Source: a virus
DNA length: 64,000 bases
Direction: 5' to 3' (one strand)
Virus record (IMG/VR): IMGVR_UViG_3300032070_000613
Location: 32,001 to 96,000 of that record
The notes below the pieces were generated by a model. The model was not told the origin of the DNA and made no database searches. It worked only from the letters and a program-made list of their open reading frames with translations. Both the position numbers and the translations under genes were made by a program. This document shows positions 1-64,000 of the stretch, in pieces; positions within the stretch are counted from its first letter, which is position 1, and each line of letters begins with the position of its first letter.

Positions 1-540
1 GATGTGTTTCAATATAGCATCAAGAAGTCCAACCAGTTCACCTGCATAGGATGGATCAATCAGCCTCAATTCCCGGACGACAATCCCATCGTATTGCTCG
101 CTGTGTCTGATGTGGCTGGGAATGTGACAGGAGTAGACTCCGCGCTCAGGTATGAGATTGTAAAAGACGGCGTCGATTATAGGCTGCAGTTTTCTGGCTC
201 TAAATCTAAAAAAATAAACAAAACAGTGGGGATCTCTTTAGGTGATACGAACTGGCATTTTTTGAGCTATGTGTGTACCGGTGATGGTACTATGTTCTAC
301 TATGTGGATGGGGTATCAGTACCGTCTGAGGATGGGCTGAGTCCTGACAGTGTACTCTACTCTATTGCCTGGTCACGTAGTGCGAGGCAGGGTGGGGGTC
401 AGGTGTGGGTGCCCTATATCTATAAAAAAGGGCAGGCAGTATCTATTTATAATTGGAGATTCGCATCAGGGATCCAGATACATCAGGGATGGCTGCAGCA
501 GCTGATGGTAGTGGATAAAGCTGTTCTAGAGGCCGCATAA
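1..540 (+). CDS. LamG/concanavalin A-like virion protein (probably 5'-truncated)
   Basis: Frame is open from base 1; LamG-type motifs FTCIGWIN, WHFLSYVC...YYVDG, IYNWRF; stop abuts the next ATG. Confidence 0.55.
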   Translation, partial: DVFQYSIKKSNQFTCIGWINQPQFPDDNPIVLLAVSDVAGNVTGVDSALRYEIVKDGVDYRLQFSGSKSKKINKTVGISLGDTNWHFLSYVCTGDGTMFYYVDGVSVPSEDGLSPDSVLYSIAWSRSARQGGGQVWVPYIYKKGQAVSIYNWRFASGIQIHQGWLQQLMVVDKAVLEAA

Positions 541-2985
541 ATGAGACAGATAGTATACGTAAATTCTTTATGGGGTGACAATGCCTTTTCAGGGGATCTT
601 CCCACCCCTGTTAAGACTTTGTCTCAGGCTATAGCTCTTGTATATGAGGGTGGTACGATAGTACTGCAGACAGGTGATGCGGGGACTTCTTACGGGTCGG
701 CTATTTTTACAAAGAATGTGACGGTTAAAGCCGCCTATGGGGCTGTTCCCTATGTAGGTACTCTCACGTTTAGTAATGCTCAGGGACTTTTTGAGGGTCT
801 GAATTTTGACGGTTTGAAATTTGGTGGTATCTCTCAGGGGATAGTCGTAGATAATCCTGATTTGGGGTCGGTGATCGTAAGAGATTGCAGGTTCACGGAT
901 GTAGAGACGGCGATCGATCTGAAAAGAGTACAGTATGTCAGTGTACATAGAAATAATTTTTTGGGTCATAAAGCGGGTATCAAAGTAGATGTCGCTCAGG
1001 AAGTTTGTCTCAGTTCGAATATTTTTAATGGAGGGTCTCGGTCTGTAGAAATAAGTACCGTACAGAGGCTGGATCTTTGGCACAATACCATATACGGGGC
1101 GTCGACTATAGTCGCGGGCACTTCTCCCAATCAGAATTTGAGAATAATTTATGTGACTCTCACCTCTTTTGATATTCTCTATAAAAGGATACAGCTGCCG
1201 GGGTTCGCGGTACAGGGGATGAGCGGTCAATATGAGGTCTCAGTAAACTCCGTCAATGGTCCGGCGTTCCAGTATAGTGTCGATTATACGGTACAGGCTT
1301 TTGGATCTATAGTGAGTTGGGATGGGCTGGCGCTCCAGCAGCAGCTGTCCGCGGGGGATATGATACGGATCATGTATTCTGAGGACCAGGATCCGGGTGG
1401 TGGGGACGCTATACGTGTCATGAATGTGGGGGATGAAAATAGCCGTATAGATTCTAACAGTATCACGGGTAGGATATCGGATATAGATATAGGAGTGTTC
1501 TTTAATACTCCCTTAAAAATAGGCTATAATAATTTTTACAAAAATGTGAAATGGTGGGACGGGGCCACGCCTACGGGGGCTACCGGGCTGAATAATATAA
1601 ATGGAGACCCATTATATCGAGATCCGGTGGGTAGTGATTTTCATCTACAGTATTTAGGGATATCGGGGACCTCTCCTAACATCGATGCGGCTGATCCTGG
1701 CAGATGGATAGACATTTATTCTGAAATGGGTGTTACGAGTATAGGGGGTCATTATACGGCTCCTGTAGCTGGTATCCGCAGTAATGTAGCTCCTTTTGAT
1801 AGGGACATCGATTATGATTTTTATAATCGAGGTGTCACGGGTATAGTAGGCACTACAGGCGATATAGGGGCTCTGGAGTTCAATCAGCATGAGACTGCCC
1901 TAGGTAACTATGTGGCGGAGAGAGGATACGATATAGCGCAGCCTGGCACGGCTACAGGTCCATACGCCACACTCGATCGTGGGTATGCTCGGGCGGGAGA
2001 CTCGGATCTTTTTGTTTCCACCAATTTTGTACCGTATCAGATAGGGGTCACGGGTATATATGCGGTCCCTATCGCGGGTCCGTCCTACGGTCGATATCAC
2101 AGTAAAAATATTGTTTTGAGTGGTAGTGATCTCAGAGTAGGTCATACTACCGGTAATGATATCACCTATGTGTATTCTTCTTATCCGGCTTATGAGACAG
2201 GGCTCGTATATGTAGGACCGGATTCTGGAGCAGGAGTCACGGGGACTTTTGGTAATCCCTATCGGACTATTACGGAGGCGCTGACTGCAGGGAGTTCATA
2301 TGTTTTAGTGAGACCGGGATTTTATCCGTCTTTCCAGGGGCAGACGGGAGTGAGTTTGGCGGGTGTAGAGGAGCTCAGTACTATTTCTTTAGGGTCTCAG
2401 CTCTACAGTAGTTTTGTTACCGGGTCCTGGACGGGTGTAGGGACCTATACGACGAGTAGTTCTACGCTCACTTTATCGGATGCCGTTGATATGCGGAGTG
2501 AGTTCAGTTTTGATCGTGGTATTGATCTCAAGTGTACTACCAGCTCTACTAGTGATACTTTATGTGTAGGTATTACCAATGATACGGACAGTGTATATGC
2601 GGTCCTTGATAGAGTCACTAAAAACAGTGTCATAGGCTATGGAGTGACCGGCCCTATTCATTATGATGTCTACAAAGCATATACGGGGCCTGCTGCATTT
2701 TCTGATGTGAGGGTGCATATCACTTTAGAGGGGGCTGATTTCAGGGTGACGCTCCGTAATCCTTATATAAACAGGACCTATAGCGGCACACTGGATTCAT
2801 ACTATACTGATCCATGGCGATTATTTTGTAGGACGCAGGGTGTGGGTGTCACTGGTATAGTGAGTGATATTTATTTGATGTCGGATCTTTTTCATGGTAT
2901 CACCGGTGTTTTAGACGCACAGATCAGTAGGAAAGTTTTTGGAGTGTTAGGGGTCACAGGTTTGAACAATACTAGGACTATATAA
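541..2985 (+). CDS. Right-handed beta-helix (pectin-lyase-like) fibre/spike protein
   Basis: N-terminal YVN..GD...P.KTLSQAI motif, recurring as YATLDRG and PYRTITEAL; beta-helix rungs; SPNIDA...DIGALE; many GxTG motifs. Confidence 0.65.
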   Translation: MRQIVYVNSLWGDNAFSGDLPTPVKTLSQAIALVYEGGTIVLQTGDAGTSYGSAIFTKNVTVKAAYGAVPYVGTLTFSNAQGLFEGLNFDGLKFGGISQGIVVDNPDLGSVIVRDCRFTDVETAIDLKRVQYVSVHRNNFLGHKAGIKVDVAQEVCLSSNIFNGGSRSVEISTVQRLDLWHNTIYGASTIVAGTSPNQNLRIIYVTLTSFDILYKRIQLPGFAVQGMSGQYEVSVNSVNGPAFQYSVDYTVQAFGSIVSWDGLALQQQLSAGDMIRIMYSEDQDPGGGDAIRVMNVGDENSRIDSNSITGRISDIDIGVFFNTPLKIGYNNFYKNVKWWDGATPTGATGLNNINGDPLYRDPVGSDFHLQYLGISGTSPNIDAADPGRWIDIYSEMGVTSIGGHYTAPVAGIRSNVAPFDRDIDYDFYNRGVTGIVGTTGDIGALEFNQHETALGNYVAERGYDIAQPGTATGPYATLDRGYARAGDSDLFVSTNFVPYQIGVTGIYAVPIAGPSYGRYHSKNIVLSGSDLRVGHTTGNDITYVYSSYPAYETGLVYVGPDSGAGVTGTFGNPYRTITEALTAGSSYVLVRPGFYPSFQGQTGVSLAGVEELSTISLGSQLYSSFVTGSWTGVGTYTTSSSTLTLSDAVDMRSEFSFDRGIDLKCTTSSTSDTLCVGITNDTDSVYAVLDRVTKNSVIGYGVTGPIHYDVYKAYTGPAAFSDVRVHITLEGADFRVTLRNPYINRTYSGTLDSYYTDPWRLFCRTQGVGVTGIVSDIYLMSDLFHGITGVLDAQISRKVFGVLGVTGLNNTRTI

Positions 2986-4361
2986 TGGCACGGCCACATA
3001 ATTTTCTCGACAACTATGGGCGACCTGACTTCAAACTACCCTATCGGTGGAATGATGACACGCCTCTGAAGATGCCGCTAGGGCCTAAGAGTGTCCAGGC
3101 TACCAGTCCGTATCTCATAGGGGTGATAGATATCCGCTGGGACAATCCGACTATTTATGCCGAGCATAATGGGCTGCAGGTGCTGGGGGTGAATATCTAT
3201 CGGGCATATGATAGTCCTGAGTCTACGTATACTCAAATCAATCCCAGTCCGATAGGTGCCCTTTATTATAGGGATCAGACACGGGAGGTTTTGGCGTCCG
3301 CGGAGGATCCTGTATCTGGTGGGAGTTTCATAGCGGGCACGAATGCCACGGGAGACTGGATTATCCATACCTATCACAAACCGATTATTATACCTGGTAC
3401 GAATGGAAAGATAGCGGAGCACCCGAAGCATGTGGTAGTGCAGATAAAGCCCACTGCGGTGGATTCGTTTCAGACGGTGCCCGCGTGGAGGGTGGTGGGT
3501 GAAACTGGTGAAGTATTTTTAATAAATCGAAAAGTCTACAATAACATCACCAATAGATTAGATGATCCGATACTCCCTATATTATCTCAGGGTGGGGAGA
3601 TCAGGATATCGTATACGTATATTGATGGGTGGATACAGACTGACATCAACAGAAAAATTTATTATAAAGTCACGACGGTGGCTCTTGATCCGGAGTCGTC
3701 GACTCTTATAGAGACTCCTCTCAATGAGGTGGAGGCTGTCAGTTTATATGACATGGAGCGTATAGATTATATCTGGGCGGAGGCTATACGCCGGAACCGG
3801 TGGATACTCGAGCAGGCCGGGGAGCGGGTGAAAGTTTTCATTCGTAAATGGGCTGGAGAGAAATGTCCGTGTTTTGATGAGCAGTATGGGCAGGGGAAGA
3901 ATGATTGTACCTTATGTTTTGGTACCGGAATAACATCCGGTTTCGAAGGACCCTATCCAATTATTATCGCCCCTCCAGAGGCTGAAAAAACGGTACAGTT
4001 ATTAGACATGGGTTTACATGTGAACTACGACTGGAATTCGTGGACCTCGGCGTATCCTCTCCTCAACGACCGTGATTTTATCGTACGTCAGAATAACGAT
4101 AGATTTTCTATAGCTCATGTGAATTCGCAGGGGGCCCGCGGTGCTATTTTTCAGCAGCATTTTATGTTGGCACCTTTGGATCAGCAGGATATACGTTATA
4201 AGGTGCCTATTAATGGCGGCCTTACAGTGCCCGCGGCGTGGAATGCGTACAGGACCGGTAAACCCACGGACGCCAGCCCGACTATACCTGATAAACCTGA
4301 GATACCGGAGCAGTATCAATTGAAAGGAAGAACTGTCAGTTTCGAGTCGATAGTATATTGA
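2985..4361 (+). CDS. Putative neck / head-tail connector protein with Zn motif
   Basis: GERVKVFIRK..G.KCPC...C..CFGTG; Fn3-like N-terminus (IRWDNP..GVNIYRA); lies upstream of tail genes; TAATG overlap with the previous gene. Confidence 0.55.
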   Translation: MARPHNFLDNYGRPDFKLPYRWNDDTPLKMPLGPKSVQATSPYLIGVIDIRWDNPTIYAEHNGLQVLGVNIYRAYDSPESTYTQINPSPIGALYYRDQTREVLASAEDPVSGGSFIAGTNATGDWIIHTYHKPIIIPGTNGKIAEHPKHVVVQIKPTAVDSFQTVPAWRVVGETGEVFLINRKVYNNITNRLDDPILPILSQGGEIRISYTYIDGWIQTDINRKIYYKVTTVALDPESSTLIETPLNEVEAVSLYDMERIDYIWAEAIRRNRWILEQAGERVKVFIRKWAGEKCPCFDEQYGQGKNDCTLCFGTGITSGFEGPYPIIIAPPEAEKTVQLLDMGLHVNYDWNSWTSAYPLLNDRDFIVRQNNDRFSIAHVNSQGARGAIFQQHFMLAPLDQQDIRYKVPINGGLTVPAAWNAYRTGKPTDASPTIPDKPEIPEQYQLKGRTVSFESIVY

Positions 4362-4377
4362 CAAAAGGAGAATAACA

Positions 4378-4755
4378 ATGCTGGAATATAAACTCGCGGA
4401 TGGATCAATATTTATGCTGGATAATTTAATCAGTCTGATTATTACCATAGGTGCTGTGTATTATATCTGTTATAGAGAGGCTAATCAAAAGGACAAGGCG
4501 GCGCATGCAGCGCTGTCGGCTCTGATAGTCCTCAGTACGCTGATACTGTTGCATTTGGCTGATTTGAAAGCCTATTGGTGGATCGCTCCGGTGATAGGAA
4601 CTGTTTTAGGTTTTGGTAAAGAACTGTGGGACAAGATAAATCCTAAAAAGAAGCTATTTGATTGGAGAGACATAGGAGCAGACATGGTAGGCGTGATATG
4701 GATTACCACGGTGTATTTTTTATCATTCTACATACATAGCAATCGTATGCACTAA
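4378..4755 (+). CDS. Small membrane protein, YfiM/DUF2279/VanZ-like
   Basis: AGGAG RBS; about 4 hydrophobic helices; DK..H, KELWD and DWRDIGADMVG signature. Confidence 0.55.
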   Translation: MLEYKLADGSIFMLDNLISLIITIGAVYYICYREANQKDKAAHAALSALIVLSTLILLHLADLKAYWWIAPVIGTVLGFGKELWDKINPKKKLFDWRDIGADMVGVIWITTVYFLSFYIHSNRMH

Positions 4756-4767
4756 GATACTTAAATC

Positions 4768-4798
4768 ATAGAAAAATATCCTTTCGGAATTTTTCTAT
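4768..4798. terminator. Bidirectional hairpin between convergent genes
   Basis: ATAGAAAAAT-A-TCC [TTTC] GGA-ATTTTTCTAT inverted repeat. Confidence 0.6.
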
Positions 4799-4844
4799 AA
4801 ATCAAGCTAAAACTCTGGTTTTTAATGCCAGAGGACTCTATATC

Positions 4845-5033
4845 TCAATTTAGAGTTTTTACTATGCCACACAAAGAGTCTGAGTCATTTAAAAATTTTA
4901 GAAGCCTCAAACCCATTGCTTCCAATGCATGGATAAGAGCATTTTTAATTTCCTTAAGCTCTAACAGTGTAGCATTTCTTTTCTTTTTAGGATTAAATCT
5001 TACGCTCAGACCTAGTGACTCTGAGCAGCCCAT
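4845..5033 (-). CDS. Small hypothetical protein (62 aa), the only plausible minus-strand gene
   Basis: MGCSESLG...VKTLN from ATG at 5033; fills an otherwise empty gap and converges on the 4768-4798 hairpin. Confidence 0.4.
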   Translation of the reverse strand: MGCSESLGLSVRFNPKKKRNATLLELKEIKNALIHALEAMGLRLLKFLNDSDSLCGIVKTLN

Positions 5034-5157
5034 AAATTTAATGTCAAAGAACAGAAGGAACTTTTTAAATATAGTATAGGGAGCAGAAAAAATCAAATGA
5101 TTTAATTTTATTGAATAATCAATAGAATTTTTTATTTTAGATTGGTCGGAGAAACAT

Positions 5158-5173
5158 AATAAACTCTTAATAT
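5158..5173 (+). promoter_or_regulatory. Recurrent phage promoter-like motif
   Basis: AATAAACTCTTAATAT; the core CTCTTAATAT recurs at 9593, 10141 and 41995, each intergenic. Confidence 0.65.
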
Positions 5174-5222
5174 ATTTTTGAATAAATACAAGATACATCT
5201 TTACTCGAAAAGGAGTCCCCGT

Positions 5223-6113
5223 ATGCCTTTTAATCTCAAAGAAGCTGCAGAAAATTTATTGAATGTGGCGAATGCTCTGGAGAAAGAGGCATTCGATAGG
5301 ACATTTTTTGTTTGCCAAAGCTGCAATCACACTGCATCTCTCACCTCGATCAATGCCAAAAGGAATAAAGTCGCAAAAGAGATGGGTGTGAAGAATGTGA
5401 ATACCGTGACCGTGAATGAGAAAGTATCCTGCCCGGCATGTGATGGTGTCCTGGAATATGTCCCCACAGATGAGAGCAGTAAATACTATGTGGAGGCTGC
5501 TGAGGGTGCTCCTCTTGAGATAGCGCCTCCATCTGATGTATCGCCGGATATGCCTAAAGATGAGCTACTCCCGCCTCCTGAGAAGAAGAAACCTCCGAAA
5601 GAGGAGGCTCCAGAGGATACCGGTAGTATTTTTGCACCTGTCGATGAGAGAGAAAAGGATGAGGAGCTCAATTTAGATTTTCCTGAAGGGGAAGGTAAAT
5701 CTGAAGATGAGCCCCCTGAGATGCCGCCTGAGGGTGATAAACCTCCTGAGATGCCGCCTGAGGGTGAGAAGTCCCCTGAGATGTCTCCTGAAGGGGATAA
5801 ACCTCCTGAGATGTCGCCTGAGGGCGAGAAGTCCCCTGAGATGCCTCCTGAAGGGGAGAAGCCTCCTGAGATGCCTCCTGAAGGGGATAAACCTCCTGAG
5901 ATGTCACCTGAGGGTGAGAAGCCTCCTGAGGAAGCTGAAATGCCTCCTGTGGTTGAGGAAGAAGTACCGCTTCTAGAGCCTGAGAAGAAGCCGAAAAAGA
6001 AGAAGGAAAAAGTAGAGTTCCCTAAAGAGGACGTGCCGAAATTTGAGAAAATGCCAAAAGATGCTAGTGATGATGCAGCCTATCAGGCATCCCTTAAAAA
6101 GTACATGTTCTGA
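5223..6113 (+). CDS. Zn-finger protein with Pro/Glu-rich repeats; possible internal head or scaffold-like protein
   Basis: AAAGGAG RBS favours ATG 5223 over the ORF-track start at 5178; CQSC...CPAC; 10-aa repeats. Confidence 0.6.
   Translation: MPFNLKEAAENLLNVANALEKEAFDRTFFVCQSCNHTASLTSINAKRNKVAKEMGVKNVNTVTVNEKVSCPACDGVLEYVPTDESSKYYVEAAEGAPLEIAPPSDVSPDMPKDELLPPPEKKKPPKEEAPEDTGSIFAPVDEREKDEELNLDFPEGEGKSEDEPPEMPPEGDKPPEMPPEGEKSPEMSPEGDKPPEMSPEGEKSPEMPPEGEKPPEMPPEGDKPPEMSPEGEKPPEEAEMPPVVEEEVPLLEPEKKPKKKKEKVEFPKEDVPKFEKMPKDASDDAAYQASLKKYMF
5712..5930 (+). repeat. 30-bp coding tandem repeat, 7 full units plus a partial unit
   Basis: Unit (C/T)CNCCTGAGATG(C/T)CNCCTGARGGNGA(T/G)AAR encodes (P/S)PEM(P/S)PEG(D/E)K. 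Confidence 0.95.
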
Positions 6114-6148
6114 ATGTTTCGATATGCATATTCAAATAAGATCGAAAT

Positions 6149-6838
6149 ATGATTTTAGTGATAGGAAACACTCCTCAAAAGGTAGAACTTAAAGATCTTG
6201 GCGATTATATATACTATAAACAACAAAAAATTTTTACAGATTCGCAGTATAATCGATCGCAGGATCTTCAGAGAGAAATCCAAAAAGGGTCTTTAACGAT
6301 ACTCAAAAGAGCCGACGATAAGAGCGGCTCTTTTGATATACCCTCTGTAGGCTATTCCTCGGTATCTGCGGACAAATCTCCTGTGACGGATTTTTCTAAG
6401 TTGGATACTCTTCTGGAGCGTATTAATAGTCTGGAAGAGTCGATCAATGCCAAATCGACCCTTTCTCCTGAGGCTCATAATGATGTCATCAAATCTCTGA
6501 TTGAGAAGGTGACTCGTTTGGAGAGTGAGCTCATCGCCGGTAATAATGGTCAGAGTTTGTCTATATTGCATGATGCTATTAAAAAATTGGAGGATAAAGT
6601 AGGTCGCGGGGCTGATGAGACTATACTCAAGAGACTGGAGGATATCTTAAATAGGGCTCCTGCTGCGGCATCGTCTGTTGAGCGTAAAGAGGAGACGAGA
6701 CCTGAGGATGTGTATGTGCCCACGGTCACTGTGGAGGATGCCAATACGCATATTAAATTGGATATACGGACTATTGGTGGTGGGGATGATGTGAATGACT
6801 CTTTGAAAAAACTGAAAGAATTAAAATCTAAATCTTAA
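6149..6838 (+). CDS. Coiled-coil protein, putative partner of the actin-like ATPase
   Basis: Several heptad segments (LLERINSLEE, LIEKVTRLES, ILKRLEDIL); C-terminal amphipathic DVNDSLKKLKEL; 15 bp upstream of the actin gene. Confidence 0.6.
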   Translation: MILVIGNTPQKVELKDLGDYIYYKQQKIFTDSQYNRSQDLQREIQKGSLTILKRADDKSGSFDIPSVGYSSVSADKSPVTDFSKLDTLLERINSLEESINAKSTLSPEAHNDVIKSLIEKVTRLESELIAGNNGQSLSILHDAIKKLEDKVGRGADETILKRLEDILNRAPAAASSVERKEETRPEDVYVPTVTVEDANTHIKLDIRTIGGGDDVNDSLKKLKELKSKS

Positions 6839-6853
6839 ATACAGGAGGTTTAC

Positions 6854-7858
6854 ATGTGCGCAGTCGGACTTGACATCGGGACATGTTTTTTAGTTTCTGC
6901 TACTCAGGATGAGAGTGGTCAGACACAAATTAAATCGATTAGGGACGCATTTATTGACATTGAGGCAGATGCCTCCACCATTAATATGCTGAAGATGTCC
7001 AACGTGTCTTATGTACATGACGGTAATAATATAGTAGTGGTAGGAGAATCGGCGCTGAATCTAGCGAACTTGCTAAAAAGGGAATCACGCAGGCCAATGA
7101 GCCAGGGGGTAATATCTCCGGGAGAGCGCGATGCTGAGCGTATGTTGGCTATTTTACTTAAGAATATTCTTCCGGGCCCTAAAGTGGAGAATGAGAATGT
7201 ATTTTTTTCGGTACCTGCTAAATCTGTAGATCGTGAGATGGATGTCATATACCATACAGCTATAATAAAAAAAATTATTGAAAATTTTAATTATAAAGTC
7301 ACACCTCTTAACGAAGCGGCTGCATTGGTATATTCTAATTGTAGTTCTGAAGGATTTACAGCTATGGCCAGTAGTTTTGGAGCTGGATCTGTAAATACTG
7401 CCATAGTATATAAAACCATGGTAGGTATGGCTTTTTCATTGGCGAGATCTGGGGATCATATTGATGCCTCCGCGGCTCGTGCTGTAGGGTCTACAGCTAC
7501 CAGGATGATGGCTATTAAAGAGCTGGGTGTGAATCTCCTGGATCCTACTGAGGGAGATCCTAAGCAGATACGAGAGCGTGAAGCTATTATAATGTACTAT
7601 CGCAATTTGATACGGTATGTCATTGAGAATATAGCTAAAGAATTCAAGAAAGATAATAGTAAAATAGAGCTCCCGGATTCCCTGCCGTGGATATTGTCTG
7701 GGGGATCCACAAAACCTAAGAATTTTCTTGAATTTTTCAAATCTGAGTTTGAAAAAGAAAAGAGTTCATTTCCACTTAAGGTGTCCGATATTCGTATGGC
7801 TGGCGATGTTTTAAATGATGTCGCTAAGGGATTGCTCATAGCGGCTATGAATGAATAG
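6854..7858 (+). CDS. Actin-fold ATPase (MreB/FtsA/ParM superfamily)
   Basis: AGGAGG RBS; phosphate-1 GLDIGT, connect-1 NEAAA, phosphate-2 SFGAGSVN, adenosine ILSGGST, connect-2 AKGLL. Confidence 0.85.
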   Translation: MCAVGLDIGTCFLVSATQDESGQTQIKSIRDAFIDIEADASTINMLKMSNVSYVHDGNNIVVVGESALNLANLLKRESRRPMSQGVISPGERDAERMLAILLKNILPGPKVENENVFFSVPAKSVDREMDVIYHTAIIKKIIENFNYKVTPLNEAAALVYSNCSSEGFTAMASSFGAGSVNTAIVYKTMVGMAFSLARSGDHIDASAARAVGSTATRMMAIKELGVNLLDPTEGDPKQIREREAIIMYYRNLIRYVIENIAKEFKKDNSKIELPDSLPWILSGGSTKPKNFLEFFKSEFEKEKSSFPLKVSDIRMAGDVLNDVAKGLLIAAMNE

Positions 7859-7921
7859 GCATTTAATGATTGAAATTTTTGTGTGATAGAACCTATATTT
7901 TTACAGTTCTTTTTGTTGTGT

Positions 7922-7937
7922 AGTATTCTTTTAATTT
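7922..7937 (+). promoter_or_regulatory. Variant promoter motif upstream of the candidate ncRNA
   Basis: AGTATTCTTTTAATTT matches CTNTTAAT; core starts 23 nt before the first helix. Confidence 0.45.
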
Positions 7938-7950
7938 ATTTATTATAGAT

Positions 7951-8088
7951 GTACAGGTCTGGAAGCCTGTGCTCTATCCTCTCATACAGAGTAATAGATA
8001 GCTAACATAACCGAGAGTCAGAGATAGCCTTTTCTGTAGGGGTGTCTTCTCTGTAGGGGTCTTCCAGCCCCGCCTCGGTTTATTTTTT
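7951..8088 (+). ncRNA. Candidate structured ncRNA with a loop-loop (kissing) interaction
   Basis: Helices 7951-7958/7965-7972, 7974-7978/7997-8001, 8009-8015/8074-8080, 8019-8024/8048-8053, 8056-8060/8067-8071; loops CTGGAAG and CTTCCAG are complementary; followed by a T-tract. Confidence 0.55.
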
Positions 8089-8098
8089 AGGAGTGTAG

Positions 8099-8114
8099 GA
8101 TAACCTATTAATTT
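8099..8114 (+). promoter_or_regulatory. Variant promoter motif
   Basis: GATAACCTATTAATTT upstream of the 8153 gene. Confidence 0.5.
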
Positions 8115-8152
8115 TTTCTATATATTATAAATTTTAATTTTAAAGAAGCCCT

Positions 8153-9583
8153 ATGCAAAATGACCTACTCAAAAATGTAAAGTATCGTTTACTTGACGAA
8201 TTGCGATATGCTGTCGAGAAGCATCAAGTTTACGTTGACAAAGTGAGAATTTATCATAAATTTCCAATGCAAGAAAGACCCAGTATTGGAATTATTTTAC
8301 GCAACGCCTCTTCCAGCAGAATAAAACTCTCCGCGGACGACAACGCCGGTACTCTCAAAAGTCACCTGACTCTGGCTAAAGCTGAGAATAAACCCTCGGG
8401 GTGTCTGGACTGGGTATGGGAAGATGCCGTGCATATGACCGAGCTCCAGCAGGATGAGGACCTCTCTAGTCAGATCCAGGGTACATCCACCTACGGTCAA
8501 AATCGTTTTTTCTATACCTCTAAAAAACCTATCATATCAGGAAAAAATAATACGGTCGTCGCTGATAATTTCAGGCAGGTCTCTCTCACCCTAAACGGTG
8601 AAAATGTGCTCGCTGAATTCATAGACGGTAAAAGAGGGATAGTAGCTCTCCCTCAGGCACCCGTGGTAGGAGACTCTCTAAAAATCAGCTATTACTATAA
8701 TAATCTCACTCCTCCTGGCAGGTATTATTTAGAGATCATATCCGCTACTCAGTTCGTCATAGATCCTTTCTATCAGGTACGAGACGAAGAGCTAATAATA
8801 GATACTACAGGATTAGAGACTACAGTCTCGCTGGCTCATGGTAATCTATATGGAGATTTTGATGTCCTCTATACCATGAAGACTAAATTCAGCAATAAAA
8901 TCTATCTGGAAAAAAACATAGACTACACTATTACGACAGCCGGAGTAATAACTTTTCTGAATCCACTCCCTGTAGGCACTACTCTCTATGCCAATTATCG
9001 GTGGGGTGGCGCTACCATGGGACCGTTTGATATCCCTGAGCCATTCCATTATAATAATACTGCGCTGCCGGGGGTCATACTGGCATTCAGTAATCAGCTG
9101 GACGTAGGGACTCGGGTGGTGGTGCTGGTATATCCTCAGAGGGAGCCCTCAGCCATTATTTATAGCGGGCATTATAAGATGGTTTTTGAGATAGACGTGT
9201 TTGCTAAAGACCCCATACAGCTCCCGGATCTCACAGACCATCTCATATCAGAGATATGGTCTAATCGCAGGCTGCCTCTGATCAGTGAGGGTTTGACCAT
9301 AGAGGAGATGGATCCTACGGGTGAGTCCGAGGAGGTCTACGATAACAATACAGGGGATTTGTATTATAAAAACAGTATCACTTTACAGATGATGACAGAG
9401 TGGAAAAAGTTTGTACCGCTCAGTATAGAGCTCATGGATTATGATACCAAACTCTATCAATATATCACGACAAAAAAATATGTGATCACGAATCAGAATA
9501 AAGTGCTGGAGATGAAACTAGTGCCGTGGACGGTGCCTTTTGAGGTGAAATATCCGAAAGTAGGATATGCCCGTCTGATTTGA
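8153..9583 (+). CDS. Putative tail terminator / tail completion protein with inserted beta-domains
   Basis: ERPSIGIILR N-terminus and FEIDVFAKD...LTDHL C-terminal pattern; immediately upstream of the sheath; insert resembles the sheath inserts. Confidence 0.5.
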   Translation: MQNDLLKNVKYRLLDELRYAVEKHQVYVDKVRIYHKFPMQERPSIGIILRNASSSRIKLSADDNAGTLKSHLTLAKAENKPSGCLDWVWEDAVHMTELQQDEDLSSQIQGTSTYGQNRFFYTSKKPIISGKNNTVVADNFRQVSLTLNGENVLAEFIDGKRGIVALPQAPVVGDSLKISYYYNNLTPPGRYYLEIISATQFVIDPFYQVRDEELIIDTTGLETTVSLAHGNLYGDFDVLYTMKTKFSNKIYLEKNIDYTITTAGVITFLNPLPVGTTLYANYRWGGATMGPFDIPEPFHYNNTALPGVILAFSNQLDVGTRVVVLVYPQREPSAIIYSGHYKMVFEIDVFAKDPIQLPDLTDHLISEIWSNRRLPLISEGLTIEEMDPTGESEEVYDNNTGDLYYKNSITLQMMTEWKKFVPLSIELMDYDTKLYQYITTKKYVITNQNKVLEMKLVPWTVPFEVKYPKVGYARLI

Positions 9584-9586
9584 TCG

Positions 9587-9606
9587 AATAATCTCTTAAT
9601 ATAGAT
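9587..9606 (+). promoter_or_regulatory. Recurrent promoter motif
   Basis: AATAATCTCTTAATATAGAT; 19 of 20 identical to 41989-42008. Confidence 0.7.
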
Positions 9607-9653
9607 ACCATTTTAAATTCATATTCACATCTCATATAAAAAGGAGTGTCGGT

Positions 9654-10124
9654 ATGCCGATTTATACGTACAAGTGTGAGGCGTGCAATTTTATTTTCGA
9701 AGAGTTGGTGTCGTACGATAAAAAAGATGATGTAAATTGTAATTTATGTAAAGGTAAAGCTCATAGGGGAGCGGCGGAGACATTCGGGATAAATACGACT
9801 CTGAATCCAAAAACAGATACGATTTATAGTCCAAAAGAAATAGATAAAGTAGTGGGGGCTGAGTCGGAGAAAAAGTGGGCTGGATATGATGAGCGCTGGC
9901 GGCAGCGATATGAGGCCCGGCAGCAAAAGAGATGGAAGGGTATGACTCCTACTCCCGTGAATATACCAAAGGATCCTGACGGAAAATATACGCCTATCAT
10001 GCATTTAGGGAATAGTAAAGACAGGGAGTTGAGGAGAGAATATTCTACGGCGTTGCAGGAGCATAGAGCGGAGAGAAAAAAGAGAGGTGAGGATCAGTTT
10101 GATGCGCCTGGGGCGATTCTATAG
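9654..10124 (+). CDS. FmdB-family zinc-ribbon protein
   Basis: MPIYTYKCEAC..FEELV...CNLC; AAGGAG RBS. Confidence 0.8.
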   Translation: MPIYTYKCEACNFIFEELVSYDKKDDVNCNLCKGKAHRGAAETFGINTTLNPKTDTIYSPKEIDKVVGAESEKKWAGYDERWRQRYEARQQKRWKGMTPTPVNIPKDPDGKYTPIMHLGNSKDRELRREYSTALQEHRAERKKRGEDQFDAPGAIL

Positions 10125-10134
10125 CTTAGTTACT

Positions 10135-10150
10135 AATACTCTCTTAATAT
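10135..10150 (+). promoter_or_regulatory. Recurrent promoter motif upstream of the sheath
   Basis: AATACTCTCTTAATAT, identical to 41989-42004. Confidence 0.7.
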
Positions 10151-10251
10151 TCAAATCCAAATAAGATACTCATAGCAGATATAGCCATATATACTATAAA
10201 ATAAAATCAACTGAAAAAATTAGTAATTAAGATATAAAAAGGAGCTCACTC

Positions 10252-13212
10252 ATGGCTATAGGACCTCTTGAAAGTTTTGTATTCCCGGGCGTATTAGTCC
10301 GTACTATCAATGAGGCCGCGGGAGCCTCCACTGCAGGTGACATACGTTTCCCAGCTATTATCGGAGTGTCCGCTGAAGAAGTCCGTGTAGCTGATTTTGA
10401 ATTGGTGAGAGGATCCTCTGCTATAGCGGACAACATTATCCTCGATGAGCTGGTGACAGGGATTTCTATATCTACACCGTCTGGATATACTCCGGGTTGG
10501 ATAGGTGGGGCGCAGGGTAGTGTGAAATCGTTCCGCGTAGCCAATGTCCCCATCGTCACTGGTGATGGTTCTGGAAAAGTTGGTACATCTCCCTCCAATG
10601 TAATAGTCACCGTCAATAATGAAAATGTAGCCGTCAATTCAATAAACGGGCTCACCGGTCAGGTAGATCTGGTCGTGATACCTAAAGACACCGATGTTGT
10701 TCGTGTCAATTATTATTTCAAGAGACGTGATACGTATATCGAGAACGAGAATCTCATTCTCCAGGCTGACGGATCCAATAAGATTTTCAAAGTCCATAGC
10801 GCTCGTATAGTGAAGGGTGATAACAGTGGTACGTCGGCTACGGATGCCGATATCAACGGTACGGTAAAAATTCTTTATGATCCTACTCCGACCACTAATC
10901 CTGGTGATGAATTTGAGAGGACTGTAAAAGTCATCGATGTTAAAGTGGATGGTGTATCTGCCACTATTACCGCTTTGGACGGTTCTACGGGTAGAGTCAC
11001 TCTGCAGACTGCTCCTACAGGAGGTGGCAGTCATACTCTTACGGTGACGTATTTCACGAATATCTGGCAGGACACATATGATATTCTACCCGCTCCTGTT
11101 GTGAATAGAGTCATCGAGGTGGGACTCAGCCAGGACACATCGGATTTCTCCGTGGGTAATGATTGTGTCCTGTCTGGAGATAATAAGCTGCACTGGGGTA
11201 ATTCTTATCAGAAGACTCAGGGTGTCTACACTGTAGGGTCTACGGCTGTAATAAACAACATAGTGCCTTCTATCACAGATACTAAAGTTTATGGTAGAGT
11301 GGCTGCTCCTGCAGTGCCTAGTGGTGTGGATGCGGATAATATTCCTCTGAACACTGATGGCAACAAAGTTTTCATTCTACCCACAGCTCCTGTTGATTCG
11401 AGTGGTACTGGAGTGGCTACAGAAGATACCACATTGATTACGGCTTATGTAGGTTCGACATGGGCGTTAGCCTATGCTGGTGGTGCAGTGACAGTCATGT
11501 CTATCAGTGGCAGTCAGATTACACTAGCGGTATCTCCTTCGAATGCCCTCTCGGAAAAAGTATATGTCACCTATTATGAGAACAACATAGTAGATGATGA
11601 CTGGCTGTTTACAGTGCGTGTACCTGGTATTGCTACAGTGGGTAAGTATACGGTTTCTTCTTTGCTCCATGGTAATGCATTATCTGTGACGCAGGCTGCG
11701 GGTGGGACAGCAGTTTTTGCTTATGTAGGTGGTTATATTAATTGTGAAGTAAATCCTCTTATAGCATCTGTAGAACGTGTAAGATGTACATTTGATGGCT
11801 CTAACAGTTTTACGGTTACTTCTATGGTTGGAACGACCCTCACTCCCTGGGTGCCTAACGGTCGTACCGGTTCGGTCATTACCTATAATCAGAACATAGG
11901 TAAACTCGGTAAAACGTATATCGATCCTACGACTGGGTTCAGAGTGACGTTCGATGCTTCAACAGTGCCCGCAAATAGTACTTATGTGGAATTTGATGTA
12001 GGTGATCCTACCGTATCTAATGCTACTCAGAGACTCTATATCACTGCCAATACCCCTATCGTAAAAGTGATCCCGGGTATGTATATCACGGTATCGACGA
12101 CCTCTGGTAGCTATGCTGATGATACAGTAGTGCTCAGCACCTATAATAAGAGCGGTAATGAGCCCAATGTAGGTGATATGTACTATGTCACATTTGATAA
12201 GGCTAAGACTGATTACACTACGAAATTCCTGACGAATATGCGTGATGTAATCAAATATTTCGGGCCGATCGACATCAACAATAAAGTGACCATCGCCGCT
12301 AATCTGTGTTTTCTGAATGGTGCCCGTGCAGTGGCTATCAAGCAAATTTTAAGAGTGACGGGTGGTACGGACGCGAGTGTGCAGGATTACATTGATGGTA
12401 TCGATGCTTTTGGTGAGCCGATGCCGAACGGTCTGCGTCCGTCTATGGTACAACCGCTATCGACAAATTCGGAGGTACAGAGTTATCTGAAGACCTCTAA
12501 TGCTATACAATCCAGTATCCGGTATAGGAACGAGCGTACTAGCGTTATAGGTTTTGCGGTCGGGACTACTTCTGATGAGGTTATTCAGAAATGTAAGAAT
12601 CTCGCTACCGAGAAAGTCACGGCAGTGTATCCTGATGGTGCTATCATTGGTATCGTCGACACCTACGGTAATGAAGTCGAATATATCGTCGATGGATCGA
12701 TGATTGCTGCCGCGGTGGCTGGGCGTGATATTTCTCCTGTCTCAGATATTGCTACTCCTCTGACCAATGCCACGATCGTAGGTTTCAAGAGACTCTACAG
12801 GAGATTGGATAATGTTACTGCGGCGTTGGTGGCGAATGCCGGGTGTACGGTACTTGAGGAGCAGACTCCGGTTATCAGGATTTTGATGTATTTGACTACA
12901 GATATGTCCACATCGTTGACGAGGGATCCTCGTATTGTTGAGGTGAAGCATTCGATTCAGCAGGGTTTGCGTACTGCTTTACAGCGGTATATCGGCTCCA
13001 AGAACCTGCCGAAGATGCAGCCTCAGATCAGGGATACGGTGGGGTCTTATTTCAAGCAGCTCAAGAAGAATGAGATCATTGTGGATTTCACGGGTATCAA
13101 TGTTAAGCAGAACGAGAGTGATCCGAGTACGGTGGATGTGGAGGCATATTACAGTCCAGTGTTCCCGTTGAACTGGATTGTTGTGACGTTGAACCTGAGA
13201 CAGAGTCTGTAA
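10252..13212 (+). CDS. Contractile tail sheath protein
   Basis: N-terminal FPGVLVRT, PAIIG; C-terminal IAAAVAG, LANAGCTVLE-like segment, YIGSK, VDVEAYYSPVFPLNWIVVTL. Confidence 0.9.
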   Translation: MAIGPLESFVFPGVLVRTINEAAGASTAGDIRFPAIIGVSAEEVRVADFELVRGSSAIADNIILDELVTGISISTPSGYTPGWIGGAQGSVKSFRVANVPIVTGDGSGKVGTSPSNVIVTVNNENVAVNSINGLTGQVDLVVIPKDTDVVRVNYYFKRRDTYIENENLILQADGSNKIFKVHSARIVKGDNSGTSATDADINGTVKILYDPTPTTNPGDEFERTVKVIDVKVDGVSATITALDGSTGRVTLQTAPTGGGSHTLTVTYFTNIWQDTYDILPAPVVNRVIEVGLSQDTSDFSVGNDCVLSGDNKLHWGNSYQKTQGVYTVGSTAVINNIVPSITDTKVYGRVAAPAVPSGVDADNIPLNTDGNKVFILPTAPVDSSGTGVATEDTTLITAYVGSTWALAYAGGAVTVMSISGSQITLAVSPSNALSEKVYVTYYENNIVDDDWLFTVRVPGIATVGKYTVSSLLHGNALSVTQAAGGTAVFAYVGGYINCEVNPLIASVERVRCTFDGSNSFTVTSMVGTTLTPWVPNGRTGSVITYNQNIGKLGKTYIDPTTGFRVTFDASTVPANSTYVEFDVGDPTVSNATQRLYITANTPIVKVIPGMYITVSTTSGSYADDTVVLSTYNKSGNEPNVGDMYYVTFDKAKTDYTTKFLTNMRDVIKYFGPIDINNKVTIAANLCFLNGARAVAIKQILRVTGGTDASVQDYIDGIDAFGEPMPNGLRPSMVQPLSTNSEVQSYLKTSNAIQSSIRYRNERTSVIGFAVGTTSDEVIQKCKNLATEKVTAVYPDGAIIGIVDTYGNEVEYIVDGSMIAAAVAGRDISPVSDIATPLTNATIVGFKRLYRRLDNVTAALVANAGCTVLEEQTPVIRILMYLTTDMSTSLTRDPRIVEVKHSIQQGLRTALQRYIGSKNLPKMQPQIRDTVGSYFKQLKKNEIIVDFTGINVKQNESDPSTVDVEAYYSPVFPLNWIVVTLNLRQSL

Positions 13213-13259
13213 CCAATAACCAAACAGAAGTAAACCACTATTTTGAAGGAGCATGACAT

Positions 13260-14297
13260 ATGGATCGCATAGCATTAGCAAAGAGATTAGAGGGTCTTTC
13301 GAAGGTGTTTGCCAGTGATTCCCCGTATCACAGGGATCTGAAGGCCATGTCGGAAGTCCTTCAAAAAGTTGATGATGATAAGTTCAAAACTATTCTGAGT
13401 ACAGATTTTGTATCGGATGTTGTTGCTGGTGATAAAGAGGCAGTTCAGCCTATGCTTCAGCAGCCGCTACCTACTACCAGGGAGCGTATGGAGGAGATGA
13501 GAGGCAGGTCTGGTCGTCCGATGCCGACTAGTGATCCTAAGAGTCAGGCTGATTTCATGAAATCTTTTGTGCAGAAAGCTATACAGGAGGGATGGCTCTC
13601 TCCTGAAGGTATGCAAGAAGCTAAGAAGCTTCGTATTGAGCCTGCACCGATGCCTATGAAAGCTCCTGCTGTTAAGCCCATACCTGGACTCGTTCGTGAA
13701 CAGGAGACTGCCATGAGTGCGGAGGCTTCTACGGAGCCGGTAGGGTTGTATTGGAACAAGGAGGCTTCGGAAGCTATTCTGAATAATCTTTTACGTGATG
13801 TCGTAGGGATGGATAAGAAGCAGATAGAGGATACTGGGCGTCATCTCGAAAAGAATCAGATTCCGGATGGTTCTCATGATGGTGAGAAGGCCAAGAATCT
13901 CAAGCCGGAGCAGACTCCTGATCAGGAATATCTGGATTCAGGTATTGTTGAGAAGTCTCACGGTAAGGTGAGAAAAGAAGCAGCGGCTGAAGAAGATGAG
14001 AAAGAGGATAAAAAGGAAGATAAGAAAGAGGATAAAGCTGCTACTGCTGTAGAGGAAAAGGAAGATGCGGAGGAAAAAGAAGCTACTCTTGAGGATATTA
14101 AAAAGAAAAAGGAAGAGGATAAGAAGAAAAAGATGGAAAAGACGGTCGAAAAGCTCGAGGAAGAAAAGAAAGAGAAAAAGCCTGAGGAAGATAAGAAGGA
14201 AGCGAATATCATTGAGGGCATCGAACTTGGGGAGCCTATGGATGATGTAGTCCTCGATGCCGCTGAGCAGGAGAAACTGAGTAAACTATTTATATAA
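13260..14297 (+). CDS. Acidic, Lys/Glu-rich hypothetical protein with repeated KEA motifs
   Basis: AAGGAG RBS; low-complexity C-terminus; lies between sheath and tube. Confidence 0.6.
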   Translation: MDRIALAKRLEGLSKVFASDSPYHRDLKAMSEVLQKVDDDKFKTILSTDFVSDVVAGDKEAVQPMLQQPLPTTRERMEEMRGRSGRPMPTSDPKSQADFMKSFVQKAIQEGWLSPEGMQEAKKLRIEPAPMPMKAPAVKPIPGLVREQETAMSAEASTEPVGLYWNKEASEAILNNLLRDVVGMDKKQIEDTGRHLEKNQIPDGSHDGEKAKNLKPEQTPDQEYLDSGIVEKSHGKVRKEAAAEEDEKEDKKEDKKEDKAATAVEEKEDAEEKEATLEDIKKKKEEDKKKKMEKTVEKLEEEKKEKKPEEDKKEANIIEGIELGEPMDDVVLDAAEQEKLSKLFI

Positions 14298-14308
14298 GGA
14301 GATAACAT

Positions 14309-15028
14309 ATGGCGGCAAGAGATAGAGATACATACGTACATCGTCGGGGAGTAACTCCCGAGACAGCTTCTATCATAAGTTCTAAAAACAGAATTTATGC
14401 TGTACCTGCAGACGTCCAGACAGGCGGTCTTTTTCAGATTGGTGTTGTGGCGACATTTGATCCTTCTGAGACACGTGCGATAGAACCCGTACGTGGTATT
14501 GGTTTTGGAGATCATGTTGCTGAGTTGGTCCCTGGAGTTACTGAGCCGATGACTCTAGCTGTCACGCGTACAGCGCAATATCTCTCTATGATCTATCAGG
14601 TTTTTGGTTATAAAGGGGGTATTGACGGGCTAGTGCGTTCTTTACGTCATCATAAATGGCCTTTTGACATTGTTCAAGAGATTGTTCTGAGTAACTTGCC
14701 GGATGTGGTTGATAATGAAAATAGCGTTGAAAAGAGTGAATATTTGAGTACTATAGGAGGTTTAAAAGCGATATTGACCTATTATCAGGGTTGTTGGATA
14801 TCTGATTATAGTGTATCCTATGCCGCGGATGCTGCTTTAGTGCAGGAGTCTGTGACTGTTAATGTAACTGACATTCTTGGTGATATAGCTACTGCGTATG
14901 ATGAGAGTACGCCATTATTTAATTATGATTATGCTCGTTCTAAAATAGTGGAGTCAGCTTATAACCCTGGCATTACTAATCGTACTGGAGGAGAGCTCGA
15001 ACCCAGTGCAGGAATGACGCTTACGTAA
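14309..15028 (+). CDS. Tail tube protein
   Basis: TAAGGAG RBS; VRGIG...ELVPG, PFDI, YQGCWISDYSVSY...VQESVTV; follows the sheath. Confidence 0.8.
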   Translation: MAARDRDTYVHRRGVTPETASIISSKNRIYAVPADVQTGGLFQIGVVATFDPSETRAIEPVRGIGFGDHVAELVPGVTEPMTLAVTRTAQYLSMIYQVFGYKGGIDGLVRSLRHHKWPFDIVQEIVLSNLPDVVDNENSVEKSEYLSTIGGLKAILTYYQGCWISDYSVSYAADAALVQESVTVNVTDILGDIATAYDESTPLFNYDYARSKIVESAYNPGITNRTGGELEPSAGMTLT

Positions 15029-15036
15029 GTTCTCAA

Positions 15037-15058
15037 CGGGGATATCCCCGGGATTTTT
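15037..15058 (+). terminator. Possible terminator hairpin after the tube gene
   Basis: Palindrome CGGGGATATCCCCG followed by GGATTTTT. Confidence 0.45.
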
Positions 15059-15165
15059 ATATTTATATAATATATCATATTTTACATTTCATTTTTATAT
15101 AACATAAAATAATTATCTCATATTACTTCATAAATCCCCTGTTTGTATATCCCCTTGTAGGAAAT

Positions 15166-15181
15166 ATTTATCTGTTAATAT
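15166..15181 (+). promoter_or_regulatory. Variant promoter motif
   Basis: ATTTATCTGTTAATAT upstream of the 15222 gene. Confidence 0.5.
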
Positions 15182-15221
15182 TTTTGCCATATCCATAACC
15201 ATATTTAAAAGGAGCCTTTAT

Positions 15222-15776
15222 ATGGGTCTGACTGATGTTTTCCAATCTATTCAGAAGAGTCTTAGTTTCACTAAAGCGGTAGAGATTTCCGGAATAAAAT
15301 TTGATTTAGGCTTACTTTCTTTTGAAGAGGATACAAAGACTGATATTCTTCCTCAAGAAAATATTGAGCCTTTAGTTTATTACAATGAAATGCGTATACA
15401 GACGCTATCATATGCTATAAAAAGTATCAATGGAGAGCCGGTACCCGCTGTAGTGGATATAAAAAAAGGGGATATCGTAGAAAAGAAACAAGGCTCTTTA
15501 TTTGTGAAAGAATTTCTTTCTACACTACCGGTTAAAATTATAGAGCAGCTTTTTGATGTCTATATAGATCTTAAAGAAGAGTCTGAAGCTACTTTGGAAA
15601 AAGAAATAAAATATAACTGGTTTAAGACGCCGGAGCAAAGGGAAGAGGAGTCTAAAAAGAAAAAGGAAGAGCCGTCTGAAAAAAAGAAAGAAGAGGAAGC
15701 AGCATCAGATAACACACAGGATATAAAATTAAAAGAGATTCATGAGCCTCTTGAGGAAGATAAACCTAGTGCATAA
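15222..15776 (+). CDS. Putative tail assembly chaperone
   Basis: Between tube and tape measure; TLSYAIKSINGEPV, FLSTLP..IIEQLF.VY. Confidence 0.65.
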   Translation: MGLTDVFQSIQKSLSFTKAVEISGIKFDLGLLSFEEDTKTDILPQENIEPLVYYNEMRIQTLSYAIKSINGEPVPAVVDIKKGDIVEKKQGSLFVKEFLSTLPVKIIEQLFDVYIDLKEESEATLEKEIKYNWFKTPEQREEESKKKKEEPSEKKKEEEAASDNTQDIKLKEIHEPLEEDKPSA

Positions 15777-15778
15777 TT

Positions 15779-16843
15779 ATGGAAGTCCAGCAGGCATATA
15801 ATAACATTGAGAAAGTCATAGTCCAAGGTTTTCTTATTGCAGGACTATCCTTTAAAAATCATTATTTTTTGCTGAAAAACATTACAGACAAGGAATATGA
15901 GAATCTTAATTTGTATGTAAAAGAAGATGATTCTATCTATAATTTGATTTATCAGATTTCATTTTGTACCGCATTTGTAGATAGTAATAATTTTTTAGAG
16001 AGTAGGTTCGAAAAGATACCAGAGCTCGTACGGTTCTATTCTAAAATGCCTATAATATTTATTAATAAAGTGAAGGATACGATACAGAAGATAAATACGG
16101 AATATTTTGAATCTCTTGAATTTTTGGAAGGTTTTTGTTATACGGATAAATCCAGGCATTTGTGGAAGGTTTTCGATTATACGAATAAAGATACATATCT
16201 AGGGATTTCTGGGTTGAATAATGTTGGTATGAATTCAGTTCAGGAGAATTGGATTATTATAAATAAGAGGCTTGATGAGGAGGAGGCATACAGTAGCAAT
16301 TTGAATATGACGTTTATCATATCTTCTTCGATGAACCCCAAAGGTACCAAGGAGATGTCTCGGAATTATGATTTTCATAAAAGGGAGTTAGATGAGCTTC
16401 GTAAAGACATAGCTAAATACGGTCATGATAAGAAAAGAGTAAAAGAGCAGCAGGAAAAAGCTGAATGGACAGCGCCAATAAAGAGTCGTGAGGATTTGGT
16501 ACGTGAGCTTTATCGGCAGATGTCTGGTAAAAAAGACAAGCATGATCTATTCATAGATGAGTGGGTTAAGCAGCAGAAAGCGGCTGCTGAGAGGATTAAA
16601 GAGCAGGCTGAGGAGCGTCAGCGTGTGTTTAGGGCTAAGATCCAGGAGGTTGATTTGAGTTCGATAGAGGATTCGAGGCCTATATCAGCATCAGAGCTTA
16701 AAAAAGTATTGGCTCAGAAGAAGATTTCTAAAACCGATATGGTAGTGAGTCAGCCTATGATGTCTTTTGATGAGCGTGATGAGAAAGAGCGATTTTTGAA
16801 GAAAATAAGTGCTACTATCATACGTCCGAATAAGAAGGATTGA
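15779..16843 (+). CDS. Putative second tail assembly chaperone
   Basis: Synteny; helical protein with SRHLWK and NSVQENW motifs. Confidence 0.45.
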   Translation: MEVQQAYNNIEKVIVQGFLIAGLSFKNHYFLLKNITDKEYENLNLYVKEDDSIYNLIYQISFCTAFVDSNNFLESRFEKIPELVRFYSKMPIIFINKVKDTIQKINTEYFESLEFLEGFCYTDKSRHLWKVFDYTNKDTYLGISGLNNVGMNSVQENWIIINKRLDEEEAYSSNLNMTFIISSSMNPKGTKEMSRNYDFHKRELDELRKDIAKYGHDKKRVKEQQEKAEWTAPIKSREDLVRELYRQMSGKKDKHDLFIDEWVKQQKAAAERIKEQAEERQRVFRAKIQEVDLSSIEDSRPISASELKKVLAQKKISKTDMVVSQPMMSFDERDEKERFLKKISATIIRPNKKD

Positions 16844-16847
16844 AAAT

Positions 16848-19800
16848 ATGCCTATTGATGATTTAAATAAAGAACAAAAAATTCTAGAGGCTAAAAAAGC
16901 TGGTAACGCTCTGGATAAAGCAGCTATTGCAAATAATAAAAGTCTTGCCAGTATGTTGGATAAAATGGTAGAGAGTCATTTGCGAGGAAATAGGGCTCGT
17001 GAAGAATCTAGAAGAATTTCTAAACTCGTGAATGAAACTATAAAAAAAAGAAAAAAGATAGAAGAAGAATATACTAATAAATTAGAAAAATCTAAAAAGG
17101 AATATCAGGCTGTTTTAATTGAGTCCAAAAAACTTATTAAATATCGTAAAACGGAAGGTAAAGATTTTAAAGATATTACAAAAAAACGAACAAAACAATA
17201 TAGAATAGGAAAAAAAGAACAAGAAAATATTAAAAAAGCGTATGAATCACAATTAGAAGTTGTTAATAAAGAAATTACTGCTCGGCAAAATCTTTTTGAT
17301 TTGCATGAAAAATATTATAAAGATAATATACTTTTTATTAAGAATGAAAAAGCATATGACGACGCTTTAGAGGAAAGACTTGTAGTTGAAGAAAAAATTC
17401 TTGAAGCACGTAAAGCGGCAGAAAACATATCTGAAGAAGATTATAAAACGCTAAAAAAAGAGATAAGAGGTGAGGAAAATGTAGCTAAAATAAGAGAAGA
17501 TCTTGAAGAGAAAACTTCTGAATCTGAAGCTGCAAGAGAAAGATATCGTAAAAAATTAAAAGGATATCTTCCGTCTAAAGGAGCTCCCCGAGAGAAAAAA
17601 GAAAAGGCTCTCGAATTTGTTAAACAAGAAAGATTCGATCTAGCTAAAGAGATGGGTGGAAAATTAAAGACTCTTCGTTCAGCCAGAGGTATAGGGGGAC
17701 ATCTAGAGGCTGCTAAAGGCATAGGAGAGACTGTTAATAAATTTAAAGATTTGTCAAAAATTTTAGGAGGTGTAGGAGCAGAAGCCAAAGGTGCTGCCGG
17801 TATGTTTGGTGTACTTCGCACAGGAATGGAGATGTTGGGTAAAATAGGTTGGATAGGATTGATTATATCCGCTGTTGCCGCCGTAATTAAAGCAGTAAAT
17901 GAATTGAATAATTTTATAAAAAAATTCAATAAATCTTTTATTAAAATGTATGGCCCTACGATAGCCATGAAAAATGTTACAGCGAGTATGAAAACTTTTA
18001 CTGATGCTGTTTTTGATATGAATAGAAATTTAAAATATGGTTTAAAATCTGAAGATATAACGGGTCTTTTTGAAGCTATGTCAGCAGGAGGTCTTTCTTT
18101 ACAAGGAGTAGGTAAAAGAGTACGAGGAGGTTATAACGAAGTTATATTGGAAGCCACCAAACTTAGTAGAGATTTCGGAGTGGATCTTAGTGAGATGGGT
18201 AGTATGATAGCTGATCAGATGGTTAATTTGAAAGCGTCTTTAGATGAAGTGCGCGATTCAATGGAAGCTATGGCTTATGATGCTACCATTGTGGGAATTA
18301 GCTCACAAAAATTCTATGAAGCAGTCACTGCTGCTACAGATGCTTTAGGTTATTATGGAAATTATTTGAAAAGCACGTCATTCCTTCTTAAGACATTTGC
18401 TGAGAGAGGGGCAATGCCTTTTAAAGATGCCGCTAAAGAAGCTCAAGATATAATGGGCATTTTTAAAGGTATGGATATTAGAAAAAAATTGGGATTTATT
18501 CAAATAGTAGGTGATCCTAAAGTTAAAGAGGACATGGCTAGACGTGCTGAACTTATAAAAGAAGAAACTCAACTTTTAGAGGACAAAATAGCTGCTACAC
18601 AAAATATTATAGATAAAACTAAAGATGCCGCTAAAAAAGAAGAATATATACGGCAAAAAGGAGCTTTGGAAGATCAGAAAAGAGAAAAAGAAAGAATTCG
18701 TCGTCGATTACAAATGGCTGTTGAAGGAGATTCAGCAGCTAGAGCTGCTTCTTTAGGTTATATGGCAGATCGTACAGTAGATTATCTTATTACGGCTTTA
18801 AAAAGAGCTGGAGGTGGAAAATTAGATTTATTTAATCTTGATGACGTAATGGCTAAAGCAACTATATTGAGACAAACTGCGGATGTTCCTGAAGAAGCTC
18901 TCAATAAACTTGTAGATACTAGTGCTGCTATATTAGCTGATGCTGAAGAATCCGCGGAATTTATAACAAGTAGTTTAAAAGATATAGGTCCTGAAAGCAG
19001 AGCAGCACTAAAAGATGTAATGGCAGGATATGTGAGGGATATAGAATTAGGTAAATCTATAAATGAAGATGACATAAGAGCTAGTTTATTGGCTTTTCAA
19101 AAGTCTGGTGGTAAAATAGGCATGTCTATAGATAGATTTATTGATGAATTTAAAAAGAATGCTTTTGTTCTTGATGCGTCTATATCTGGTACGGGTATGG
19201 ATATGAAGGTCCTTTCTGAAAAATGGCTTACAGCTAATGCTAGTATTATAGGCGGATCGAAAGAACAGGATAAACGTCTTCAAGATATAACTAAAAATAC
19301 GAAAACTTTTGAAGAATTTATTGGTATAGGTAAAGAAAATATGGAATATATGGCAGCTATGGCTGCAGGAGGTGATCTTCAGAATCTTGCCAATAATGCG
19401 ATGATAGCCACGGCAAATACTGCTGGGGGCATTTTAGGATTATTACAGAAATGGATTGCAGGTAAAAAAGGCGAATATAAAACAGATGAAGAATTTAAAA
19501 AAGGTCATGAATGGGGTGATTTAATATCTGCTTCTAAAAGGCAAGTTTTATTGACTAGATTATTATATAAAGCCCAACAAAAATACGATAAAACTCAGAA
19601 TGCTTCTGATAAAGAGCAGGTCGACCTTATACAAGCTGAAATAGCTAAATTAGAAGATTTAAAAGGAACATTATCAGAAGTACGGCCTGATTTAGCGGCT
19701 GGCGCTGTTATGGAAGGTACTAAACAAGCTCAAGATTTATTAGATCAAAGGGAGAGATCCAAAAAAACATTAGCATATTGGGAAGGAAGAGTAAAAGATG

Positions 19801-20267
19801 CTGGGGCTAAAGTGACTGAAACTGAAAAAGCTTCTTTAGAATATGCAAAAAAGCAATTGGCATCGACATATATGGAGGGCACAAGTTTCGACGTAGGTGG
19901 AAAAAAATTTGGTATTGATGTATCACAAGTAGAAAAAGAAGAAGCAGATGCGGGTTCTATTCCTTCAACAACGGCTAAAGATTTTAGAGCACTAACCAGT
20001 GGTTTTGCTAAAATAACTAAAGGAGACTGGGTAATAGGAGATACTAGCCAGGCTAAAGGTATAATGTCAGGGTCCGGACAACTCACGAATAGGTTATTGG
20101 GTTATAACAAAGGAGCTATTTCAGGCGGAACCAGTGTGAGTGTACCTATTAATTTACAGATAGGATATGTAATAGGCAATCCAGATGAACTAGTAAATAA
20201 ACTCACTCCTGCTATAGAGCAGACATTTGCTAGAATGTATTTCGAAAAAGAAAAAAGAGGAGCATAA
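16848..20267 (+). CDS. Tape measure protein
   Basis: Long Ala/Lys-rich helical protein with a hydrophobic segment (GKIGWIGLIISAVAAVI); ATG 16848 follows the previous stop. Confidence 0.75.
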   Translation: MPIDDLNKEQKILEAKKAGNALDKAAIANNKSLASMLDKMVESHLRGNRAREESRRISKLVNETIKKRKKIEEEYTNKLEKSKKEYQAVLIESKKLIKYRKTEGKDFKDITKKRTKQYRIGKKEQENIKKAYESQLEVVNKEITARQNLFDLHEKYYKDNILFIKNEKAYDDALEERLVVEEKILEARKAAENISEEDYKTLKKEIRGEENVAKIREDLEEKTSESEAARERYRKKLKGYLPSKGAPREKKEKALEFVKQERFDLAKEMGGKLKTLRSARGIGGHLEAAKGIGETVNKFKDLSKILGGVGAEAKGAAGMFGVLRTGMEMLGKIGWIGLIISAVAAVIKAVNELNNFIKKFNKSFIKMYGPTIAMKNVTASMKTFTDAVFDMNRNLKYGLKSEDITGLFEAMSAGGLSLQGVGKRVRGGYNEVILEATKLSRDFGVDLSEMGSMIADQMVNLKASLDEVRDSMEAMAYDATIVGISSQKFYEAVTAATDALGYYGNYLKSTSFLLKTFAERGAMPFKDAAKEAQDIMGIFKGMDIRKKLGFIQIVGDPKVKEDMARRAELIKEETQLLEDKIAATQNIIDKTKDAAKKEEYIRQKGALEDQKREKERIRRRLQMAVEGDSAARAASLGYMADRTVDYLITALKRAGGGKLDLFNLDDVMAKATILRQTADVPEEALNKLVDTSAAILADAEESAEFITSSLKDIGPESRAALKDVMAGYVRDIELGKSINEDDIRASLLAFQKSGGKIGMSIDRFIDEFKKNAFVLDASISGTGMDMKVLSEKWLTANASIIGGSKEQDKRLQDITKNTKTFEEFIGIGKENMEYMAAMAAGGDLQNLANNAMIATANTAGGILGLLQKWIAGKKGEYKTDEEFKKGHEWGDLISASKRQVLLTRLLYKAQQKYDKTQNASDKEQVDLIQAEIAKLEDLKGTLSEVRPDLAAGAVMEGTKQAQDLLDQRERSKKTLAYWEGRVKDAGAKVTETEKASLEYAKKQLASTYMEGTSFDVGGKKFGIDVSQVEKEEADAGSIPSTTAKDFRALTSGFAKITKGDWVIGDTSQAKGIMSGSGQLTNRLLGYNKGAISGGTSVSVPINLQIGYVIGNPDELVNKLTPAIEQTFARMYFEKEKRGA

Positions 20268-20275
20268 GGTTATAA

Positions 20276-21085
20276 ATGGCTGATATAGCTACAGTAAAAG
20301 TAAATGAGGTGGCTATTCAACAGAGTCCTGCTGAAAAAGGTCCTGATCAGGGTACTGTTATTGTATATACTCCAGATATTAAAAAAATAATTGTAAATAG
20401 TACAGATAAAAATCGTTTTGTAGAAATACGCCCTCCTATACGCAGGCTCCCTAATGAGATCCCGGTATATATGGAAATGATAGATGCAAATCTACAGCCA
20501 TGCTCTATACAGATATCTAATGGAGTGACTATACAGGCTCTGCGGCTAGCGCCTAATCCGGATACTATGACGATAAATTCAGCAAAAATAGTGAATAGAT
20601 ATAGCACTATGACGCGTTGGGTAGAGGAACACTGGGGCGATGAAATGGATGTAGTAAATTTATCAGGTAGCTCTTTTTCTTTTTTATCTTTTGTGCCAGA
20701 AGATGTTAGTCCGGGGTTATCGGTAGTGAGTAGACGAGATACTAATGCTTATAAAATGATAAAAGAATTAGTAAAATTTTACAGGACTAATGGATGCATT
20801 TATCAGGACAGAGACACTTATTTATCTAATGATGAAATTTCCATAAATAAATCACCGGAAAGCAATTCGGTTGATAAGTTTTTATTAGAAAATCCATCTT
20901 TTAAAGGTAATCATCCTAGAGCAGGAATGATTCAAGAACGCCTTTATATTAAACTGTCTTTTGATTATGTTTCTTTTATAGGATATTTAGAATCTTTCGA
21001 TTTGATAGAAGATTCGGCTAGTCCTTTTAGGATGACTTATAATATTATCTATAAGGCTGAGAAAACTAGTTTTGTTTTAGGATAA
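20276..21085 (+). CDS. Tube initiator / baseplate protein (T4 gp48/gp54-like)
   Basis: PNP..MTINSAK...WVEEHWGDE..VNLSG; FIGYLESF...PFRMTY. Confidence 0.55.
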   Translation: MADIATVKVNEVAIQQSPAEKGPDQGTVIVYTPDIKKIIVNSTDKNRFVEIRPPIRRLPNEIPVYMEMIDANLQPCSIQISNGVTIQALRLAPNPDTMTINSAKIVNRYSTMTRWVEEHWGDEMDVVNLSGSSFSFLSFVPEDVSPGLSVVSRRDTNAYKMIKELVKFYRTNGCIYQDRDTYLSNDEISINKSPESNSVDKFLLENPSFKGNHPRAGMIQERLYIKLSFDYVSFIGYLESFDLIEDSASPFRMTYNIIYKAEKTSFVLG

Positions 21086-21089
21086 TTTT

Positions 21090-22418
21090 ATGGAAAATAT
21101 AGAATCTACAAATTCCACAGAAGTGATTAAAGAGTTCCTAGATAGAGTAGGAGGATCTTTAGATTTTGAGGGAGGAATAAATCTATCCCAATATTCTAAT
21201 TGGATTCGCTCGAGTACTATACCTAAAGATTTTATACCGTTTGAAATTTCTATATACGATACAGATAAAAACGAAGATGTTTTGTCTCTTATCATGATGA
21301 TAAATCCTAGAGATTTAAATATAGGTCAAGCTCAAGTAGTAAATGCGGCGTATTCAAGAGTAGGGTGGATTAATACATTGTGGGGTAATCAACAAGCTAC
21401 TATAACTGCTAGTGGTTTATCTGCCGGATTTTATTATATAACTAATACATTTGAAGGAGGAATAACTAATTTTAATAGAAAAAATAGTATAGCTTTTTTG
21501 AATTTGATTTCTATTGTATCTTTTTTTAAAAATAATGCTTACTATTTTATGGATGGGCAAGAAATTCCTTCTTTATTTAAAGACAATCATAGTAGAGCCA
21601 TTAATGTTATGGATACTATAAAAATAACATACGATGGCTCTGAATATTTAGGATCATTCAACTCTTTTTCTTTAAACGATGTAGCTACTAATCCTTATAG
21701 ATTGGATTATTCTTTTGAATTTACTGTGTCGTCTTTTGGTACTGATACTAATAGCATCGAAGGACATGTTAAAAAAAATAAAAACGATCAAAGCAATACA
21801 GTTGTAACAGCGATTCAGGGATATAACACTAGATTTTTAACTTCAGTACAAATGAGTTTGGAAGAACTCAATAAAACTTTTCCTCCAGATCAGGAATATA
21901 AACATAATAAAGAATATTATCTCAATATATTGAATCCACTTAACAGAAATTTTAAATCTGGCGCAGGACTTAATCTTAAAACTGATAATATTCCTATAGC
22001 ATGGGGTTCTATTATTGCTGAAGCTGTTAAACAACCTATTAGCAAAGATTATCCGGTAGCTGTGGATCCTAATTTAGTAGCTGCTGTCATAAGGCAGGAA
22101 TCTACAGGAAATCAATATGCAGTATCTTTTTCTGGAGCAAAAGGTCTTATGCAATTAATGGATGGTACAGCAAGACAATTAGGAGTGACATCATCTTTTG
22201 ATCCACGCGATAATATATTTGGTGGAACGAGATATCTCAGTCAATTACTTAAAAAATATAATAATAATGAGAAACTCGCTCTAGCAGCATATAATGCTGG
22301 TCCTAGCAGAGTAGACAAAGCTCATGGCATTCCAAAAATAGCTGAAACTATAGATTATGTTAATAGAGTCACGTATTATCATGATCATTATCTATTATCA
22401 TCTTCAAAAAGAAGTTAA
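21090..22418 (+). CDS. Tube initiator paralogue fused to an SLT lytic transglycosylase
   Basis: N-domain parallels 20276 (INP...WG...ITASG; YLGSFNSF...PYRLDY); SLT motifs IRQES, GAKGLMQLM, AAYNAGP. Confidence 0.85.
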   Translation: MENIESTNSTEVIKEFLDRVGGSLDFEGGINLSQYSNWIRSSTIPKDFIPFEISIYDTDKNEDVLSLIMMINPRDLNIGQAQVVNAAYSRVGWINTLWGNQQATITASGLSAGFYYITNTFEGGITNFNRKNSIAFLNLISIVSFFKNNAYYFMDGQEIPSLFKDNHSRAINVMDTIKITYDGSEYLGSFNSFSLNDVATNPYRLDYSFEFTVSSFGTDTNSIEGHVKKNKNDQSNTVVTAIQGYNTRFLTSVQMSLEELNKTFPPDQEYKHNKEYYLNILNPLNRNFKSGAGLNLKTDNIPIAWGSIIAEAVKQPISKDYPVAVDPNLVAAVIRQESTGNQYAVSFSGAKGLMQLMDGTARQLGVTSSFDPRDNIFGGTRYLSQLLKKYNNNEKLALAAYNAGPSRVDKAHGIPKIAETIDYVNRVTYYHDHYLLSSSKRS

Positions 22419-22421
22419 TTT

Positions 22422-24854
22422 ATGGCCCAAGATTTTTCTGGAATTTTTACTTATAGTGAATTCAAATACAGGCGTAATGTTTTGAAAATGGCTCCTGATG
22501 CTTTTATAACTATAAATGATGCTATTGAAATGCGCGTGGTAGCTCCTATGGATGCTTTGGGTACAAAAGATACTAAAATGCAGGGTGGTATAGTTACAAT
22601 GAATGTGAGCGCTGCGTTGTCCCCGGCAGGGGCTTCTAGAGCGACAATTGAAATATCCGCTCCACAATATAAAGGTTTTCATGAAGATTATTATAGAACG
22701 TATCCTAATGGTACTAGGATGCCTATTTTTACTCCCATGATGGAAGTTAAAATTTTCATGAAAGGCAGATACTTGGAAGAAGAATATACATGGAGTCCTC
22801 GATATTACCCAGTATTTTGGGGTATGATAACTAATGTCCAAGAAAATTATTCTCAAGGAGCTTATAATTTTTCTATTACCTGCGAAGATTTATTATGCTG
22901 GTGGAGATATCAAAAGGTCACAGTACAATCCTCTGTTATTACAGCTTTTTTTGGTGGAGCCAATATGACTCGTTTTCCTAGTACTTTTAAAAATATGTCT
23001 CCATGGGAAACAATGATGGCTCTTTTTACAGATACTTTTTTTATGGAAACAGATAAAGAAACAGGTATGACTGCTTTTTATAGTTTTTTATATCCCCAGC
23101 TTTCAAATATAGCTCAACAACCTCAATATGAAAATTTGAGAGAAACCTGGGGTTATTTCGCTCAGAATGTAGTGAATTATTGGAATCAGCGGTTTGGATT
23201 TGGTACGTTAACTACTGGTACTCCGGAACAAATAGCAGCCAGTCTATCAAAAGTGCCTTTGGAAATGTATGGATTAAGAGGGCCTATAAAAACTAGTAGT
23301 ATAGCTAATAGATTGTTGAATTATCTTAATGATCCTAATAATAGTTTTCCAGAGAGTCAATCCGAGAGAAGCGCTGATTTGGATTTAGATTTTTCAATGA
23401 TGGCTAGAGTCCAGGCATATGGTCTATTTGATTTATATGGGGATGGAACTGAGCCGTTAATATTATCTAAATTAGAAATAGCTAATGCTGTTTGTGAAAA
23501 AGTTAATATGGAATTTTTTGTAGATACCAATGGTAATTTTGTTTTTAAACCGCCATTTTATAATTTAGACGTAGCTACTGGAGATATTCCTTATTATAAA
23601 ATAGGACCTGAAGACATTATAAATTTTAATGCTAGTTTTGATTCCAATAATATAGTCAATTATTTAGTAGCCACAGGTCCTCTATGGCAGCAACTTGATC
23701 TACAAGCCATAGGTCTTCATGCGGATTTTGAATCCATTAAAAAATACGGCATACGTTCTGAACAGATTCATGTATCCTATGGTATGAATGCTAATCAATT
23801 AAAAATGGTGGCTGTGGCTGAAATGACGAGAAAAAACGGCCAAGCATTTACAGGTAGTGTGAGTATTCCGCTTCGTCCTGAGATGCGATTGGGATATCCA
23901 GTATATCTATCGCATATAGATTCTTTTTATTATGTGACAGGCATAGCTCATTCATTCACTTTTGGATCAGCGGCTACTACTGATTTATCATTACAATTTA
24001 GAAGAGATCGTGTATTTGATGACGGCACTTCTGGGTTGGAGGGCAGTATAAAAGGGGATATCCTTAAAAAATGCGTCTATAGGGATAGGTCGACAAACAT
24101 TACTTTAGATACTGAAAGTATTGCTGATGCTAAAAATAATATGACCCCGGAAAATTTTGCCGCCTTTGTACAGAATAAATACGGTTTAAATATACAAGGC
24201 CCCTATAGTTTGTCTTATCTGAATGATTTAATAAATGAAGTTGAAAAAGAACGAATAAAAAAGAATGCCCGGCTTTTTTCAGGACCTGGGATTTTGGGAT
24301 ATTGGAAAATTGATAAAGCAAAAATGTTAACAAAATCTGATGATGTTGCTAATCCCAATACTCCTAATGCTGTGATATCTAATGAGCTCGTAATGATTAC
24401 TGATACTAGTGTACCTTATACAGATATACAAGGATATAGGCATATAGGAGCTTTTCCTTTTGGAGCAAATTTAGTACTTATGAAAAACGGTAAAATATTA
24501 GACAGTACTAATTATGCTCAAGTTAAAGCAGCAGAAGCTGAAAAACAATTACAAGATCCTGGAAATACAGGAACTATTCAAGGTAATAAAGTGAGTACGA
24601 ATATTCCTAATAAACCAGATGAGACAGGAACAACGAATAATACTCAAAATGATAGTAAAGAAGTTATTACTGATAAGAATAATAACAGGCTACAAGTAGC
24701 TCAAGAAAATAAAGATGAAAGTTTAGTGAAATTTCCTTATTTAACAGACACGTTTTTTATGAGTAATCCTAATATGAAAGGTTTGGAAGATATAAAAAAG
24801 CAGATTTATTTTTCTCTCTCGGTTTCTAAAACAGGTGATGTTTCTAATAAATAG
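22422..24854 (+). CDS. Baseplate hub protein (gp27/gp44-like)
   Basis: VFWGMITNV, EFFVDTNGNFVFKPP, KYGIR, IPLRPEMRLG, YYVTGIAHSF. Confidence 0.7.
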   Translation: MAQDFSGIFTYSEFKYRRNVLKMAPDAFITINDAIEMRVVAPMDALGTKDTKMQGGIVTMNVSAALSPAGASRATIEISAPQYKGFHEDYYRTYPNGTRMPIFTPMMEVKIFMKGRYLEEEYTWSPRYYPVFWGMITNVQENYSQGAYNFSITCEDLLCWWRYQKVTVQSSVITAFFGGANMTRFPSTFKNMSPWETMMALFTDTFFMETDKETGMTAFYSFLYPQLSNIAQQPQYENLRETWGYFAQNVVNYWNQRFGFGTLTTGTPEQIAASLSKVPLEMYGLRGPIKTSSIANRLLNYLNDPNNSFPESQSERSADLDLDFSMMARVQAYGLFDLYGDGTEPLILSKLEIANAVCEKVNMEFFVDTNGNFVFKPPFYNLDVATGDIPYYKIGPEDIINFNASFDSNNIVNYLVATGPLWQQLDLQAIGLHADFESIKKYGIRSEQIHVSYGMNANQLKMVAVAEMTRKNGQAFTGSVSIPLRPEMRLGYPVYLSHIDSFYYVTGIAHSFTFGSAATTDLSLQFRRDRVFDDGTSGLEGSIKGDILKKCVYRDRSTNITLDTESIADAKNNMTPENFAAFVQNKYGLNIQGPYSLSYLNDLINEVEKERIKKNARLFSGPGILGYWKIDKAKMLTKSDDVANPNTPNAVISNELVMITDTSVPYTDIQGYRHIGAFPFGANLVLMKNGKILDSTNYAQVKAAEAEKQLQDPGNTGTIQGNKVSTNIPNKPDETGTTNNTQNDSKEVITDKNNNRLQVAQENKDESLVKFPYLTDTFFMSNPNMKGLEDIKKQIYFSLSVSKTGDVSNK

Positions 24855-24874
24855 AATATTTGTATGAGGATTTT

Positions 24875-26896
24875 ATGAATAGTTTTCCATACGCTAAAGT
24901 ACCTGGACGACAAATAGCGCCTAATGAACATCCTACAATAAGCGCTAGGAAGATCAAAGGAGTAATTTGTGTCCCGGGTGACGTGACCCTCGTGGATGAA
25001 GAAAAAATGCGCATGACGGTAGTTTTGAGAGATAATTTGGGCGTTTTGGAAAATGTACCCATAGCACAGCCTTACGCTGGAAATTCGAGTTTTATTCACG
25101 CTGTGCCCGAAGAAGGATCAATGGTCGTAATGGCCTATCAAGAAGGCCAGTACTTCCCTCTGACCTACCTACCAAACTATACTCATGGATTGGAAAATAG
25201 AAATGTAAAGAGCTGGCCGGATACGGTAAAAAATGTGGAAGAGAATGAACATTTTTTCAGAGTAAAAAAAATACAAAAAGGAGAAATAGCCCTAGGATCA
25301 TCAAAAGGCGTAGAAGTCCATCTAGGAGAACATTTTAAACTGGACGACAGATCCGGTAACAGTCTCGTGCTCAGAACTGATGAGAACTCAATAATAAATA
25401 CCGCCTGCAACAATAGCATATTCAGCAGCGGCGTATGGCTGAATACAGGTATAATCAAAAGGAACTCTGTCGATCCCTCTAACCTCAATGATATCCCGAA
25501 TATAATCAGACAACCACTCCCTGAAGGCAGATATAACTATGTGCTGAGACCTACAGGCCCTAACCTCGCCACCGACCCCTACTATACAGAGTATCTCCTG
25601 GAAGTAGATGATAAAGGATACGCCCTACAACCAGAAAATGACATAAACGGAGACTCGAATAAAACCAATAGAAAACCCATAGCTATTTTCTCGATGGGCA
25701 ATCTCGTGGGAAATAATACCAAGTATCCCGGGTCCTATGGAAGAATTTTACGCCCTGTGCTTTTCCATGATATAGACGATAGTGTGGGAGATTTTACACT
25801 GGAACCCGTGGCAGGAGCCGATGTAGACGCCTATAGCATAGCAATGTGCTGGTTTAAACCTGAGCGTGCTAATCCAGAGACAGGGGCTTTCTTTGGTATC
25901 GATAAAGAAGGTCATCTATGGCAGTATCTCCCCTCAGCTACCGCGGGAGGTCTGGGTAAAGGCCGGTCCATGTCCATACTGGCTAAAGGCAGCAAAAAAG
26001 AGATATGGGGTAATGACACCCGCTATGCTACGTCCTGGGACCTGAAAACTACTGGGGGCATAGTCTGGGATGTGGGGGTCCATAATGAAAAAAACGGCAA
26101 TCCTTTCAGCAATCGCAGCATAGACGTACGGGCTAAAGGGTCCGTGTTTTATATGTATGGGTCTCAGCTCAGTCCATCTATAAAGAATTTTGATATCGAT
26201 AAGTCTAAAAAGGATGTAGATGATCCTCGCAACTATTTTAAAGTGGAAAAGATAGGCGGTAAAGAAAGGCACGAGACGTCCAGTAATAGAGAGACTATCA
26301 TTAAGGGCTCGGATAAAGTACGCATAGAAGGAGCTCGTACTGAACAAATCATTGGAGCTAATACTACCAGTGTAGGCTCCAATATGAATGTGATCGTAGG
26401 GGATGCCTCCACTGAAAAAGTGTCTAAAGAAAAACAAGAAGTATTTGGTAACAGGAAGACTCTCATTACTAGCGGCAGCTCTGAACTCCAAGTAAAGTCC
26501 CTCCAGGGAGATATCAAAGAGAGCATACTGGTAAAAGGCGGTAAATTTGTAAATGTGAAATTGGGTAATATACAGGATGACATCGCTATAGGTAATCGGG
26601 CATTCAATATAAAAAGCGGTAATTTCACGGTACAGAGTATAAAAGGTGATATGCTGCTAAGTACTAAAACCGGTCAGATATCTTTTAAAACTGTGATAGG
26701 AAAAGCTGAAATCAAGGCATCCATGGATATTGATATACGCACTAATCCAGTGTCTAATGTAAATGTACAGGGAGGGGCTATAAAGCTCAAAGGTAAAACA
26801 GGAATGATGGGAGGAGTTATCACAAGTAAGTCACATAGGGATTATATAACTGGAGCAGCACTAGTGGGATCCCTGTCAGTAAGTGCGTCGGTATAG
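24875..26896 (+). CDS. Central spike protein (gp5/VgrG/gpV-like)
   Basis: GAGGA RBS before ATG 24875; OB-fold motif NVPIAQP...VPEEGSMVVM; C-terminal beta-strand repeats. Confidence 0.65.
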   Translation: MNSFPYAKVPGRQIAPNEHPTISARKIKGVICVPGDVTLVDEEKMRMTVVLRDNLGVLENVPIAQPYAGNSSFIHAVPEEGSMVVMAYQEGQYFPLTYLPNYTHGLENRNVKSWPDTVKNVEENEHFFRVKKIQKGEIALGSSKGVEVHLGEHFKLDDRSGNSLVLRTDENSIINTACNNSIFSSGVWLNTGIIKRNSVDPSNLNDIPNIIRQPLPEGRYNYVLRPTGPNLATDPYYTEYLLEVDDKGYALQPENDINGDSNKTNRKPIAIFSMGNLVGNNTKYPGSYGRILRPVLFHDIDDSVGDFTLEPVAGADVDAYSIAMCWFKPERANPETGAFFGIDKEGHLWQYLPSATAGGLGKGRSMSILAKGSKKEIWGNDTRYATSWDLKTTGGIVWDVGVHNEKNGNPFSNRSIDVRAKGSVFYMYGSQLSPSIKNFDIDKSKKDVDDPRNYFKVEKIGGKERHETSSNRETIIKGSDKVRIEGARTEQIIGANTTSVGSNMNVIVGDASTEKVSKEKQEVFGNRKTLITSGSSELQVKSLQGDIKESILVKGGKFVNVKLGNIQDDIAIGNRAFNIKSGNFTVQSIKGDMLLSTKTGQISFKTVIGKAEIKASMDIDIRTNPVSNVNVQGGAIKLKGKTGMMGGVITSKSHRDYITGAALVGSLSVSASV

Positions 26897-26897
26897 T

Positions 26898-27515
26898 ATG
26901 CCACTATCAGCCAGTCTCATATCAGGAGCTATACTGACTCAATTCACCGCCAGGAAATATACTGGTAGAAATGCAATGGATTTATCGAATGCTGTGGGAG
27001 CAGCGGTAGCCAGCTATCTCATGATCCCTAATCTGGTCACCTGTACGCTGTCAGGGACTGTAGGACCTTTGGGAAATATAAATAGTCTGGCTGTGGCGGG
27101 ACTCATCCCTACGTCTATGAGTAATTTCATGTATACGAAAGCTCTCAGTAAAAAACTGAAAGGCAGGGACCTGAATGGGATACTCAGTGCTATATCACTA
27201 GGACTAGTACAAATACTCTCTGCAATGATTTTGTCCGGCACAGCAATAGGTATAGCTATAGGTGCTGGCACAGGAAAATTCACGGCAGTGTCCGATCAGG
27301 CTCTATCTAAATTACTAGTGGCTCAAATGCTCAGATATAATATCAAAGGTAGAAATGCTATCGATTTAGCCGATAGCATAGCGTTTGGTCTGGTGAAACA
27401 GTTGCAGACTGCGACTACATTTTCTGTCGTAGCGACCGGAGTGATAGCACCAGTGCCCCCCACAGGTCCGGTAGCTATACTCGGAGTGCCCTCGGTTTTT
27501 ACAAAAATCAGCTGA
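26898..27515 (+). CDS. Hydrophobic three-repeat protein, putative spike tip
   Basis: ATG 1 nt after the spike stop; three GR(N/D)xxxLxxA(I/V) repeats. Confidence 0.45.
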   Translation: MPLSASLISGAILTQFTARKYTGRNAMDLSNAVGAAVASYLMIPNLVTCTLSGTVGPLGNINSLAVAGLIPTSMSNFMYTKALSKKLKGRDLNGILSAISLGLVQILSAMILSGTAIGIAIGAGTGKFTAVSDQALSKLLVAQMLRYNIKGRNAIDLADSIAFGLVKQLQTATTFSVVATGVIAPVPPTGPVAILGVPSVFTKIS

Positions 27516-27535
27516 TCTGATAAAGGAAAAAAGTC

Positions 27536-30500
27536 ATGGGATCGGAAATATTTAAATTAAAATCTCTCTACATGGATGATACGGTAGTCCGCGGCTCTCG
27601 CCTCAGCATAAAAAATGCTAAAGAGACTAAGACTATACTGACTAATCCCGGAAACGACCCCCAGGTAAAAACAGGGGAGACAGGCGTCAATGTCGAATAT
27701 ATCATACAATCCTCTCTGATAGGAAACGATCTCAAAGGTCAGGGCACGTTCACGAATAACAGCGACGTGGTCCGGGACTACAGCGGCCCCCAGAATATAA
27801 AACACAACGATATCATACGCCTCGACTCAGATATCACTTTCTATAATGTCACCGGGATACAGGGCACCGACATATATCTGCAGGAAAAATACGTCAAAAA
27901 AGATACGAGCACTCCTGATGTGCAGACAGGACCCGCTACAGTAAGAAAAGTAAAACTGGATAGCGTCCAGTATGAAAAAGTCAGAAACCCAGAACCCTCT
28001 ACCTATATCTATTACGACAAAGATAATATCGCCTGGGGTATAAAAGGTATACAACCCACCGGACCTTTTACGGCTCCTACAGCGGCAATGTCTTTTGAAA
28101 CCGGCATGAATATACAGTTTTTGCCGGGTACGAGCAGCAGTAAACCCGATCTCCTCACTATAGGCAGCGTCTATAAAACACTCGTAGATAATAACTCCAG
28201 CCCTATAGCCGATATCAGCCTCAGTCCTCTACCATATCCTCACGAGAGCCTGCAGGTCTATGAGGGACCAGCTAAAGGCAAACTGGATAAAAAAATCGAG
28301 GGTGAAGACTACGTCGTAAACTATAGCCAGAGTCCTGAATATAAAACTCCTATGCCACCCTACGAAGAAAGACAGGGGGCCTATTTAAAATTCCTGGATA
28401 AGCTGACTAATGAAGTCCAGGTGCCCTCGATCAATGCTACGTTTGAGGGCAATATAGCTATAACCAAACAAACAGGAGGGACTAATCTCGTCACTCCCGT
28501 GAGCGATATCATCCCCGGAGATAAGTTTTCTATAAAAGTGGGAGATGCTGAAAAAAGAACCAATGCGGAGTATATCGCCAACTATGCTGCCGGTATAGTG
28601 ACATTCGTGAAACATCGCAACTCTGAATATCTCATCGACAACATATCCTATATCAAAAAAATAATATGGGACGGCATCAGTGTCATCAAAGGCGTACCCG
28701 AGGGACAGGTACAGAACGTCTCTAGCCTGGTGATACCGCCTATATCGGGGCTGGCTGGAGTGAGCGGAATGGTCTGCTATGAGGACACAGACCAGAATAA
28801 TCTGATCAGAGACACCGATTATACGATAGATCCTGAGTCGGGGGCTATCGGTCTCACGACGCCTTTAAAAAGTACTGAATCCGTCCTGGTATCGTATTAT
28901 GTAGAGGGAGAGGATGTCACAGAAGAAGCCGTGGCCCTGAATGATATGCGGGTGAATAAATACCCGGTCATATCCGGATCTGTGACTATCACTAAAAAAT
29001 TTAGAGCGACTCAGGATAATCAGGAGACTACAAGTACAAAAATCCTGATAGAGGGACAGGACTATACTTTTTATTATACTACCGGCAGGATATCTTTGCT
29101 GAATGTCTCCGCGGAGGAGGAACTGCTATCACTCCAGGCAAACTATACTCCCATGGCCCAGATAAACTGCATCCTGCAGTCCGTCCCTGGAGACAACCTC
29201 AAATACAGAATGACCATCGTCGATGATATAGTCAAAGTGGTGGATGTAGAAAAATTGATTTTCAAAATAAATAATCCTGTGGTGTCCGCGCCGGTAAAAA
29301 ATCTTTTTCCTGATCAGTCTAACAACAAAAACTATACGTTCTCAGGTACGGTACTCCCTGGCAGTCTCCTATGGGTGAAAAATGAATCTGGTACTAAAAA
29401 TTTTGATGTGACGGGATATGGCTATGAAGATCTATCCAGGCAGATAGACCTGGATGAGACGCTGAGCGCTCAACGTCCTGAGACAGAAGAACTCATAGTA
29501 GCTACCTATAGTTTTGAGTCTGAGGTGCTCCCCTACGCTCCTGCTATAATCCTCAATGTGATATTCAATAGTGGGGACGACGGTTTTATAATCGAGGGTT
29601 TCAATAGGACCGATACACTCAAAGAGGGTATGATCCTCCGTGTGGATAATTTTGATCCCGAGCATACGTTCTATTTTAAAATCAAAGAAGTCTCGTATAA
29701 ATACGGCAATACTCTGGTGAAGCTATATGGCTCTTTCTCTGAAACCATAATCAACCCTACATTTTATTTGTTTGATGATACCGTGACCTGGGTGGATCTA
29801 CCGAGCGGGACTACGATAGACACTACAGCCCCTATACAGGCTGAGTCTATCATCCTCCACGGGAATCCTCTACAGATCAGTCAGAGTATAAAAAAAGATA
29901 CCATGCTGATGATAAACGATCAGCAGATTTATTCGGTGTCCTCCGTGACTACTGACGCGAATAAAACTACCATAGGGATATTCCCGTTTTTAGAACAGCC
30001 CGTCACAGGCACTATACGGTACTCGAGTCTGCCGGTACACACTGAGGGAGACACCAGGCTCCCCTCTCAATACCTCACCCTCCTGAGTCCTACGCAGCCA
30101 GCGTTTACTCTGAGCTATCAGGCTCCTACGGGGTTCGAGGGTAGCGCCAAAATCCTGATAGATAATAAAAAAATTGTGATTACAGAGGCCATCCGCGGTA
30201 TCGTGAATCCCGTGGCATATACCTACACGATAGCGGACTACACTGACCTATACTCCCTGGCAAAAGCCATCCAGGCGACTCCCTCTACCTATCGGACCAA
30301 TGTCCCGTGGGCGGGAGTGCCTGACTATAATCCGTTTACGATCTCTCCCGCAGGCGGCGCTCAGGAGGATTATTATCTCTCGGCAGGGGCCTGGAGTGCT
30401 GATTTGATCATACCGTTTGAGGACAGTACGCCTATAGATCTCCCCTATACGATCCAGATAGTGCCCGAGCTATTCAAATGGACTCTCCTCCAGGCTTTTG

Positions 30501-33500
30501 TATCTGAGTCCTCATTCCTGATAAAAAATGCTGACAGGACTGGTATGTTTCTCTCGGGTAACCTGCTGGCGTTTAGGAGCAGGATAGATGGAAAAATTTA
30601 TTTCTTCGAGGTAGATAAATCAAAACTCGTAGATGATCCTGATGACAGCACTAAAAAAAATACAGAGGTCGATCTAAAAGATTCTTTCAGGGTGAATTTG
30701 CTGAATCCTACAGTCTATAAGTACGACTCGGTATCCTGGGTCGATACAGACAATAGGATTTCAGATTTTGATTATGATCAATCTACACTGACTTTTGCAG
30801 GGGCTCCACAGGGTAATTTGAGAAAGGGCACTCTGCTGCAGATAGGCGGGAGATATATCTATCAGGTCACTGGAGTGACCGTCGATACTGACTCCTACAC
30901 TATAAAAATGTCCCCCGATCTTTCTACCGGGATGTCTTTAGAGAGCTATCCTGGTTTTATAAAACAGAGTACAGTCCCTGTCTATCTGGATGACATAGGT
31001 CCTCAGCCTTTCATGGCGCTACAGTATACTGTCCCTAAAGGGCATACTGGTAGTGCAAAAATAAAAGTAGACGTAGATAGTGTCACTCTGGTAGAGACTG
31101 TAGATAATTTCAGTACCAAGAGTACGACCCTCTTTTTTGAGGACTATGCTGATATCATCGAGCTCTCGAGTGCTTTAAAGGATGTGCCTTCATATGTCAC
31201 TCCGGATAAACCGTATACGGTCGTGATACCGGAGACCTATGTAGCATCTCTCAAAGGGGATGGTTTCAGCAATTTCAAACTGAGGCCTACATACGGTAGT
31301 TTTGTAGCGCTCCCGAGTAATATACTCATAGCGGTGTCTGCTTTTGAAATAAATTACACTGCTCCTGCGGGCTATGTAGGTGATGCAGAGGTCAAAATAT
31401 CTGATACTCGGATCCTCCTGAAAGAGACTATCGTAAATTATCATGCCGGGCAGGATGTCTCTAAAGAGATCAGGATAGATTACGCTGGCACTAAAGATCT
31501 GCAGGACATCGCGCTCAATTTGATCCCAGCGATTACATCTCTGGTACCCGGAGACGTCAAACCCTACTCCTGTACGCTTCTAAACGGGGCTCTATTCGAT
31601 AGGGGTCCGTGGGGGAGTACTCATGTGGTCCCGTACTCAGAGGACTATCTGGCGGCTCCTGTGAAGGTTTCAGGGGCTATAGACGGGGCCTACTGGTATG
31701 TGCTGGGGCCTCTGAATGAGCGCAGGCTGGTACAGGGTACTGATTACACGATAGAGACGGGTACTGTCACACTCACGAGTCCTATTATCGCGCTCGATCG
31801 TTTTAGATACAGCTATATGGGTCTGTGGAATCTGGCGGAGGATGAGGGGTCGGCTGTCACGTGCTCGTGTCGATATTTTACGACGCTGTCCACGGGGTCT
31901 CGTGTAGATGTTTACATGGACTACCTGAACATAGATCAATTTTATTTGCAGAAGCTCACTGAGAGGTTGTTTTCCCAGATAGTAGTAGCGCCTCAGATAA
32001 CGGAGATCCTGTCTCAGATGGGTAGTGGAGGACAGAGTAATGACAGCGGGGCCAATAATAATGCTGTGCAGAACTATGTGGGTGGACTGGCGGACCTGAA
32101 TTATGCTCTACGTGATGAGCAGATAAAAAAGCAGCTCTATCTCAGATTTTATCAGTGGTATAAAGATCGATTACGGAATCTATCCGCGGAGCTCCAGCTC
32201 ACTCTGGGATTCAAATTCGCTCATAGTAACTCTCTGGGTTTGAATAATGGTCAGTATACTTTGGACGATGAATATGTAGAGGATGAGGATTATACTCTCA
32301 CTAAAGATGAGGATATTGATCAGATCAGTAATGGTTTCTCGGATTTTTTCCCGGTAGGGTATGATGGGACGGCCCCTAAATATTATGACAGGTTTGGGAG
32401 GGAGTATCTCTCCTACAACTCTGTCTATTGCTGCAATATCAAACGTACTAATGCGGATCGATCTGTGTCTACTGTGGGTATGATAAAGTCTGAAAATCCT
32501 TATTGGAATAGAGGTCTCGATTTCGTGGTATGGGATGATGCGTATGTCACTAAAAATCTGGTAGCTAATTATAGTGTAGATGTGCCCGCTGCGGACAGGA
32601 CTTTTAGTAGTGGGACGTATACTTTCCTGAAGAGGGTATCTGTAGGGGATAAAGTACGCGTATCAAAATATAAGGATTATTATGAGATAGATCAGATAGT
32701 GTCTCCTCCGGGAAAAAATTATGAATATCTGATCCTCAAGACAGCGTTCACGTCTGGGTTGAAGAAGAAAAAAAAGAAAAGGGGTATAAAGACTTTTGAT
32801 GTGCATTTGGGGAGTGACGGTCAGTCGGTTATGAAAAACAGAGCGGGTACTCATATTTATTTTGATCAGCTGATGGATGCGCTCCCGCCTGATGGATTCA
32901 GTATTTATGTGCAGCGGCAGGAAAAAGAGCCATTCCCTATGGCGGATGATTACGGCAGTCTGGGGGCCTCCGCGTATGGTGAGCAGATCGAGGGTCAGGT
33001 CACCAATACGCGCCGTATCAAAAAGCCTTTTTTGAAATTGCTACTCGCGTTGTTGTTCCCTCTATCAGATTCGATAGCGGAGGAGACCAAGAATTTTAAA
33101 ATTCAAGTGAAGAAAGACTCCGAGGGTCCCTGGGAGGATCTTGATCCTATCGATTTGAGTAAACTCAGTTTCAAAGAGGAACGCAATGTAGATGATGTTT
33201 TGGATAGTCTGCGATATGATTTTACAGAGATAGCATCCCTGCCTGGAAAAAAGTTCTATGATATCAAAGAAGATGAAACTAAAGGATTTCACCAGCAGTT
33301 TTATTTGAGTTTTGAGAAGATTTATGATGCGGATACCCCTGGTGGATATTTCGAGGGCATCGTGCTGCGGGCGAAAGACAGGGCATGGTGGTTTAGGATA
33401 GTGGATGGTGGTACTGAGGATATCATAGACAATTATGGGTTTGACTCCTCTAATGAGTACAGAAATTTTTATGATCCCGATAACATTTTCAAAAAAATGT

Positions 33501-36500
33501 TGAAGGAAAAACAGGCCTGGGAGACAGAGAGTCTCATAATAAAAGATCTCTATGACCATAGTGATAAATTAGCGCGTGCTTTTGATCAGGGAGACATGAA
33601 TCGGGCTAATAGTAGATATCAGGGATATCTCGCTAAACAGGACATTTCCACTCTTTTTACTACTACTTTCTCGGTCACCAAAGAGATATCAGGTATAATC
33701 TCCGATATTCTCACTACCGGTATAAATATTCCATCAGGCACGTTTGTCACTGTGAGCAGCACCGGTGGCACTCTACCAGTCCCTTTGAAAGAAGGCACCG
33801 TCTACTATGTGATAAATACGGGTGATAAAAAATGTAGACTGGCTACCGTGACGAGTAATAATCAGCAGGGGTCGGATGTCAATATCACTGCTGGGGGGAC
33901 TAAAGATAGCAGTAAAAAAACGGATACTGTACCATATTCGCTGAAAATGGACCAAGCTAATCCTGAGGGTATCTCTGATGTACTCACCGCCAGTATACCC
34001 GCCTATGAGCCGCAGCTGGGATTTTTGATAGATGGTCAGGGCCCCGTGTATAGGACTCTCTATCCTGATCTGGTCCACCCAGAGGATAGTGCCTCTCGGT
34101 CTATTGCTGCCACCTACCAGCAGACGAGTATGGCTCTCGGTATATATAGTGGTGCGTGGCAGAAAGAGCAGTTTTTCAAGAATCTCAATTATACGAATAA
34201 TAGTACATGGAAAAATGATTATATCCGGTGGGTGCTCGGTTTTTCTCCTGGTTTGATTTATCAAAAAGATGCCAAGCAGATGTATGAGCAGAATCTCGGA
34301 GTGATTACGGTAGGTTTAAAAGAGCTGCCCGCTTTGAGATTCAGACTGGTCCCTAGCACTGTTTTCTCGGTAGAGAACGCCACGCTGACGGTGTCCTGGG
34401 ACAATAGCGGCAAATATATACGAGTCATTTTTGATGTGGTCAATATAGCTGATCCATCTGATGTAGATATCGGTGTCTCTGTCGTGTTCAAGCTCTATGA
34501 CATAGTCTCAGTAAAAGGTATCGATACTCTCATATATAAAATGTTGGGAGAGGTCTGCGCTGATATTAATGCCTATAGATTTTATAAGTATAGTGGGGTG
34601 CCTTTATTTTCCTGTGAGGACATTTTTGCATATTACGAATACAATATCACTTCGAAAATGCTCGCTGTATACGGCATCCCGGTAGATGTCGCGACAGGGG
34701 CCGTTTTGAGTGTGACTACGGTGGAGGACCATCGTAGCTCAGACCCGAGAGTGTTGTTTCTCAATAAAGGTATAGAGGATAGGCTCTATACCCATGTGAT
34801 TCGTAACATACCGGCGTTTAATCTCGGATATACGGGGGATTACTATAGACAGAGTCTGGATGGTCCTGCTATACAGATCATCAATATAGCGCCTATGCCA
34901 AATATGTCCTATAGCGTAAATTTAGATGGAGCAGGTAAAAAGCAGTTGGTAATAAAGTATGGGGCTCCGTCACTGAATTTGTCGGCGGTGTTTCCTATTT
35001 ATAATGCATCGACTGACACCTACAAGACACTGAGTGAGCTGGCCCAGAGTATCAATGGATATCTTTATCGTACGTATAATATTTTTCGTGCCACTGTTTT
35101 GTATACTACTTATCCCGCGGCCAATCTATCCGCTGATTGTTTGTCTCTGTGTAATGATTTTATCCCGGCTACACTGTCAGCGGGGCATCTGACAAACATT
35201 GTGTATGTGCATGTACAGACCGGTCTGGATGATATCGACCCGGAGATCAATCAGGGTATTTACCGGGTGTTTTATGATACAGATGCCAGGAAAAAATTAG
35301 AGATACGATTCAATGAGATAATAGTAAATGGGTCTCGCATTGAGGAAACCCGTAATACCGGTGCTCGTTTCGTGATTGATTTTCAAAATCCCGATGGGAC
35401 TTTCAAAACTCTTACGAAGTTCTGTACTGATGTGTCAGTCACTGAATATAAACATACAAAATTATTTACGGCTACGCCTGCCCATACAGACAGTCCTGAG
35501 GCCACTCAGTATATAATCGTGGATAATACCGATCGATTCCTGGGGTTTGATAAATCTGATACTGTGTATATGGATACGTATACAGTGGATATCAATGACC
35601 CCGCGACAGCTCGGAGTGTGCTCAACACTCAAAATGCATATTTTTCTCATCCGATATATACCTCCAACGGTAATCCTAATAAATTACCCATAGACGGTAT
35701 ACCGGTGTCAGGTGAGTGGGACACTACTGTGAGTGAGCAGGTGCTCTCATTGAGCTGTAAAAACGGTACTACCTGGGAGGTGACTTTCAATGATTATGAG
35801 AGTGGCTCGAATAAAAGTTTCAAACCTACCCAGGAGATAATCAATCTGATAGATACTGCGCATAGTTTGACTGAGGGGCAGTTCCAGAGTATAGGTAATG
35901 TCGAGGACCGCCCTGTAGTAGCGATGATTAAAGAGCTCGTACTGAGGAGGATCCCCTACGCAGATGTTACTATAATATCAGAAATTTTTACCGTTGATAT
36001 ATCTACTGATGAGTTGTCGGTGGCATTGCCTGATTGGTCTGTAGGAGATGTGGTAAAATTTATTACGACGGGTACGTTACCTGATCCATTTGTCGTGAAT
36101 AATATTTATTATGTGATCAGCAAAACCGGTACTGGTAATAGTATCAAATTAAAAGTGTCATCTACATCTGGAGGGCCAGTAATAGACATAACGACTGTAG
36201 GGACAGGTATCCATACTGTTACGAGACAGTCTGTAAATGTACTGAAGATCAGTCTGAGGGAAAATGACACGATCAATAAACTGGCGGCGGCTATAAATAA
36301 CGCCAGATTTAATACTGATGGACAGGTAGATTCTGATCCTGATAAAGGCATCATCCAATATTTTACTGCGACCGTTTTGGGAGATACTGCCATCCAGGGA
36401 GAATATAAAAGCTATGAGCTCGCGGCTGAGTATTTGCCCATAATCAGGAGTTTCTCTGTGGTGAGCGCTACAGGGAGTACTTTTAAACAGAATTATCTCA

Positions 36501-38644
36501 TAGGATGGGAGATTGCTACTACCAATCTCACGGTAGATCAGACGGATGCTCTGACCATGTCCGCTAAAAGATACAGTCCAGGAGACACATATAAATTCAC
36601 GGTGAGCCCTCCTGATGTGGCATATACTGATACTCTGTTAAATAATCCTCAGGGATTCAGGAGGGACATCCTGGCTTTTGACGTGTACTGCTGGGACATC
36701 AGTGGCTATTTTGAGATAAAGGACAACTGGATTTATTTCAGGAGCGCCCTGGTAGGATATACCGCGGAATCCGACATGGGACAGCCTGATAAAACGATAG
36801 GGCATGGTATACCCCTGGCAGGGTCCGGACACGCGCTAGCCCCTGCGAATGAAAGTATAGGGGCTCTGGTCGCCAGGATGAATGCTGATAGTGTAGTGAA
36901 AAAGTATTTCTATGTGAAACTCAATTTTTCCAGATATCAGGATGCTACACAGAAAACGCTGCCGGAAAATCCTGGATTTTTTGAGTATGGCTATCTGCCT
37001 AATTATCATGTTACAGTGCCCCAGTCTCAGCTGGATAAGGTCATGCTCAGGAACGACTCCGTGATGACGCTGGGGCCGGGAGTAGGATATCAGTTTACTG
37101 CGTCGTCCTATGCTATAAATGACGCAGCGGACACGATGGATTTGTCGTGTAGCTGGCAATATAGCTATGAATATTCTAAAGAATATGTTTTGACATCAGC
37201 ATTACTGGATACTATATCTGAGCTGGTAGGAGTGATAAATACGGAGACAGCGCCGTATGTATCGACTTCTATTTTTGAGGCATATGTAGTGGGTACTCAC
37301 GGGTCTGATGCGAGTAATACTTTGATGACTGGTACTGGTGTCATAGAGGAAAAAGATGAACACTTCACAGCCAATGTATTTACAAATCAATTATCAGTAT
37401 CTAGAACGGACTGGGCTGTAAATGATGTCGTGAGATTCAGCTCTACATTTCTGCTGCCGACACCATTGGTAGCAGGCACTGATTATTATGTAGTGAGTAA
37501 AACAGGTACAGGTACGAGTATAAAGTTGAGAGTCTCTACTACATTTGGAGGGAGTCCTGTAGATATTCTCACTCCTGGAGCTGGTATCCATACTATCCAT
37601 AGGAGATACACCAATATCTACATAGCGACAGCAGTGAGTGCCATACAGATAAAAGTGAGGAATCTCACTGGAGTAAATTTCAGTATATCTAGCGCCAGTT
37701 TTAATAGGTCTCCAGCTAGGAATAGTCTCATTTTACGCTGCAGAATATCATATAATGATACTTCTTCTTTTCTAGGTCAGAATATTAATATGACTATGAA
37801 AGATCTGGCTCAGACCATATCTGATTTGAGGGGCTATACGGATTCGATCTTTCCTCCTTTATTCAGCTCCACCGTGATAAATGATATGTATCTCTATATG
37901 GGAGCTGATCGATTGTTGGATGTTGTTACTGGGACTATATCTCCGGGGACTGTGCTCTACGCCCACCTGAATGATCTCGTCGCTATGTATATGCTGAATA
38001 TGAATGCTCAGGCTAACTACACTGTGACGAATACTGTTTTTACAGCAGCATCCTATAAAAGATTTCACGAAACGCTACCCGCGGATAAAGATCTCCATAG
38101 CTGGATCGATAGCGTAATCATGGGGGACTATACGACAGGGATGGTCCAGATAGACATACTGCCTATAAAGGTAGAGGCCGTGGACTATGGACTGCTGGAG
38201 ATCATTCCTAAGACTCAGATGGTCACGGGTAATACGCCTGCGCATGGATATTTTGGTATACTGGGGGATATCCAGTGGATACAGATATCCGATCAGAATT
38301 TGCATGTACAGCTGAATTATATAAAGGAGAGGCTGGGGCAGCCCTGGAAGGATGCTCAGGGTAATGTACTCCTGGATAACTATACTCCAGAGAGATTTGA
38401 TACGCGCCCCGGCTATAATAATTTTTATGCGATTGATATGTCTAATTTTTTGGGGTATATGAAGACAGTGCGGTATAATCAGATCAAAAACAGTTTCGTC
38501 AATGAGGCCATAGTAAATAATAATTATTTCTGGCTGTACATGAAATTTCATAAGGAGTTCGGATGCGATCAGAGAGTGATAGCTCTGCAAAAACAGATAG
38601 CCTCAAAGAGCCAGGACCAGGAGACGATCGGGGATCTGGGCTGA
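27536..38644 (+). CDS. Giant (3702 aa) multidomain baseplate/fibre protein
   Basis: Uninterrupted ORF; repeated LxEGxDY beta-domains, ~10 TxxxLxxxIN modules, three TLP.PL..YYV modules. Confidence 0.7.
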   Translation: MGSEIFKLKSLYMDDTVVRGSRLSIKNAKETKTILTNPGNDPQVKTGETGVNVEYIIQSSLIGNDLKGQGTFTNNSDVVRDYSGPQNIKHNDIIRLDSDITFYNVTGIQGTDIYLQEKYVKKDTSTPDVQTGPATVRKVKLDSVQYEKVRNPEPSTYIYYDKDNIAWGIKGIQPTGPFTAPTAAMSFETGMNIQFLPGTSSSKPDLLTIGSVYKTLVDNNSSPIADISLSPLPYPHESLQVYEGPAKGKLDKKIEGEDYVVNYSQSPEYKTPMPPYEERQGAYLKFLDKLTNEVQVPSINATFEGNIAITKQTGGTNLVTPVSDIIPGDKFSIKVGDAEKRTNAEYIANYAAGIVTFVKHRNSEYLIDNISYIKKIIWDGISVIKGVPEGQVQNVSSLVIPPISGLAGVSGMVCYEDTDQNNLIRDTDYTIDPESGAIGLTTPLKSTESVLVSYYVEGEDVTEEAVALNDMRVNKYPVISGSVTITKKFRATQDNQETTSTKILIEGQDYTFYYTTGRISLLNVSAEEELLSLQANYTPMAQINCILQSVPGDNLKYRMTIVDDIVKVVDVEKLIFKINNPVVSAPVKNLFPDQSNNKNYTFSGTVLPGSLLWVKNESGTKNFDVTGYGYEDLSRQIDLDETLSAQRPETEELIVATYSFESEVLPYAPAIILNVIFNSGDDGFIIEGFNRTDTLKEGMILRVDNFDPEHTFYFKIKEVSYKYGNTLVKLYGSFSETIINPTFYLFDDTVTWVDLPSGTTIDTTAPIQAESIILHGNPLQISQSIKKDTMLMINDQQIYSVSSVTTDANKTTIGIFPFLEQPVTGTIRYSSLPVHTEGDTRLPSQYLTLLSPTQPAFTLSYQAPTGFEGSAKILIDNKKIVITEAIRGIVNPVAYTYTIADYTDLYSLAKAIQATPSTYRTNVPWAGVPDYNPFTISPAGGAQEDYYLSAGAWSADLIIPFEDSTPIDLPYTIQIVPELFKWTLLQAFVSESSFLIKNADRTGMFLSGNLLAFRSRIDGKIYFFEVDKSKLVDDPDDSTKKNTEVDLKDSFRVNLLNPTVYKYDSVSWVDTDNRISDFDYDQSTLTFAGAPQGNLRKGTLLQIGGRYIYQVTGVTVDTDSYTIKMSPDLSTGMSLESYPGFIKQSTVPVYLDDIGPQPFMALQYTVPKGHTGSAKIKVDVDSVTLVETVDNFSTKSTTLFFEDYADIIELSSALKDVPSYVTPDKPYTVVIPETYVASLKGDGFSNFKLRPTYGSFVALPSNILIAVSAFEINYTAPAGYVGDAEVKISDTRILLKETIVNYHAGQDVSKEIRIDYAGTKDLQDIALNLIPAITSLVPGDVKPYSCTLLNGALFDRGPWGSTHVVPYSEDYLAAPVKVSGAIDGAYWYVLGPLNERRLVQGTDYTIETGTVTLTSPIIALDRFRYSYMGLWNLAEDEGSAVTCSCRYFTTLSTGSRVDVYMDYLNIDQFYLQKLTERLFSQIVVAPQITEILSQMGSGGQSNDSGANNNAVQNYVGGLADLNYALRDEQIKKQLYLRFYQWYKDRLRNLSAELQLTLGFKFAHSNSLGLNNGQYTLDDEYVEDEDYTLTKDEDIDQISNGFSDFFPVGYDGTAPKYYDRFGREYLSYNSVYCCNIKRTNADRSVSTVGMIKSENPYWNRGLDFVVWDDAYVTKNLVANYSVDVPAADRTFSSGTYTFLKRVSVGDKVRVSKYKDYYEIDQIVSPPGKNYEYLILKTAFTSGLKKKKKKRGIKTFDVHLGSDGQSVMKNRAGTHIYFDQLMDALPPDGFSIYVQRQEKEPFPMADDYGSLGASAYGEQIEGQVTNTRRIKKPFLKLLLALLFPLSDSIAEETKNFKIQVKKDSEGPWEDLDPIDLSKLSFKEERNVDDVLDSLRYDFTEIASLPGKKFYDIKEDETKGFHQQFYLSFEKIYDADTPGGYFEGIVLRAKDRAWWFRIVDGGTEDIIDNYGFDSSNEYRNFYDPDNIFKKMLKEKQAWETESLIIKDLYDHSDKLARAFDQGDMNRANSRYQGYLAKQDISTLFTTTFSVTKEISGIISDILTTGINIPSGTFVTVSSTGGTLPVPLKEGTVYYVINTGDKKCRLATVTSNNQQGSDVNITAGGTKDSSKKTDTVPYSLKMDQANPEGISDVLTASIPAYEPQLGFLIDGQGPVYRTLYPDLVHPEDSASRSIAATYQQTSMALGIYSGAWQKEQFFKNLNYTNNSTWKNDYIRWVLGFSPGLIYQKDAKQMYEQNLGVITVGLKELPALRFRLVPSTVFSVENATLTVSWDNSGKYIRVIFDVVNIADPSDVDIGVSVVFKLYDIVSVKGIDTLIYKMLGEVCADINAYRFYKYSGVPLFSCEDIFAYYEYNITSKMLAVYGIPVDVATGAVLSVTTVEDHRSSDPRVLFLNKGIEDRLYTHVIRNIPAFNLGYTGDYYRQSLDGPAIQIINIAPMPNMSYSVNLDGAGKKQLVIKYGAPSLNLSAVFPIYNASTDTYKTLSELAQSINGYLYRTYNIFRATVLYTTYPAANLSADCLSLCNDFIPATLSAGHLTNIVYVHVQTGLDDIDPEINQGIYRVFYDTDARKKLEIRFNEIIVNGSRIEETRNTGARFVIDFQNPDGTFKTLTKFCTDVSVTEYKHTKLFTATPAHTDSPEATQYIIVDNTDRFLGFDKSDTVYMDTYTVDINDPATARSVLNTQNAYFSHPIYTSNGNPNKLPIDGIPVSGEWDTTVSEQVLSLSCKNGTTWEVTFNDYESGSNKSFKPTQEIINLIDTAHSLTEGQFQSIGNVEDRPVVAMIKELVLRRIPYADVTIISEIFTVDISTDELSVALPDWSVGDVVKFITTGTLPDPFVVNNIYYVISKTGTGNSIKLKVSSTSGGPVIDITTVGTGIHTVTRQSVNVLKISLRENDTINKLAAAINNARFNTDGQVDSDPDKGIIQYFTATVLGDTAIQGEYKSYELAAEYLPIIRSFSVVSATGSTFKQNYLIGWEIATTNLTVDQTDALTMSAKRYSPGDTYKFTVSPPDVAYTDTLLNNPQGFRRDILAFDVYCWDISGYFEIKDNWIYFRSALVGYTAESDMGQPDKTIGHGIPLAGSGHALAPANESIGALVARMNADSVVKKYFYVKLNFSRYQDATQKTLPENPGFFEYGYLPNYHVTVPQSQLDKVMLRNDSVMTLGPGVGYQFTASSYAINDAADTMDLSCSWQYSYEYSKEYVLTSALLDTISELVGVINTETAPYVSTSIFEAYVVGTHGSDASNTLMTGTGVIEEKDEHFTANVFTNQLSVSRTDWAVNDVVRFSSTFLLPTPLVAGTDYYVVSKTGTGTSIKLRVSTTFGGSPVDILTPGAGIHTIHRRYTNIYIATAVSAIQIKVRNLTGVNFSISSASFNRSPARNSLILRCRISYNDTSSFLGQNINMTMKDLAQTISDLRGYTDSIFPPLFSSTVINDMYLYMGADRLLDVVTGTISPGTVLYAHLNDLVAMYMLNMNAQANYTVTNTVFTAASYKRFHETLPADKDLHSWIDSVIMGDYTTGMVQIDILPIKVEAVDYGLLEIIPKTQMVTGNTPAHGYFGILGDIQWIQISDQNLHVQLNYIKERLGQPWKDAQGNVLLDNYTPERFDTRPGYNNFYAIDMSNFLGYMKTVRYNQIKNSFVNEAIVNNNYFWLYMKFHKEFGCDQRVIALQKQIASKSQDQETIGDLG

Positions 38645-38805
38645 AAAGAGCCCCTGCCTGGCAGATAGTGGAGGCTGGAGAGAGTAATGGTTTTGCAAAA
38701 GAGTTTGCAGAGCCTATACTCATATTGATGGCCAGTCTGTTGAAAAAAGAAGTAGAGGCGATGGAGCAGCAAATAAAAAGGGAAAAACATGTCCGTGCGC
38801 GTTAA
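38563..38805 (+). CDS. Small overlapping hypothetical protein (80 aa)
   Basis: TAAGGAG 5 nt before ATG 38563; helical C-terminus bridges the gap to 38789. Confidence 0.55.
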   Translation: MRSESDSSAKTDSLKEPGPGDDRGSGLKRAPAWQIVEAGESNGFAKEFAEPILILMASLLKKEVEAMEQQIKREKHVRAR

Positions 38806-40534
38806 GTTTGATCTGATACCAGAGATAGTAAAGCCTAAACTGGATGGTTTAGATATCACTACTATCACTTTTTCTGATATGCTCCCCAACTCTACTCTGG
38901 CTAAAAAATCCGGGGTCCTGGCTACTAACAAAACGTCTCAGCCCAGCGGTCAGCAGCAAAAACAAAAAGGATATAAATGGGACAGCTGGTCCATGGACCT
39001 GAGCCTGTCTAATATGGCGGCTGCTGCAGAAGCTATAGAGATTTTCCTGCAGAAAGTAGATCAGCTGTCTAAAGTAATCACTCAGACTCTCAAAGTAATG
39101 CGGCTGCTCAGTGGTAATGTGAAATCCATAGCGATGTTTTTGAATTTCCTCATTAAAAAGGTAGCAGAGGCGCTGAAAACTTTTCTGAATTCTTTTTCAT
39201 CTACTGGCGTCTACATGAGTGTGGTGTGGCCGAGTATCGATCCTAAAGCCACTCCCAAATACACTATCCCGGTATATGGGGGATATCGAGAATTCATCAG
39301 CCGTGTGAATTTTGTTCTGACGAGCAGTAAGGATCCAGACGCCCCTAAATTTGATGATCCGAAAGATAAAGTGGGCGGTGTGATCCTAGCCATGATAGGT
39401 GGTGTCAGTGATCCCGAATTTCTTACGGACGCACTAGATAATTTCAGGAAATTGAGCCAATTTTTTGGATTTGCGTCTCCGCAGCCCTCCCCACCAAAAA
39501 ATTTAAAAGCTGTATCAGGATTTTACAAGAAGCCTACAGTATCTGAAAAGGTCATGGGAGTACAGCTGACCTGGAGTGCGCCGGATACCCCTGTGACTAA
39601 ATTCAGGATATATAAATCTACTACTACCAGGTCCAGAGCTAAAAATGCAAAAGAGGATGGTGAGGACATAGTAGTGAGAGTTTTTGGGGAAAAATTATGG
39701 GATGATCCCGCCGCGGAGTATGTGGAGATACCTCACATCTTCGGTAAATTTTATTTCAGATATACTGATTTCAAAGTAGAGAGTGGTAAGAAATATTATT
39801 ACAAAGTGTATAGTATGATGGGGGATAAATATTTTGAGACCAATCCCTCTAAAGAGGATATAAACAGTCCTGTAGCCAGCCCTATAGTATCATCCCAGCC
39901 CCGTAACTGTATATCTACGGATGAGTTGAAAAATTATACGACTCTGGGTATCAACGGGGAATTGCTGACACCATTCGATATGGAGGGAGACTGGCAGTCT
40001 GTCACTGTGCGTAGGCTGCTCGGTAAATCTCTGGATAGTATGTTCACGCAGATAGACGCTCTGGCGGACAAACTGACGGGACTGGTAAATACGGGCAGTA
40101 AGGCCATGACTGACTATCTCAAATATTATAGCGATAGAGTGGCATCTCTACTGGATTTAATATCGGAGTTTAGGACTATCGTGGAGAGGCTCTCCGCATA
40201 TAGTCTGCGTGGGACGTTCATGCTCCTCAGATTGAATATAGAAGAGGGAGGCATGAGACATTTCGTAGATAGATTCAATCAGGCCTGCCAGATAGATAAT
40301 ACTAAAGTGGATGATAAAAAAGGTCCCGCAGTGATTTCTAATAATTCAGGGATAGCCAAATATACTGAGAGAGGGATAATGCTCGGCGTGGTCCTTTTAA
40401 CAGGGATCCCCGTAGTCACTACAGCGAGACTCCTGGAGGAGGTATCCCCCAGTGAGGTAGATTCTCTGAAGAAAAATATTGAGAATACTGAGAAAGCGAT
40501 CACTACACTCATGAAGATGCTGGGACTGGGGTAA
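38789..40534 (+). CDS. Baseplate-associated helical protein with Fn3 insert
   Basis: PSPPKNLKA...VQLTWSAP...FRIYKS...YTDFKVESGKKYYYKV; flanking helical halves resemble each other. Confidence 0.55.
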   Translation: MSVRVKFDLIPEIVKPKLDGLDITTITFSDMLPNSTLAKKSGVLATNKTSQPSGQQQKQKGYKWDSWSMDLSLSNMAAAAEAIEIFLQKVDQLSKVITQTLKVMRLLSGNVKSIAMFLNFLIKKVAEALKTFLNSFSSTGVYMSVVWPSIDPKATPKYTIPVYGGYREFISRVNFVLTSSKDPDAPKFDDPKDKVGGVILAMIGGVSDPEFLTDALDNFRKLSQFFGFASPQPSPPKNLKAVSGFYKKPTVSEKVMGVQLTWSAPDTPVTKFRIYKSTTTRSRAKNAKEDGEDIVVRVFGEKLWDDPAAEYVEIPHIFGKFYFRYTDFKVESGKKYYYKVYSMMGDKYFETNPSKEDINSPVASPIVSSQPRNCISTDELKNYTTLGINGELLTPFDMEGDWQSVTVRRLLGKSLDSMFTQIDALADKLTGLVNTGSKAMTDYLKYYSDRVASLLDLISEFRTIVERLSAYSLRGTFMLLRLNIEEGGMRHFVDRFNQACQIDNTKVDDKKGPAVISNNSGIAKYTERGIMLGVVLLTGIPVVTTARLLEEVSPSEVDSLKKNIENTEKAITTLMKMLGLG

Positions 40535-40540
40535 AATTTT

Positions 40541-41983
40541 ATGATTGCAAATATAAAGAAAGATTCGGTACATGGTTTTCAATCCATAGGTGAACTGCAG
40601 CACCTGGTGGATCTGGCCTCTAATAATAAAGAGGAATTTGACTATACTCTCGATTATTTAAAAGCTAAAATGGCGAATCAGGCTGCTGCGATAAAATCAA
40701 AAAGAGAAAGTCTGATCACTTTTCTGAAGCAATACGATCTGGATCCAGGTATGTTCCCGATAATAGCTGACGTATATAGCGATGATATCTATCCGGATAC
40801 CACGGCTGAGCAGAATATAGGTACCGTAGAAGTAGAACAAGCCATGGGGGCTAAAAAATTTCCTAATAAATTTTTTGATATCCTGTATCAAAAATTGGCA
40901 GTCACAATACAGAACGGGATCAATAATCGTATAGATGAATTGAGAAAGATGAAACTCTATGCATCACAGCTGGAATATCAGTATGCTAAAATCACTAATC
41001 TGAAAAAGGACTATGCGGATATCCAGGAGGCTCATGGGGATGCCTATAGGGCAGTACGAAAAGATCTGGAGGATTTTTATTCTCTGTGGGATAACCTGGG
41101 ACATTTTAAATATATACTCACTATCGCGCCCGGATCATTCACGTCTAATGATAGAGCAAAAAGCCACGATAGTGCTGTGGCATACTACAGCACCTATTAT
41201 ATAGGGCAAAAGAAAACCATAAAAACTCAGTCAGATAAACTACAGGAAAATTTTGATGATGTCTCTAGATATGATGGAGTCGGTAGCACGGTACATCCCG
41301 AGAACATAGTGCCCGATTTATTGGCTATATCGAAATATTTCAGCGACCAGGGGGATGCCGTGTCCTCTGATAGTGTGCCGCAGCACTACGTGGATGCTCT
41401 GCAGGTAAAAAGCGCTGTAGTCGCTAAAGTGGATATTTTTTTGAAAACTATAACTACCTATACGACAGGAATCAAGAAGGCTCTGGATGCGTTATGCAGC
41501 ACGACGGGGCTGGGTAATAAAGAGTTGGAGAGTATTTATTCTAATGTCATTGAGATGGCCAGGTCGCCCGTGAATGCCCGTATATTGGATCCCTCTACTA
41601 CGAATGAGCTGGCTGCTAAAAATAAGACGGGACTGGATAAATTGGAGCAGGAAGTAAATAATTTTCAGTTTAATCTGCAGCGAGGTATAGAAAAACTGGA
41701 CGCTAATTTCCTCAAATTTCAAAAAAATGCCCTGATCACGATGGCTAGTATGATAGGTTTTCCAGTCACCTATATAAAAGATAGGGGTCAATCTCTGGAG
41801 GATACCGTACGGGAGAAGGTGAGGAGTCAGTATGGAAAGATACCTTTCTGCGACGAAGTGCTATATAGTGATGGTACGTTTGTTAAAAAGTCGGAGATAG
41901 ATCCAAAAACCGGCAAGAAGAAAACTGATGCTGATGCCAAAAGTTTATTGGAAAAGGCGCTGTTACAAGAGCCGCCTAAATAA
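40541..41983 (+). CDS. Helical / coiled-coil hypothetical protein
   Basis: 480-aa ORF within the operon. Confidence 0.6.
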   Translation: MIANIKKDSVHGFQSIGELQHLVDLASNNKEEFDYTLDYLKAKMANQAAAIKSKRESLITFLKQYDLDPGMFPIIADVYSDDIYPDTTAEQNIGTVEVEQAMGAKKFPNKFFDILYQKLAVTIQNGINNRIDELRKMKLYASQLEYQYAKITNLKKDYADIQEAHGDAYRAVRKDLEDFYSLWDNLGHFKYILTIAPGSFTSNDRAKSHDSAVAYYSTYYIGQKKTIKTQSDKLQENFDDVSRYDGVGSTVHPENIVPDLLAISKYFSDQGDAVSSDSVPQHYVDALQVKSAVVAKVDIFLKTITTYTTGIKKALDALCSTTGLGNKELESIYSNVIEMARSPVNARILDPSTTNELAAKNKTGLDKLEQEVNNFQFNLQRGIEKLDANFLKFQKNALITMASMIGFPVTYIKDRGQSLEDTVREKVRSQYGKIPFCDEVLYSDGTFVKKSEIDPKTGKKKTDADAKSLLEKALLQEPPK

Positions 41984-41988
41984 AATTC

Positions 41989-42008
41989 AATACTCTCTTA
42001 ATATAGAT
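41989..42008 (+). promoter_or_regulatory. Recurrent promoter motif; downstream gene probably near-leaderless
   Basis: AATACTCTCTTAATATAGAT; ATG at 42017 with no SD. Confidence 0.7.
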
Positions 42009-42016
42009 GGCTTTAT

Positions 42017-42763
42017 ATGTCATACGATCCTAAATTACAGAATAAATGTGATCATAAAATAAACTGGGAGAGCTATCCGCTCGAGTCTGATCGGATCACA
42101 GTCAATTTAAAGTATCCGGTGTCCTCAGTCTATGGCCTGTCTCTGAGGATAAATAATGCTGTCATAGCGCCAAACAGATATACAGTAATATCATATAAAC
42201 AGGCACAGTCTCTAAATCCAGCGTCTAGTGTCAGAATGAGCTATAAAGTACCGGATTGGGAACCTCTGATAGAAGTAAACTATACTACCTACGCGAACAA
42301 CTGCCCTAAGTGTCTCGCAGTCAAATATGTCGATGACGTCATCTATACTCCCTCCGGGGATTTTCAAATGGCCCAGAAAGAATATCTTTTAATGCAGACG
42401 GTCGAGAAAGCTATCATCACTAAAATAGCCTCTAATCCTTTCCACGACTGGTATGGGACTGGGCTGCAGTCGCTGATAGGTACGAAGATAACAGACCTGA
42501 GTTTTATGAAAAATAAAATCATAGAGCAGGTGTCCGCCTCGATAGAAAAAATTAAAAATGTACAGAAACAACTCGTGGCCTCGAATAGGAAAGTGGATCC
42601 AGGGGAGCTTTTCGGGCAGCTTTTGAATGTCGATGTACAGCAGATGGATGATCCGACTATCATAATGGTGACCGTGGTGTTTACGTCACAAAGCAATAAA
42701 CAGATGGAATTCTCTCAACTGATAGACCTATCCTCTGTGAGAGAAAGGGTCGCATTCGCATGA
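42017..42763 (+). CDS. Baseplate wedge / sheath initiator (gp25-like)
   Basis: NPFHDWYGTGLQSLIG, DDPTIIMVTVVF; CDH...CPKC motif; precedes baseplate J. Confidence 0.7.
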   Translation: MSYDPKLQNKCDHKINWESYPLESDRITVNLKYPVSSVYGLSLRINNAVIAPNRYTVISYKQAQSLNPASSVRMSYKVPDWEPLIEVNYTTYANNCPKCLAVKYVDDVIYTPSGDFQMAQKEYLLMQTVEKAIITKIASNPFHDWYGTGLQSLIGTKITDLSFMKNKIIEQVSASIEKIKNVQKQLVASNRKVDPGELFGQLLNVDVQQMDDPTIIMVTVVFTSQSNKQMEFSQLIDLSSVRERVAFA

Positions 42764-45700
42764 TACCAGCACCAGTAATCCTATATCCTAAAACTGACTG
42801 GACCACTACAGCAGATACCTACTCATCGGATAACCTGATCCAGATGATATCAGGAGATATCCCTGTAGTACCGGCAGACATAGTAATCAATACTTTTTTC
42901 AGTATACGATATCGCTATAGGATCGAGAATACCTCGGGCCCAGGCACCTGGACGGCTTTCTCGTATGTGGGTATCACTGTCGGTAGTACAAACGCTAATA
43001 TGACTGCCATCCCCTGGTCATTCAATAGTGATGGAGTCTTTCAGTATGTGGCGGGGGACACCCTGCATTTCGAGTACAAGACAGTGAAATTGAGCAGCTA
43101 CTACGGAGAAGTAGGCCCTATCCTGGATGAGAGCTCAGTATCTAATCTCATCGTGAATATCGTGACACCCTCGGAGATTACAGCCTCCGCGGACCCCGTC
43201 ACTGGAGTAAAAATAAAACGATATACGGACCATATCAAAGTGATCGCCCCTCAATCAGGGATATTCCTGAATCCGGACTGCGATTTCGCGGGATGCAATT
43301 TTTACCTGAGCCTCACCGCGGGCGGCGGGACTACTGGCTACGTCCTGATGAATAACGTGCTGGTCACTAGTGTGGACGACTCGGAAACAGAAGACGTAGT
43401 CATACAGGATACATCGACTACGGACACTGTAAATAATTTGACGGTACAGACTCTGAAGACTCGTCAGGTGACAAACCTGTACTATACGTATACTCTCGAT
43501 AAGGCGGTCATAGCCCATCTGGTCGTCGATGGAAAAATACCGAATATTTTTCTATCAGACGGTCAGACCCTGAGCGAGGATGTCGTCTACTATTTCATAG
43601 TGACAGCTATGATATTTGATAAAACTCTGAATGAGACGGTAGAGAGTCCTTATTCTATAGAGCTCGAGGGCACGTTTTTAAGATACACCACGACCTATCA
43701 GACTCTGCCTAAAAGATCACGCAGTGATATACTGTTTTCCATATCTCAGGACATGATGACTAACAATGAGCTGATCAGTGTCATACCGGGATCTGTCATC
43801 AGAGATATGCTCGACCCGGTCTCTTTGGAGTTTGAGAAATTTTATGTGATTGAAGATTTCATTTTTACCACCCTATCCATAGATACTCTGTTAAATTTTG
43901 ACGACCAGGATGGAGATGGGGAGAGTGATCCTGTGGAGCTCAACCCCCGTAAGAGCGCCCTGATGAATGCTCTGGGTATCACAGACCCGGTCAATCTGCA
44001 GCTGCTGATAGATGAGCAGTTCGATAAACTGGCGGCTAATTTTAATATCAAAAGGAAACTCGCTACGAAAGCCGTGGGTACGGTATTGTTCTATACGAAC
44101 ATACAGCCCACTCAGAATATCCTGATCTCAGACGGCCTCATCGTATCCTCCCAGGCTAACCTGGACCTGAATATAGCCTCTATCTCTTTCTCTGTGCAGG
44201 GTAGTCAGATAATCGATATAACGAATCTGGTACATTACTATAACCCCACTACGAAGCAATATGAATTAGAAGCCAATATACAGGCGCAGCTAGTGGGGAG
44301 TAGGGGTAATGTCCCTGCAGGATCAATCATAGTATCGAATAGTCTCCCGCCTACTATAGCGGTGACAAATAGCGCTCCTACGCGTTTTGGTACGGACAGG
44401 GAGACGAACCAGGACCTGGCGAATAGAATAAAATTAGCCAAAATATCTTTCGACTCTGGCACAGAGGGTGGATATAGTGATACCGCCTACAATGTGCCGG
44501 GGGTCCTACAAGCCCGTATCCAGAAAGCTGGAGACCCTCTGATGATGAGGGACTACGATCCTGAGACAAAAAAGCATATAGGCGGTAAAGTAGACGTTTA
44601 TGTAAAGGGTATAAACAATGTCCAGCTGATGGACCAGGTAGCTTTCAAATATGATTATCCTACGGATACCTTCGGGAATAAAGTGGGGGAGCAGGCATCT
44701 ATAATAAATGCCAATGAATATACAGTGAGGACCACGAACTCAAAAGTGACCGACCTCAGCCCTATAGTCTCTGTGAGTAAAGTCCGAAACCTCACAAAAG
44801 CTAAAGACTACAGTCTGGTAGGACTACAGATCATAGGAGATGGAGATACGATAGTACTCGAAAAGAACTACCAGAACCTGTCCATAGGTATGGCTACTCT
44901 GGACGTGATAGAAATAAATTATCTGTATAGGAGCTCGAATAGCATCGTCCTGACCAGTCAGCCTGTAGAAGAGATAGTGTCTGTGGTGTCCTCTACTGGA
45001 GTCGTGATAGATACATCTAAATATACTCTGGTAAAGATTGAGGACCCCCTGCAGAACGGTAGATCGAGTATAGCCAGTGACTCTATTAAATTTTTCTTTA
45101 ATGAAAATGATGACATACCGGAGTTTATCCAGATCACTAATGAATCCCATACTATGCTTTTGGATACGCCCACCAGGCTGTCTCTAAAAGGTGTAGATAT
45201 TTCCACTATAGTGGTCGGGCCTGGGAGTGGTACGGGTCCCGCCTATTTGCTGGACGTCGATTACTCTGTGACAGTGGGCAGTGAGTCTGCCTATACGTAT
45301 CTCAATTTACTCCAGCATGGTAAAATCCGTCATGGGGACACCGTCCTGGTGTCATATAAAGCCAGTGAAAATTACAGTGTCACCTATATCCACAATGGTT
45401 TGATACCGGAGGTGCAGGACGCGATAGATGTCATGAAGCATGCCTGCGCGGATACTGTCGTGAAAGAATCTGTGAGGAATCTCATAGATCTCAGTTTTAG
45501 AGTAGTCCGTGAGACGGGTACTGGTAAAGGTGGTGAGACGAATTACAGTCTGCTCAAATCTCGTATACAGACGGCGGTAGCCAACTATCTGGCCAATTTA
45601 AAAATGGGAGATACGTTCACTCAGGGTGAACTCATCAGCGTCATACATGGAGTGGATGGAGTGAAAGAAATAAAGATACCCATGACGCGCATGATGAAGC

Positions 45701-46146
45701 GTAATGGATCTTTTATATCTCTGGATGATCTGGGTCATTTGACTTTCGAGGTATATCAGAAAACCAGCGGTAGTGGAGTCACATCGTATCGTACGATGGA
45801 AAATGTGCTCAGCTATAAGACATCGAATGGCGGGGGAGACCCCAATTTGTTTCGAGGGATATACGAGGACAATATCCTCCTCACCACAGTCACCTCAGCG
45901 TCGGACGTCGCCAAAGGACAGGGCAGAGGCTATATACAGGCTGATGGGAGGATCGTGGTGAGTACGACGGACGGGTACGCTCCTCAGTCTAAATATTACA
46001 AAGCGTCCTATTACACATACTATGCCGCGGATGAGAATATTGTACAGGATCTCGTGACCAATGAGGTGGAGTATCTGGATGTGGATAGTGTCAGTATGAG
46101 GGATATAGAGATTTTGGATGAGAGAGTAACAAAACGAGGACTATAA
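42760..46146 (+). CDS. Baseplate J / gp6-like wedge protein
   Basis: PGSVIRD, DKLAANFNIKR..ATKA.G, GNVPAGSI, GTDRETNQDLANRI, GTEGGY, GKVDVYV, V.GVKEI. Confidence 0.85.
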   Translation: MIPAPVILYPKTDWTTTADTYSSDNLIQMISGDIPVVPADIVINTFFSIRYRYRIENTSGPGTWTAFSYVGITVGSTNANMTAIPWSFNSDGVFQYVAGDTLHFEYKTVKLSSYYGEVGPILDESSVSNLIVNIVTPSEITASADPVTGVKIKRYTDHIKVIAPQSGIFLNPDCDFAGCNFYLSLTAGGGTTGYVLMNNVLVTSVDDSETEDVVIQDTSTTDTVNNLTVQTLKTRQVTNLYYTYTLDKAVIAHLVVDGKIPNIFLSDGQTLSEDVVYYFIVTAMIFDKTLNETVESPYSIELEGTFLRYTTTYQTLPKRSRSDILFSISQDMMTNNELISVIPGSVIRDMLDPVSLEFEKFYVIEDFIFTTLSIDTLLNFDDQDGDGESDPVELNPRKSALMNALGITDPVNLQLLIDEQFDKLAANFNIKRKLATKAVGTVLFYTNIQPTQNILISDGLIVSSQANLDLNIASISFSVQGSQIIDITNLVHYYNPTTKQYELEANIQAQLVGSRGNVPAGSIIVSNSLPPTIAVTNSAPTRFGTDRETNQDLANRIKLAKISFDSGTEGGYSDTAYNVPGVLQARIQKAGDPLMMRDYDPETKKHIGGKVDVYVKGINNVQLMDQVAFKYDYPTDTFGNKVGEQASIINANEYTVRTTNSKVTDLSPIVSVSKVRNLTKAKDYSLVGLQIIGDGDTIVLEKNYQNLSIGMATLDVIEINYLYRSSNSIVLTSQPVEEIVSVVSSTGVVIDTSKYTLVKIEDPLQNGRSSIASDSIKFFFNENDDIPEFIQITNESHTMLLDTPTRLSLKGVDISTIVVGPGSGTGPAYLLDVDYSVTVGSESAYTYLNLLQHGKIRHGDTVLVSYKASENYSVTYIHNGLIPEVQDAIDVMKHACADTVVKESVRNLIDLSFRVVRETGTGKGGETNYSLLKSRIQTAVANYLANLKMGDTFTQGELISVIHGVDGVKEIKIPMTRMMKRNGSFISLDDLGHLTFEVYQKTSGSGVTSYRTMENVLSYKTSNGGGDPNLFRGIYEDNILLTTVTSASDVAKGQGRGYIQADGRIVVSTTDGYAPQSKYYKASYYTYYAADENIVQDLVTNEVEYLDVDSVSMRDIEILDERVTKRGL

Positions 46147-46147
46147 A

Positions 46148-49100
46148 ATGGCTATCAATCAAGGTGAAAATGTATCGACGTCCTATGAGGGTAGTGGGTA
46201 TGCTTTCGATAAAGTTTATTTTCAGCCTGGGAAGCCTATTCTCAGCTCTGAATTGAATTTATCACAGGAGCAGCTCGAGACACTGACTCAGAAATCCACG
46301 GCGCATATGCCGTCCGGATGGCTCAGCTATCGTCCTATCTATACCGCCAAAGATCTCGGGAACAGTTTCTATACGCAGGACCCTGACGCTCCCAAGCCCG
46401 AGGTGGCTCTGGTGAATGGATGGCCTGTGTATGTCACGAATACCAATACTCCTTTAAAGCATATAAATAAAATATCGTTTGATGATAATGATCTCCGCTC
46501 CGGGTCTCGTGTGGATGGAGTGTTTCTGGAGGTATGGAGATCTCTCATATCTCCTCAGGATTCATCTGAGACAGTCGATGGTACAGTAAAACCCCAGCCG
46601 ATAGTGAGAGTGAGTACTCTCAATAGTGTGTGGATCTACAATGAAAACATCGGGTGGTCGGTAGGAGAGAACGGTACTATTCTGAAAACCATCGATGGAG
46701 GCAACAACTGGAAAACCATAAACACTCCCATCAATGTCAATTTCAAAAAAGTAAAATTTCTGGATTTGGATATAGGCTATGCCGTATCTGATAAAGGGCA
46801 TATCATCAAGAGTGTGGATAGTGGTGAGTCCTGGTTTTCATTAGATACTCCTATCACGGATGATCTGAATGATTTGTATATCATAGATGCTCAACATGTC
46901 TGCGTGGTCGGCAATAATGGTACCATACTGCTGTCGATTGATGGTACGCATTTCAATTTGGTATCTCAGACCGCGGGTAACATTGATAATCTGTATGGAG
47001 TGACTTTTTTTGATACCTCGGTGGGATGGACGGTGGGAGACAACGGTGCCCTACTGATGACGAAAGATGGGGGAAACTCCTGGCAGAAATATATCGTCAA
47101 CGATTCATCTACCAGCACGGTAATCACCGAGAAACTGCTGTCTGTAGCTTTTTACAATCTGAATGACGGTATCATAGTGGGAGCCGATGGTCTGCTGCTG
47201 CGGTCTACCGACAGTGGATTCACGTGGGCTAATATGTCATCGAGGATATGGCATGATGGGTCATATCAGACTATACAGGAGATATTCCCGGGTAGCACTA
47301 TAGATTTCAACAGAGTGTTTATCAGGGAAGAGTTTCCGATACGTTTTACTATCGCGGTATATCCTGACTCTAAGAATTTTTTCAAAAATCTGCTGTATAA
47401 GATATCTCCCACGAACTATCCGAACTCTCTGGTTTTGGAGTTCACGGGGACGCAGGATAATATCAACTACGTAAAAGTCCTCGATCTGGATAGCTACGCT
47501 ACCTCAGAAGCCCTACGGGATGCTATCAACAATCTGACGAGCGCCTATAGAGCGGACGACGCCTCGCTGCCTGATGTGCAGCGTCAGAAGGTGCGCGTAT
47601 TCGAGGCCTCTATAGAATATGAATCTTTCTCCAAACCGTCTGATTTCCGGCCTACGTCGGGGAGTTTCTCCAGTATCAATCCTGCGCAGATATCTTTTTC
47701 CGTAGAGGATAAAGCATGGATAGCTGGCAGCAATGGAGTAGCTCTCGTCAGCAGCAACAGTGGATCTAAATGGGAGGTCCTCGACCTCAGCACGGGATAT
47801 GATTTACAGGATGCGTATTTTGTATCGGATACCAAAGGATGGTTTTCGGGGGCCCAGGGCACTATCATAGGCTATGACGGTGGACTAGTCTCCCCCATAG
47901 AGACGCAGAGTACTGATCTGATCACCAGAGTGCAGGGTAGAATTTTCCCAGAGGGTAACGTACTCTCCATGGCTGAAGATTATTTGAAAGATAATATCAT
48001 AGATCCTCAGGTGGGTGTAGAGACTACCAAGAGAGTGCAGATACAGTATAGGATCAGGATAGTCAGCGGTATAGATCCTTTTAATCATCCTGAGGCTGGG
48101 CTGGGGCATGACTACGTGTATAGTATGGGTCCTAGCACCAGTGTGACCTCCGCAGGTAACTATACCTTTACGAATATGGGTCAGGAGAATGGGGACTATG
48201 GTCTCTGGCGTGCCCGGTGTCGGAGTACGTATGATGGGTATAGCTGGGCCATACCGATGTTTTTTGTTTCTCGCAGGAACTCAGGTGCTTTCAATGTCGA
48301 TAACAATATCAACGGGTCCACCTATTTTGATCTGAGTGCTATACGTCCTGATGGATTGACGTACGAGCAGATCACTGATGATGATGTGACTGACATACGC
48401 AGGCAGGTGGTCATACAATCTTATAGTCATTTTCTGCAGAAAAATCTGGAGAAGCTGCTATCGAATAATCTCAAAACTAGTCTGAGTGATAAAGATCAAC
48501 GGGGTCTGCAGTATGGTACCTCTATTTTGATGGCTGATCAATATACCGGTACTACAGATATTGAAAATCTCGTCCGAGGAGGAGTGTCTTCAGCCGCGGT
48601 CATCGTGGAGGATCAGAAACTGCTGGACCCGAATATACAGATCACGGAGGCGGAGCTGACATTCGGACCGCGGGATAACGGTCTGTATCATAATGACCCG
48701 GCATATTATAGTGCCTATGTAGTGAGGGACGGTACGCCTACAGCGGAGCCTGTGCAAGGTACGTGGGAAGGGCTGGGCACGAATACGGTCATTTTTCATA
48801 TAGCTGATAATTTCACTCCAGCGGGTGGGACTCTGGATGGGATACAGTATCAGGTGACTGCTCATTACATTGATTACTCTCGTGTAGGTCTCACGAGAGT
48901 GCCGCAGACTCCCATATCCGTGAAGTATCAAGCGGATCCTGTAAACTCTGCTCAGACCTATTATTTCAATGGTGTGGATGCTCGTGGTGATAGGCGGATA
49001 CTCGAGTATCTGACTGAGAATGTGTCTGGGTATATGGATTATACGTATATCTATTCCGCCAAAACGGTACTCGATAATGTACAGGATCAGAATCTTTATG

Positions 49101-50581
49101 AGCTTTTGGGGCATACGGCTATAAATGATCCTGACGCTCAAAAGAGTTTGAGAAAATATGAGGGGCAGCAGTTTCGAGGGTCGCTGGTAGAGTATCATTA
49201 TTTCATGCAGACGACGGTCTCTACTGACGTACTCCGTATCCCGAAAAATTTAAATGGGTATGCTATTTATGGTGTGCGCTCCGTCCATAATGTGACTGGG
49301 GCCTCATACAAAATCTCCATAGATTTCGCGGGAGATCTCTCCATGCGGGATAGAGAGATAGTGGGAGTCACTCTCGATAAAGATAACATCGTCGTCTATC
49401 TGGATGAGGCTTTTACCATACCTGCTAATGCTATCCTGGAGGTGACTCTGGAGGCGTGCGTACCGGGGAGTGCTCTCGGTGGTGCTACAGCAGATACAGG
49501 TATCACGGTGTCTAGCACTGGAGAGAATCAGGATGCTCTGAGGACCTCGTTTACGTCTAATTTTAATGTAGCGTCTAGAGGAGTGGGTGGGATGTATGTA
49601 GGAGTGCTATATCCTGTTACTCTTACTGGTCTCACTACAATTTTTCCTATAGACCTCGATACTTCTGCGGTATCAGGGCTGGTCGGTGGTACTATACTGG
49701 GTATGATATCGTGTGAGACCAAGGAGAAAACTTATCAGCCATATTTGTGGTATCAGGCGTCGTCACTCCCTCCTCAGAATAATTATTTCACGATGGTGCC
49801 TGTGTCTTCTATTGATCAGCTGGGGACGTCATCGATTATAGTGACTATAGATCCCAGGAAAGCCGTGCAAGCTGGGACGATACTAGTGCCTCTCCTGGTG
49901 AAACTGGCGACGCTGCCGTATCTGGCCGCCTCGTCTGTAGCTACTGCGTTTTATAAGTTTGTGCCGTATCAGACAGTGGGCAATTTGCCTGCTGAGCTCA
50001 CTGTAGAGATCCTGAACATGTCCGATTTCGTATATATCACTAATCTAGGTACTGGAGCCAGTGAGGTGATACGTGGGGAGCCTTATGAGATACCCGCGGA
50101 GCATATAGCAGTGAATGATGACTCCGTGCAGAATGATAATACATTCTCAAACGTGGATGATCTCGATTTTAATAATTTCAGGATAGATACCGGATTCGTG
50201 AAAATGCCTGGTATCCTGTCTCAATATGTGGGAGAGGATATTACTTTATCGAGCCCTAATAACATAGGGGACAAAGTCGGCAGGTCTTTTTATGCGGTCA
50301 GTTCTGTGGATGTCGTAGCGCAGTCTGAGAGTATGACTATAGGTACTCCCAGGAAAGTTTTTGTGCCTATGGTCGCTAGAGTACGATCGGATGTCACGTA
50401 TCCATTCGTAAGGGGTGAGATAGTCCTGCTGATTTTCAGTAAAGTCTATAAAGCCCGTCTCGATAACAAGACAGGATATTTTGAGGATACTGATACGGAG
50501 TATGCTCCTGGGTATATAGAAAACGCTGAGACTGCAGTTTCAGTGTATAGATTGGTTAATAGGCCTCTCGTCCGGAAATAA
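46148..50581 (+). CDS. Tail fibre / baseplate protein with YCF48/BNR beta-propeller
   Basis: FQPGKPILSSELN N-terminus; GWSVGENGTILKTIDGGNNW repeats; VETTKRVQIQYRIR. Confidence 0.75.
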   Translation: MAINQGENVSTSYEGSGYAFDKVYFQPGKPILSSELNLSQEQLETLTQKSTAHMPSGWLSYRPIYTAKDLGNSFYTQDPDAPKPEVALVNGWPVYVTNTNTPLKHINKISFDDNDLRSGSRVDGVFLEVWRSLISPQDSSETVDGTVKPQPIVRVSTLNSVWIYNENIGWSVGENGTILKTIDGGNNWKTINTPINVNFKKVKFLDLDIGYAVSDKGHIIKSVDSGESWFSLDTPITDDLNDLYIIDAQHVCVVGNNGTILLSIDGTHFNLVSQTAGNIDNLYGVTFFDTSVGWTVGDNGALLMTKDGGNSWQKYIVNDSSTSTVITEKLLSVAFYNLNDGIIVGADGLLLRSTDSGFTWANMSSRIWHDGSYQTIQEIFPGSTIDFNRVFIREEFPIRFTIAVYPDSKNFFKNLLYKISPTNYPNSLVLEFTGTQDNINYVKVLDLDSYATSEALRDAINNLTSAYRADDASLPDVQRQKVRVFEASIEYESFSKPSDFRPTSGSFSSINPAQISFSVEDKAWIAGSNGVALVSSNSGSKWEVLDLSTGYDLQDAYFVSDTKGWFSGAQGTIIGYDGGLVSPIETQSTDLITRVQGRIFPEGNVLSMAEDYLKDNIIDPQVGVETTKRVQIQYRIRIVSGIDPFNHPEAGLGHDYVYSMGPSTSVTSAGNYTFTNMGQENGDYGLWRARCRSTYDGYSWAIPMFFVSRRNSGAFNVDNNINGSTYFDLSAIRPDGLTYEQITDDDVTDIRRQVVIQSYSHFLQKNLEKLLSNNLKTSLSDKDQRGLQYGTSILMADQYTGTTDIENLVRGGVSSAAVIVEDQKLLDPNIQITEAELTFGPRDNGLYHNDPAYYSAYVVRDGTPTAEPVQGTWEGLGTNTVIFHIADNFTPAGGTLDGIQYQVTAHYIDYSRVGLTRVPQTPISVKYQADPVNSAQTYYFNGVDARGDRRILEYLTENVSGYMDYTYIYSAKTVLDNVQDQNLYELLGHTAINDPDAQKSLRKYEGQQFRGSLVEYHYFMQTTVSTDVLRIPKNLNGYAIYGVRSVHNVTGASYKISIDFAGDLSMRDREIVGVTLDKDNIVVYLDEAFTIPANAILEVTLEACVPGSALGGATADTGITVSSTGENQDALRTSFTSNFNVASRGVGGMYVGVLYPVTLTGLTTIFPIDLDTSAVSGLVGGTILGMISCETKEKTYQPYLWYQASSLPPQNNYFTMVPVSSIDQLGTSSIIVTIDPRKAVQAGTILVPLLVKLATLPYLAASSVATAFYKFVPYQTVGNLPAELTVEILNMSDFVYITNLGTGASEVIRGEPYEIPAEHIAVNDDSVQNDNTFSNVDDLDFNNFRIDTGFVKMPGILSQYVGEDITLSSPNNIGDKVGRSFYAVSSVDVVAQSESMTIGTPRKVFVPMVARVRSDVTYPFVRGEIVLLIFSKVYKARLDNKTGYFEDTDTEYAPGYIENAETAVSVYRLVNRPLVRK

Positions 50582-50589
50582 AATAGCAA

Positions 50590-51699
50590 ATGGATAACAC
50601 AAATCTCATATATGAAATCCGTAATGCGGATGGCACTATAGATTATGTAGTAAATCTGGGGGCCGTCCTTTATAATGAGCGTGTGCTGAATATCAGCAAT
50701 CTGATCATTCCTCTACGCAGTCAGTCTTTTTTTACGCTCCCTGAGGATAAAGGTAAATTTGCCGCGGTCAATGTTTATTATAATCCGGATGATGGAGTGT
50801 TCGTTTTTGATCCGGTTATAAAATCAGATATTTTTATCCAGAACGTATCCTCAGATGCTCTCTCTAACTATCTCCCTATAGCTCAATTCATCATTCAGGA
50901 AGCCTATGGTAGTTTCGACGTACTCGTCGTCAATCAATTTTCTAAAATGTCGACTTTTTCCATCACCCAGCAGTTTGAGCAGGGTGATAGAGGCTCACAG
51001 GGGCCCGTAGGAGACACGGGACTCGCCGGATATGTGGGAGTGAGGGGATTGACGGGTCTCGATGGTTTGGCGGGGTTTACGGGCTTCCAGGGAGTCACTG
51101 GGATGGGGACGCAGGGTGCGAGGGGTCCTCAGGGGGAGACTGGTTTATATCCGTCTACAGAGTTACTTTATTACAGTAAATTCAAATCTGATAGTATACA
51201 GCTCGTGGATTATTCTGTTTTTGAAAGAGATCTCGTATGGGGTTCTACGGGGGCGGGGTATACGGGGATAGGATATACGGGTGTAGGTTTAGGGGATACA
51301 GGAGAATTTTTTGTTCCTCAGACTTTATCAGCCTATGTAGTTGAGGATGGTATCGTTGATCAGTGTCAGTCGATTACGTATAGAGGTGGGGTGTCTTCTT
51401 ATACGTGTACGGGATTTATAGGGTTCACGGGGACTATTCAGGCGTGGGTGCGTTTAGACGTGCCACCGCAGGCGGATTTTTCTTATGTAGTGAGTACGAG
51501 TAGTTCTTTGAGATATACGTTCACGGATATTTCTACGATGTCTCCTACTCGGTGGGAGTGGGATTTAGGGGATGGTGGAGGGACTGTTACGGCATCCAGT
51601 TTTTCATATTTGTATTCGGCGCATGGGGATTATATAGTGACGCTCCGGGCGTATAATGCCGCGGGAGTTTCTGAGCGTTCTAAAGTCATTACTGTTTAG
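50590..51699 (+). CDS. Collagen-like fibre protein with LamG N-half and PKD domain
   Basis: G-X-Y run (GDRGSQGPVGDTG...); TIQAWVRLD; ADFS...WEWDLGDG. Confidence 0.7.
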   Translation: MDNTNLIYEIRNADGTIDYVVNLGAVLYNERVLNISNLIIPLRSQSFFTLPEDKGKFAAVNVYYNPDDGVFVFDPVIKSDIFIQNVSSDALSNYLPIAQFIIQEAYGSFDVLVVNQFSKMSTFSITQQFEQGDRGSQGPVGDTGLAGYVGVRGLTGLDGLAGFTGFQGVTGMGTQGARGPQGETGLYPSTELLYYSKFKSDSIQLVDYSVFERDLVWGSTGAGYTGIGYTGVGLGDTGEFFVPQTLSAYVVEDGIVDQCQSITYRGGVSSYTCTGFIGFTGTIQAWVRLDVPPQADFSYVVSTSSSLRYTFTDISTMSPTRWEWDLGDGGGTVTASSFSYLYSAHGDYIVTLRAYNAAGVSERSKVITV

Positions 51700-51710
51700 T
51701 AGGTTTTTAT

Positions 51711-52367
51711 ATGGCTATTGTAGCTGATTTCACGGTATCGAGTAGAGTGGGTGACAGTTTCAACACTGTTACTTTCGCTGATGCTTCTACGGGTGTTATT
51801 ACGTCCAGGAAGTGGATATTGGGTGATGGGGAGGTAGTGGAGGGGAATGAGACTACCGTAAAACACACTTATTTGGCTGCGGGTACGTATGATGTGACAC
51901 TCGTTGTACAGGATAGTACGGATCAGGATAGTGAGACTAAAGTCGGGTATATCATAGTCAACGATATTAGGCCTACGCCGAATTTCATTATCATGCAATC
52001 TTTTGAGAGATCTTCTGGATCATACTGGAGGTTTTATATAGACACTGCGTTTCATCTGGTTTTTGAGACGCATCAATATATTTATCGTTCGAACGATAGG
52101 GTGATAGATATCAGGCAGTGGGCTTTAGTGCAGTTTGATTTTCTTTCTGAGAAAATGCACTGGGGATCGTATTTGGGTCATTATAAGGAGATAGGGTCTC
52201 ATAAATCAGTGAATGCGTCTCCTTTGGTTCTTTCGAGGTCGGGGACGGACATAGCTCCTGACAGTACTGTAAAGTTAGATGAGCTTAAAGTGTGGTCGGT
52301 AGAGAAAAATTTGAGTGAGTATCACAGCGCCACTCGAGGTCGAGCGGGCTATTTAGATTTGAGGTGA
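51711..52367 (+). CDS. PKD domain plus LamG C-half protein
   Basis: VADFTVS...WILGDG...HTY; QWALV, KLDELKVWS. Confidence 0.65.
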   Translation: MAIVADFTVSSRVGDSFNTVTFADASTGVITSRKWILGDGEVVEGNETTVKHTYLAAGTYDVTLVVQDSTDQDSETKVGYIIVNDIRPTPNFIIMQSFERSSGSYWRFYIDTAFHLVFETHQYIYRSNDRVIDIRQWALVQFDFLSEKMHWGSYLGHYKEIGSHKSVNASPLVLSRSGTDIAPDSTVKLDELKVWSVEKNLSEYHSATRGRAGYLDLR

Positions 52368-52371
52368 GTAC

Positions 52372-52860
52372 ATGGTCACTGCAGACATTCTTTTATACAA
52401 GAATGGGGAGACGGGGCCGAGCGGAGAGAGCGGCCTTTTTTTGTATGCTGCCCCATTATCCGCTCAGTTTAAAGTCAGTGTGACGAGCGGTATTCCCACG
52501 GCGTTTCATTGGGATTTTGGGGATGGGGGGATTAGTGATGTGCGGGAGCCTTATCATACTTTCAGTTCTTATGGGCGGCATCGGATAGTATTGACTACGA
52601 CTGATTCTGTTGGTACGGATATTTTTATTTTCGATCTTATTCTAGGCAAATTAGATTTTTATGCTGATGTTGTGAGGGGATTGAGTCCTTTGACGGTGCG
52701 GTTTGAGGATCAGAGTGTAGCGCCGCTTGGGTGTCATTTCACCGGGGCTGTCTGGAATTTTGGGGATGGTTTGACGGGTATGGCTCCTAGCATTAGTCAT
52801 GTTTATACTGAGAATGGTAAATATAATGTGAGTCTGAGTGCTTTATTTACTGATGTGTGA
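52372..52860 (+). CDS. Tandem PKD protein
   Basis: GAGGTG RBS; WDFGDG and WNFGDG; HVYTENGKYNVSL. Confidence 0.75.
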   Translation: MVTADILLYKNGETGPSGESGLFLYAAPLSAQFKVSVTSGIPTAFHWDFGDGGISDVREPYHTFSSYGRHRIVLTTTDSVGTDIFIFDLILGKLDFYADVVRGLSPLTVRFEDQSVAPLGCHFTGAVWNFGDGLTGMAPSISHVYTENGKYNVSLSALFTDV

Positions 52861-52895
52861 TGGATGCCTAAATGAATCAATGAATGAGCTGTAGT

Positions 52896-55640
52896 ATGTA
52901 TCGTTTTCCAATCACAATAGATAAGACAAAAGTCAAAGGTACAAATACCAATTTCGTGTATTTGTTTTCAGAACTCTGCTCTTCTATTCCTTCCGGATTC
53001 TGGTCCCATGTTGTTGATACTGTTTCAGGTTTAGATATTCGATTTTTTGATACAGATGGTCTTACAGAACTCAAACGAGAGATAGTATTTTTTGATGTTG
53101 GTGGTCATAAAATAGAGTCATGGGTACTGGTCCCTTCCCTGAATGACGCTTCCGACAAAGTTATTTACTGTCAGTATGGGGTATTAACAAAAGCAAATGA
53201 CTATGACCTCTGGACGATTATCGGGGCCGTCGCAGTATACCATTTTCAAGGAACATCCGACAGCACTCCCAATGCGAATAATGGAACAAACCACGGGGTC
53301 AATTTTCAGGCCGGAAAGATCGGAAACTGTGCGAATTTCGATAGGGTCGACAGCGATTGGATCGACGTACCGAATGCTCCGTCTCTTTTATGTCACACTT
53401 GGAACTATGGGATCACCGCCTGGGTGAAAAATAAAGTTGGGTCGTTGGCGGGGGGAAATACGTATGCGCAGATGTGGAGTGACCCTGTTTCGATGATGAA
53501 TTTTGTAGTTTATGGAGACCCGACCTGGGCCCATATTCTATTAATGATGACGGACACCGGGTCATTTAAATGGGGAGGACACTTTGATTCTCTTAAACCC
53601 TTGACGGAGGACGTCTGGCATCACCTCACGGAGGCAAAAGCTGATGCATTAGTACGCCTTTTAATTGACGGAGAACCAAAAAACACAAATCTTGATTACG
53701 TCGGAGTGCCGTTCCCAACAAATTTAAATCTTGAGATAGGTCGTAGTCGCGCTCCAACTTACATGGATGGAATGATTGACGAGTTACGAATATACTCAGA
53801 TGGTACAATTCCGACAGCAGACTGGACGAATACAGAATACAATAACCAAAACGATCCAGCAACATTTTCTTATTGTGGTCCGGAAGAACATGAAGACATC
53901 AGAATTTTATCTGCTGGTGGTGCTTTTAATTTAGGACCCTACGGTGCTCACAGAAGGATAATGGTTTCTGATGATAATGGGGTAACGTGGAGTACCATTT
54001 ATATAGATGATATTGATGATAAGTTTGTAAGTATCACTAAAGGCGATGGTCAAATAGTTCTTGCTTTAACAGTATCAGGAAAAATTTTTAGATCTACAGA
54101 TAATGGAATAAGTTGGACTGATCTCGGGGATGTTACCGGACCATGCATGCCATTCTTTTTATCTAATAATCCTACAGGACAAGTAAAACATTTAAGTGGG
54201 AGTACTTTTTTAGCTGGTGGGACTCATTTATATAGAACTACTAATAATGGAGATACGTGGACACAGATTAATTTTACGATTCCTGTAGGTTTAGATTTAT
54301 TGCCTGGAATGTATATAGGAGCTATTAAGAAATTAGATAATGGTGATATTTTAATAACTTCAGATATTGACCCGTTTTCTCAATATACACCTAAGATGTA
54401 TTGTTTAAAGTCAGTGGATAATGGATTAACATTTTCCCATATTCCATTGTTAGATACAACATTCACATACCGTCTGCTTTTAAATATAACAGATTTAGGT
54501 AGTGGTAGAATTCTTATAGCTGGGCCTGTATTTGATATTGGCGATCCTAATTTTTATGCATCGGTATATTTGACTACTGATTATGGGTCTACTTGGAATA
54601 GAGTGTGTAAGGAACTTGATACATTACCTCCGGGTAGCGCTTTTACAGATATAGTTAACATAGGATCTGGGACTTTATTTGCTGTCGGATTCAAAAAATA
54701 TTATTTTGGAAGCAATTATTTTTTAGTTGAGGTATCTCATGATAATGGTAGTACATGGTTAAAGGTCAGTGGATATAATAATGGAAAAATTATCTGTGCA
54801 TCTTATATACCATCGATAGGGTTAACTTTTGTCGGAATTGGTGATTACTCAACATTAGGGTATCTTGCAGAGTCAGCCGATCTTGAAGATGGATATAGTT
54901 GGATAGGACTTACCCCCACTGATAAACCAGAAAGAACAAACTCCATAATATTTTTTACTCCCACGTTTCCATCTCTTATCGCCGATTTTATAGGCACCCC
55001 ATTATCAGGTTATTCCCCTTTAACAGTTCAATTTACAGATACTTCTACCGGTTCTCCCTCTACATGGGACTGGGATTTCGGTGATGGTTCTGTATCTACG
55101 GAGCAAAATCCTTCTCATGTCTATACAGTAGCTGGGGTCTATACCGTGACATTGTCTGTCAATGGGGGAGCTAGTACTAAAACAAGAACAGATTATATCA
55201 CTGTTAATATAGCGGCTGATTTTACAGGGTTCCCTATTGAAGGGGAAGCGCCTCTATCTGTTGTTTTTACTGATACCTCTACAGGCTCTCCGGATACGTG
55301 GTTGTGGGAATTTGGAGACGGTACTACATCTACTAGTCATAATCCCACCCATATCTATACGACATCTGGAGCATATACCATCAAATTGACGGCATCTAAA
55401 GGGGCTATTTCAGATATTAAAATAAAAACTGAATATATCATAGTTCTGGTCAATTATCCTACTTTAGTCACTGAAGATTATGCTGTCTCACCGGAAAGAC
55501 TTGATGTCAGGACAATGCATGCCAGTTCTGTAGGGAATTATCTGTTTATAAAAAAAGGTATAAGAATAATTCTTAAGTCTCAAGATACGGGCGATAGCGG
55601 ATTTATACGACCGAACGGACCGACGGTTGTATTTGATTAA
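52896..55640 (+). CDS. DUF2341-LamG-BNR (sialidase-like propeller)-2xPKD adhesin
   Basis: GLDIRFFD..TELKREI; GMIDELRI...TEYNNQ; Asp-boxes SxDNGxTW; PKD pair; start 52896 inferred from the paralogue at 63547 (ORF track gives 52884). Confidence 0.75.
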   Translation: MYRFPITIDKTKVKGTNTNFVYLFSELCSSIPSGFWSHVVDTVSGLDIRFFDTDGLTELKREIVFFDVGGHKIESWVLVPSLNDASDKVIYCQYGVLTKANDYDLWTIIGAVAVYHFQGTSDSTPNANNGTNHGVNFQAGKIGNCANFDRVDSDWIDVPNAPSLLCHTWNYGITAWVKNKVGSLAGGNTYAQMWSDPVSMMNFVVYGDPTWAHILLMMTDTGSFKWGGHFDSLKPLTEDVWHHLTEAKADALVRLLIDGEPKNTNLDYVGVPFPTNLNLEIGRSRAPTYMDGMIDELRIYSDGTIPTADWTNTEYNNQNDPATFSYCGPEEHEDIRILSAGGAFNLGPYGAHRRIMVSDDNGVTWSTIYIDDIDDKFVSITKGDGQIVLALTVSGKIFRSTDNGISWTDLGDVTGPCMPFFLSNNPTGQVKHLSGSTFLAGGTHLYRTTNNGDTWTQINFTIPVGLDLLPGMYIGAIKKLDNGDILITSDIDPFSQYTPKMYCLKSVDNGLTFSHIPLLDTTFTYRLLLNITDLGSGRILIAGPVFDIGDPNFYASVYLTTDYGSTWNRVCKELDTLPPGSAFTDIVNIGSGTLFAVGFKKYYFGSNYFLVEVSHDNGSTWLKVSGYNNGKIICASYIPSIGLTFVGIGDYSTLGYLAESADLEDGYSWIGLTPTDKPERTNSIIFFTPTFPSLIADFIGTPLSGYSPLTVQFTDTSTGSPSTWDWDFGDGSVSTEQNPSHVYTVAGVYTVTLSVNGGASTKTRTDYITVNIAADFTGFPIEGEAPLSVVFTDTSTGSPDTWLWEFGDGTTSTSHNPTHIYTTSGAYTIKLTASKGAISDIKIKTEYIIVLVNYPTLVTEDYAVSPERLDVRTMHASSVGNYLFIKKGIRIILKSQDTGDSGFIRPNGPTVVFD

Positions 55641-55666
55641 ATAAAAATGTTAGTTTTATTTAATTT

Positions 55667-56281
55667 ATGAACAAATGTATACATGTTGTTTGTGTTAATA
55701 ATTATAGACTAGATATAGTATGTAAAACTATTCCTTCTCTTCAATTTTACGCTAAAAGGATCGGTGCTAATTTTAATTTGATAACTGATCGTAAATATCC
55801 AGAATGGCCCGTGACCTATGAAAAAATGCAGGTATATGATATAGGAAAAAAATATGACTGCAACATACTGTTAGATTGTGACATATTATTAGATCAAAAA
55901 ATGTATGATATTACAGAGATAGTACCTTCAAATTGTATTGGTACCTGGATGGTATATGATCCTGCTATTACAATTAAAGAGGATGAATTTATTAAACTGG
56001 ATGGGTCTGATAGGATACCTGTGACTAATTGTATTGTTACCAGGCAGTCTCAGCATGAATTTTGGAAGCCTTTTGATAGCATATCGATGGTGACAGCTTT
56101 GTCTAGAATGAAAAGGGAATTTGTTATAGATGAGTATTGTGTAGGAAGAAATACTAAAAAAAATAATTTTTCTATAGTTGGAATTATAGAAAAAAGAGCG
56201 GAAAATAAACTGTTTTTTCATGGAAATATTACAACAGAAAGTAATTCTGAATTTTTTTCACAATTAAATAACATTAAATAG
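55667..56281 (+). CDS. GT-A fold glycosyltransferase-like protein
   Basis: YAKRIGANF, YEKMQV, DxD motif LDCD, DEY, FFH. Confidence 0.65.
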   Translation: MNKCIHVVCVNNYRLDIVCKTIPSLQFYAKRIGANFNLITDRKYPEWPVTYEKMQVYDIGKKYDCNILLDCDILLDQKMYDITEIVPSNCIGTWMVYDPAITIKEDEFIKLDGSDRIPVTNCIVTRQSQHEFWKPFDSISMVTALSRMKREFVIDEYCVGRNTKKNNFSIVGIIEKRAENKLFFHGNITTESNSEFFSQLNNIK

Positions 56282-56290
56282 GATGGATTT

Positions 56291-57871
56291 ATGAAAACAG
56301 CAGTAGTTACCGTTACGATTGGTGTCAAATTTGAAGAGATGAGCAAACTAACACATCCATCTATTAAAGTTTATGCTGATAAGATTGGGGCTGAGTTTAT
56401 AGTTCTTAATAAACAAAATCAGTTGTCTCCCACCCCTCATTTTGAGAAATTTCAGCTATATTATTTATTAAATAAATATGATAGGATCATTTATCTGGAT
56501 ACTGACCTTATATTACGAAAAGATTGTCCAAATTTATTTGATATAGTTCCAGAATCAAAATTTGGAGCTTTTAATGAAGGAGCCTTTTGTGAACGAGTTC
56601 AAGCTTTTCAAATGGCTCAGCAGCAGCACAAAATTTTTATCAGAAATTGGAATGGGAAGTATTTCAATTCCGGTGTGATGGTTATCTCGCGTATGCACAA
56701 ATTTTTATTTAAGTTACCTGAAAATACTGATCTTAATTTCTACGAACAAAGTTATTTAAATCTCATGTTACATAGCAACCAAGTAGAAATGTTCGATTTG
56801 GATTCAAATTTTAATAGAATGAGTTGTATCGATAGCAAAACAGGATTGCACAGATTAAATAGTTATATTGTTCATTATGCTGGTGCGCCGGATTCAATGG
56901 ATGTAAATCAGATTATCCGAGCAGATTTTGAAGTTTGGGAGAAAGATAATTATCCACGAAAAAGAAATATTTTATATAGACCTCAAGGTGGTCTTGGAGA
57001 CGTAATATGCTCTGAGCCTACTGCTAGACATTTGTTGAACACCATGTATAAAGATACAAACTTTTTAATAGAAACTTGGTTTCCTAGAGTATTTAGCCAT
57101 TTACCTTGTAGAGTTTTTAAAGTAGGTCAGTTTCAACCAGAGCGGGATATTCCATATTATGTTATAGTTTCTATGACTCCGCCGGAGCATATATCGTGGC
57201 AGTTTATGTCAGTAAATTTAATGCACACTATCGATTTTTCAAGTCTTATCAGTTGTCGTAAGATTTTACCTGACAATGAAAAGAATATTAAATTAGCTGT
57301 TAGTTTAGAAGATATAAAGGAAATCACTGAGATTATTGGTATAACATCTTTGATTGATTTTGTTTTAATACATCCGGGTAAAGGTTGGCCTAGTAAAACT
57401 TTTCCGAATAATTTCTGGTCTGATATAATCGATGGATTGGTGAAAGCAAATAAAAAAGTTATTTTAATAGGAAAATACGTATCAGGTGAACAAGGAGTGA
57501 CTGATATCAAATTCGATCATGAGAATGTACTCGATCTTAGAAATTTAACCAGTCTAGGTGGATTAATTGGTTTAATCAGCCAAGCTAAAATTCTTATCTC
57601 AAATGATTCAGCCCCCATACATATTGCGGGTGCTTTTGATAATGAAATAATATTAATTCCAACGTGTAAGCATCCTGATTGGTGCTTGCCCTATCGTAAT
57701 GGTAACAAATATTACAAAACTCAAGCTTTATATAAAAAAGCTTTATGGGATACATATGATTCAGCCCCTACTAATATTAATGGTGAGGCAGTAGATCGAG
57801 TTAATGGTAATTATGAAGATTATTTACCAGATCCTCAAACTGTCATAGATGCCGTTATTAAAATAGGATAG
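56291..57871 (+). CDS. GT8-like plus GT9 (heptosyltransferase-like) fusion glycosyltransferase
   Basis: YLDTD, YFNSGVM, YEQSYLN, IVHYAG; then GGLGDVI, LIHPG, SNDSAPIHIAGA. Confidence 0.85.
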   Translation: MKTAVVTVTIGVKFEEMSKLTHPSIKVYADKIGAEFIVLNKQNQLSPTPHFEKFQLYYLLNKYDRIIYLDTDLILRKDCPNLFDIVPESKFGAFNEGAFCERVQAFQMAQQQHKIFIRNWNGKYFNSGVMVISRMHKFLFKLPENTDLNFYEQSYLNLMLHSNQVEMFDLDSNFNRMSCIDSKTGLHRLNSYIVHYAGAPDSMDVNQIIRADFEVWEKDNYPRKRNILYRPQGGLGDVICSEPTARHLLNTMYKDTNFLIETWFPRVFSHLPCRVFKVGQFQPERDIPYYVIVSMTPPEHISWQFMSVNLMHTIDFSSLISCRKILPDNEKNIKLAVSLEDIKEITEIIGITSLIDFVLIHPGKGWPSKTFPNNFWSDIIDGLVKANKKVILIGKYVSGEQGVTDIKFDHENVLDLRNLTSLGGLIGLISQAKILISNDSAPIHIAGAFDNEIILIPTCKHPDWCLPYRNGNKYYKTQALYKKALWDTYDSAPTNINGEAVDRVNGNYEDYLPDPQTVIDAVIKIG

Positions 57872-57875
57872 TTAT

Positions 57876-60800
57876 ATGGCGTGGTCAACTCTTACTTCTG
57901 GTGATAATACCCAAGGCGTAGTTGCTTCTGCAGCTCTCTTTTCTCATAAGGGTCTTATAGGAGAAATCCTAAAACCCGGCTCTTTCCAGCAAGCTGCTTT
58001 AAAATACAATCATGCTGCTATTATAGATAATCAAGGAATGATATGGACTTGGGGAACTAATACTTATGGTCAGATAGGAAATAATTCAGTAACAGCTGCT
58101 ACGTCACCTATCTCTATAGTTAGAACAGGCTCATATATTTTTGTTAAAACAGGTTATAGTTTTAGTTTAGCTATTGATGCCTCTACAGGTAATATATGGT
58201 CATGGGGTTATAACAACTATGGCCAGTTAGGGGATAGTACTACAACAAATAGATCGTCATCGGTGATCATAGTCAGAACGGCATCTTATTCTCAAATATC
58301 CGCTGGATATGATCATTCTCTGGCCATAGATGCTACCACCGGTAATATATGGGCATGGGGTTATAATAATGTTGGTCAGTTAGGTGATGGAACTACTAAT
58401 AATAAATCTTCTCCTATAGCCATAGTTCGAACTGCCTCTTTCTCACAGATATCCGCAGGTTATCAATATAGCTTAGCAATAGATGCTACTACCGGTAATA
58501 TATGGGCATGGGGTTATAATAATGTTGGTCAATTTGGAGATGGAACTACTAATAATAAATCTTCTCCTATATCTATAGCTAGAACATCATCTTATTTTAA
58601 AATATCTGCTGGATATAACCACAGTCTATCTATCGATGCCTCTACTGGGAATGTGTGGGCATGGGGTAGTAATGGGGCTAATCCAAATAGCACTAATTAT
58701 CTTGGTAAATTGGGTAATGCTCCAACAGTTTATAGTTACAAATCAATGACGTTTGGTTATTATTCTTTTATTCTTTTAGATTCAACAGGTACAATTTGGA
58801 CTGGCGGTGGTAATACTTATGGTCAAGTAGGTGATGGTACAGTTATTGATCGTTCATCTCCTGTCTTGATTTTGCGATCGGCTTCTTACTCTAGTGTCAC
58901 GGCTGGAGCGTATACGGCAATGGCTATTGATGGCTCTACTGGTAATATTTGGGCATGGGGTTATAATAGTTCAGGACGATTAGGTGATAATACTACACAA
59001 AACAGGTCTTCTCCTGTAGCTATAGCTAGAACAGCATCATATTCTGTATTAGCTCCTTTGTATAATAGTAATCATTGTTTAGCTATTGATGCTTCGACTG
59101 GAAATATCTGGGCATGGGGATACAATAATTATGGACAGCTTGGAATAAATACCACGACAAATAGGTCTTCTCCTGTAACAATAGTTAGAACTGCTTCCTA
59201 TGTAGCAATAGCTGCAGGACCAGATTACAGTTTGGCCATAGATGCTACTACTGGTAATATATGGGCATGGGGCAGAAATTCGTATGGACAGCTAGGAGAT
59301 AATACTACAACAACAAAATCTTCTCCAGTCGCAATAGTTCGCACAGATTCTTATATAGCTATATCTGCAGCAGGAGATAGTTCTGGGCTTGGTTATGGTG
59401 TTAGCATGGCTTTGAATAGTTCAGGTACCGTTTACTGCTGGGGATATAATAATTATGGTCAGATAGGAGATAACACCATAACAAATAGATCTTCTCCAGT
59501 TGCTATAGCTAGTAATTTATCTTTCTCACAAATATCAGCAGGTTCTTATCAGTGTTTTGCCATAGATATTTCTACTGGTAATATATGGGGTTGGGGTGCT
59601 AATTCTGGTTCAGACTTGGGTGATGGAACATTCATAAATCGATCTTCTCCTGTTATGCTAGCAAGACAAATATCGTTTTCTGCGGTTAAAGGTGCTCCTG
59701 TTATTCCATCAGCTATTGAAGCAGAAACTGGATTTTTATGGATATGGGGACAAAATCTATATTATTATGATAGTCAATTACAATATTTAGTTTCTGGAAA
59801 TTTTACAGATGTAGGTTGGTACTATACTTCATATACAGTGCCTCAGTTTATTAGTAAGAATATAGCATTAGATAACCAATCATCTCCTGTAGCTATTACA
59901 AGAACAGCTTCTTACTCCAATATTTCAGCAGGATATCAACATAGTTTAGCCGTAGATGCTACCACCGGTTCTGTTTGGTCTTGGGGACAAAATATTGCTG
60001 GCGAATCTGCTATTGGGTATAATAATTCATCAGTATTAGTCCCCACAGCTATAGCAGGAAGTCGTTCTTATAAAAGTTTAAAAATAGCATATCAATCTAC
60101 TTGGTTACTTGATTCATCTGATTATTTATATGAAGCTAAGGTTTTAGCTACTCCACCAAAAATTAAAAATGGTACTTTCTCTGATATGTGTTTAGGGACC
60201 TGGTGTTCCTATGTAATTGATAAAAATACAGGAAATATATTAGTGCAAGGAACTAATGAGTATGGACAATTAGGAGACAACACCACAGAGAATAGGTATG
60301 TTTTGGCATCAACTGCGAGAACAGCATCTTATTCTAAAATTGTTTGCTCGATGCAACCTCCGACTGCTACGACAATGTCAGCTATGGCTATCGACGCCTC
60401 GACTGGAATGATTTGGAGTTGGGGATATAATAATTACGGTCAGTTAGGAGATGGCACTAGAACTGATCGTTCGTCTCCTGTAGCAATACAAAGAACAGCT
60501 TCTTATATCAGCATAGCACGGGGATATGCTCATAGTTTAGCTATTGATGCGTCTGATGGATCAATATGGTCATGGGGACATAATGAGGAGGGTCAGTTAG
60601 GAGATAATACTACACGACATAGATCTTCTCCTGTATCTATAGTTCGATCTGGATCGTATAAAACTGTTACAGCAGGATTTACGTCTAGTTTTGCTATTGA
60701 TGCTTCGACGGGTATGGTATGGGCTTGGGGGCTTAATGTAGGTGGTCAGCTTGGCGATAATACTATAATAAATAAATCTTCTCCTGTATCTATAGCGAGG

Positions 60801-62474
60801 GTCGGGTCGTATTCAGAAGTTGTTTCAGGGTATTATACTAGTGGAGTGATCGATGCATCTACTGGTATGGTTTATATGTCTGGTAGTAATACTAATGCTA
60901 GTCTTGGGAATGGTACAAATATTAATAGATCTTCTCCAATAGGTATCAGTCGAATAGGATCTTATAGAAATCTTACTATCAGTAATGACCAATATATTAA
61001 TGGGGTCGGAGTAATTGATGCGGCAACAGGGTATGCTTTTGTGTGGGGTTTAGGTCTTGATGTACCTTTCCCAGGGACGTTACTTGCAAATGATTTTAGA
61101 TCGGGGCTTCTATGGTTTAATATTTCTCCTCAGCAAGTTATAAATACTAATTCGTTTGCTCAAATAGCTGCCGGATCTAGTGCATCTCTCTTTTTACCGC
61201 AGAATTATTCTGTATGGGCAAATTTTACCAAAGATACTATACATACAAATACAATGTCAGATGTTCATTTTACATCCACTTTTATTAACAATCCTGTTAG
61301 TTGGACATGGTACTTTGGAGATAGCACTTCAGTAGATGCAAACCCTACTCATGCTTTTACTATCTTTGGTTCACCTTTGCCTATTTCTTTAGTAGCACAA
61401 GGATCATTTGGAGATCCCTATACGGCTACTGATTCTATTAGTATATACTCACCTACTCAGATATCCAACAAAAACACAGTTTATATGTGTGGTTGGGGTA
61501 ATGCCTGGGCTTCGAATGGCTATGGGAATATTAATTTAAATTATCTCGCCCCACTAACTGCAACAGCAATAGATATAGGATATAGACAATTTACTAATCT
61601 ATTTATAGAGAAAGATACTAACTTTGTATGGGGGTTCGGTAATAATAATGCAGGTCAATTAGGAGATAATAGCTTAACTAATAGGACTATTCCTACTTTG
61701 ATTAAATCTGAATCATTTAGTAAAGTAGTTTGTGGCTATAATAATTCTGCTGTTATTGATTCTAATTATATGCTATATGTGACTGGATTAAATACCTATG
61801 GTCAAATTGGTGATGGAACAACTATTAATAGGTCTACTCATGTAGCTGTAGTTCGCACAGGATCTTATGCTGATACTGTTCTTAGTCTGTATCATTCGTT
61901 AGCTTTAGAAAAATCAACAGGAAATATCTGGGCGTGGGGTTATAATAACTACGGTCAGTTAGGTGATAATACTACACAAAATAGATCATCTCCTGTAGCT
62001 ATAGTTAAAACAAGTTCTTTTATTAAAGTTACAGCTGGAGATTATTTCTCAGCTGTTTTGGAAGATACAGGTATAGTATGGACATGGGGTTATAATAATT
62101 CCGGGCAATTAGGAATAAACAATGTTTCATCAATGTCATCTCCTATGAGCATAACACGATCTTCATCATACAGCGATATATCAGCTGGTAATTCGCATAT
62201 GCTAGCACTGGATGGTTATACTGGAATGATTTGGACTTGGGGTCTTAATACATCGGGTCAGTTAGGAGACGGCACTATTCAGAATAGATCTTCTCCTATA
62301 GCTATAATTAGAACAGCATCATATATAGCAATTGCGGCGGGGGTATCTACATCGTATGCTGTGGATTCTACTGGTCTTGTTTTTGGATGGGGTATTAATT
62401 CAAATAATGAAATTGGTAATTATTCTGCCATTAATTATTCATCTCCAGTTATAATAGCTAAGGTTACTTTTTAA
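57876..62474 (+). CDS. RCC1/BLIP-II repeat protein (about 4 propellers) with a PKD domain
   Basis: More than 20 copies of WAWGYNxxGQLGDxTxxNRSSPV..RTASY..ISAG..HSLAID; WTWYFGD PKD. Confidence 0.9.
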   Translation: MAWSTLTSGDNTQGVVASAALFSHKGLIGEILKPGSFQQAALKYNHAAIIDNQGMIWTWGTNTYGQIGNNSVTAATSPISIVRTGSYIFVKTGYSFSLAIDASTGNIWSWGYNNYGQLGDSTTTNRSSSVIIVRTASYSQISAGYDHSLAIDATTGNIWAWGYNNVGQLGDGTTNNKSSPIAIVRTASFSQISAGYQYSLAIDATTGNIWAWGYNNVGQFGDGTTNNKSSPISIARTSSYFKISAGYNHSLSIDASTGNVWAWGSNGANPNSTNYLGKLGNAPTVYSYKSMTFGYYSFILLDSTGTIWTGGGNTYGQVGDGTVIDRSSPVLILRSASYSSVTAGAYTAMAIDGSTGNIWAWGYNSSGRLGDNTTQNRSSPVAIARTASYSVLAPLYNSNHCLAIDASTGNIWAWGYNNYGQLGINTTTNRSSPVTIVRTASYVAIAAGPDYSLAIDATTGNIWAWGRNSYGQLGDNTTTTKSSPVAIVRTDSYIAISAAGDSSGLGYGVSMALNSSGTVYCWGYNNYGQIGDNTITNRSSPVAIASNLSFSQISAGSYQCFAIDISTGNIWGWGANSGSDLGDGTFINRSSPVMLARQISFSAVKGAPVIPSAIEAETGFLWIWGQNLYYYDSQLQYLVSGNFTDVGWYYTSYTVPQFISKNIALDNQSSPVAITRTASYSNISAGYQHSLAVDATTGSVWSWGQNIAGESAIGYNNSSVLVPTAIAGSRSYKSLKIAYQSTWLLDSSDYLYEAKVLATPPKIKNGTFSDMCLGTWCSYVIDKNTGNILVQGTNEYGQLGDNTTENRYVLASTARTASYSKIVCSMQPPTATTMSAMAIDASTGMIWSWGYNNYGQLGDGTRTDRSSPVAIQRTASYISIARGYAHSLAIDASDGSIWSWGHNEEGQLGDNTTRHRSSPVSIVRSGSYKTVTAGFTSSFAIDASTGMVWAWGLNVGGQLGDNTIINKSSPVSIARVGSYSEVVSGYYTSGVIDASTGMVYMSGSNTNASLGNGTNINRSSPIGISRIGSYRNLTISNDQYINGVGVIDAATGYAFVWGLGLDVPFPGTLLANDFRSGLLWFNISPQQVINTNSFAQIAAGSSASLFLPQNYSVWANFTKDTIHTNTMSDVHFTSTFINNPVSWTWYFGDSTSVDANPTHAFTIFGSPLPISLVAQGSFGDPYTATDSISIYSPTQISNKNTVYMCGWGNAWASNGYGNINLNYLAPLTATAIDIGYRQFTNLFIEKDTNFVWGFGNNNAGQLGDNSLTNRTIPTLIKSESFSKVVCGYNNSAVIDSNYMLYVTGLNTYGQIGDGTTINRSTHVAVVRTGSYADTVLSLYHSLALEKSTGNIWAWGYNNYGQLGDNTTQNRSSPVAIVKTSSFIKVTAGDYFSAVLEDTGIVWTWGYNNSGQLGINNVSSMSSPMSITRSSSYSDISAGNSHMLALDGYTGMIWTWGLNTSGQLGDGTIQNRSSPIAIIRTASYIAIAAGVSTSYAVDSTGLVFGWGINSNNEIGNYSAINYSSPVIIAKVTF

Positions 62475-63469
62475 TGTCTTCCTTAATATTAAGAGGTGGG
62501 CCGGGACTCAGAATTCTTTTAACAGAGAATGCTATAGCAACAGCTGATTTTTCCGGTACACCACTTTCAGGTGATGCTCCATTAACAGTTAATTTCACTG
62601 ATTTGTCTACGGGATCCCCTGCTTCATGGGACTGGGATTTCGGAGATGGCTCTTCGCATTCTACAGAGCAGTATCCTACTCACATTTATACGGTAGCTGG
62701 AGTTTATACAGTAATCCTATCTATTAATGGAGGGGCCAGTACTAAGACACAAACAGACTATATTACTGTAAATTTAGTAGCTGATCTTTCCGGCACCCCA
62801 ACTACCGGTAAAGTGCTTTTAACAGTTAATTTTACGGATCTGTCTACAGGAGTCCCTACATCATGGGACTGGAATTTCGGAGACGGTAGCTCTCACAGTA
62901 CAATTAAAAATCCGCAACATATCTATTCCACAGCAGGAACATATACGGTAATTTTGACCGCATCAAAAGGGGTGATATCTTCGATAGTAACAAAAACGAA
63001 TTATGTCACTGCTCGCATTAGATCTGGATTTTCAGGATTACCTGTTATTGGTCAGCTCCCTCTTATTGCTCAGTTCACTGATGAATCTTTAGGAGGAGGA
63101 ATCACTTCTTGGGCATGGGATTTTGGTGACGATACTTCTGTTATTAGATCGCAAAGTCCTCGTCATTATTATATGCGTCCCGGATCATACACCGTCAGCC
63201 TGACCGTTTCTAATGGAGTAGAATCCGACATTGAGACTAAAACAGGATATATAACCGTATCTCCATATACATTGAGTTTTTCCGGCACTCCCAGAACCGG
63301 TAATCCCCCCATAGCAGTACAATTTATAGATACCAGTACAGGAATAACTCCTGACGAAAAACTGTGGGAGTTTGGGGATGGGGACACATCTACAGAACAA
63401 AATCCGGTGCACGTCTATCGCAGATCTCAAGTTTATTCTGTAAAAATGACTGTGCGAAAAAATCTGTAA
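62474..63469 (+). CDS. 4x PKD-domain protein
   Basis: Four FSGTP..G..PL.V.FTD.S.G...W.FGD units. Confidence 0.9.
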   Translation: MSSLILRGGPGLRILLTENAIATADFSGTPLSGDAPLTVNFTDLSTGSPASWDWDFGDGSSHSTEQYPTHIYTVAGVYTVILSINGGASTKTQTDYITVNLVADLSGTPTTGKVLLTVNFTDLSTGVPTSWDWNFGDGSSHSTIKNPQHIYSTAGTYTVILTASKGVISSIVTKTNYVTARIRSGFSGLPVIGQLPLIAQFTDESLGGGITSWAWDFGDDTSVIRSQSPRHYYMRPGSYTVSLTVSNGVESDIETKTGYITVSPYTLSFSGTPRTGNPPIAVQFIDTSTGITPDEKLWEFGDGDTSTEQNPVHVYRRSQVYSVKMTVRKNL

Positions 63470-63546
63470 ATTTTTTGTGTTTTAAAAATGAATAAGAAAG
63501 TCAGAATAATCATTTAAATTAATCAGATTGATTCTATAGGTTTGAT

Positions 63547-64000
63547 ATGTATTATTTTTCTATCACTATAGATAAGACAAAAGTTCAAGGAACTAATTCT
63601 AATTTTATATATTTATTTGATGAATCTGCTAATAATGTTCCCGTCGGTTTTTGGTCGCATGTTGTAGATTCTAATGGTCTTGACATTCGTTTTTACGATA
63701 CAGATAGTTTAACGGAGCTCAAACGTGAAATTGTGCTATATTCATCTATTACAAATACAGTTGAAGCATGGATACAGATCCCCTCTATTAGTGATATTGT
63801 AGACAAAGTAATTTGGTGTAAATATGGAGAAAGCGTTATATCGAATTCTTCAGAAGTTTGGACAGACTCTGGAATAACTCAAGTCAATCATTTGAAATCT
63901 GATGGTTCTAATGTTGCTGATAGTGCTCATGGTATAACAGGTACACTTTTTCCCCCTGCTACATCATGCTCCGGTGTTATCCATGAAGGAGTGGACTGTA
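63547..64000 (+). CDS. DUF2341 protein, paralogue of 52896 (3'-truncated, missing from the ORF track)
   Basis: MYYFSITIDKTKVQGTNSNFIYLF...GFWSHVVDSNGLDIRFYDTDSLTELKREI; frame open to the window end. Confidence 0.8.
   Translation, partial: MYYFSITIDKTKVQGTNSNFIYLFDESANNVPVGFWSHVVDSNGLDIRFYDTDSLTELKREIVLYSSITNTVEAWIQIPSISDIVDKVIWCKYGESVISNSSEVWTDSGITQVNHLKSDGSNVADSAHGITGTLFPPATSCSGVIHEGVDC

What the first reader, a model, noticed from the sequence alone, without database searches (positions are those of the whole stretch)
6149..7858. Actin-fold ATPase plus coiled-coil partner embedded among neck and tail genes
Seen: all five actin-superfamily motifs in a 334-aa protein, directly after a coiled-coil protein ending in a short amphipathic helix. 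Both lie downstream of the same promoter motif (5164) as the structural genes, and the RNA candidate follows. Known: described phage cytoskeletons are PhuZ/TubZ tubulins and ParM/AlpC-type actins linked to DNA segregation. Inference: this is a late-expressed filament and adaptor system for capsid or tail transport or assembly-site organisation. The Zn-finger/PE-repeat protein (5223) and the RNA may be further components. I saw no parC-like iteron array nearby.
Basis: partly seen in the sequence, partly recalled or inferred. Interest (0 to 1): 0.75.

Follow-up and report, generated by a model that had tools for sequence, protein, structure and literature searches.

The report
Huge-phage actin with its own adaptor
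A lineage of very large bacteriophages carries, next to its tail-sheath genes, a highly conserved actin-like ATPase of the recently named Volactin family plus a dedicated adaptor protein, which points to an undescribed phage-encoded actin cytoskeleton whose cargo is still unknown.

Summary
Window 6854-7858 encodes a full-length actin-fold ATPase: Pfam Volactin at 199 bits, AlphaFold pLDDT 95, and nearest solved folds MamK, MreB, BeeR and actin. Window 6149-6838 encodes a partner with a small N-terminal domain, a helical middle and a short C-terminal amphipathic helix.

It is not a recent capture of host MreB or FtsA. The phage actins that sit beside the sheath module form one well-supported clade inside the Volactin family, and cellular relatives are at most about 42% identical.

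The pairing is conserved. 68 of 80 related viral loci, anchored on the downstream gene, have the actin just upstream. The partner's C-terminal module is present in 57 of 60 loci with the actin and in 0 of 5 relatives that lost the actin but kept the partner's N-domain. The same module ends the gene upstream of cellular Volactin genes in several phyla.

I read this as an actin filament plus adaptor system made together with tail genes. Identity is solid. The function, organising virion assembly, is inferred. The RNA island is strain-specific, and the Zn-finger/PE protein is restricted to one subclade. I found no paper describing this system.

The parts
5164..5173 (+). Promoter-like motif CTCTTAATAT, about 50 nt upstream of the 5223 gene. 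The same motif precedes the genes at 9654, 10252 (sheath), 15222 and 42017.
   Evidence: Relatives carry a variant (AATAATC-N-N-TTAATA) at the same positions.
5223..6113 (+). First gene of the unit: an N-terminal Zn-ribbon domain, then PE-rich decapeptide repeats. Conserved only in the window's subclade.
   Evidence: (N-terminal ~95 aa are 35-60% identical in L002-L008 and L011). Absent from subclade 2.
6149..6838 (+). Adaptor/partner. Parts: N-domain (aa 1-55), linker, helical/coiled-coil middle (aa 83-169), then a C-terminal module of a [FY][IV]P strand followed by an amphipathic helix (aa ~185-227).
6854..7858 (+). Volactin-family actin-like ATPase, 334 aa.
7859..8152 (+). Variable spacer holding a strain-specific RNA-like island. 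Relatives have a plain terminator, inserted ORFs or no spacer here. It is not a conserved part of the system.
8153..9583 (+). Conserved downstream neighbour, 476 aa. It abuts the actin gene in many relatives. A tail-terminator-like identity is a weak lead only.
   Evidence: Atlas score 0.90 to SP10_terminator/Gp37 clusters; not confirmed by Pfam.
9654..10124 (+). Zn-ribbon protein, syntenic between the 8153 gene and the sheath gene.
10252..13212 (+). Tail sheath protein, 986 aa.
   Evidence: Phage_sheath_1C; phrog_2839 at 1.4e-20.

Best explanation
Gene 6854-7858 encodes a phage-lineage member of the Volactin family of polymerising actin-like ATPases. Gene 6149-6838 encodes its cognate adaptor. 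They are transcribed as one unit from a promoter-like motif shared with the tail genes.

Shown here:
- Family membership, fold and intact nucleotide-binding motifs.
- A monophyletic phage clade.
- Tight, long-standing linkage to the sheath module.
- Co-occurrence of the adaptor's C-terminal module with the actin gene.

Inferred:
- The actin forms ATP-dependent filaments, as Haloferax volactin does.
- The adaptor's C-terminal strand-plus-amphipathic-helix module binds the filament, in the way ParR's C-terminal helix binds ParM.
- The adaptor is probably oligomerised through its helical middle.
- Its phage-specific N-domain binds a virion-assembly component. This N-domain persists in the same gene slot in relatives that lack the actin.
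- The filament therefore gathers or positions tail or neck assembly intermediates, or the assembly site, in the infected cell.
For: - Identity: Pfam Volactin 199 bits, full length. AF2 pLDDT 95 and pTM 0.91. The top 50 Foldseek PDB matches are all filament-forming actins (MamK, MreB, BeeR, actin, FtsA, ParM), with no Hsp70 or sugar kinase among them. Motif residues are invariant.
- Conservation: the actin is among the best-conserved genes of the block, about 72% identical in relatives. The sheath is 60-64%, the 8153 gene 62-63% and the partner 39-42%.
- Inteins sit in its phosphate-2 loop in many homologues. Inteins typically occupy conserved catalytic sites.
- Phylogeny: the family is split from MreB and MamK-like proteins (99/96). 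The 10 actins in sheath synteny form one clade (98/91).
- Synteny: 68 of 80 loci anchored on the 8153 gene have the actin upstream on the same strand.
- Adaptor: the phage C-terminal profile aligns to the C-terminus of partners of cellular Volactins (hhalign E 0.001). It scores those C-termini above other genes in the same loci (Mann-Whitney p 1.3e-16).
- Cellular partners carry membrane anchors instead of the phage N-domain (DUF7139 or a TM helix). This matches the published tip-anchoring of volactin filaments at the membrane (PMC10869688, read).
- The module is present in 57 of 60 loci with the actin and 0 of 5 loci without it that keep the N-domain. These represent 3-4 independent losses, all in the same direction.
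- The unit is bounded by the promoter-like motif, and in relatives by a terminator directly after the actin gene.
Against: - No expression, polymerisation or binding data exist. The phage is uncultured.
- 'Late' timing rests only on a shared motif. The 141-kb record holds almost only + strand structural genes, so the motif cannot be contrasted with early genes.
- The adaptor N-domain has no clear known fold. The best match is the YqbF N-domain (Foldseek E 0.39, VIA Z 4.2), so the cargo is a guess.
- The co-loss test has too few independent pairs for significance (sign test p 0.25).
- At least one complete 536-kb relative lacks the actin altogether, so it is not indispensable for building such virions.
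- Some family members are fused to ParB-HTH or sit next to ParA. This fits DNA-related roles for other members of the family.
Confidence: 0.5

Rival explanations
1. A ParMRC/AlpAC-like DNA-positioning system. The filament moves or positions replicating phage genomes, or a plasmid-like prophage, and the partner acts as a DNA-binding adaptor.
For: - The known phage and prophage actin systems work this way (AlpAC of CGP3: PMC4446434 and PMC5539076, listed).
- Other Volactin-family members are fused to a ParB HTH (P0194) or encoded next to ParA (Omnitrophota L017).
- One related record is classed as a provirus.
Against: - There are no intergenic iterons near the unit.
- The partner has no recognisable DNA-binding domain in Pfam or by fold search, and its N-domain is roughly charge-neutral.
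- The unit sits inside the tail module under the tail-gene motif, not with replication genes.
- The partner N-domain stays in the structural gene order when the actin is lost.
Confidence: 0.15
2. Host-cell remodelling. The phage actin changes host shape, size or division late in infection to accommodate very large virions, analogous to volactin's role in Haloferax cell shape.
For: - The only characterised family member affects cell shape and spans the cytoplasm between membrane sites (PMC10869688).
- The phages are very large (402-485 kb genomes), with a 986-aa sheath protein and a 3702-aa ORF in the tail region.
Against: - The phage adaptor lacks the membrane anchor that cellular partners have.
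- Its N-domain belongs to the phage structural module.
Confidence: 0.15
3. A non-filamentous actin-fold ATPase acting as an assembly chaperone for tail or neck proteins, or a protein packaged into the virion for use early in the next infection.
For: - Its position is among structural genes, abutting the 8153 gene.
- The actin fold alone does not prove polymerisation.
Against: - All the closest solved folds are polymerising actins.
- A family member polymerises in vivo.
- There is no substrate-binding domain like that of Hsp70.
Confidence: 0.12

Closest known systems
Volactin (VolA, HVO_2015) of Haloferax volcanii; Pfam PF25216
   Same: Same Pfam family (199 bits). Same clade relative to MreB and MamK-like proteins in the tree. 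About 33% identity to haloarchaeal homologues. The upstream partner gene ends in the same kind of C-terminal module.
   Different: Encoded by a huge phage inside its tail-gene module. It forms a separate phage clade. Its partner has a soluble phage-specific N-domain and a coiled coil instead of the DUF7139 membrane domain. The role is probably not cell shape.
ParMRC type II partition (ParM actin plus ParR adaptor plus parC)
   Same: A two-gene actin-plus-adaptor logic, with a short C-terminal adaptor helix as the likely filament-binding element. This comparison rests on established knowledge of ParR-ParM.
   Different: A different actin family (only Volactin was returned by Pfam). The adaptor is encoded upstream and shows no RHH DNA-binding domain. 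No centromere repeats were found. The genes sit in a structural module.
AlpC/AlpA of Corynebacterium prophage CGP3
   Same: A phage-encoded actin-like protein with an adaptor (PMC4446434, PMC5539076).
   Different: AlpA binds alpS DNA sites and the system supports DNA replication and transport early in induction. Here no DNA sites were found, and the context and promoter motif are those of tail genes. Sequence relationship to AlpC was not tested because no reference sequence was available.
PhuZ/TubZ tubulin spindle of nucleus-forming jumbo phages
   Same: A phage-encoded cytoskeletal polymer in very large phages. PhuZ also delivers capsids (established knowledge).
   Different: PhuZ has the tubulin fold, not the actin fold. 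No Pfam Tubulin match was found in five related 402-536 kb genomes.
MamK / MreB
   Same: Closest solved structures (TM about 0.65-0.7).
   Different: Only about 17% identity. No phmmer hit to any PDB chain. Separated in the tree by long, well-supported branches.

Membership tests
Volactin family (PF25216) | Profile match above the curated threshold over the full length | tested here: met
   199 bits against a cut-off of 35, covering residues 3-331 of 334. The same result was obtained on the genome record.
Volactin family (PF25216) | Actin fold with the five nucleotide-binding motifs | tested here: met
   AF2 pLDDT 95. Foldseek matches to MamK, MreB and actin. Invariant D7, G9, E154, S174, G176, G178, N181, G283, G284 and G326.
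Volactin family (PF25216) | Groups with archaeal volactins rather than with MreB/MamK in a tree | tested here: met
   The split from the MreB and MamK-like outgroups has support 99/96. The haloarchaeal and Archaeoglobi homologues lie inside the same family.
Volactin family (PF25216) | Dynamic polymerisation into filaments | not testable with these tools
   Shown only for the Haloferax protein (PMC10869688).
ParMRC type II partition system | ParM/StbA-family actin | tested here: not met
   The Pfam scan at E<=0.01 returned only Volactin. ParM is a low-ranked structural match (TM about 0.5).
ParMRC type II partition system | Centromere-like repeat array next to the operon | tested here: not met
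   No intergenic direct-repeat array in 4700-8200. The only array is the coding PE repeat.
ParMRC type II partition system | DNA-binding (RHH) adaptor | tested here: inconclusive
   No Pfam or PHROG hit. The N-domain fold has no clear match.
MreB/Mbl (PF06723) | Profile match and clade membership | tested here: not met
   No PF06723 hit for this protein. It is separated from the MreB sequences of three genomes in the tree.
AlpC-type prophage actin | Sequence relationship to AlpC and an alpS-binding AlpA adaptor | not tested
   No AlpC reference sequence was available from the tools. Only the papers were listed.

The most novel reading that the evidence does not exclude
Huge phages of this lineage build their own actin cytoskeleton, dedicated to virion morphogenesis rather than DNA segregation. 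An adaptor's N-domain grips a tail or neck assembly intermediate, and its C-terminal module is the universal filament-binding peptide of the whole Volactin family. The same peptide would identify the still unknown membrane anchor of archaeal volactin (DUF7139 proteins) and of bacterial homologues.
Probability: 0.3. Interest if true: 0.85.

Novelty: new variant of a known kind. Interest (0 to 1): 0.7.

Why it matters
Known phage cytoskeletons are the PhuZ/TubZ tubulins and ParM/AlpC-type actins, both tied to DNA. Here a different actin family is a near-core gene of a broad group of 400-500 kb phages. It is wired into the tail-gene module and has a non-DNA-type adaptor.

If it organises virion assembly, it would be the first actin-based morphogenesis system in a prokaryotic virus.

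Independently of the phage question, the conserved C-terminal partner module gives a testable candidate for what anchors volactin filaments in archaea and bacteria. [quoted passage not shown]

Searches of the held library found no paper linking volactin or an actin to huge phages.

Tried and rejected
- Recent host capture: rejected. The best cellular relatives are 32-42% identical. The four 'MAG' hits at 41-65% are huge-phage contigs with the same synteny.
- RNA candidate as a component: rejected. The spacer is variable, and Rfam found nothing.
- Zn-finger/PE protein as a general component: found only in the window's subclade.
- parC-like iterons: none found.
- Partner fold identification: Foldseek and VIA-wide gave no convincing match.
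- Identity of the 8153 and 2985 genes: Pfam, PHROGs, a PDB profile search and the Atlas gave only a weak tail-terminator lead for 8153 and nothing for 2985.
- phmmer of the actin against PDB sequences: no hit.
- The first genome-contig scan with the 46-sequence alignment failed because no stretch was conserved enough. It was redone with a narrower alignment.
- Paralogue of the partner N-domain elsewhere in the 141-kb record: none.
- A complex prediction of the actin with the partner helix was not possible.

Full report
**What is there**

The window is bases 32001-96000 of a 141-kb IMG/VR virus record. CheckV rates the record 30% complete, which implies a genome of about 470 kb. Almost all genes are on the + strand.

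Gene 6854-7858 has a strong ribosome-binding site and encodes 334 aa. Gene 6149-6838 encodes 229 aa. Gene 5223-6113 encodes a Zn-ribbon protein with PE-rich decapeptide repeats.

Downstream lie:
- a 476-aa gene (8153)
- a Zn-ribbon gene (9654)
- the tail sheath gene (10252-13212; Phage_sheath_1C, phrog_2839)
- a tail lysin and further tail proteins

'Tail genes' is therefore verified. 'Neck' is not.

**The actin**

The protein matches Pfam Volactin end to end, at 199 bits against a cut-off of 35. It has no PHROG match and no phmmer hit to any PDB chain.

A 46-sequence alignment shows that the residues of all five actin motifs are invariant. The AlphaFold model is very confident (pLDDT 95, pTM 0.91). 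Its best Foldseek matches are MamK, MreB, BeeR, eukaryotic actin, FtsA and ParM, at TM about 0.65-0.7 and about 17% identity. No Hsp70 or sugar kinase appears in the top 50.

The characterised family member, Haloferax volactin, forms dynamic filaments that touch the membrane by their tips (PMC10869688).

**Distribution and origin**

- The 5.8-billion-protein search found 396 homologues. The 120 listed are 58-97% identical, on contigs up to 469 kb.
- The exhaustive search found 887 clusters at 50% identity. These include intein-bearing forms, tandem double actins, and fusions to a ParB HTH or a Wzz/BY-kinase.
- In GTDB genomes, relatives occur in Omnitrophota, Planctomycetota, Magnetococcales, Desulfosarcina, Archaeoglobaceae, Halobacteria and Thermoplasmatales, at 29-42% identity.
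- Four 'MAG' contigs at 41-65% identity (binned as Altiarchaeales, Legionellales, Lysinibacter and an uncultured bacterium) carry the phage synteny. They are phage DNA.

A careful maximum-likelihood tree separates the family from MreB and MamK-like proteins (99/96). It unites the 10 actins in sheath synteny in one clade (98/91). The actin of the 595-kb phage LR756511 sits apart on a long branch.

Recent host capture is therefore refuted.

**Synteny**

In seven viral loci the order is 2985 – 5223 – 6149 – actin – variable spacer – 8153 – 9654 – sheath. The actin, at about 72% identity, is better conserved than the sheath (60-64%) and far better than the partner (39-42%).

At 43% actin identity, the 485-kb phage LR745208 and three of the misbinned MAG contigs (L012, L039, L086) keep the order 2985 … partner – actin – 8153 – 9654 – sheath.

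I then anchored on the 8153 gene instead. Of 80 viral loci, 68 have a Volactin gene at most about 3.7 kb upstream on the same strand, often abutting 8153. Three of the 12 without it have no upstream DNA to examine.

Four near-complete genomes (402-485 kb) have exactly one copy. One complete 536-kb genome has none. None of the five has a Pfam Tubulin match.

The actin-less loci are scattered over the 8153 tree: 7 changes, of which at least 5 are forced. This indicates repeated loss.

**Transcription unit**

CTSTTAATAT occurs 7 times against 0.68 expected. Five sites are intergenic on the + strand, ahead of genes 5223, 9654, 10252, 15222 and 42017.

Relatives carry a variant of the motif at the same places, and a hairpin terminator directly after the actin gene. 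The unit is therefore [motif] – 5223 – partner – actin – [terminator].

'Late' timing is an inference. The record holds essentially only structural genes, so the motif cannot be contrasted with early genes.

The 294-nt island after the actin gene in this window is not conserved.

**The partner**

It has no Pfam or PHROG match. 54 homologues were found, on the same contigs as the actins, and they diverge much faster than the actin.

The alignment shows a conserved N-domain, a variable heptad-rich middle and a strongly conserved C-terminus. The C-terminus is a [FY][IV]P strand, a short beta segment, then an amphipathic helix of the DSLKKLKELK type. The model agrees with this layout. Fold searches gave no convincing match; the best was the YqbF N-domain at E 0.39 and Z 4.2.

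Three comparative results bear on its role.

1. The gene just upstream of cellular Volactin genes ends in the same kind of module, although the rest of each protein differs:
   - an N-terminal TM helix in Magnetococcales
   - DUF7139 membrane domains in Halobacteria and Archaeoglobi
   - long proteins of unknown function in Planctomycetota
   - in Omnitrophota, a cluster of ParA – coiled coil – Volactin – second Volactin – 203-aa partner

   hhalign between separately built phage and cellular partner alignments aligns exactly the two C-termini (E 0.001, probability 21% over 41 columns). The phage alignment includes the partners from two of the misbinned MAG contigs. A C-terminal profile cut from that same alignment scores upstream-gene C-termini far above other genes of the same loci: 27% against 2.3% score above 5 bits, with Mann-Whitney p 1.3e-16. 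This p-value is not corrected for relatedness.

2. Among the 8153-anchored loci, 65 have an N-domain protein. The C-terminal module is present in 57 of the 60 with an actin. The other three show weaker versions.

3. The module is present in none of the five loci that lack an actin but keep the N-domain protein in the same gene slot. Uncorrected Fisher p is 6.8e-6. There are 3-4 phylogenetically independent pairs, all in the same direction, which is too few for a sign test (p 0.25).

**Interpretation**

The C-terminal module behaves as the element specific to the actin. The N-domain behaves as part of the phage structural module.

By analogy with the ParR C-terminal helix on ParM (established knowledge), the simplest model is a filament plus an adaptor that couples it to a virion-assembly component.

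Rivals remain open: DNA positioning, host remodelling, and a chaperone or packaged protein. They are weighed in the Rival explanations section.

**Novelty**

Phage actins with adaptors are known (AlpAC). Volactin itself is known. I found no paper that mentions an actin in huge phages (Al-Shayeb 2020, Iyer 2021 and a 2026 jumbo-phage review), nor one that mentions DUF7139.

This is therefore a new variant of a known kind. Its function is still to be shown.

Noticed in passing
L008:6001-8097 (IMGVR_UViG_3300028837_003833), and proteins P0125-P0267: Many family actins carry in-frame inteins with LAGLIDADG endonuclease domains. At least four insertion sites occur: after S174, after M179 and after N181 (all in the phosphate-2 loop), and after R198 just before the GDW motif. 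Each has C…HN|C junctions. I did not find inteins in actin homologues described in the papers I searched.
   Followed up: partly
L017:4405-9182 (Omnitrophota MAG); L062, L070, L074 (archaea); L042-L054 (Magnetococcales): Cellular Volactin genes sit in conserved small clusters. In Omnitrophota the order is ParA – coiled-coil protein – Volactin – second Volactin with an N-terminal extension – 203-aa protein ending in the partner helix. In Halobacteria and Archaeoglobi a DUF7139 membrane protein lies upstream. In Magnetococcales a small TM-anchored protein lies upstream. These are candidate volactin anchors.
   Followed up: partly
P0129, P0157, P0194, P0211: Unusual architectures occur in the family: tandem double actins (about 730-750 aa), ParB-HTH + Volactin (891 aa), and Volactin + Wzz/GNVR/ParA-like BY-kinase (1160 aa, Planctomycetota).
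   Followed up: no
L011, L012, L039, L086 (GTDB genome contigs): Contigs binned as Altiarchaeales, an uncultured bacterium, Legionellales and Lysinibacter MAGs carry the huge-phage sheath-module synteny. They are probably misbinned phage DNA or prophages.
   Followed up: partly
window 8153-9583 versus 10252-13212: Residues about 76-183 of the 8153 protein are 31-33% identical to a segment near the N-terminus of the sheath protein, in every relative examined. The two proteins share an inserted domain.
   Followed up: no
window 5223-6113: Besides the Zn ribbon and seven 30-nt PE repeats, homologues of this protein keep a short C-terminal motif of the FWKSVAKY type (AYQASLKKY in the window). This looks like another peptide-type interaction motif.
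   Followed up: no
window 27536-38644: A single 3702-aa ORF lies in the tail region. It may be a very long tape measure or a fibre.
   Followed up: no
L010 (LR756511.1, 595 kb phage) 8998-10017: A second huge-phage lineage has a Volactin-family actin (228 bits). It sits in a different gene context and on a long branch, which suggests a separate acquisition or deep divergence.
   Followed up: partly

Follow-up and report, generated by a model that had tools for sequence, protein, structure and literature searches.

A putative strain-specific terminator/promoter cassette carrying a structured segment downstream of the actin-like gene of an uncultivated megaphage

What is the role of a folded, promoter-bearing island that lies between two genes of a sheath-tailed megaphage, at a place where relatives have only a terminator and a promoter? 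The initial annotation had read the island as a stand-alone late RNA with kissing loops, possibly serving virion assembly, packaging or the neighbouring actin system. The window analysed here, a stretch of 64,000 nt, corresponds to bases 32001-96000 of a 141-kb IMG/VR virus record (record G000), the completeness of which is estimated by CheckV at 30%, giving a phage of ~470 kb; its tail-sheath gene lies at 10252-13212. Coding sequence makes up ~95% of the genome, in which gaps have a median length of 31.5 nt, and the gap between the actin-like gene and the gene for a conserved 476-aa protein (7859-8152, 294 nt) is the second longest ORF-free gap of the 141-kb record. The 476-aa protein gave no match to Pfam or PDB, and its gene is followed by a Zn-ribbon gene and then by the tail sheath gene. 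The features of the locus are collected in Table 1.

Table 1. Features of the gap between the actin-like gene and the 476-aa gene, in window coordinates.
Feature	Coordinates	Strand	Details
Actin-like gene, Volactin family	6854..7858	+	Pfam PF25216, E 2.1e-58; last gene of the upstream operon
Window-specific patch	7855..8095	+	241 nt; in place of the 64-nt spacer and hairpin terminator of the closest relatives
Possible decayed ancestral actin terminator	7888..7918	+	AGAACCTATATTTTTACAGTTC + TTTTTGTTG; positional likeness to the L001/L007 terminators
P1, extra late-promoter motif copy	7921..7935, core 7928-7935	+	TAGTATTCTTTTAAT; core CTTTTAAT; 23 nt before hairpin 1
ATG ORF, 18 codons	7949..8005	+	MYRSGSLCSILSYRVIDS; no Shine-Dalgarno sequence; ATG 13 nt after the motif
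Hairpin 1	7951..7972	+	8 bp, GUACAGGU/GCCUGUGC, loop CUGGAA; -10.5 kcal/mol, z = -3.4, pair probability 0.98
Hairpin 2	7973..7999	+	UCUAU-CUCU / AGAG-AUAGA; weaker; inner helix probability 0.52
Y-shaped 3' domain	8009..8080	+	-30 kcal/mol, z = -2.8; helix probabilities 0.84-0.97
Closing helix	8009-8015 / 8074-8080	+	AACCGAG / CUCGGUU; 7 bp, 4 GC pairs, probability 0.91
Arm	8019-8024 / 8048-8053	+	CAGAGA / UCUCUG; probability 0.84
Tandem duplication	8029..8060	+	CTTTTCTGTAGGGGT / CTTCTCTGTAGGGGT; 14/15 identical; repeat family D2
Hairpin 3	8056-8060 / 8067-8071	+	GGGGU / GCCCC, loop CUUCCA; probability 0.97
U-tract	8081..8088	+	UAUUUUUU; directly 3' of the closing helix; likely transcript 3' end
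P2, orthologous promoter of the 476-aa gene	8098..8112, core 8105-8112	+	GATAACCTATTAAT; core CTATTAAT; 10.8 bits
Conserved 476-aa protein, family unknown	8153..9583	+	169 homologues; first 150 nt are the L012-type allele

The folded segment, termed X, spans 7951-8088 (138 nt) and forms the GC-richer core of the window-specific stretch. The folded island, its hairpins 1-3, the three-way junction and the U-tract, all described previously, were each recovered in place. Hairpin 1, the loop of which lies outside the junction domain, is followed by a hairpin 2 whose outer UCUAU arm has an alternative partner, AUAGA, at 7945-7949; the long form of hairpin 2 belongs to the minimum free energy structure if the RNA starts at 7951. 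The Y-stem is a branched structure of 72 nt in which the closing helix encloses two arms (58 nt). Complementarity between the first and last loops was confirmed, the 6-nt loops CUGGAA and CUUCCA being complementary over 5 bp, or over 7 bp with their closing pairs. G-U pairs account for 8 of the 49 that are predicted, consistent with a structure at the RNA level on the + strand. An alternative pairing joins 7956-7965 with 8061-8070 (9/10), a long-range inverted repeat designated I7.

The segment 7951-8083 folds at -47.3 kcal/mol (z = -2.8), a stability equalled by 2 of 300 dinucleotide shuffles, and a separate fold run on the 151 nt of 7945-8095 returned z values of -2.08 (+ strand) and -1.40 (- strand). 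However, 4.7% of 149 natural 133-nt windows from the same genome also reach z <= -2.8, so that its stability is in the top 5% rather than exceptional. Strict hairpin loops that are complementary over 5 bp or more are found in 1.3% of 600 shuffles and in 1.0% of 403 natural windows, and none of the 1003 controls has a complementarity of at least 7 bp when closing pairs are included. The structure of X is real and somewhat unusual, although not overwhelming given the search space.

The promoter motif was modelled with a position weight matrix (PWM) made from 11 intergenic CTnTTAAT copies upstream of genes, with both copies of the actin-476-aa gap left out, and has a consensus of about TAATAnTCTnTTAATA. 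The motif that had been noticed 23 nt upstream of X, P1, proved to be a genuine instance of the late-promoter motif, with a score of 17.6 bits and rank 16 among 282,128 positions; the + strand sites that outscore it are all intergenic promoter copies. A chance origin of P1 within 241 nt is very unlikely. The separate promoter copy of the next gene, P2, was likewise borne out and is conserved in relatives, its extended form ATAA[CT]CTATTAAT being common to L001, L006, L007, L008, L009 and L012. This shared form, together with the homology to L012 that begins at 8096, identifies P2 rather than P1 as the orthologous promoter, and P1, which outscores P2 (17.6 against 10.8 bits), as additional. There are 14 strong promoter copies, and junctions consisting of a hairpin, a T-run and CTnTTAAT recur in several gaps. 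As separate observations, a tandem motif pair is present at window positions 15117-15179, where a degenerate copy lies 55 nt ahead of a good one, and at G000 135158-135182, outside the window, two CTTTTAAT copies lie 17 nt apart, so that promoter duplication recurs in the genome.

Two of the phage genes start 14 and 16 nt past the motif without a Shine-Dalgarno sequence (window 41995-42019 and G000 97687-97713), which suggests leaderless or near-leaderless late mRNAs and would imply that transcription begins within about 14 nt of the motif. From this motif spacing we infer that the 5' end of a P1 RNA would lie at ~7941-7949, immediately before hairpin 1. The same spacing raises the idea of a leaderless micro-gene, in which an 18-aa peptide (7949-8005) would be expressed from P1, with the Y-stem as terminator, given that the ATG falls 13 nt after the motif. 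However, hairpin 1 starts at the third base of this ORF and at -10.5 kcal/mol would block ribosome loading at the 5' end, making translation unlikely; an ATG at such a spacing is also likely to arise by chance, and 18 aa are too short for a homologue search. Of all the readings considered, the micro-gene seems the least credible. The other small ORF in the patch, a 21-aa GTG ORF, lies upstream of P1.

The decisive comparison is with the same junction in relatives. A lack of structural conservation there had been named beforehand as the refuting test, and it is what was found, since the element is absent from every relative examined, both near-identical and more distant. Three allele types occur within the 90%-identity cluster to which the 476-aa protein belongs. 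L006 shows 96.1% identity to the window in nucleotide BLAST comparison as far as 7854 and 99.3% from 8303 onwards, and has a gap of 91 nt made up of a spacer, GGCCTGTAGTGATGCAGGCC with a T-run, CCTATTAAT and the ATG. The L012 type, represented by at least seven contigs from several samples, is 84.7% identical (BLAST) up to 7854 and 94.9% from 8096, and its 119-nt gap contains the hairpin as in L006. As homology ends at 7854 and resumes at 8096 with L012, or at 8303 with L006, the window-specific DNA is 7855-8095.

Among relatives at a greater distance, with proteins 54-75% identical, the gap measures 115-135 nt in L001, L002, L004, L007 and L009/L010 as well as in two contigs whose DNA was not read. 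Each relative gap with DNA read contains a simple hairpin of -14.5 to -27.2 kcal/mol with a T-run, followed by ATAA[CT]CTATTAAT, and a terminator follows the actin gene in every DNA-read relative where that gene directly adjoins the 476-aa gene. L008, at 73% identity, has a 225-nt gap without X. Besides an extra hairpin, TCCCCATGTACGTGGGGA, its positions 1-273 carry part of an actin 3' end for a second time (…gaactcaTAGtaagccc, as in L007), and thus record a rearrangement that arose independently at this junction. In L003, a GC-rich relative that also does not contain X, an extra 184-aa ORF (5277-5831) separates the actin gene from the 476-aa homologue.

The start of the 476-aa gene itself is mosaic. 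Its first 150 nt (8153-8302) are ~95% identical to the L012 type but 60-73% identical to L006, to which the first three 60-nt windows are identical at only 36-44 of 60 positions, whereas from there on the gene matches L006 at 99% identity. A single 90% protein cluster contains three N-terminal alleles. The three alleles, the rearrangements in L008 and L003 and the mosaic gene start together mark this terminator-promoter junction as a recombination hot spot. Moreover, because phages with 95-99% identical neighbouring genes do not have X, neither assembly nor packaging nor the actin system can require it, and the roles that had been suggested for it in these processes are not upheld.

The position of X ahead of the 476-aa gene might instead suggest a leader or attenuator, such that P1 transcripts partly pass the U-tract and X tunes expression of the gene, with the pairing between 7956-7965 and 8061-8070 able to compete with hairpins 1 and 3. 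The tandem arrangement of P1 and P2 upstream of one gene and the inverted repeat I7 are compatible with such a device. Against this, P2, which is the conserved promoter, is located 3' of X, relatives express the 476-aa gene without X, and the alternative pairing leaves the closing helix beside the U-tract undisturbed. An attenuator is hence considered highly improbable.

The reading that we favour, and hold to be moderately probable, is that X belongs to a young, strain-specific intergenic cassette, akin to a moron or to a PeSL, which sits at a recombination-prone terminator-promoter junction and is accessory at best. It is envisaged that, in one phage, the 241-nt patch replaced the simple hairpin terminator 3' of the actin gene and brought with it P1 and X, that is two 5' hairpins, the Y-shaped stem and the U-tract. 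Recombination or duplication at the terminator-promoter junction may have given rise to the cassette. The U-tract lies 16 nt before the P2 core, and the T-run of the L012 terminator lies 18 nt before its promoter. Since the Y-stem with its U-tract is the only such arrangement in the gap and occupies the position of the relatives' terminator, the 3' domain of X would be expected to terminate both the actin operon and transcripts from P1. It would then be the only terminator left between the actin operon and P2, stopping read-through from the former, and would also end P1-started transcripts to give a late RNA of ~135-145 nt with a protective 5' hairpin. Stable small RNAs are usually built in this way, with a 5' hairpin and a 3' terminator, and on these sequence features an accessory RNA of ~140 nt is probably made from P1. 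Of the stand-alone late RNA of the initial annotation, the anatomy of a transcription unit (P1, the helix and the U-tract) therefore remains, but not the conserved kissing-loop RNA.

Some features do not sit easily with a terminator cassette. The branched Y-stem is unusual, as the other terminators of the genome are simple hairpins, and a consensus terminator scan of 6000-11000 called none, the Y-stem included. A simple hairpin would also suffice for termination, which leaves the 5' hairpins and the loop complementarity (~1% by chance) unexplained. As for the ancestral terminator, the fold of 7885-7921 reaches no more than -1.8 kcal/mol and that of 7859-7950 a z of +1.4, such that no stable hairpin is left upstream of P1. 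In Smith-Waterman alignments with the intergenic regions of relatives, X and 7859-7950 gave nothing significant apart from two exceptions, namely a 13-mer in common with L004 (P = 0.011, uncorrected for 7 tests) and CTTTTTGTTG in common with L001 (P = 0.02). With alignment support this weak, both a decayed terminator at 7888-7918 and an origin of X from an old terminator are conjecture. A resemblance of 7936-7950 to the L006 leader was rejected (P = 0.5).

Searches for X elsewhere point to an orphan. Neither an Rfam covariance search of 7700-8300 at E <= 10 nor one of the whole window at gathering score yielded more than noise, in keeping with the initial annotation, which had not recognised a known family in X, and ARAGORN reported no tRNA or tmRNA. 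By BLAST and covariance model, X matched neither the phage's own 141 kb, where only chance-level words were seen, nor the full records of four relatives, one of them 98% complete at 467 kb. All other fetched loci gave nothing significant, either by BLAST or with the covariance model run with filters off, and GenBank phages gave only chance-level words by BLAST. Exact scans, which detect near-identical copies only, found no match to one 25-mer of the 3' domain in IMG/VR viral contigs, to two 22-mers (hairpin 1 and 3' domain) in JGI metagenome contigs or to one hairpin-1 22-mer in GTDB genomes. A donor of the patch was not found in the sequences searched. The single-sequence covariance model R1 produced weak matches of 7-11 bits (E 0.1-3) that are not significant, those in L006, L009 and L012 falling on the orthologous terminator hairpin. 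A 15/16 match of the start of X to the start region of a giant glycosyltransferase ORF (G000 19759) was set aside as chance, since it did not extend and its genome-wide E was 0.94.

The internal make-up of X also bears on its age. The inner and outer helices of the arm and hairpin 3 each take one of their strands from the tandem duplication, and further short internal duplications are present in X. A near-perfect tandem repeat that builds separate helices indicates that the structure is young rather than old and conserved. This orphan status, the short duplications and the hot-spot junction would also suit neutral debris, an illegitimate or promoter-mediated recombination by-product in which P1 is silent or irrelevant and the stem and T-run are accidental, as would a fold stability that lies within the top 5% of the background and not beyond it. 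It is nevertheless hard to reconcile debris with a P1 that is closer to the consensus than P2, with so compact a genome and with an upstream operon that needs a terminator and has lost its ancestral one. Debris is accordingly regarded as quite improbable.

A stronger form of the RNA proposal is that X encodes a functional stand-alone late sRNA of ~140 nt from P1, which closes or oligomerises through CUGGAAG/CUUCCAG kissing and acts as an accessory decoy, regulator or anti-defence factor. The strong match of P1 to the promoter motif, an architecture typical of stable sRNAs (5' hairpin, 3' helix and U-tract), the fold z of -2.8, the better fold of the + strand than of the - strand with its 8 G-U pairs, and a position in one of the few long gaps of a 95%-coding genome all speak for such an RNA, as does the rarity of the loop complementarity (1.0-1.3% for strict loops, 0/1003 with closing pairs). 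Yet X is single-copy in all data searched and absent from relatives with 95-99% identity, no covariation is possible with a single copy, the helices are made from the 14/15 tandem duplication, and ~5% of natural windows fold equally well. The loop complementarity may equally be explained by an inverted copy of a 7-mer, and an RNAduplex search for targets among 104 translation-initiation regions was uninformative, the neighbouring gene ranking 86/104. A functional sRNA of this kind is judged unlikely.

The cassette can be compared with several known systems. The phi29 packaging RNA (pRNA, RF00044), to which X had been likened, is of a similar size class and likewise has a three-way junction and two loops of complementary sequence, although one of those of X lies outside the junction domain. 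Unlike pRNA, however, X is not conserved even among near-identical relatives, has no RF00044 match at E <= 10, and bears its complementarity in fully complementary 6-nt hairpin loops rather than in the R/L loop arrangement of pRNA. The phages differ as well, a sheath-tailed megaphage of ~470 kb standing against a small, protein-primed podovirus with a gp10 connector and a gp16 ATPase. On every testable point of membership except loop complementarity, the pRNA analogy fails. A search of the literature on actin or small RNAs of huge phages found nothing relevant.

With respect to intrinsic terminators, X shares a GC-containing helix followed by UAUUUUUU at the position of the relatives' terminators, but its stem is Y-shaped and 72 nt long instead of a simple short-loop hairpin, and was missed by the consensus scan. 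There is also a likeness to 3'UTR-derived sRNAs, in that an sRNA started from a promoter inside the upstream operon's 3' region would have its terminator in common with that operon.

Morons, a concept due to Hendrix and Juhala, are units of promoter, gene and terminator that have been inserted between genes lying side by side in related phages. The cassette resembles them in being strain-specific extra DNA between genes that in relatives are directly adjacent, with only a terminator and a promoter between them. Its 7855-8095 stands against 64 nt in L012, and the directly adjoining relatives, L008 excepted, have gaps of 91-135 nt. It also has its own copy of the promoter motif (17.6 bits) and its own stem and U-tract, which would function as promoter and terminator. 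It differs from a moron in that the cargo is a structured non-coding segment of 138 nt, or at most an ORF of 18 codons, and not a protein gene, and in that expression would come from a late-type phage promoter and not from a prophage. If X were a recently acquired late sRNA with a closed kissing-loop form or oligomer, conferring an accessory advantage as a decoy, an anti-defence factor or a regulator of host or phage transcripts, it would amount to an RNA moron; we consider this decidedly unlikely. Should the RNA be expressed and functional, it would be a rare moron with an RNA cargo.

PeSLs are composite terminator/promoter cassettes that mediate indels between closely related T4-type phages (PMC2839356, PMC4122927). 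As in PeSLs, a putative terminator stem-loop is joined here to a repeated promoter motif, and the boundaries of indels among very close relatives, for which there are three alleles, lie at such a junction, as would be expected of an exchange point. PeSLs have sigma70-like early promoters and occur in hyperplastic regions, whereas the present cassette has TAATAnTCTnTTAAT before virion genes, and neither mini-circles nor repeated copies of X were seen. If the reading as a strain-specific cassette is right, the locus would offer a clean, if ordinary, illustration of the remodelling of intergenic terminator-promoter junctions in huge phages, one of three alleles having swapped a hairpin terminator for a promoter-bearing structured cassette. 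The PeSL and moron ideas would thereby be extended to a megaphage lineage that is uncultivated and has a late-promoter motif of its own.

Three further observations concern the record as a whole. Its longest gap, at G000 137224-138586 and outside the window, comprises 1363 nt without an ORF of at least 70 aa. A small ORF at G000 19620-19760, also outside the window (MERVNFHLTDGERKGLELL…), looks ribbon-helix-helix-like by eye and lies directly upstream of a glycosyltransferase ORF of 1781 aa. Finally, the 311-aa ORF at 5178-6113 contains tandem repeats with a period of ~30 nt at 5706-5930, and its BLAST matches to L006 recur at 30-nt offsets.
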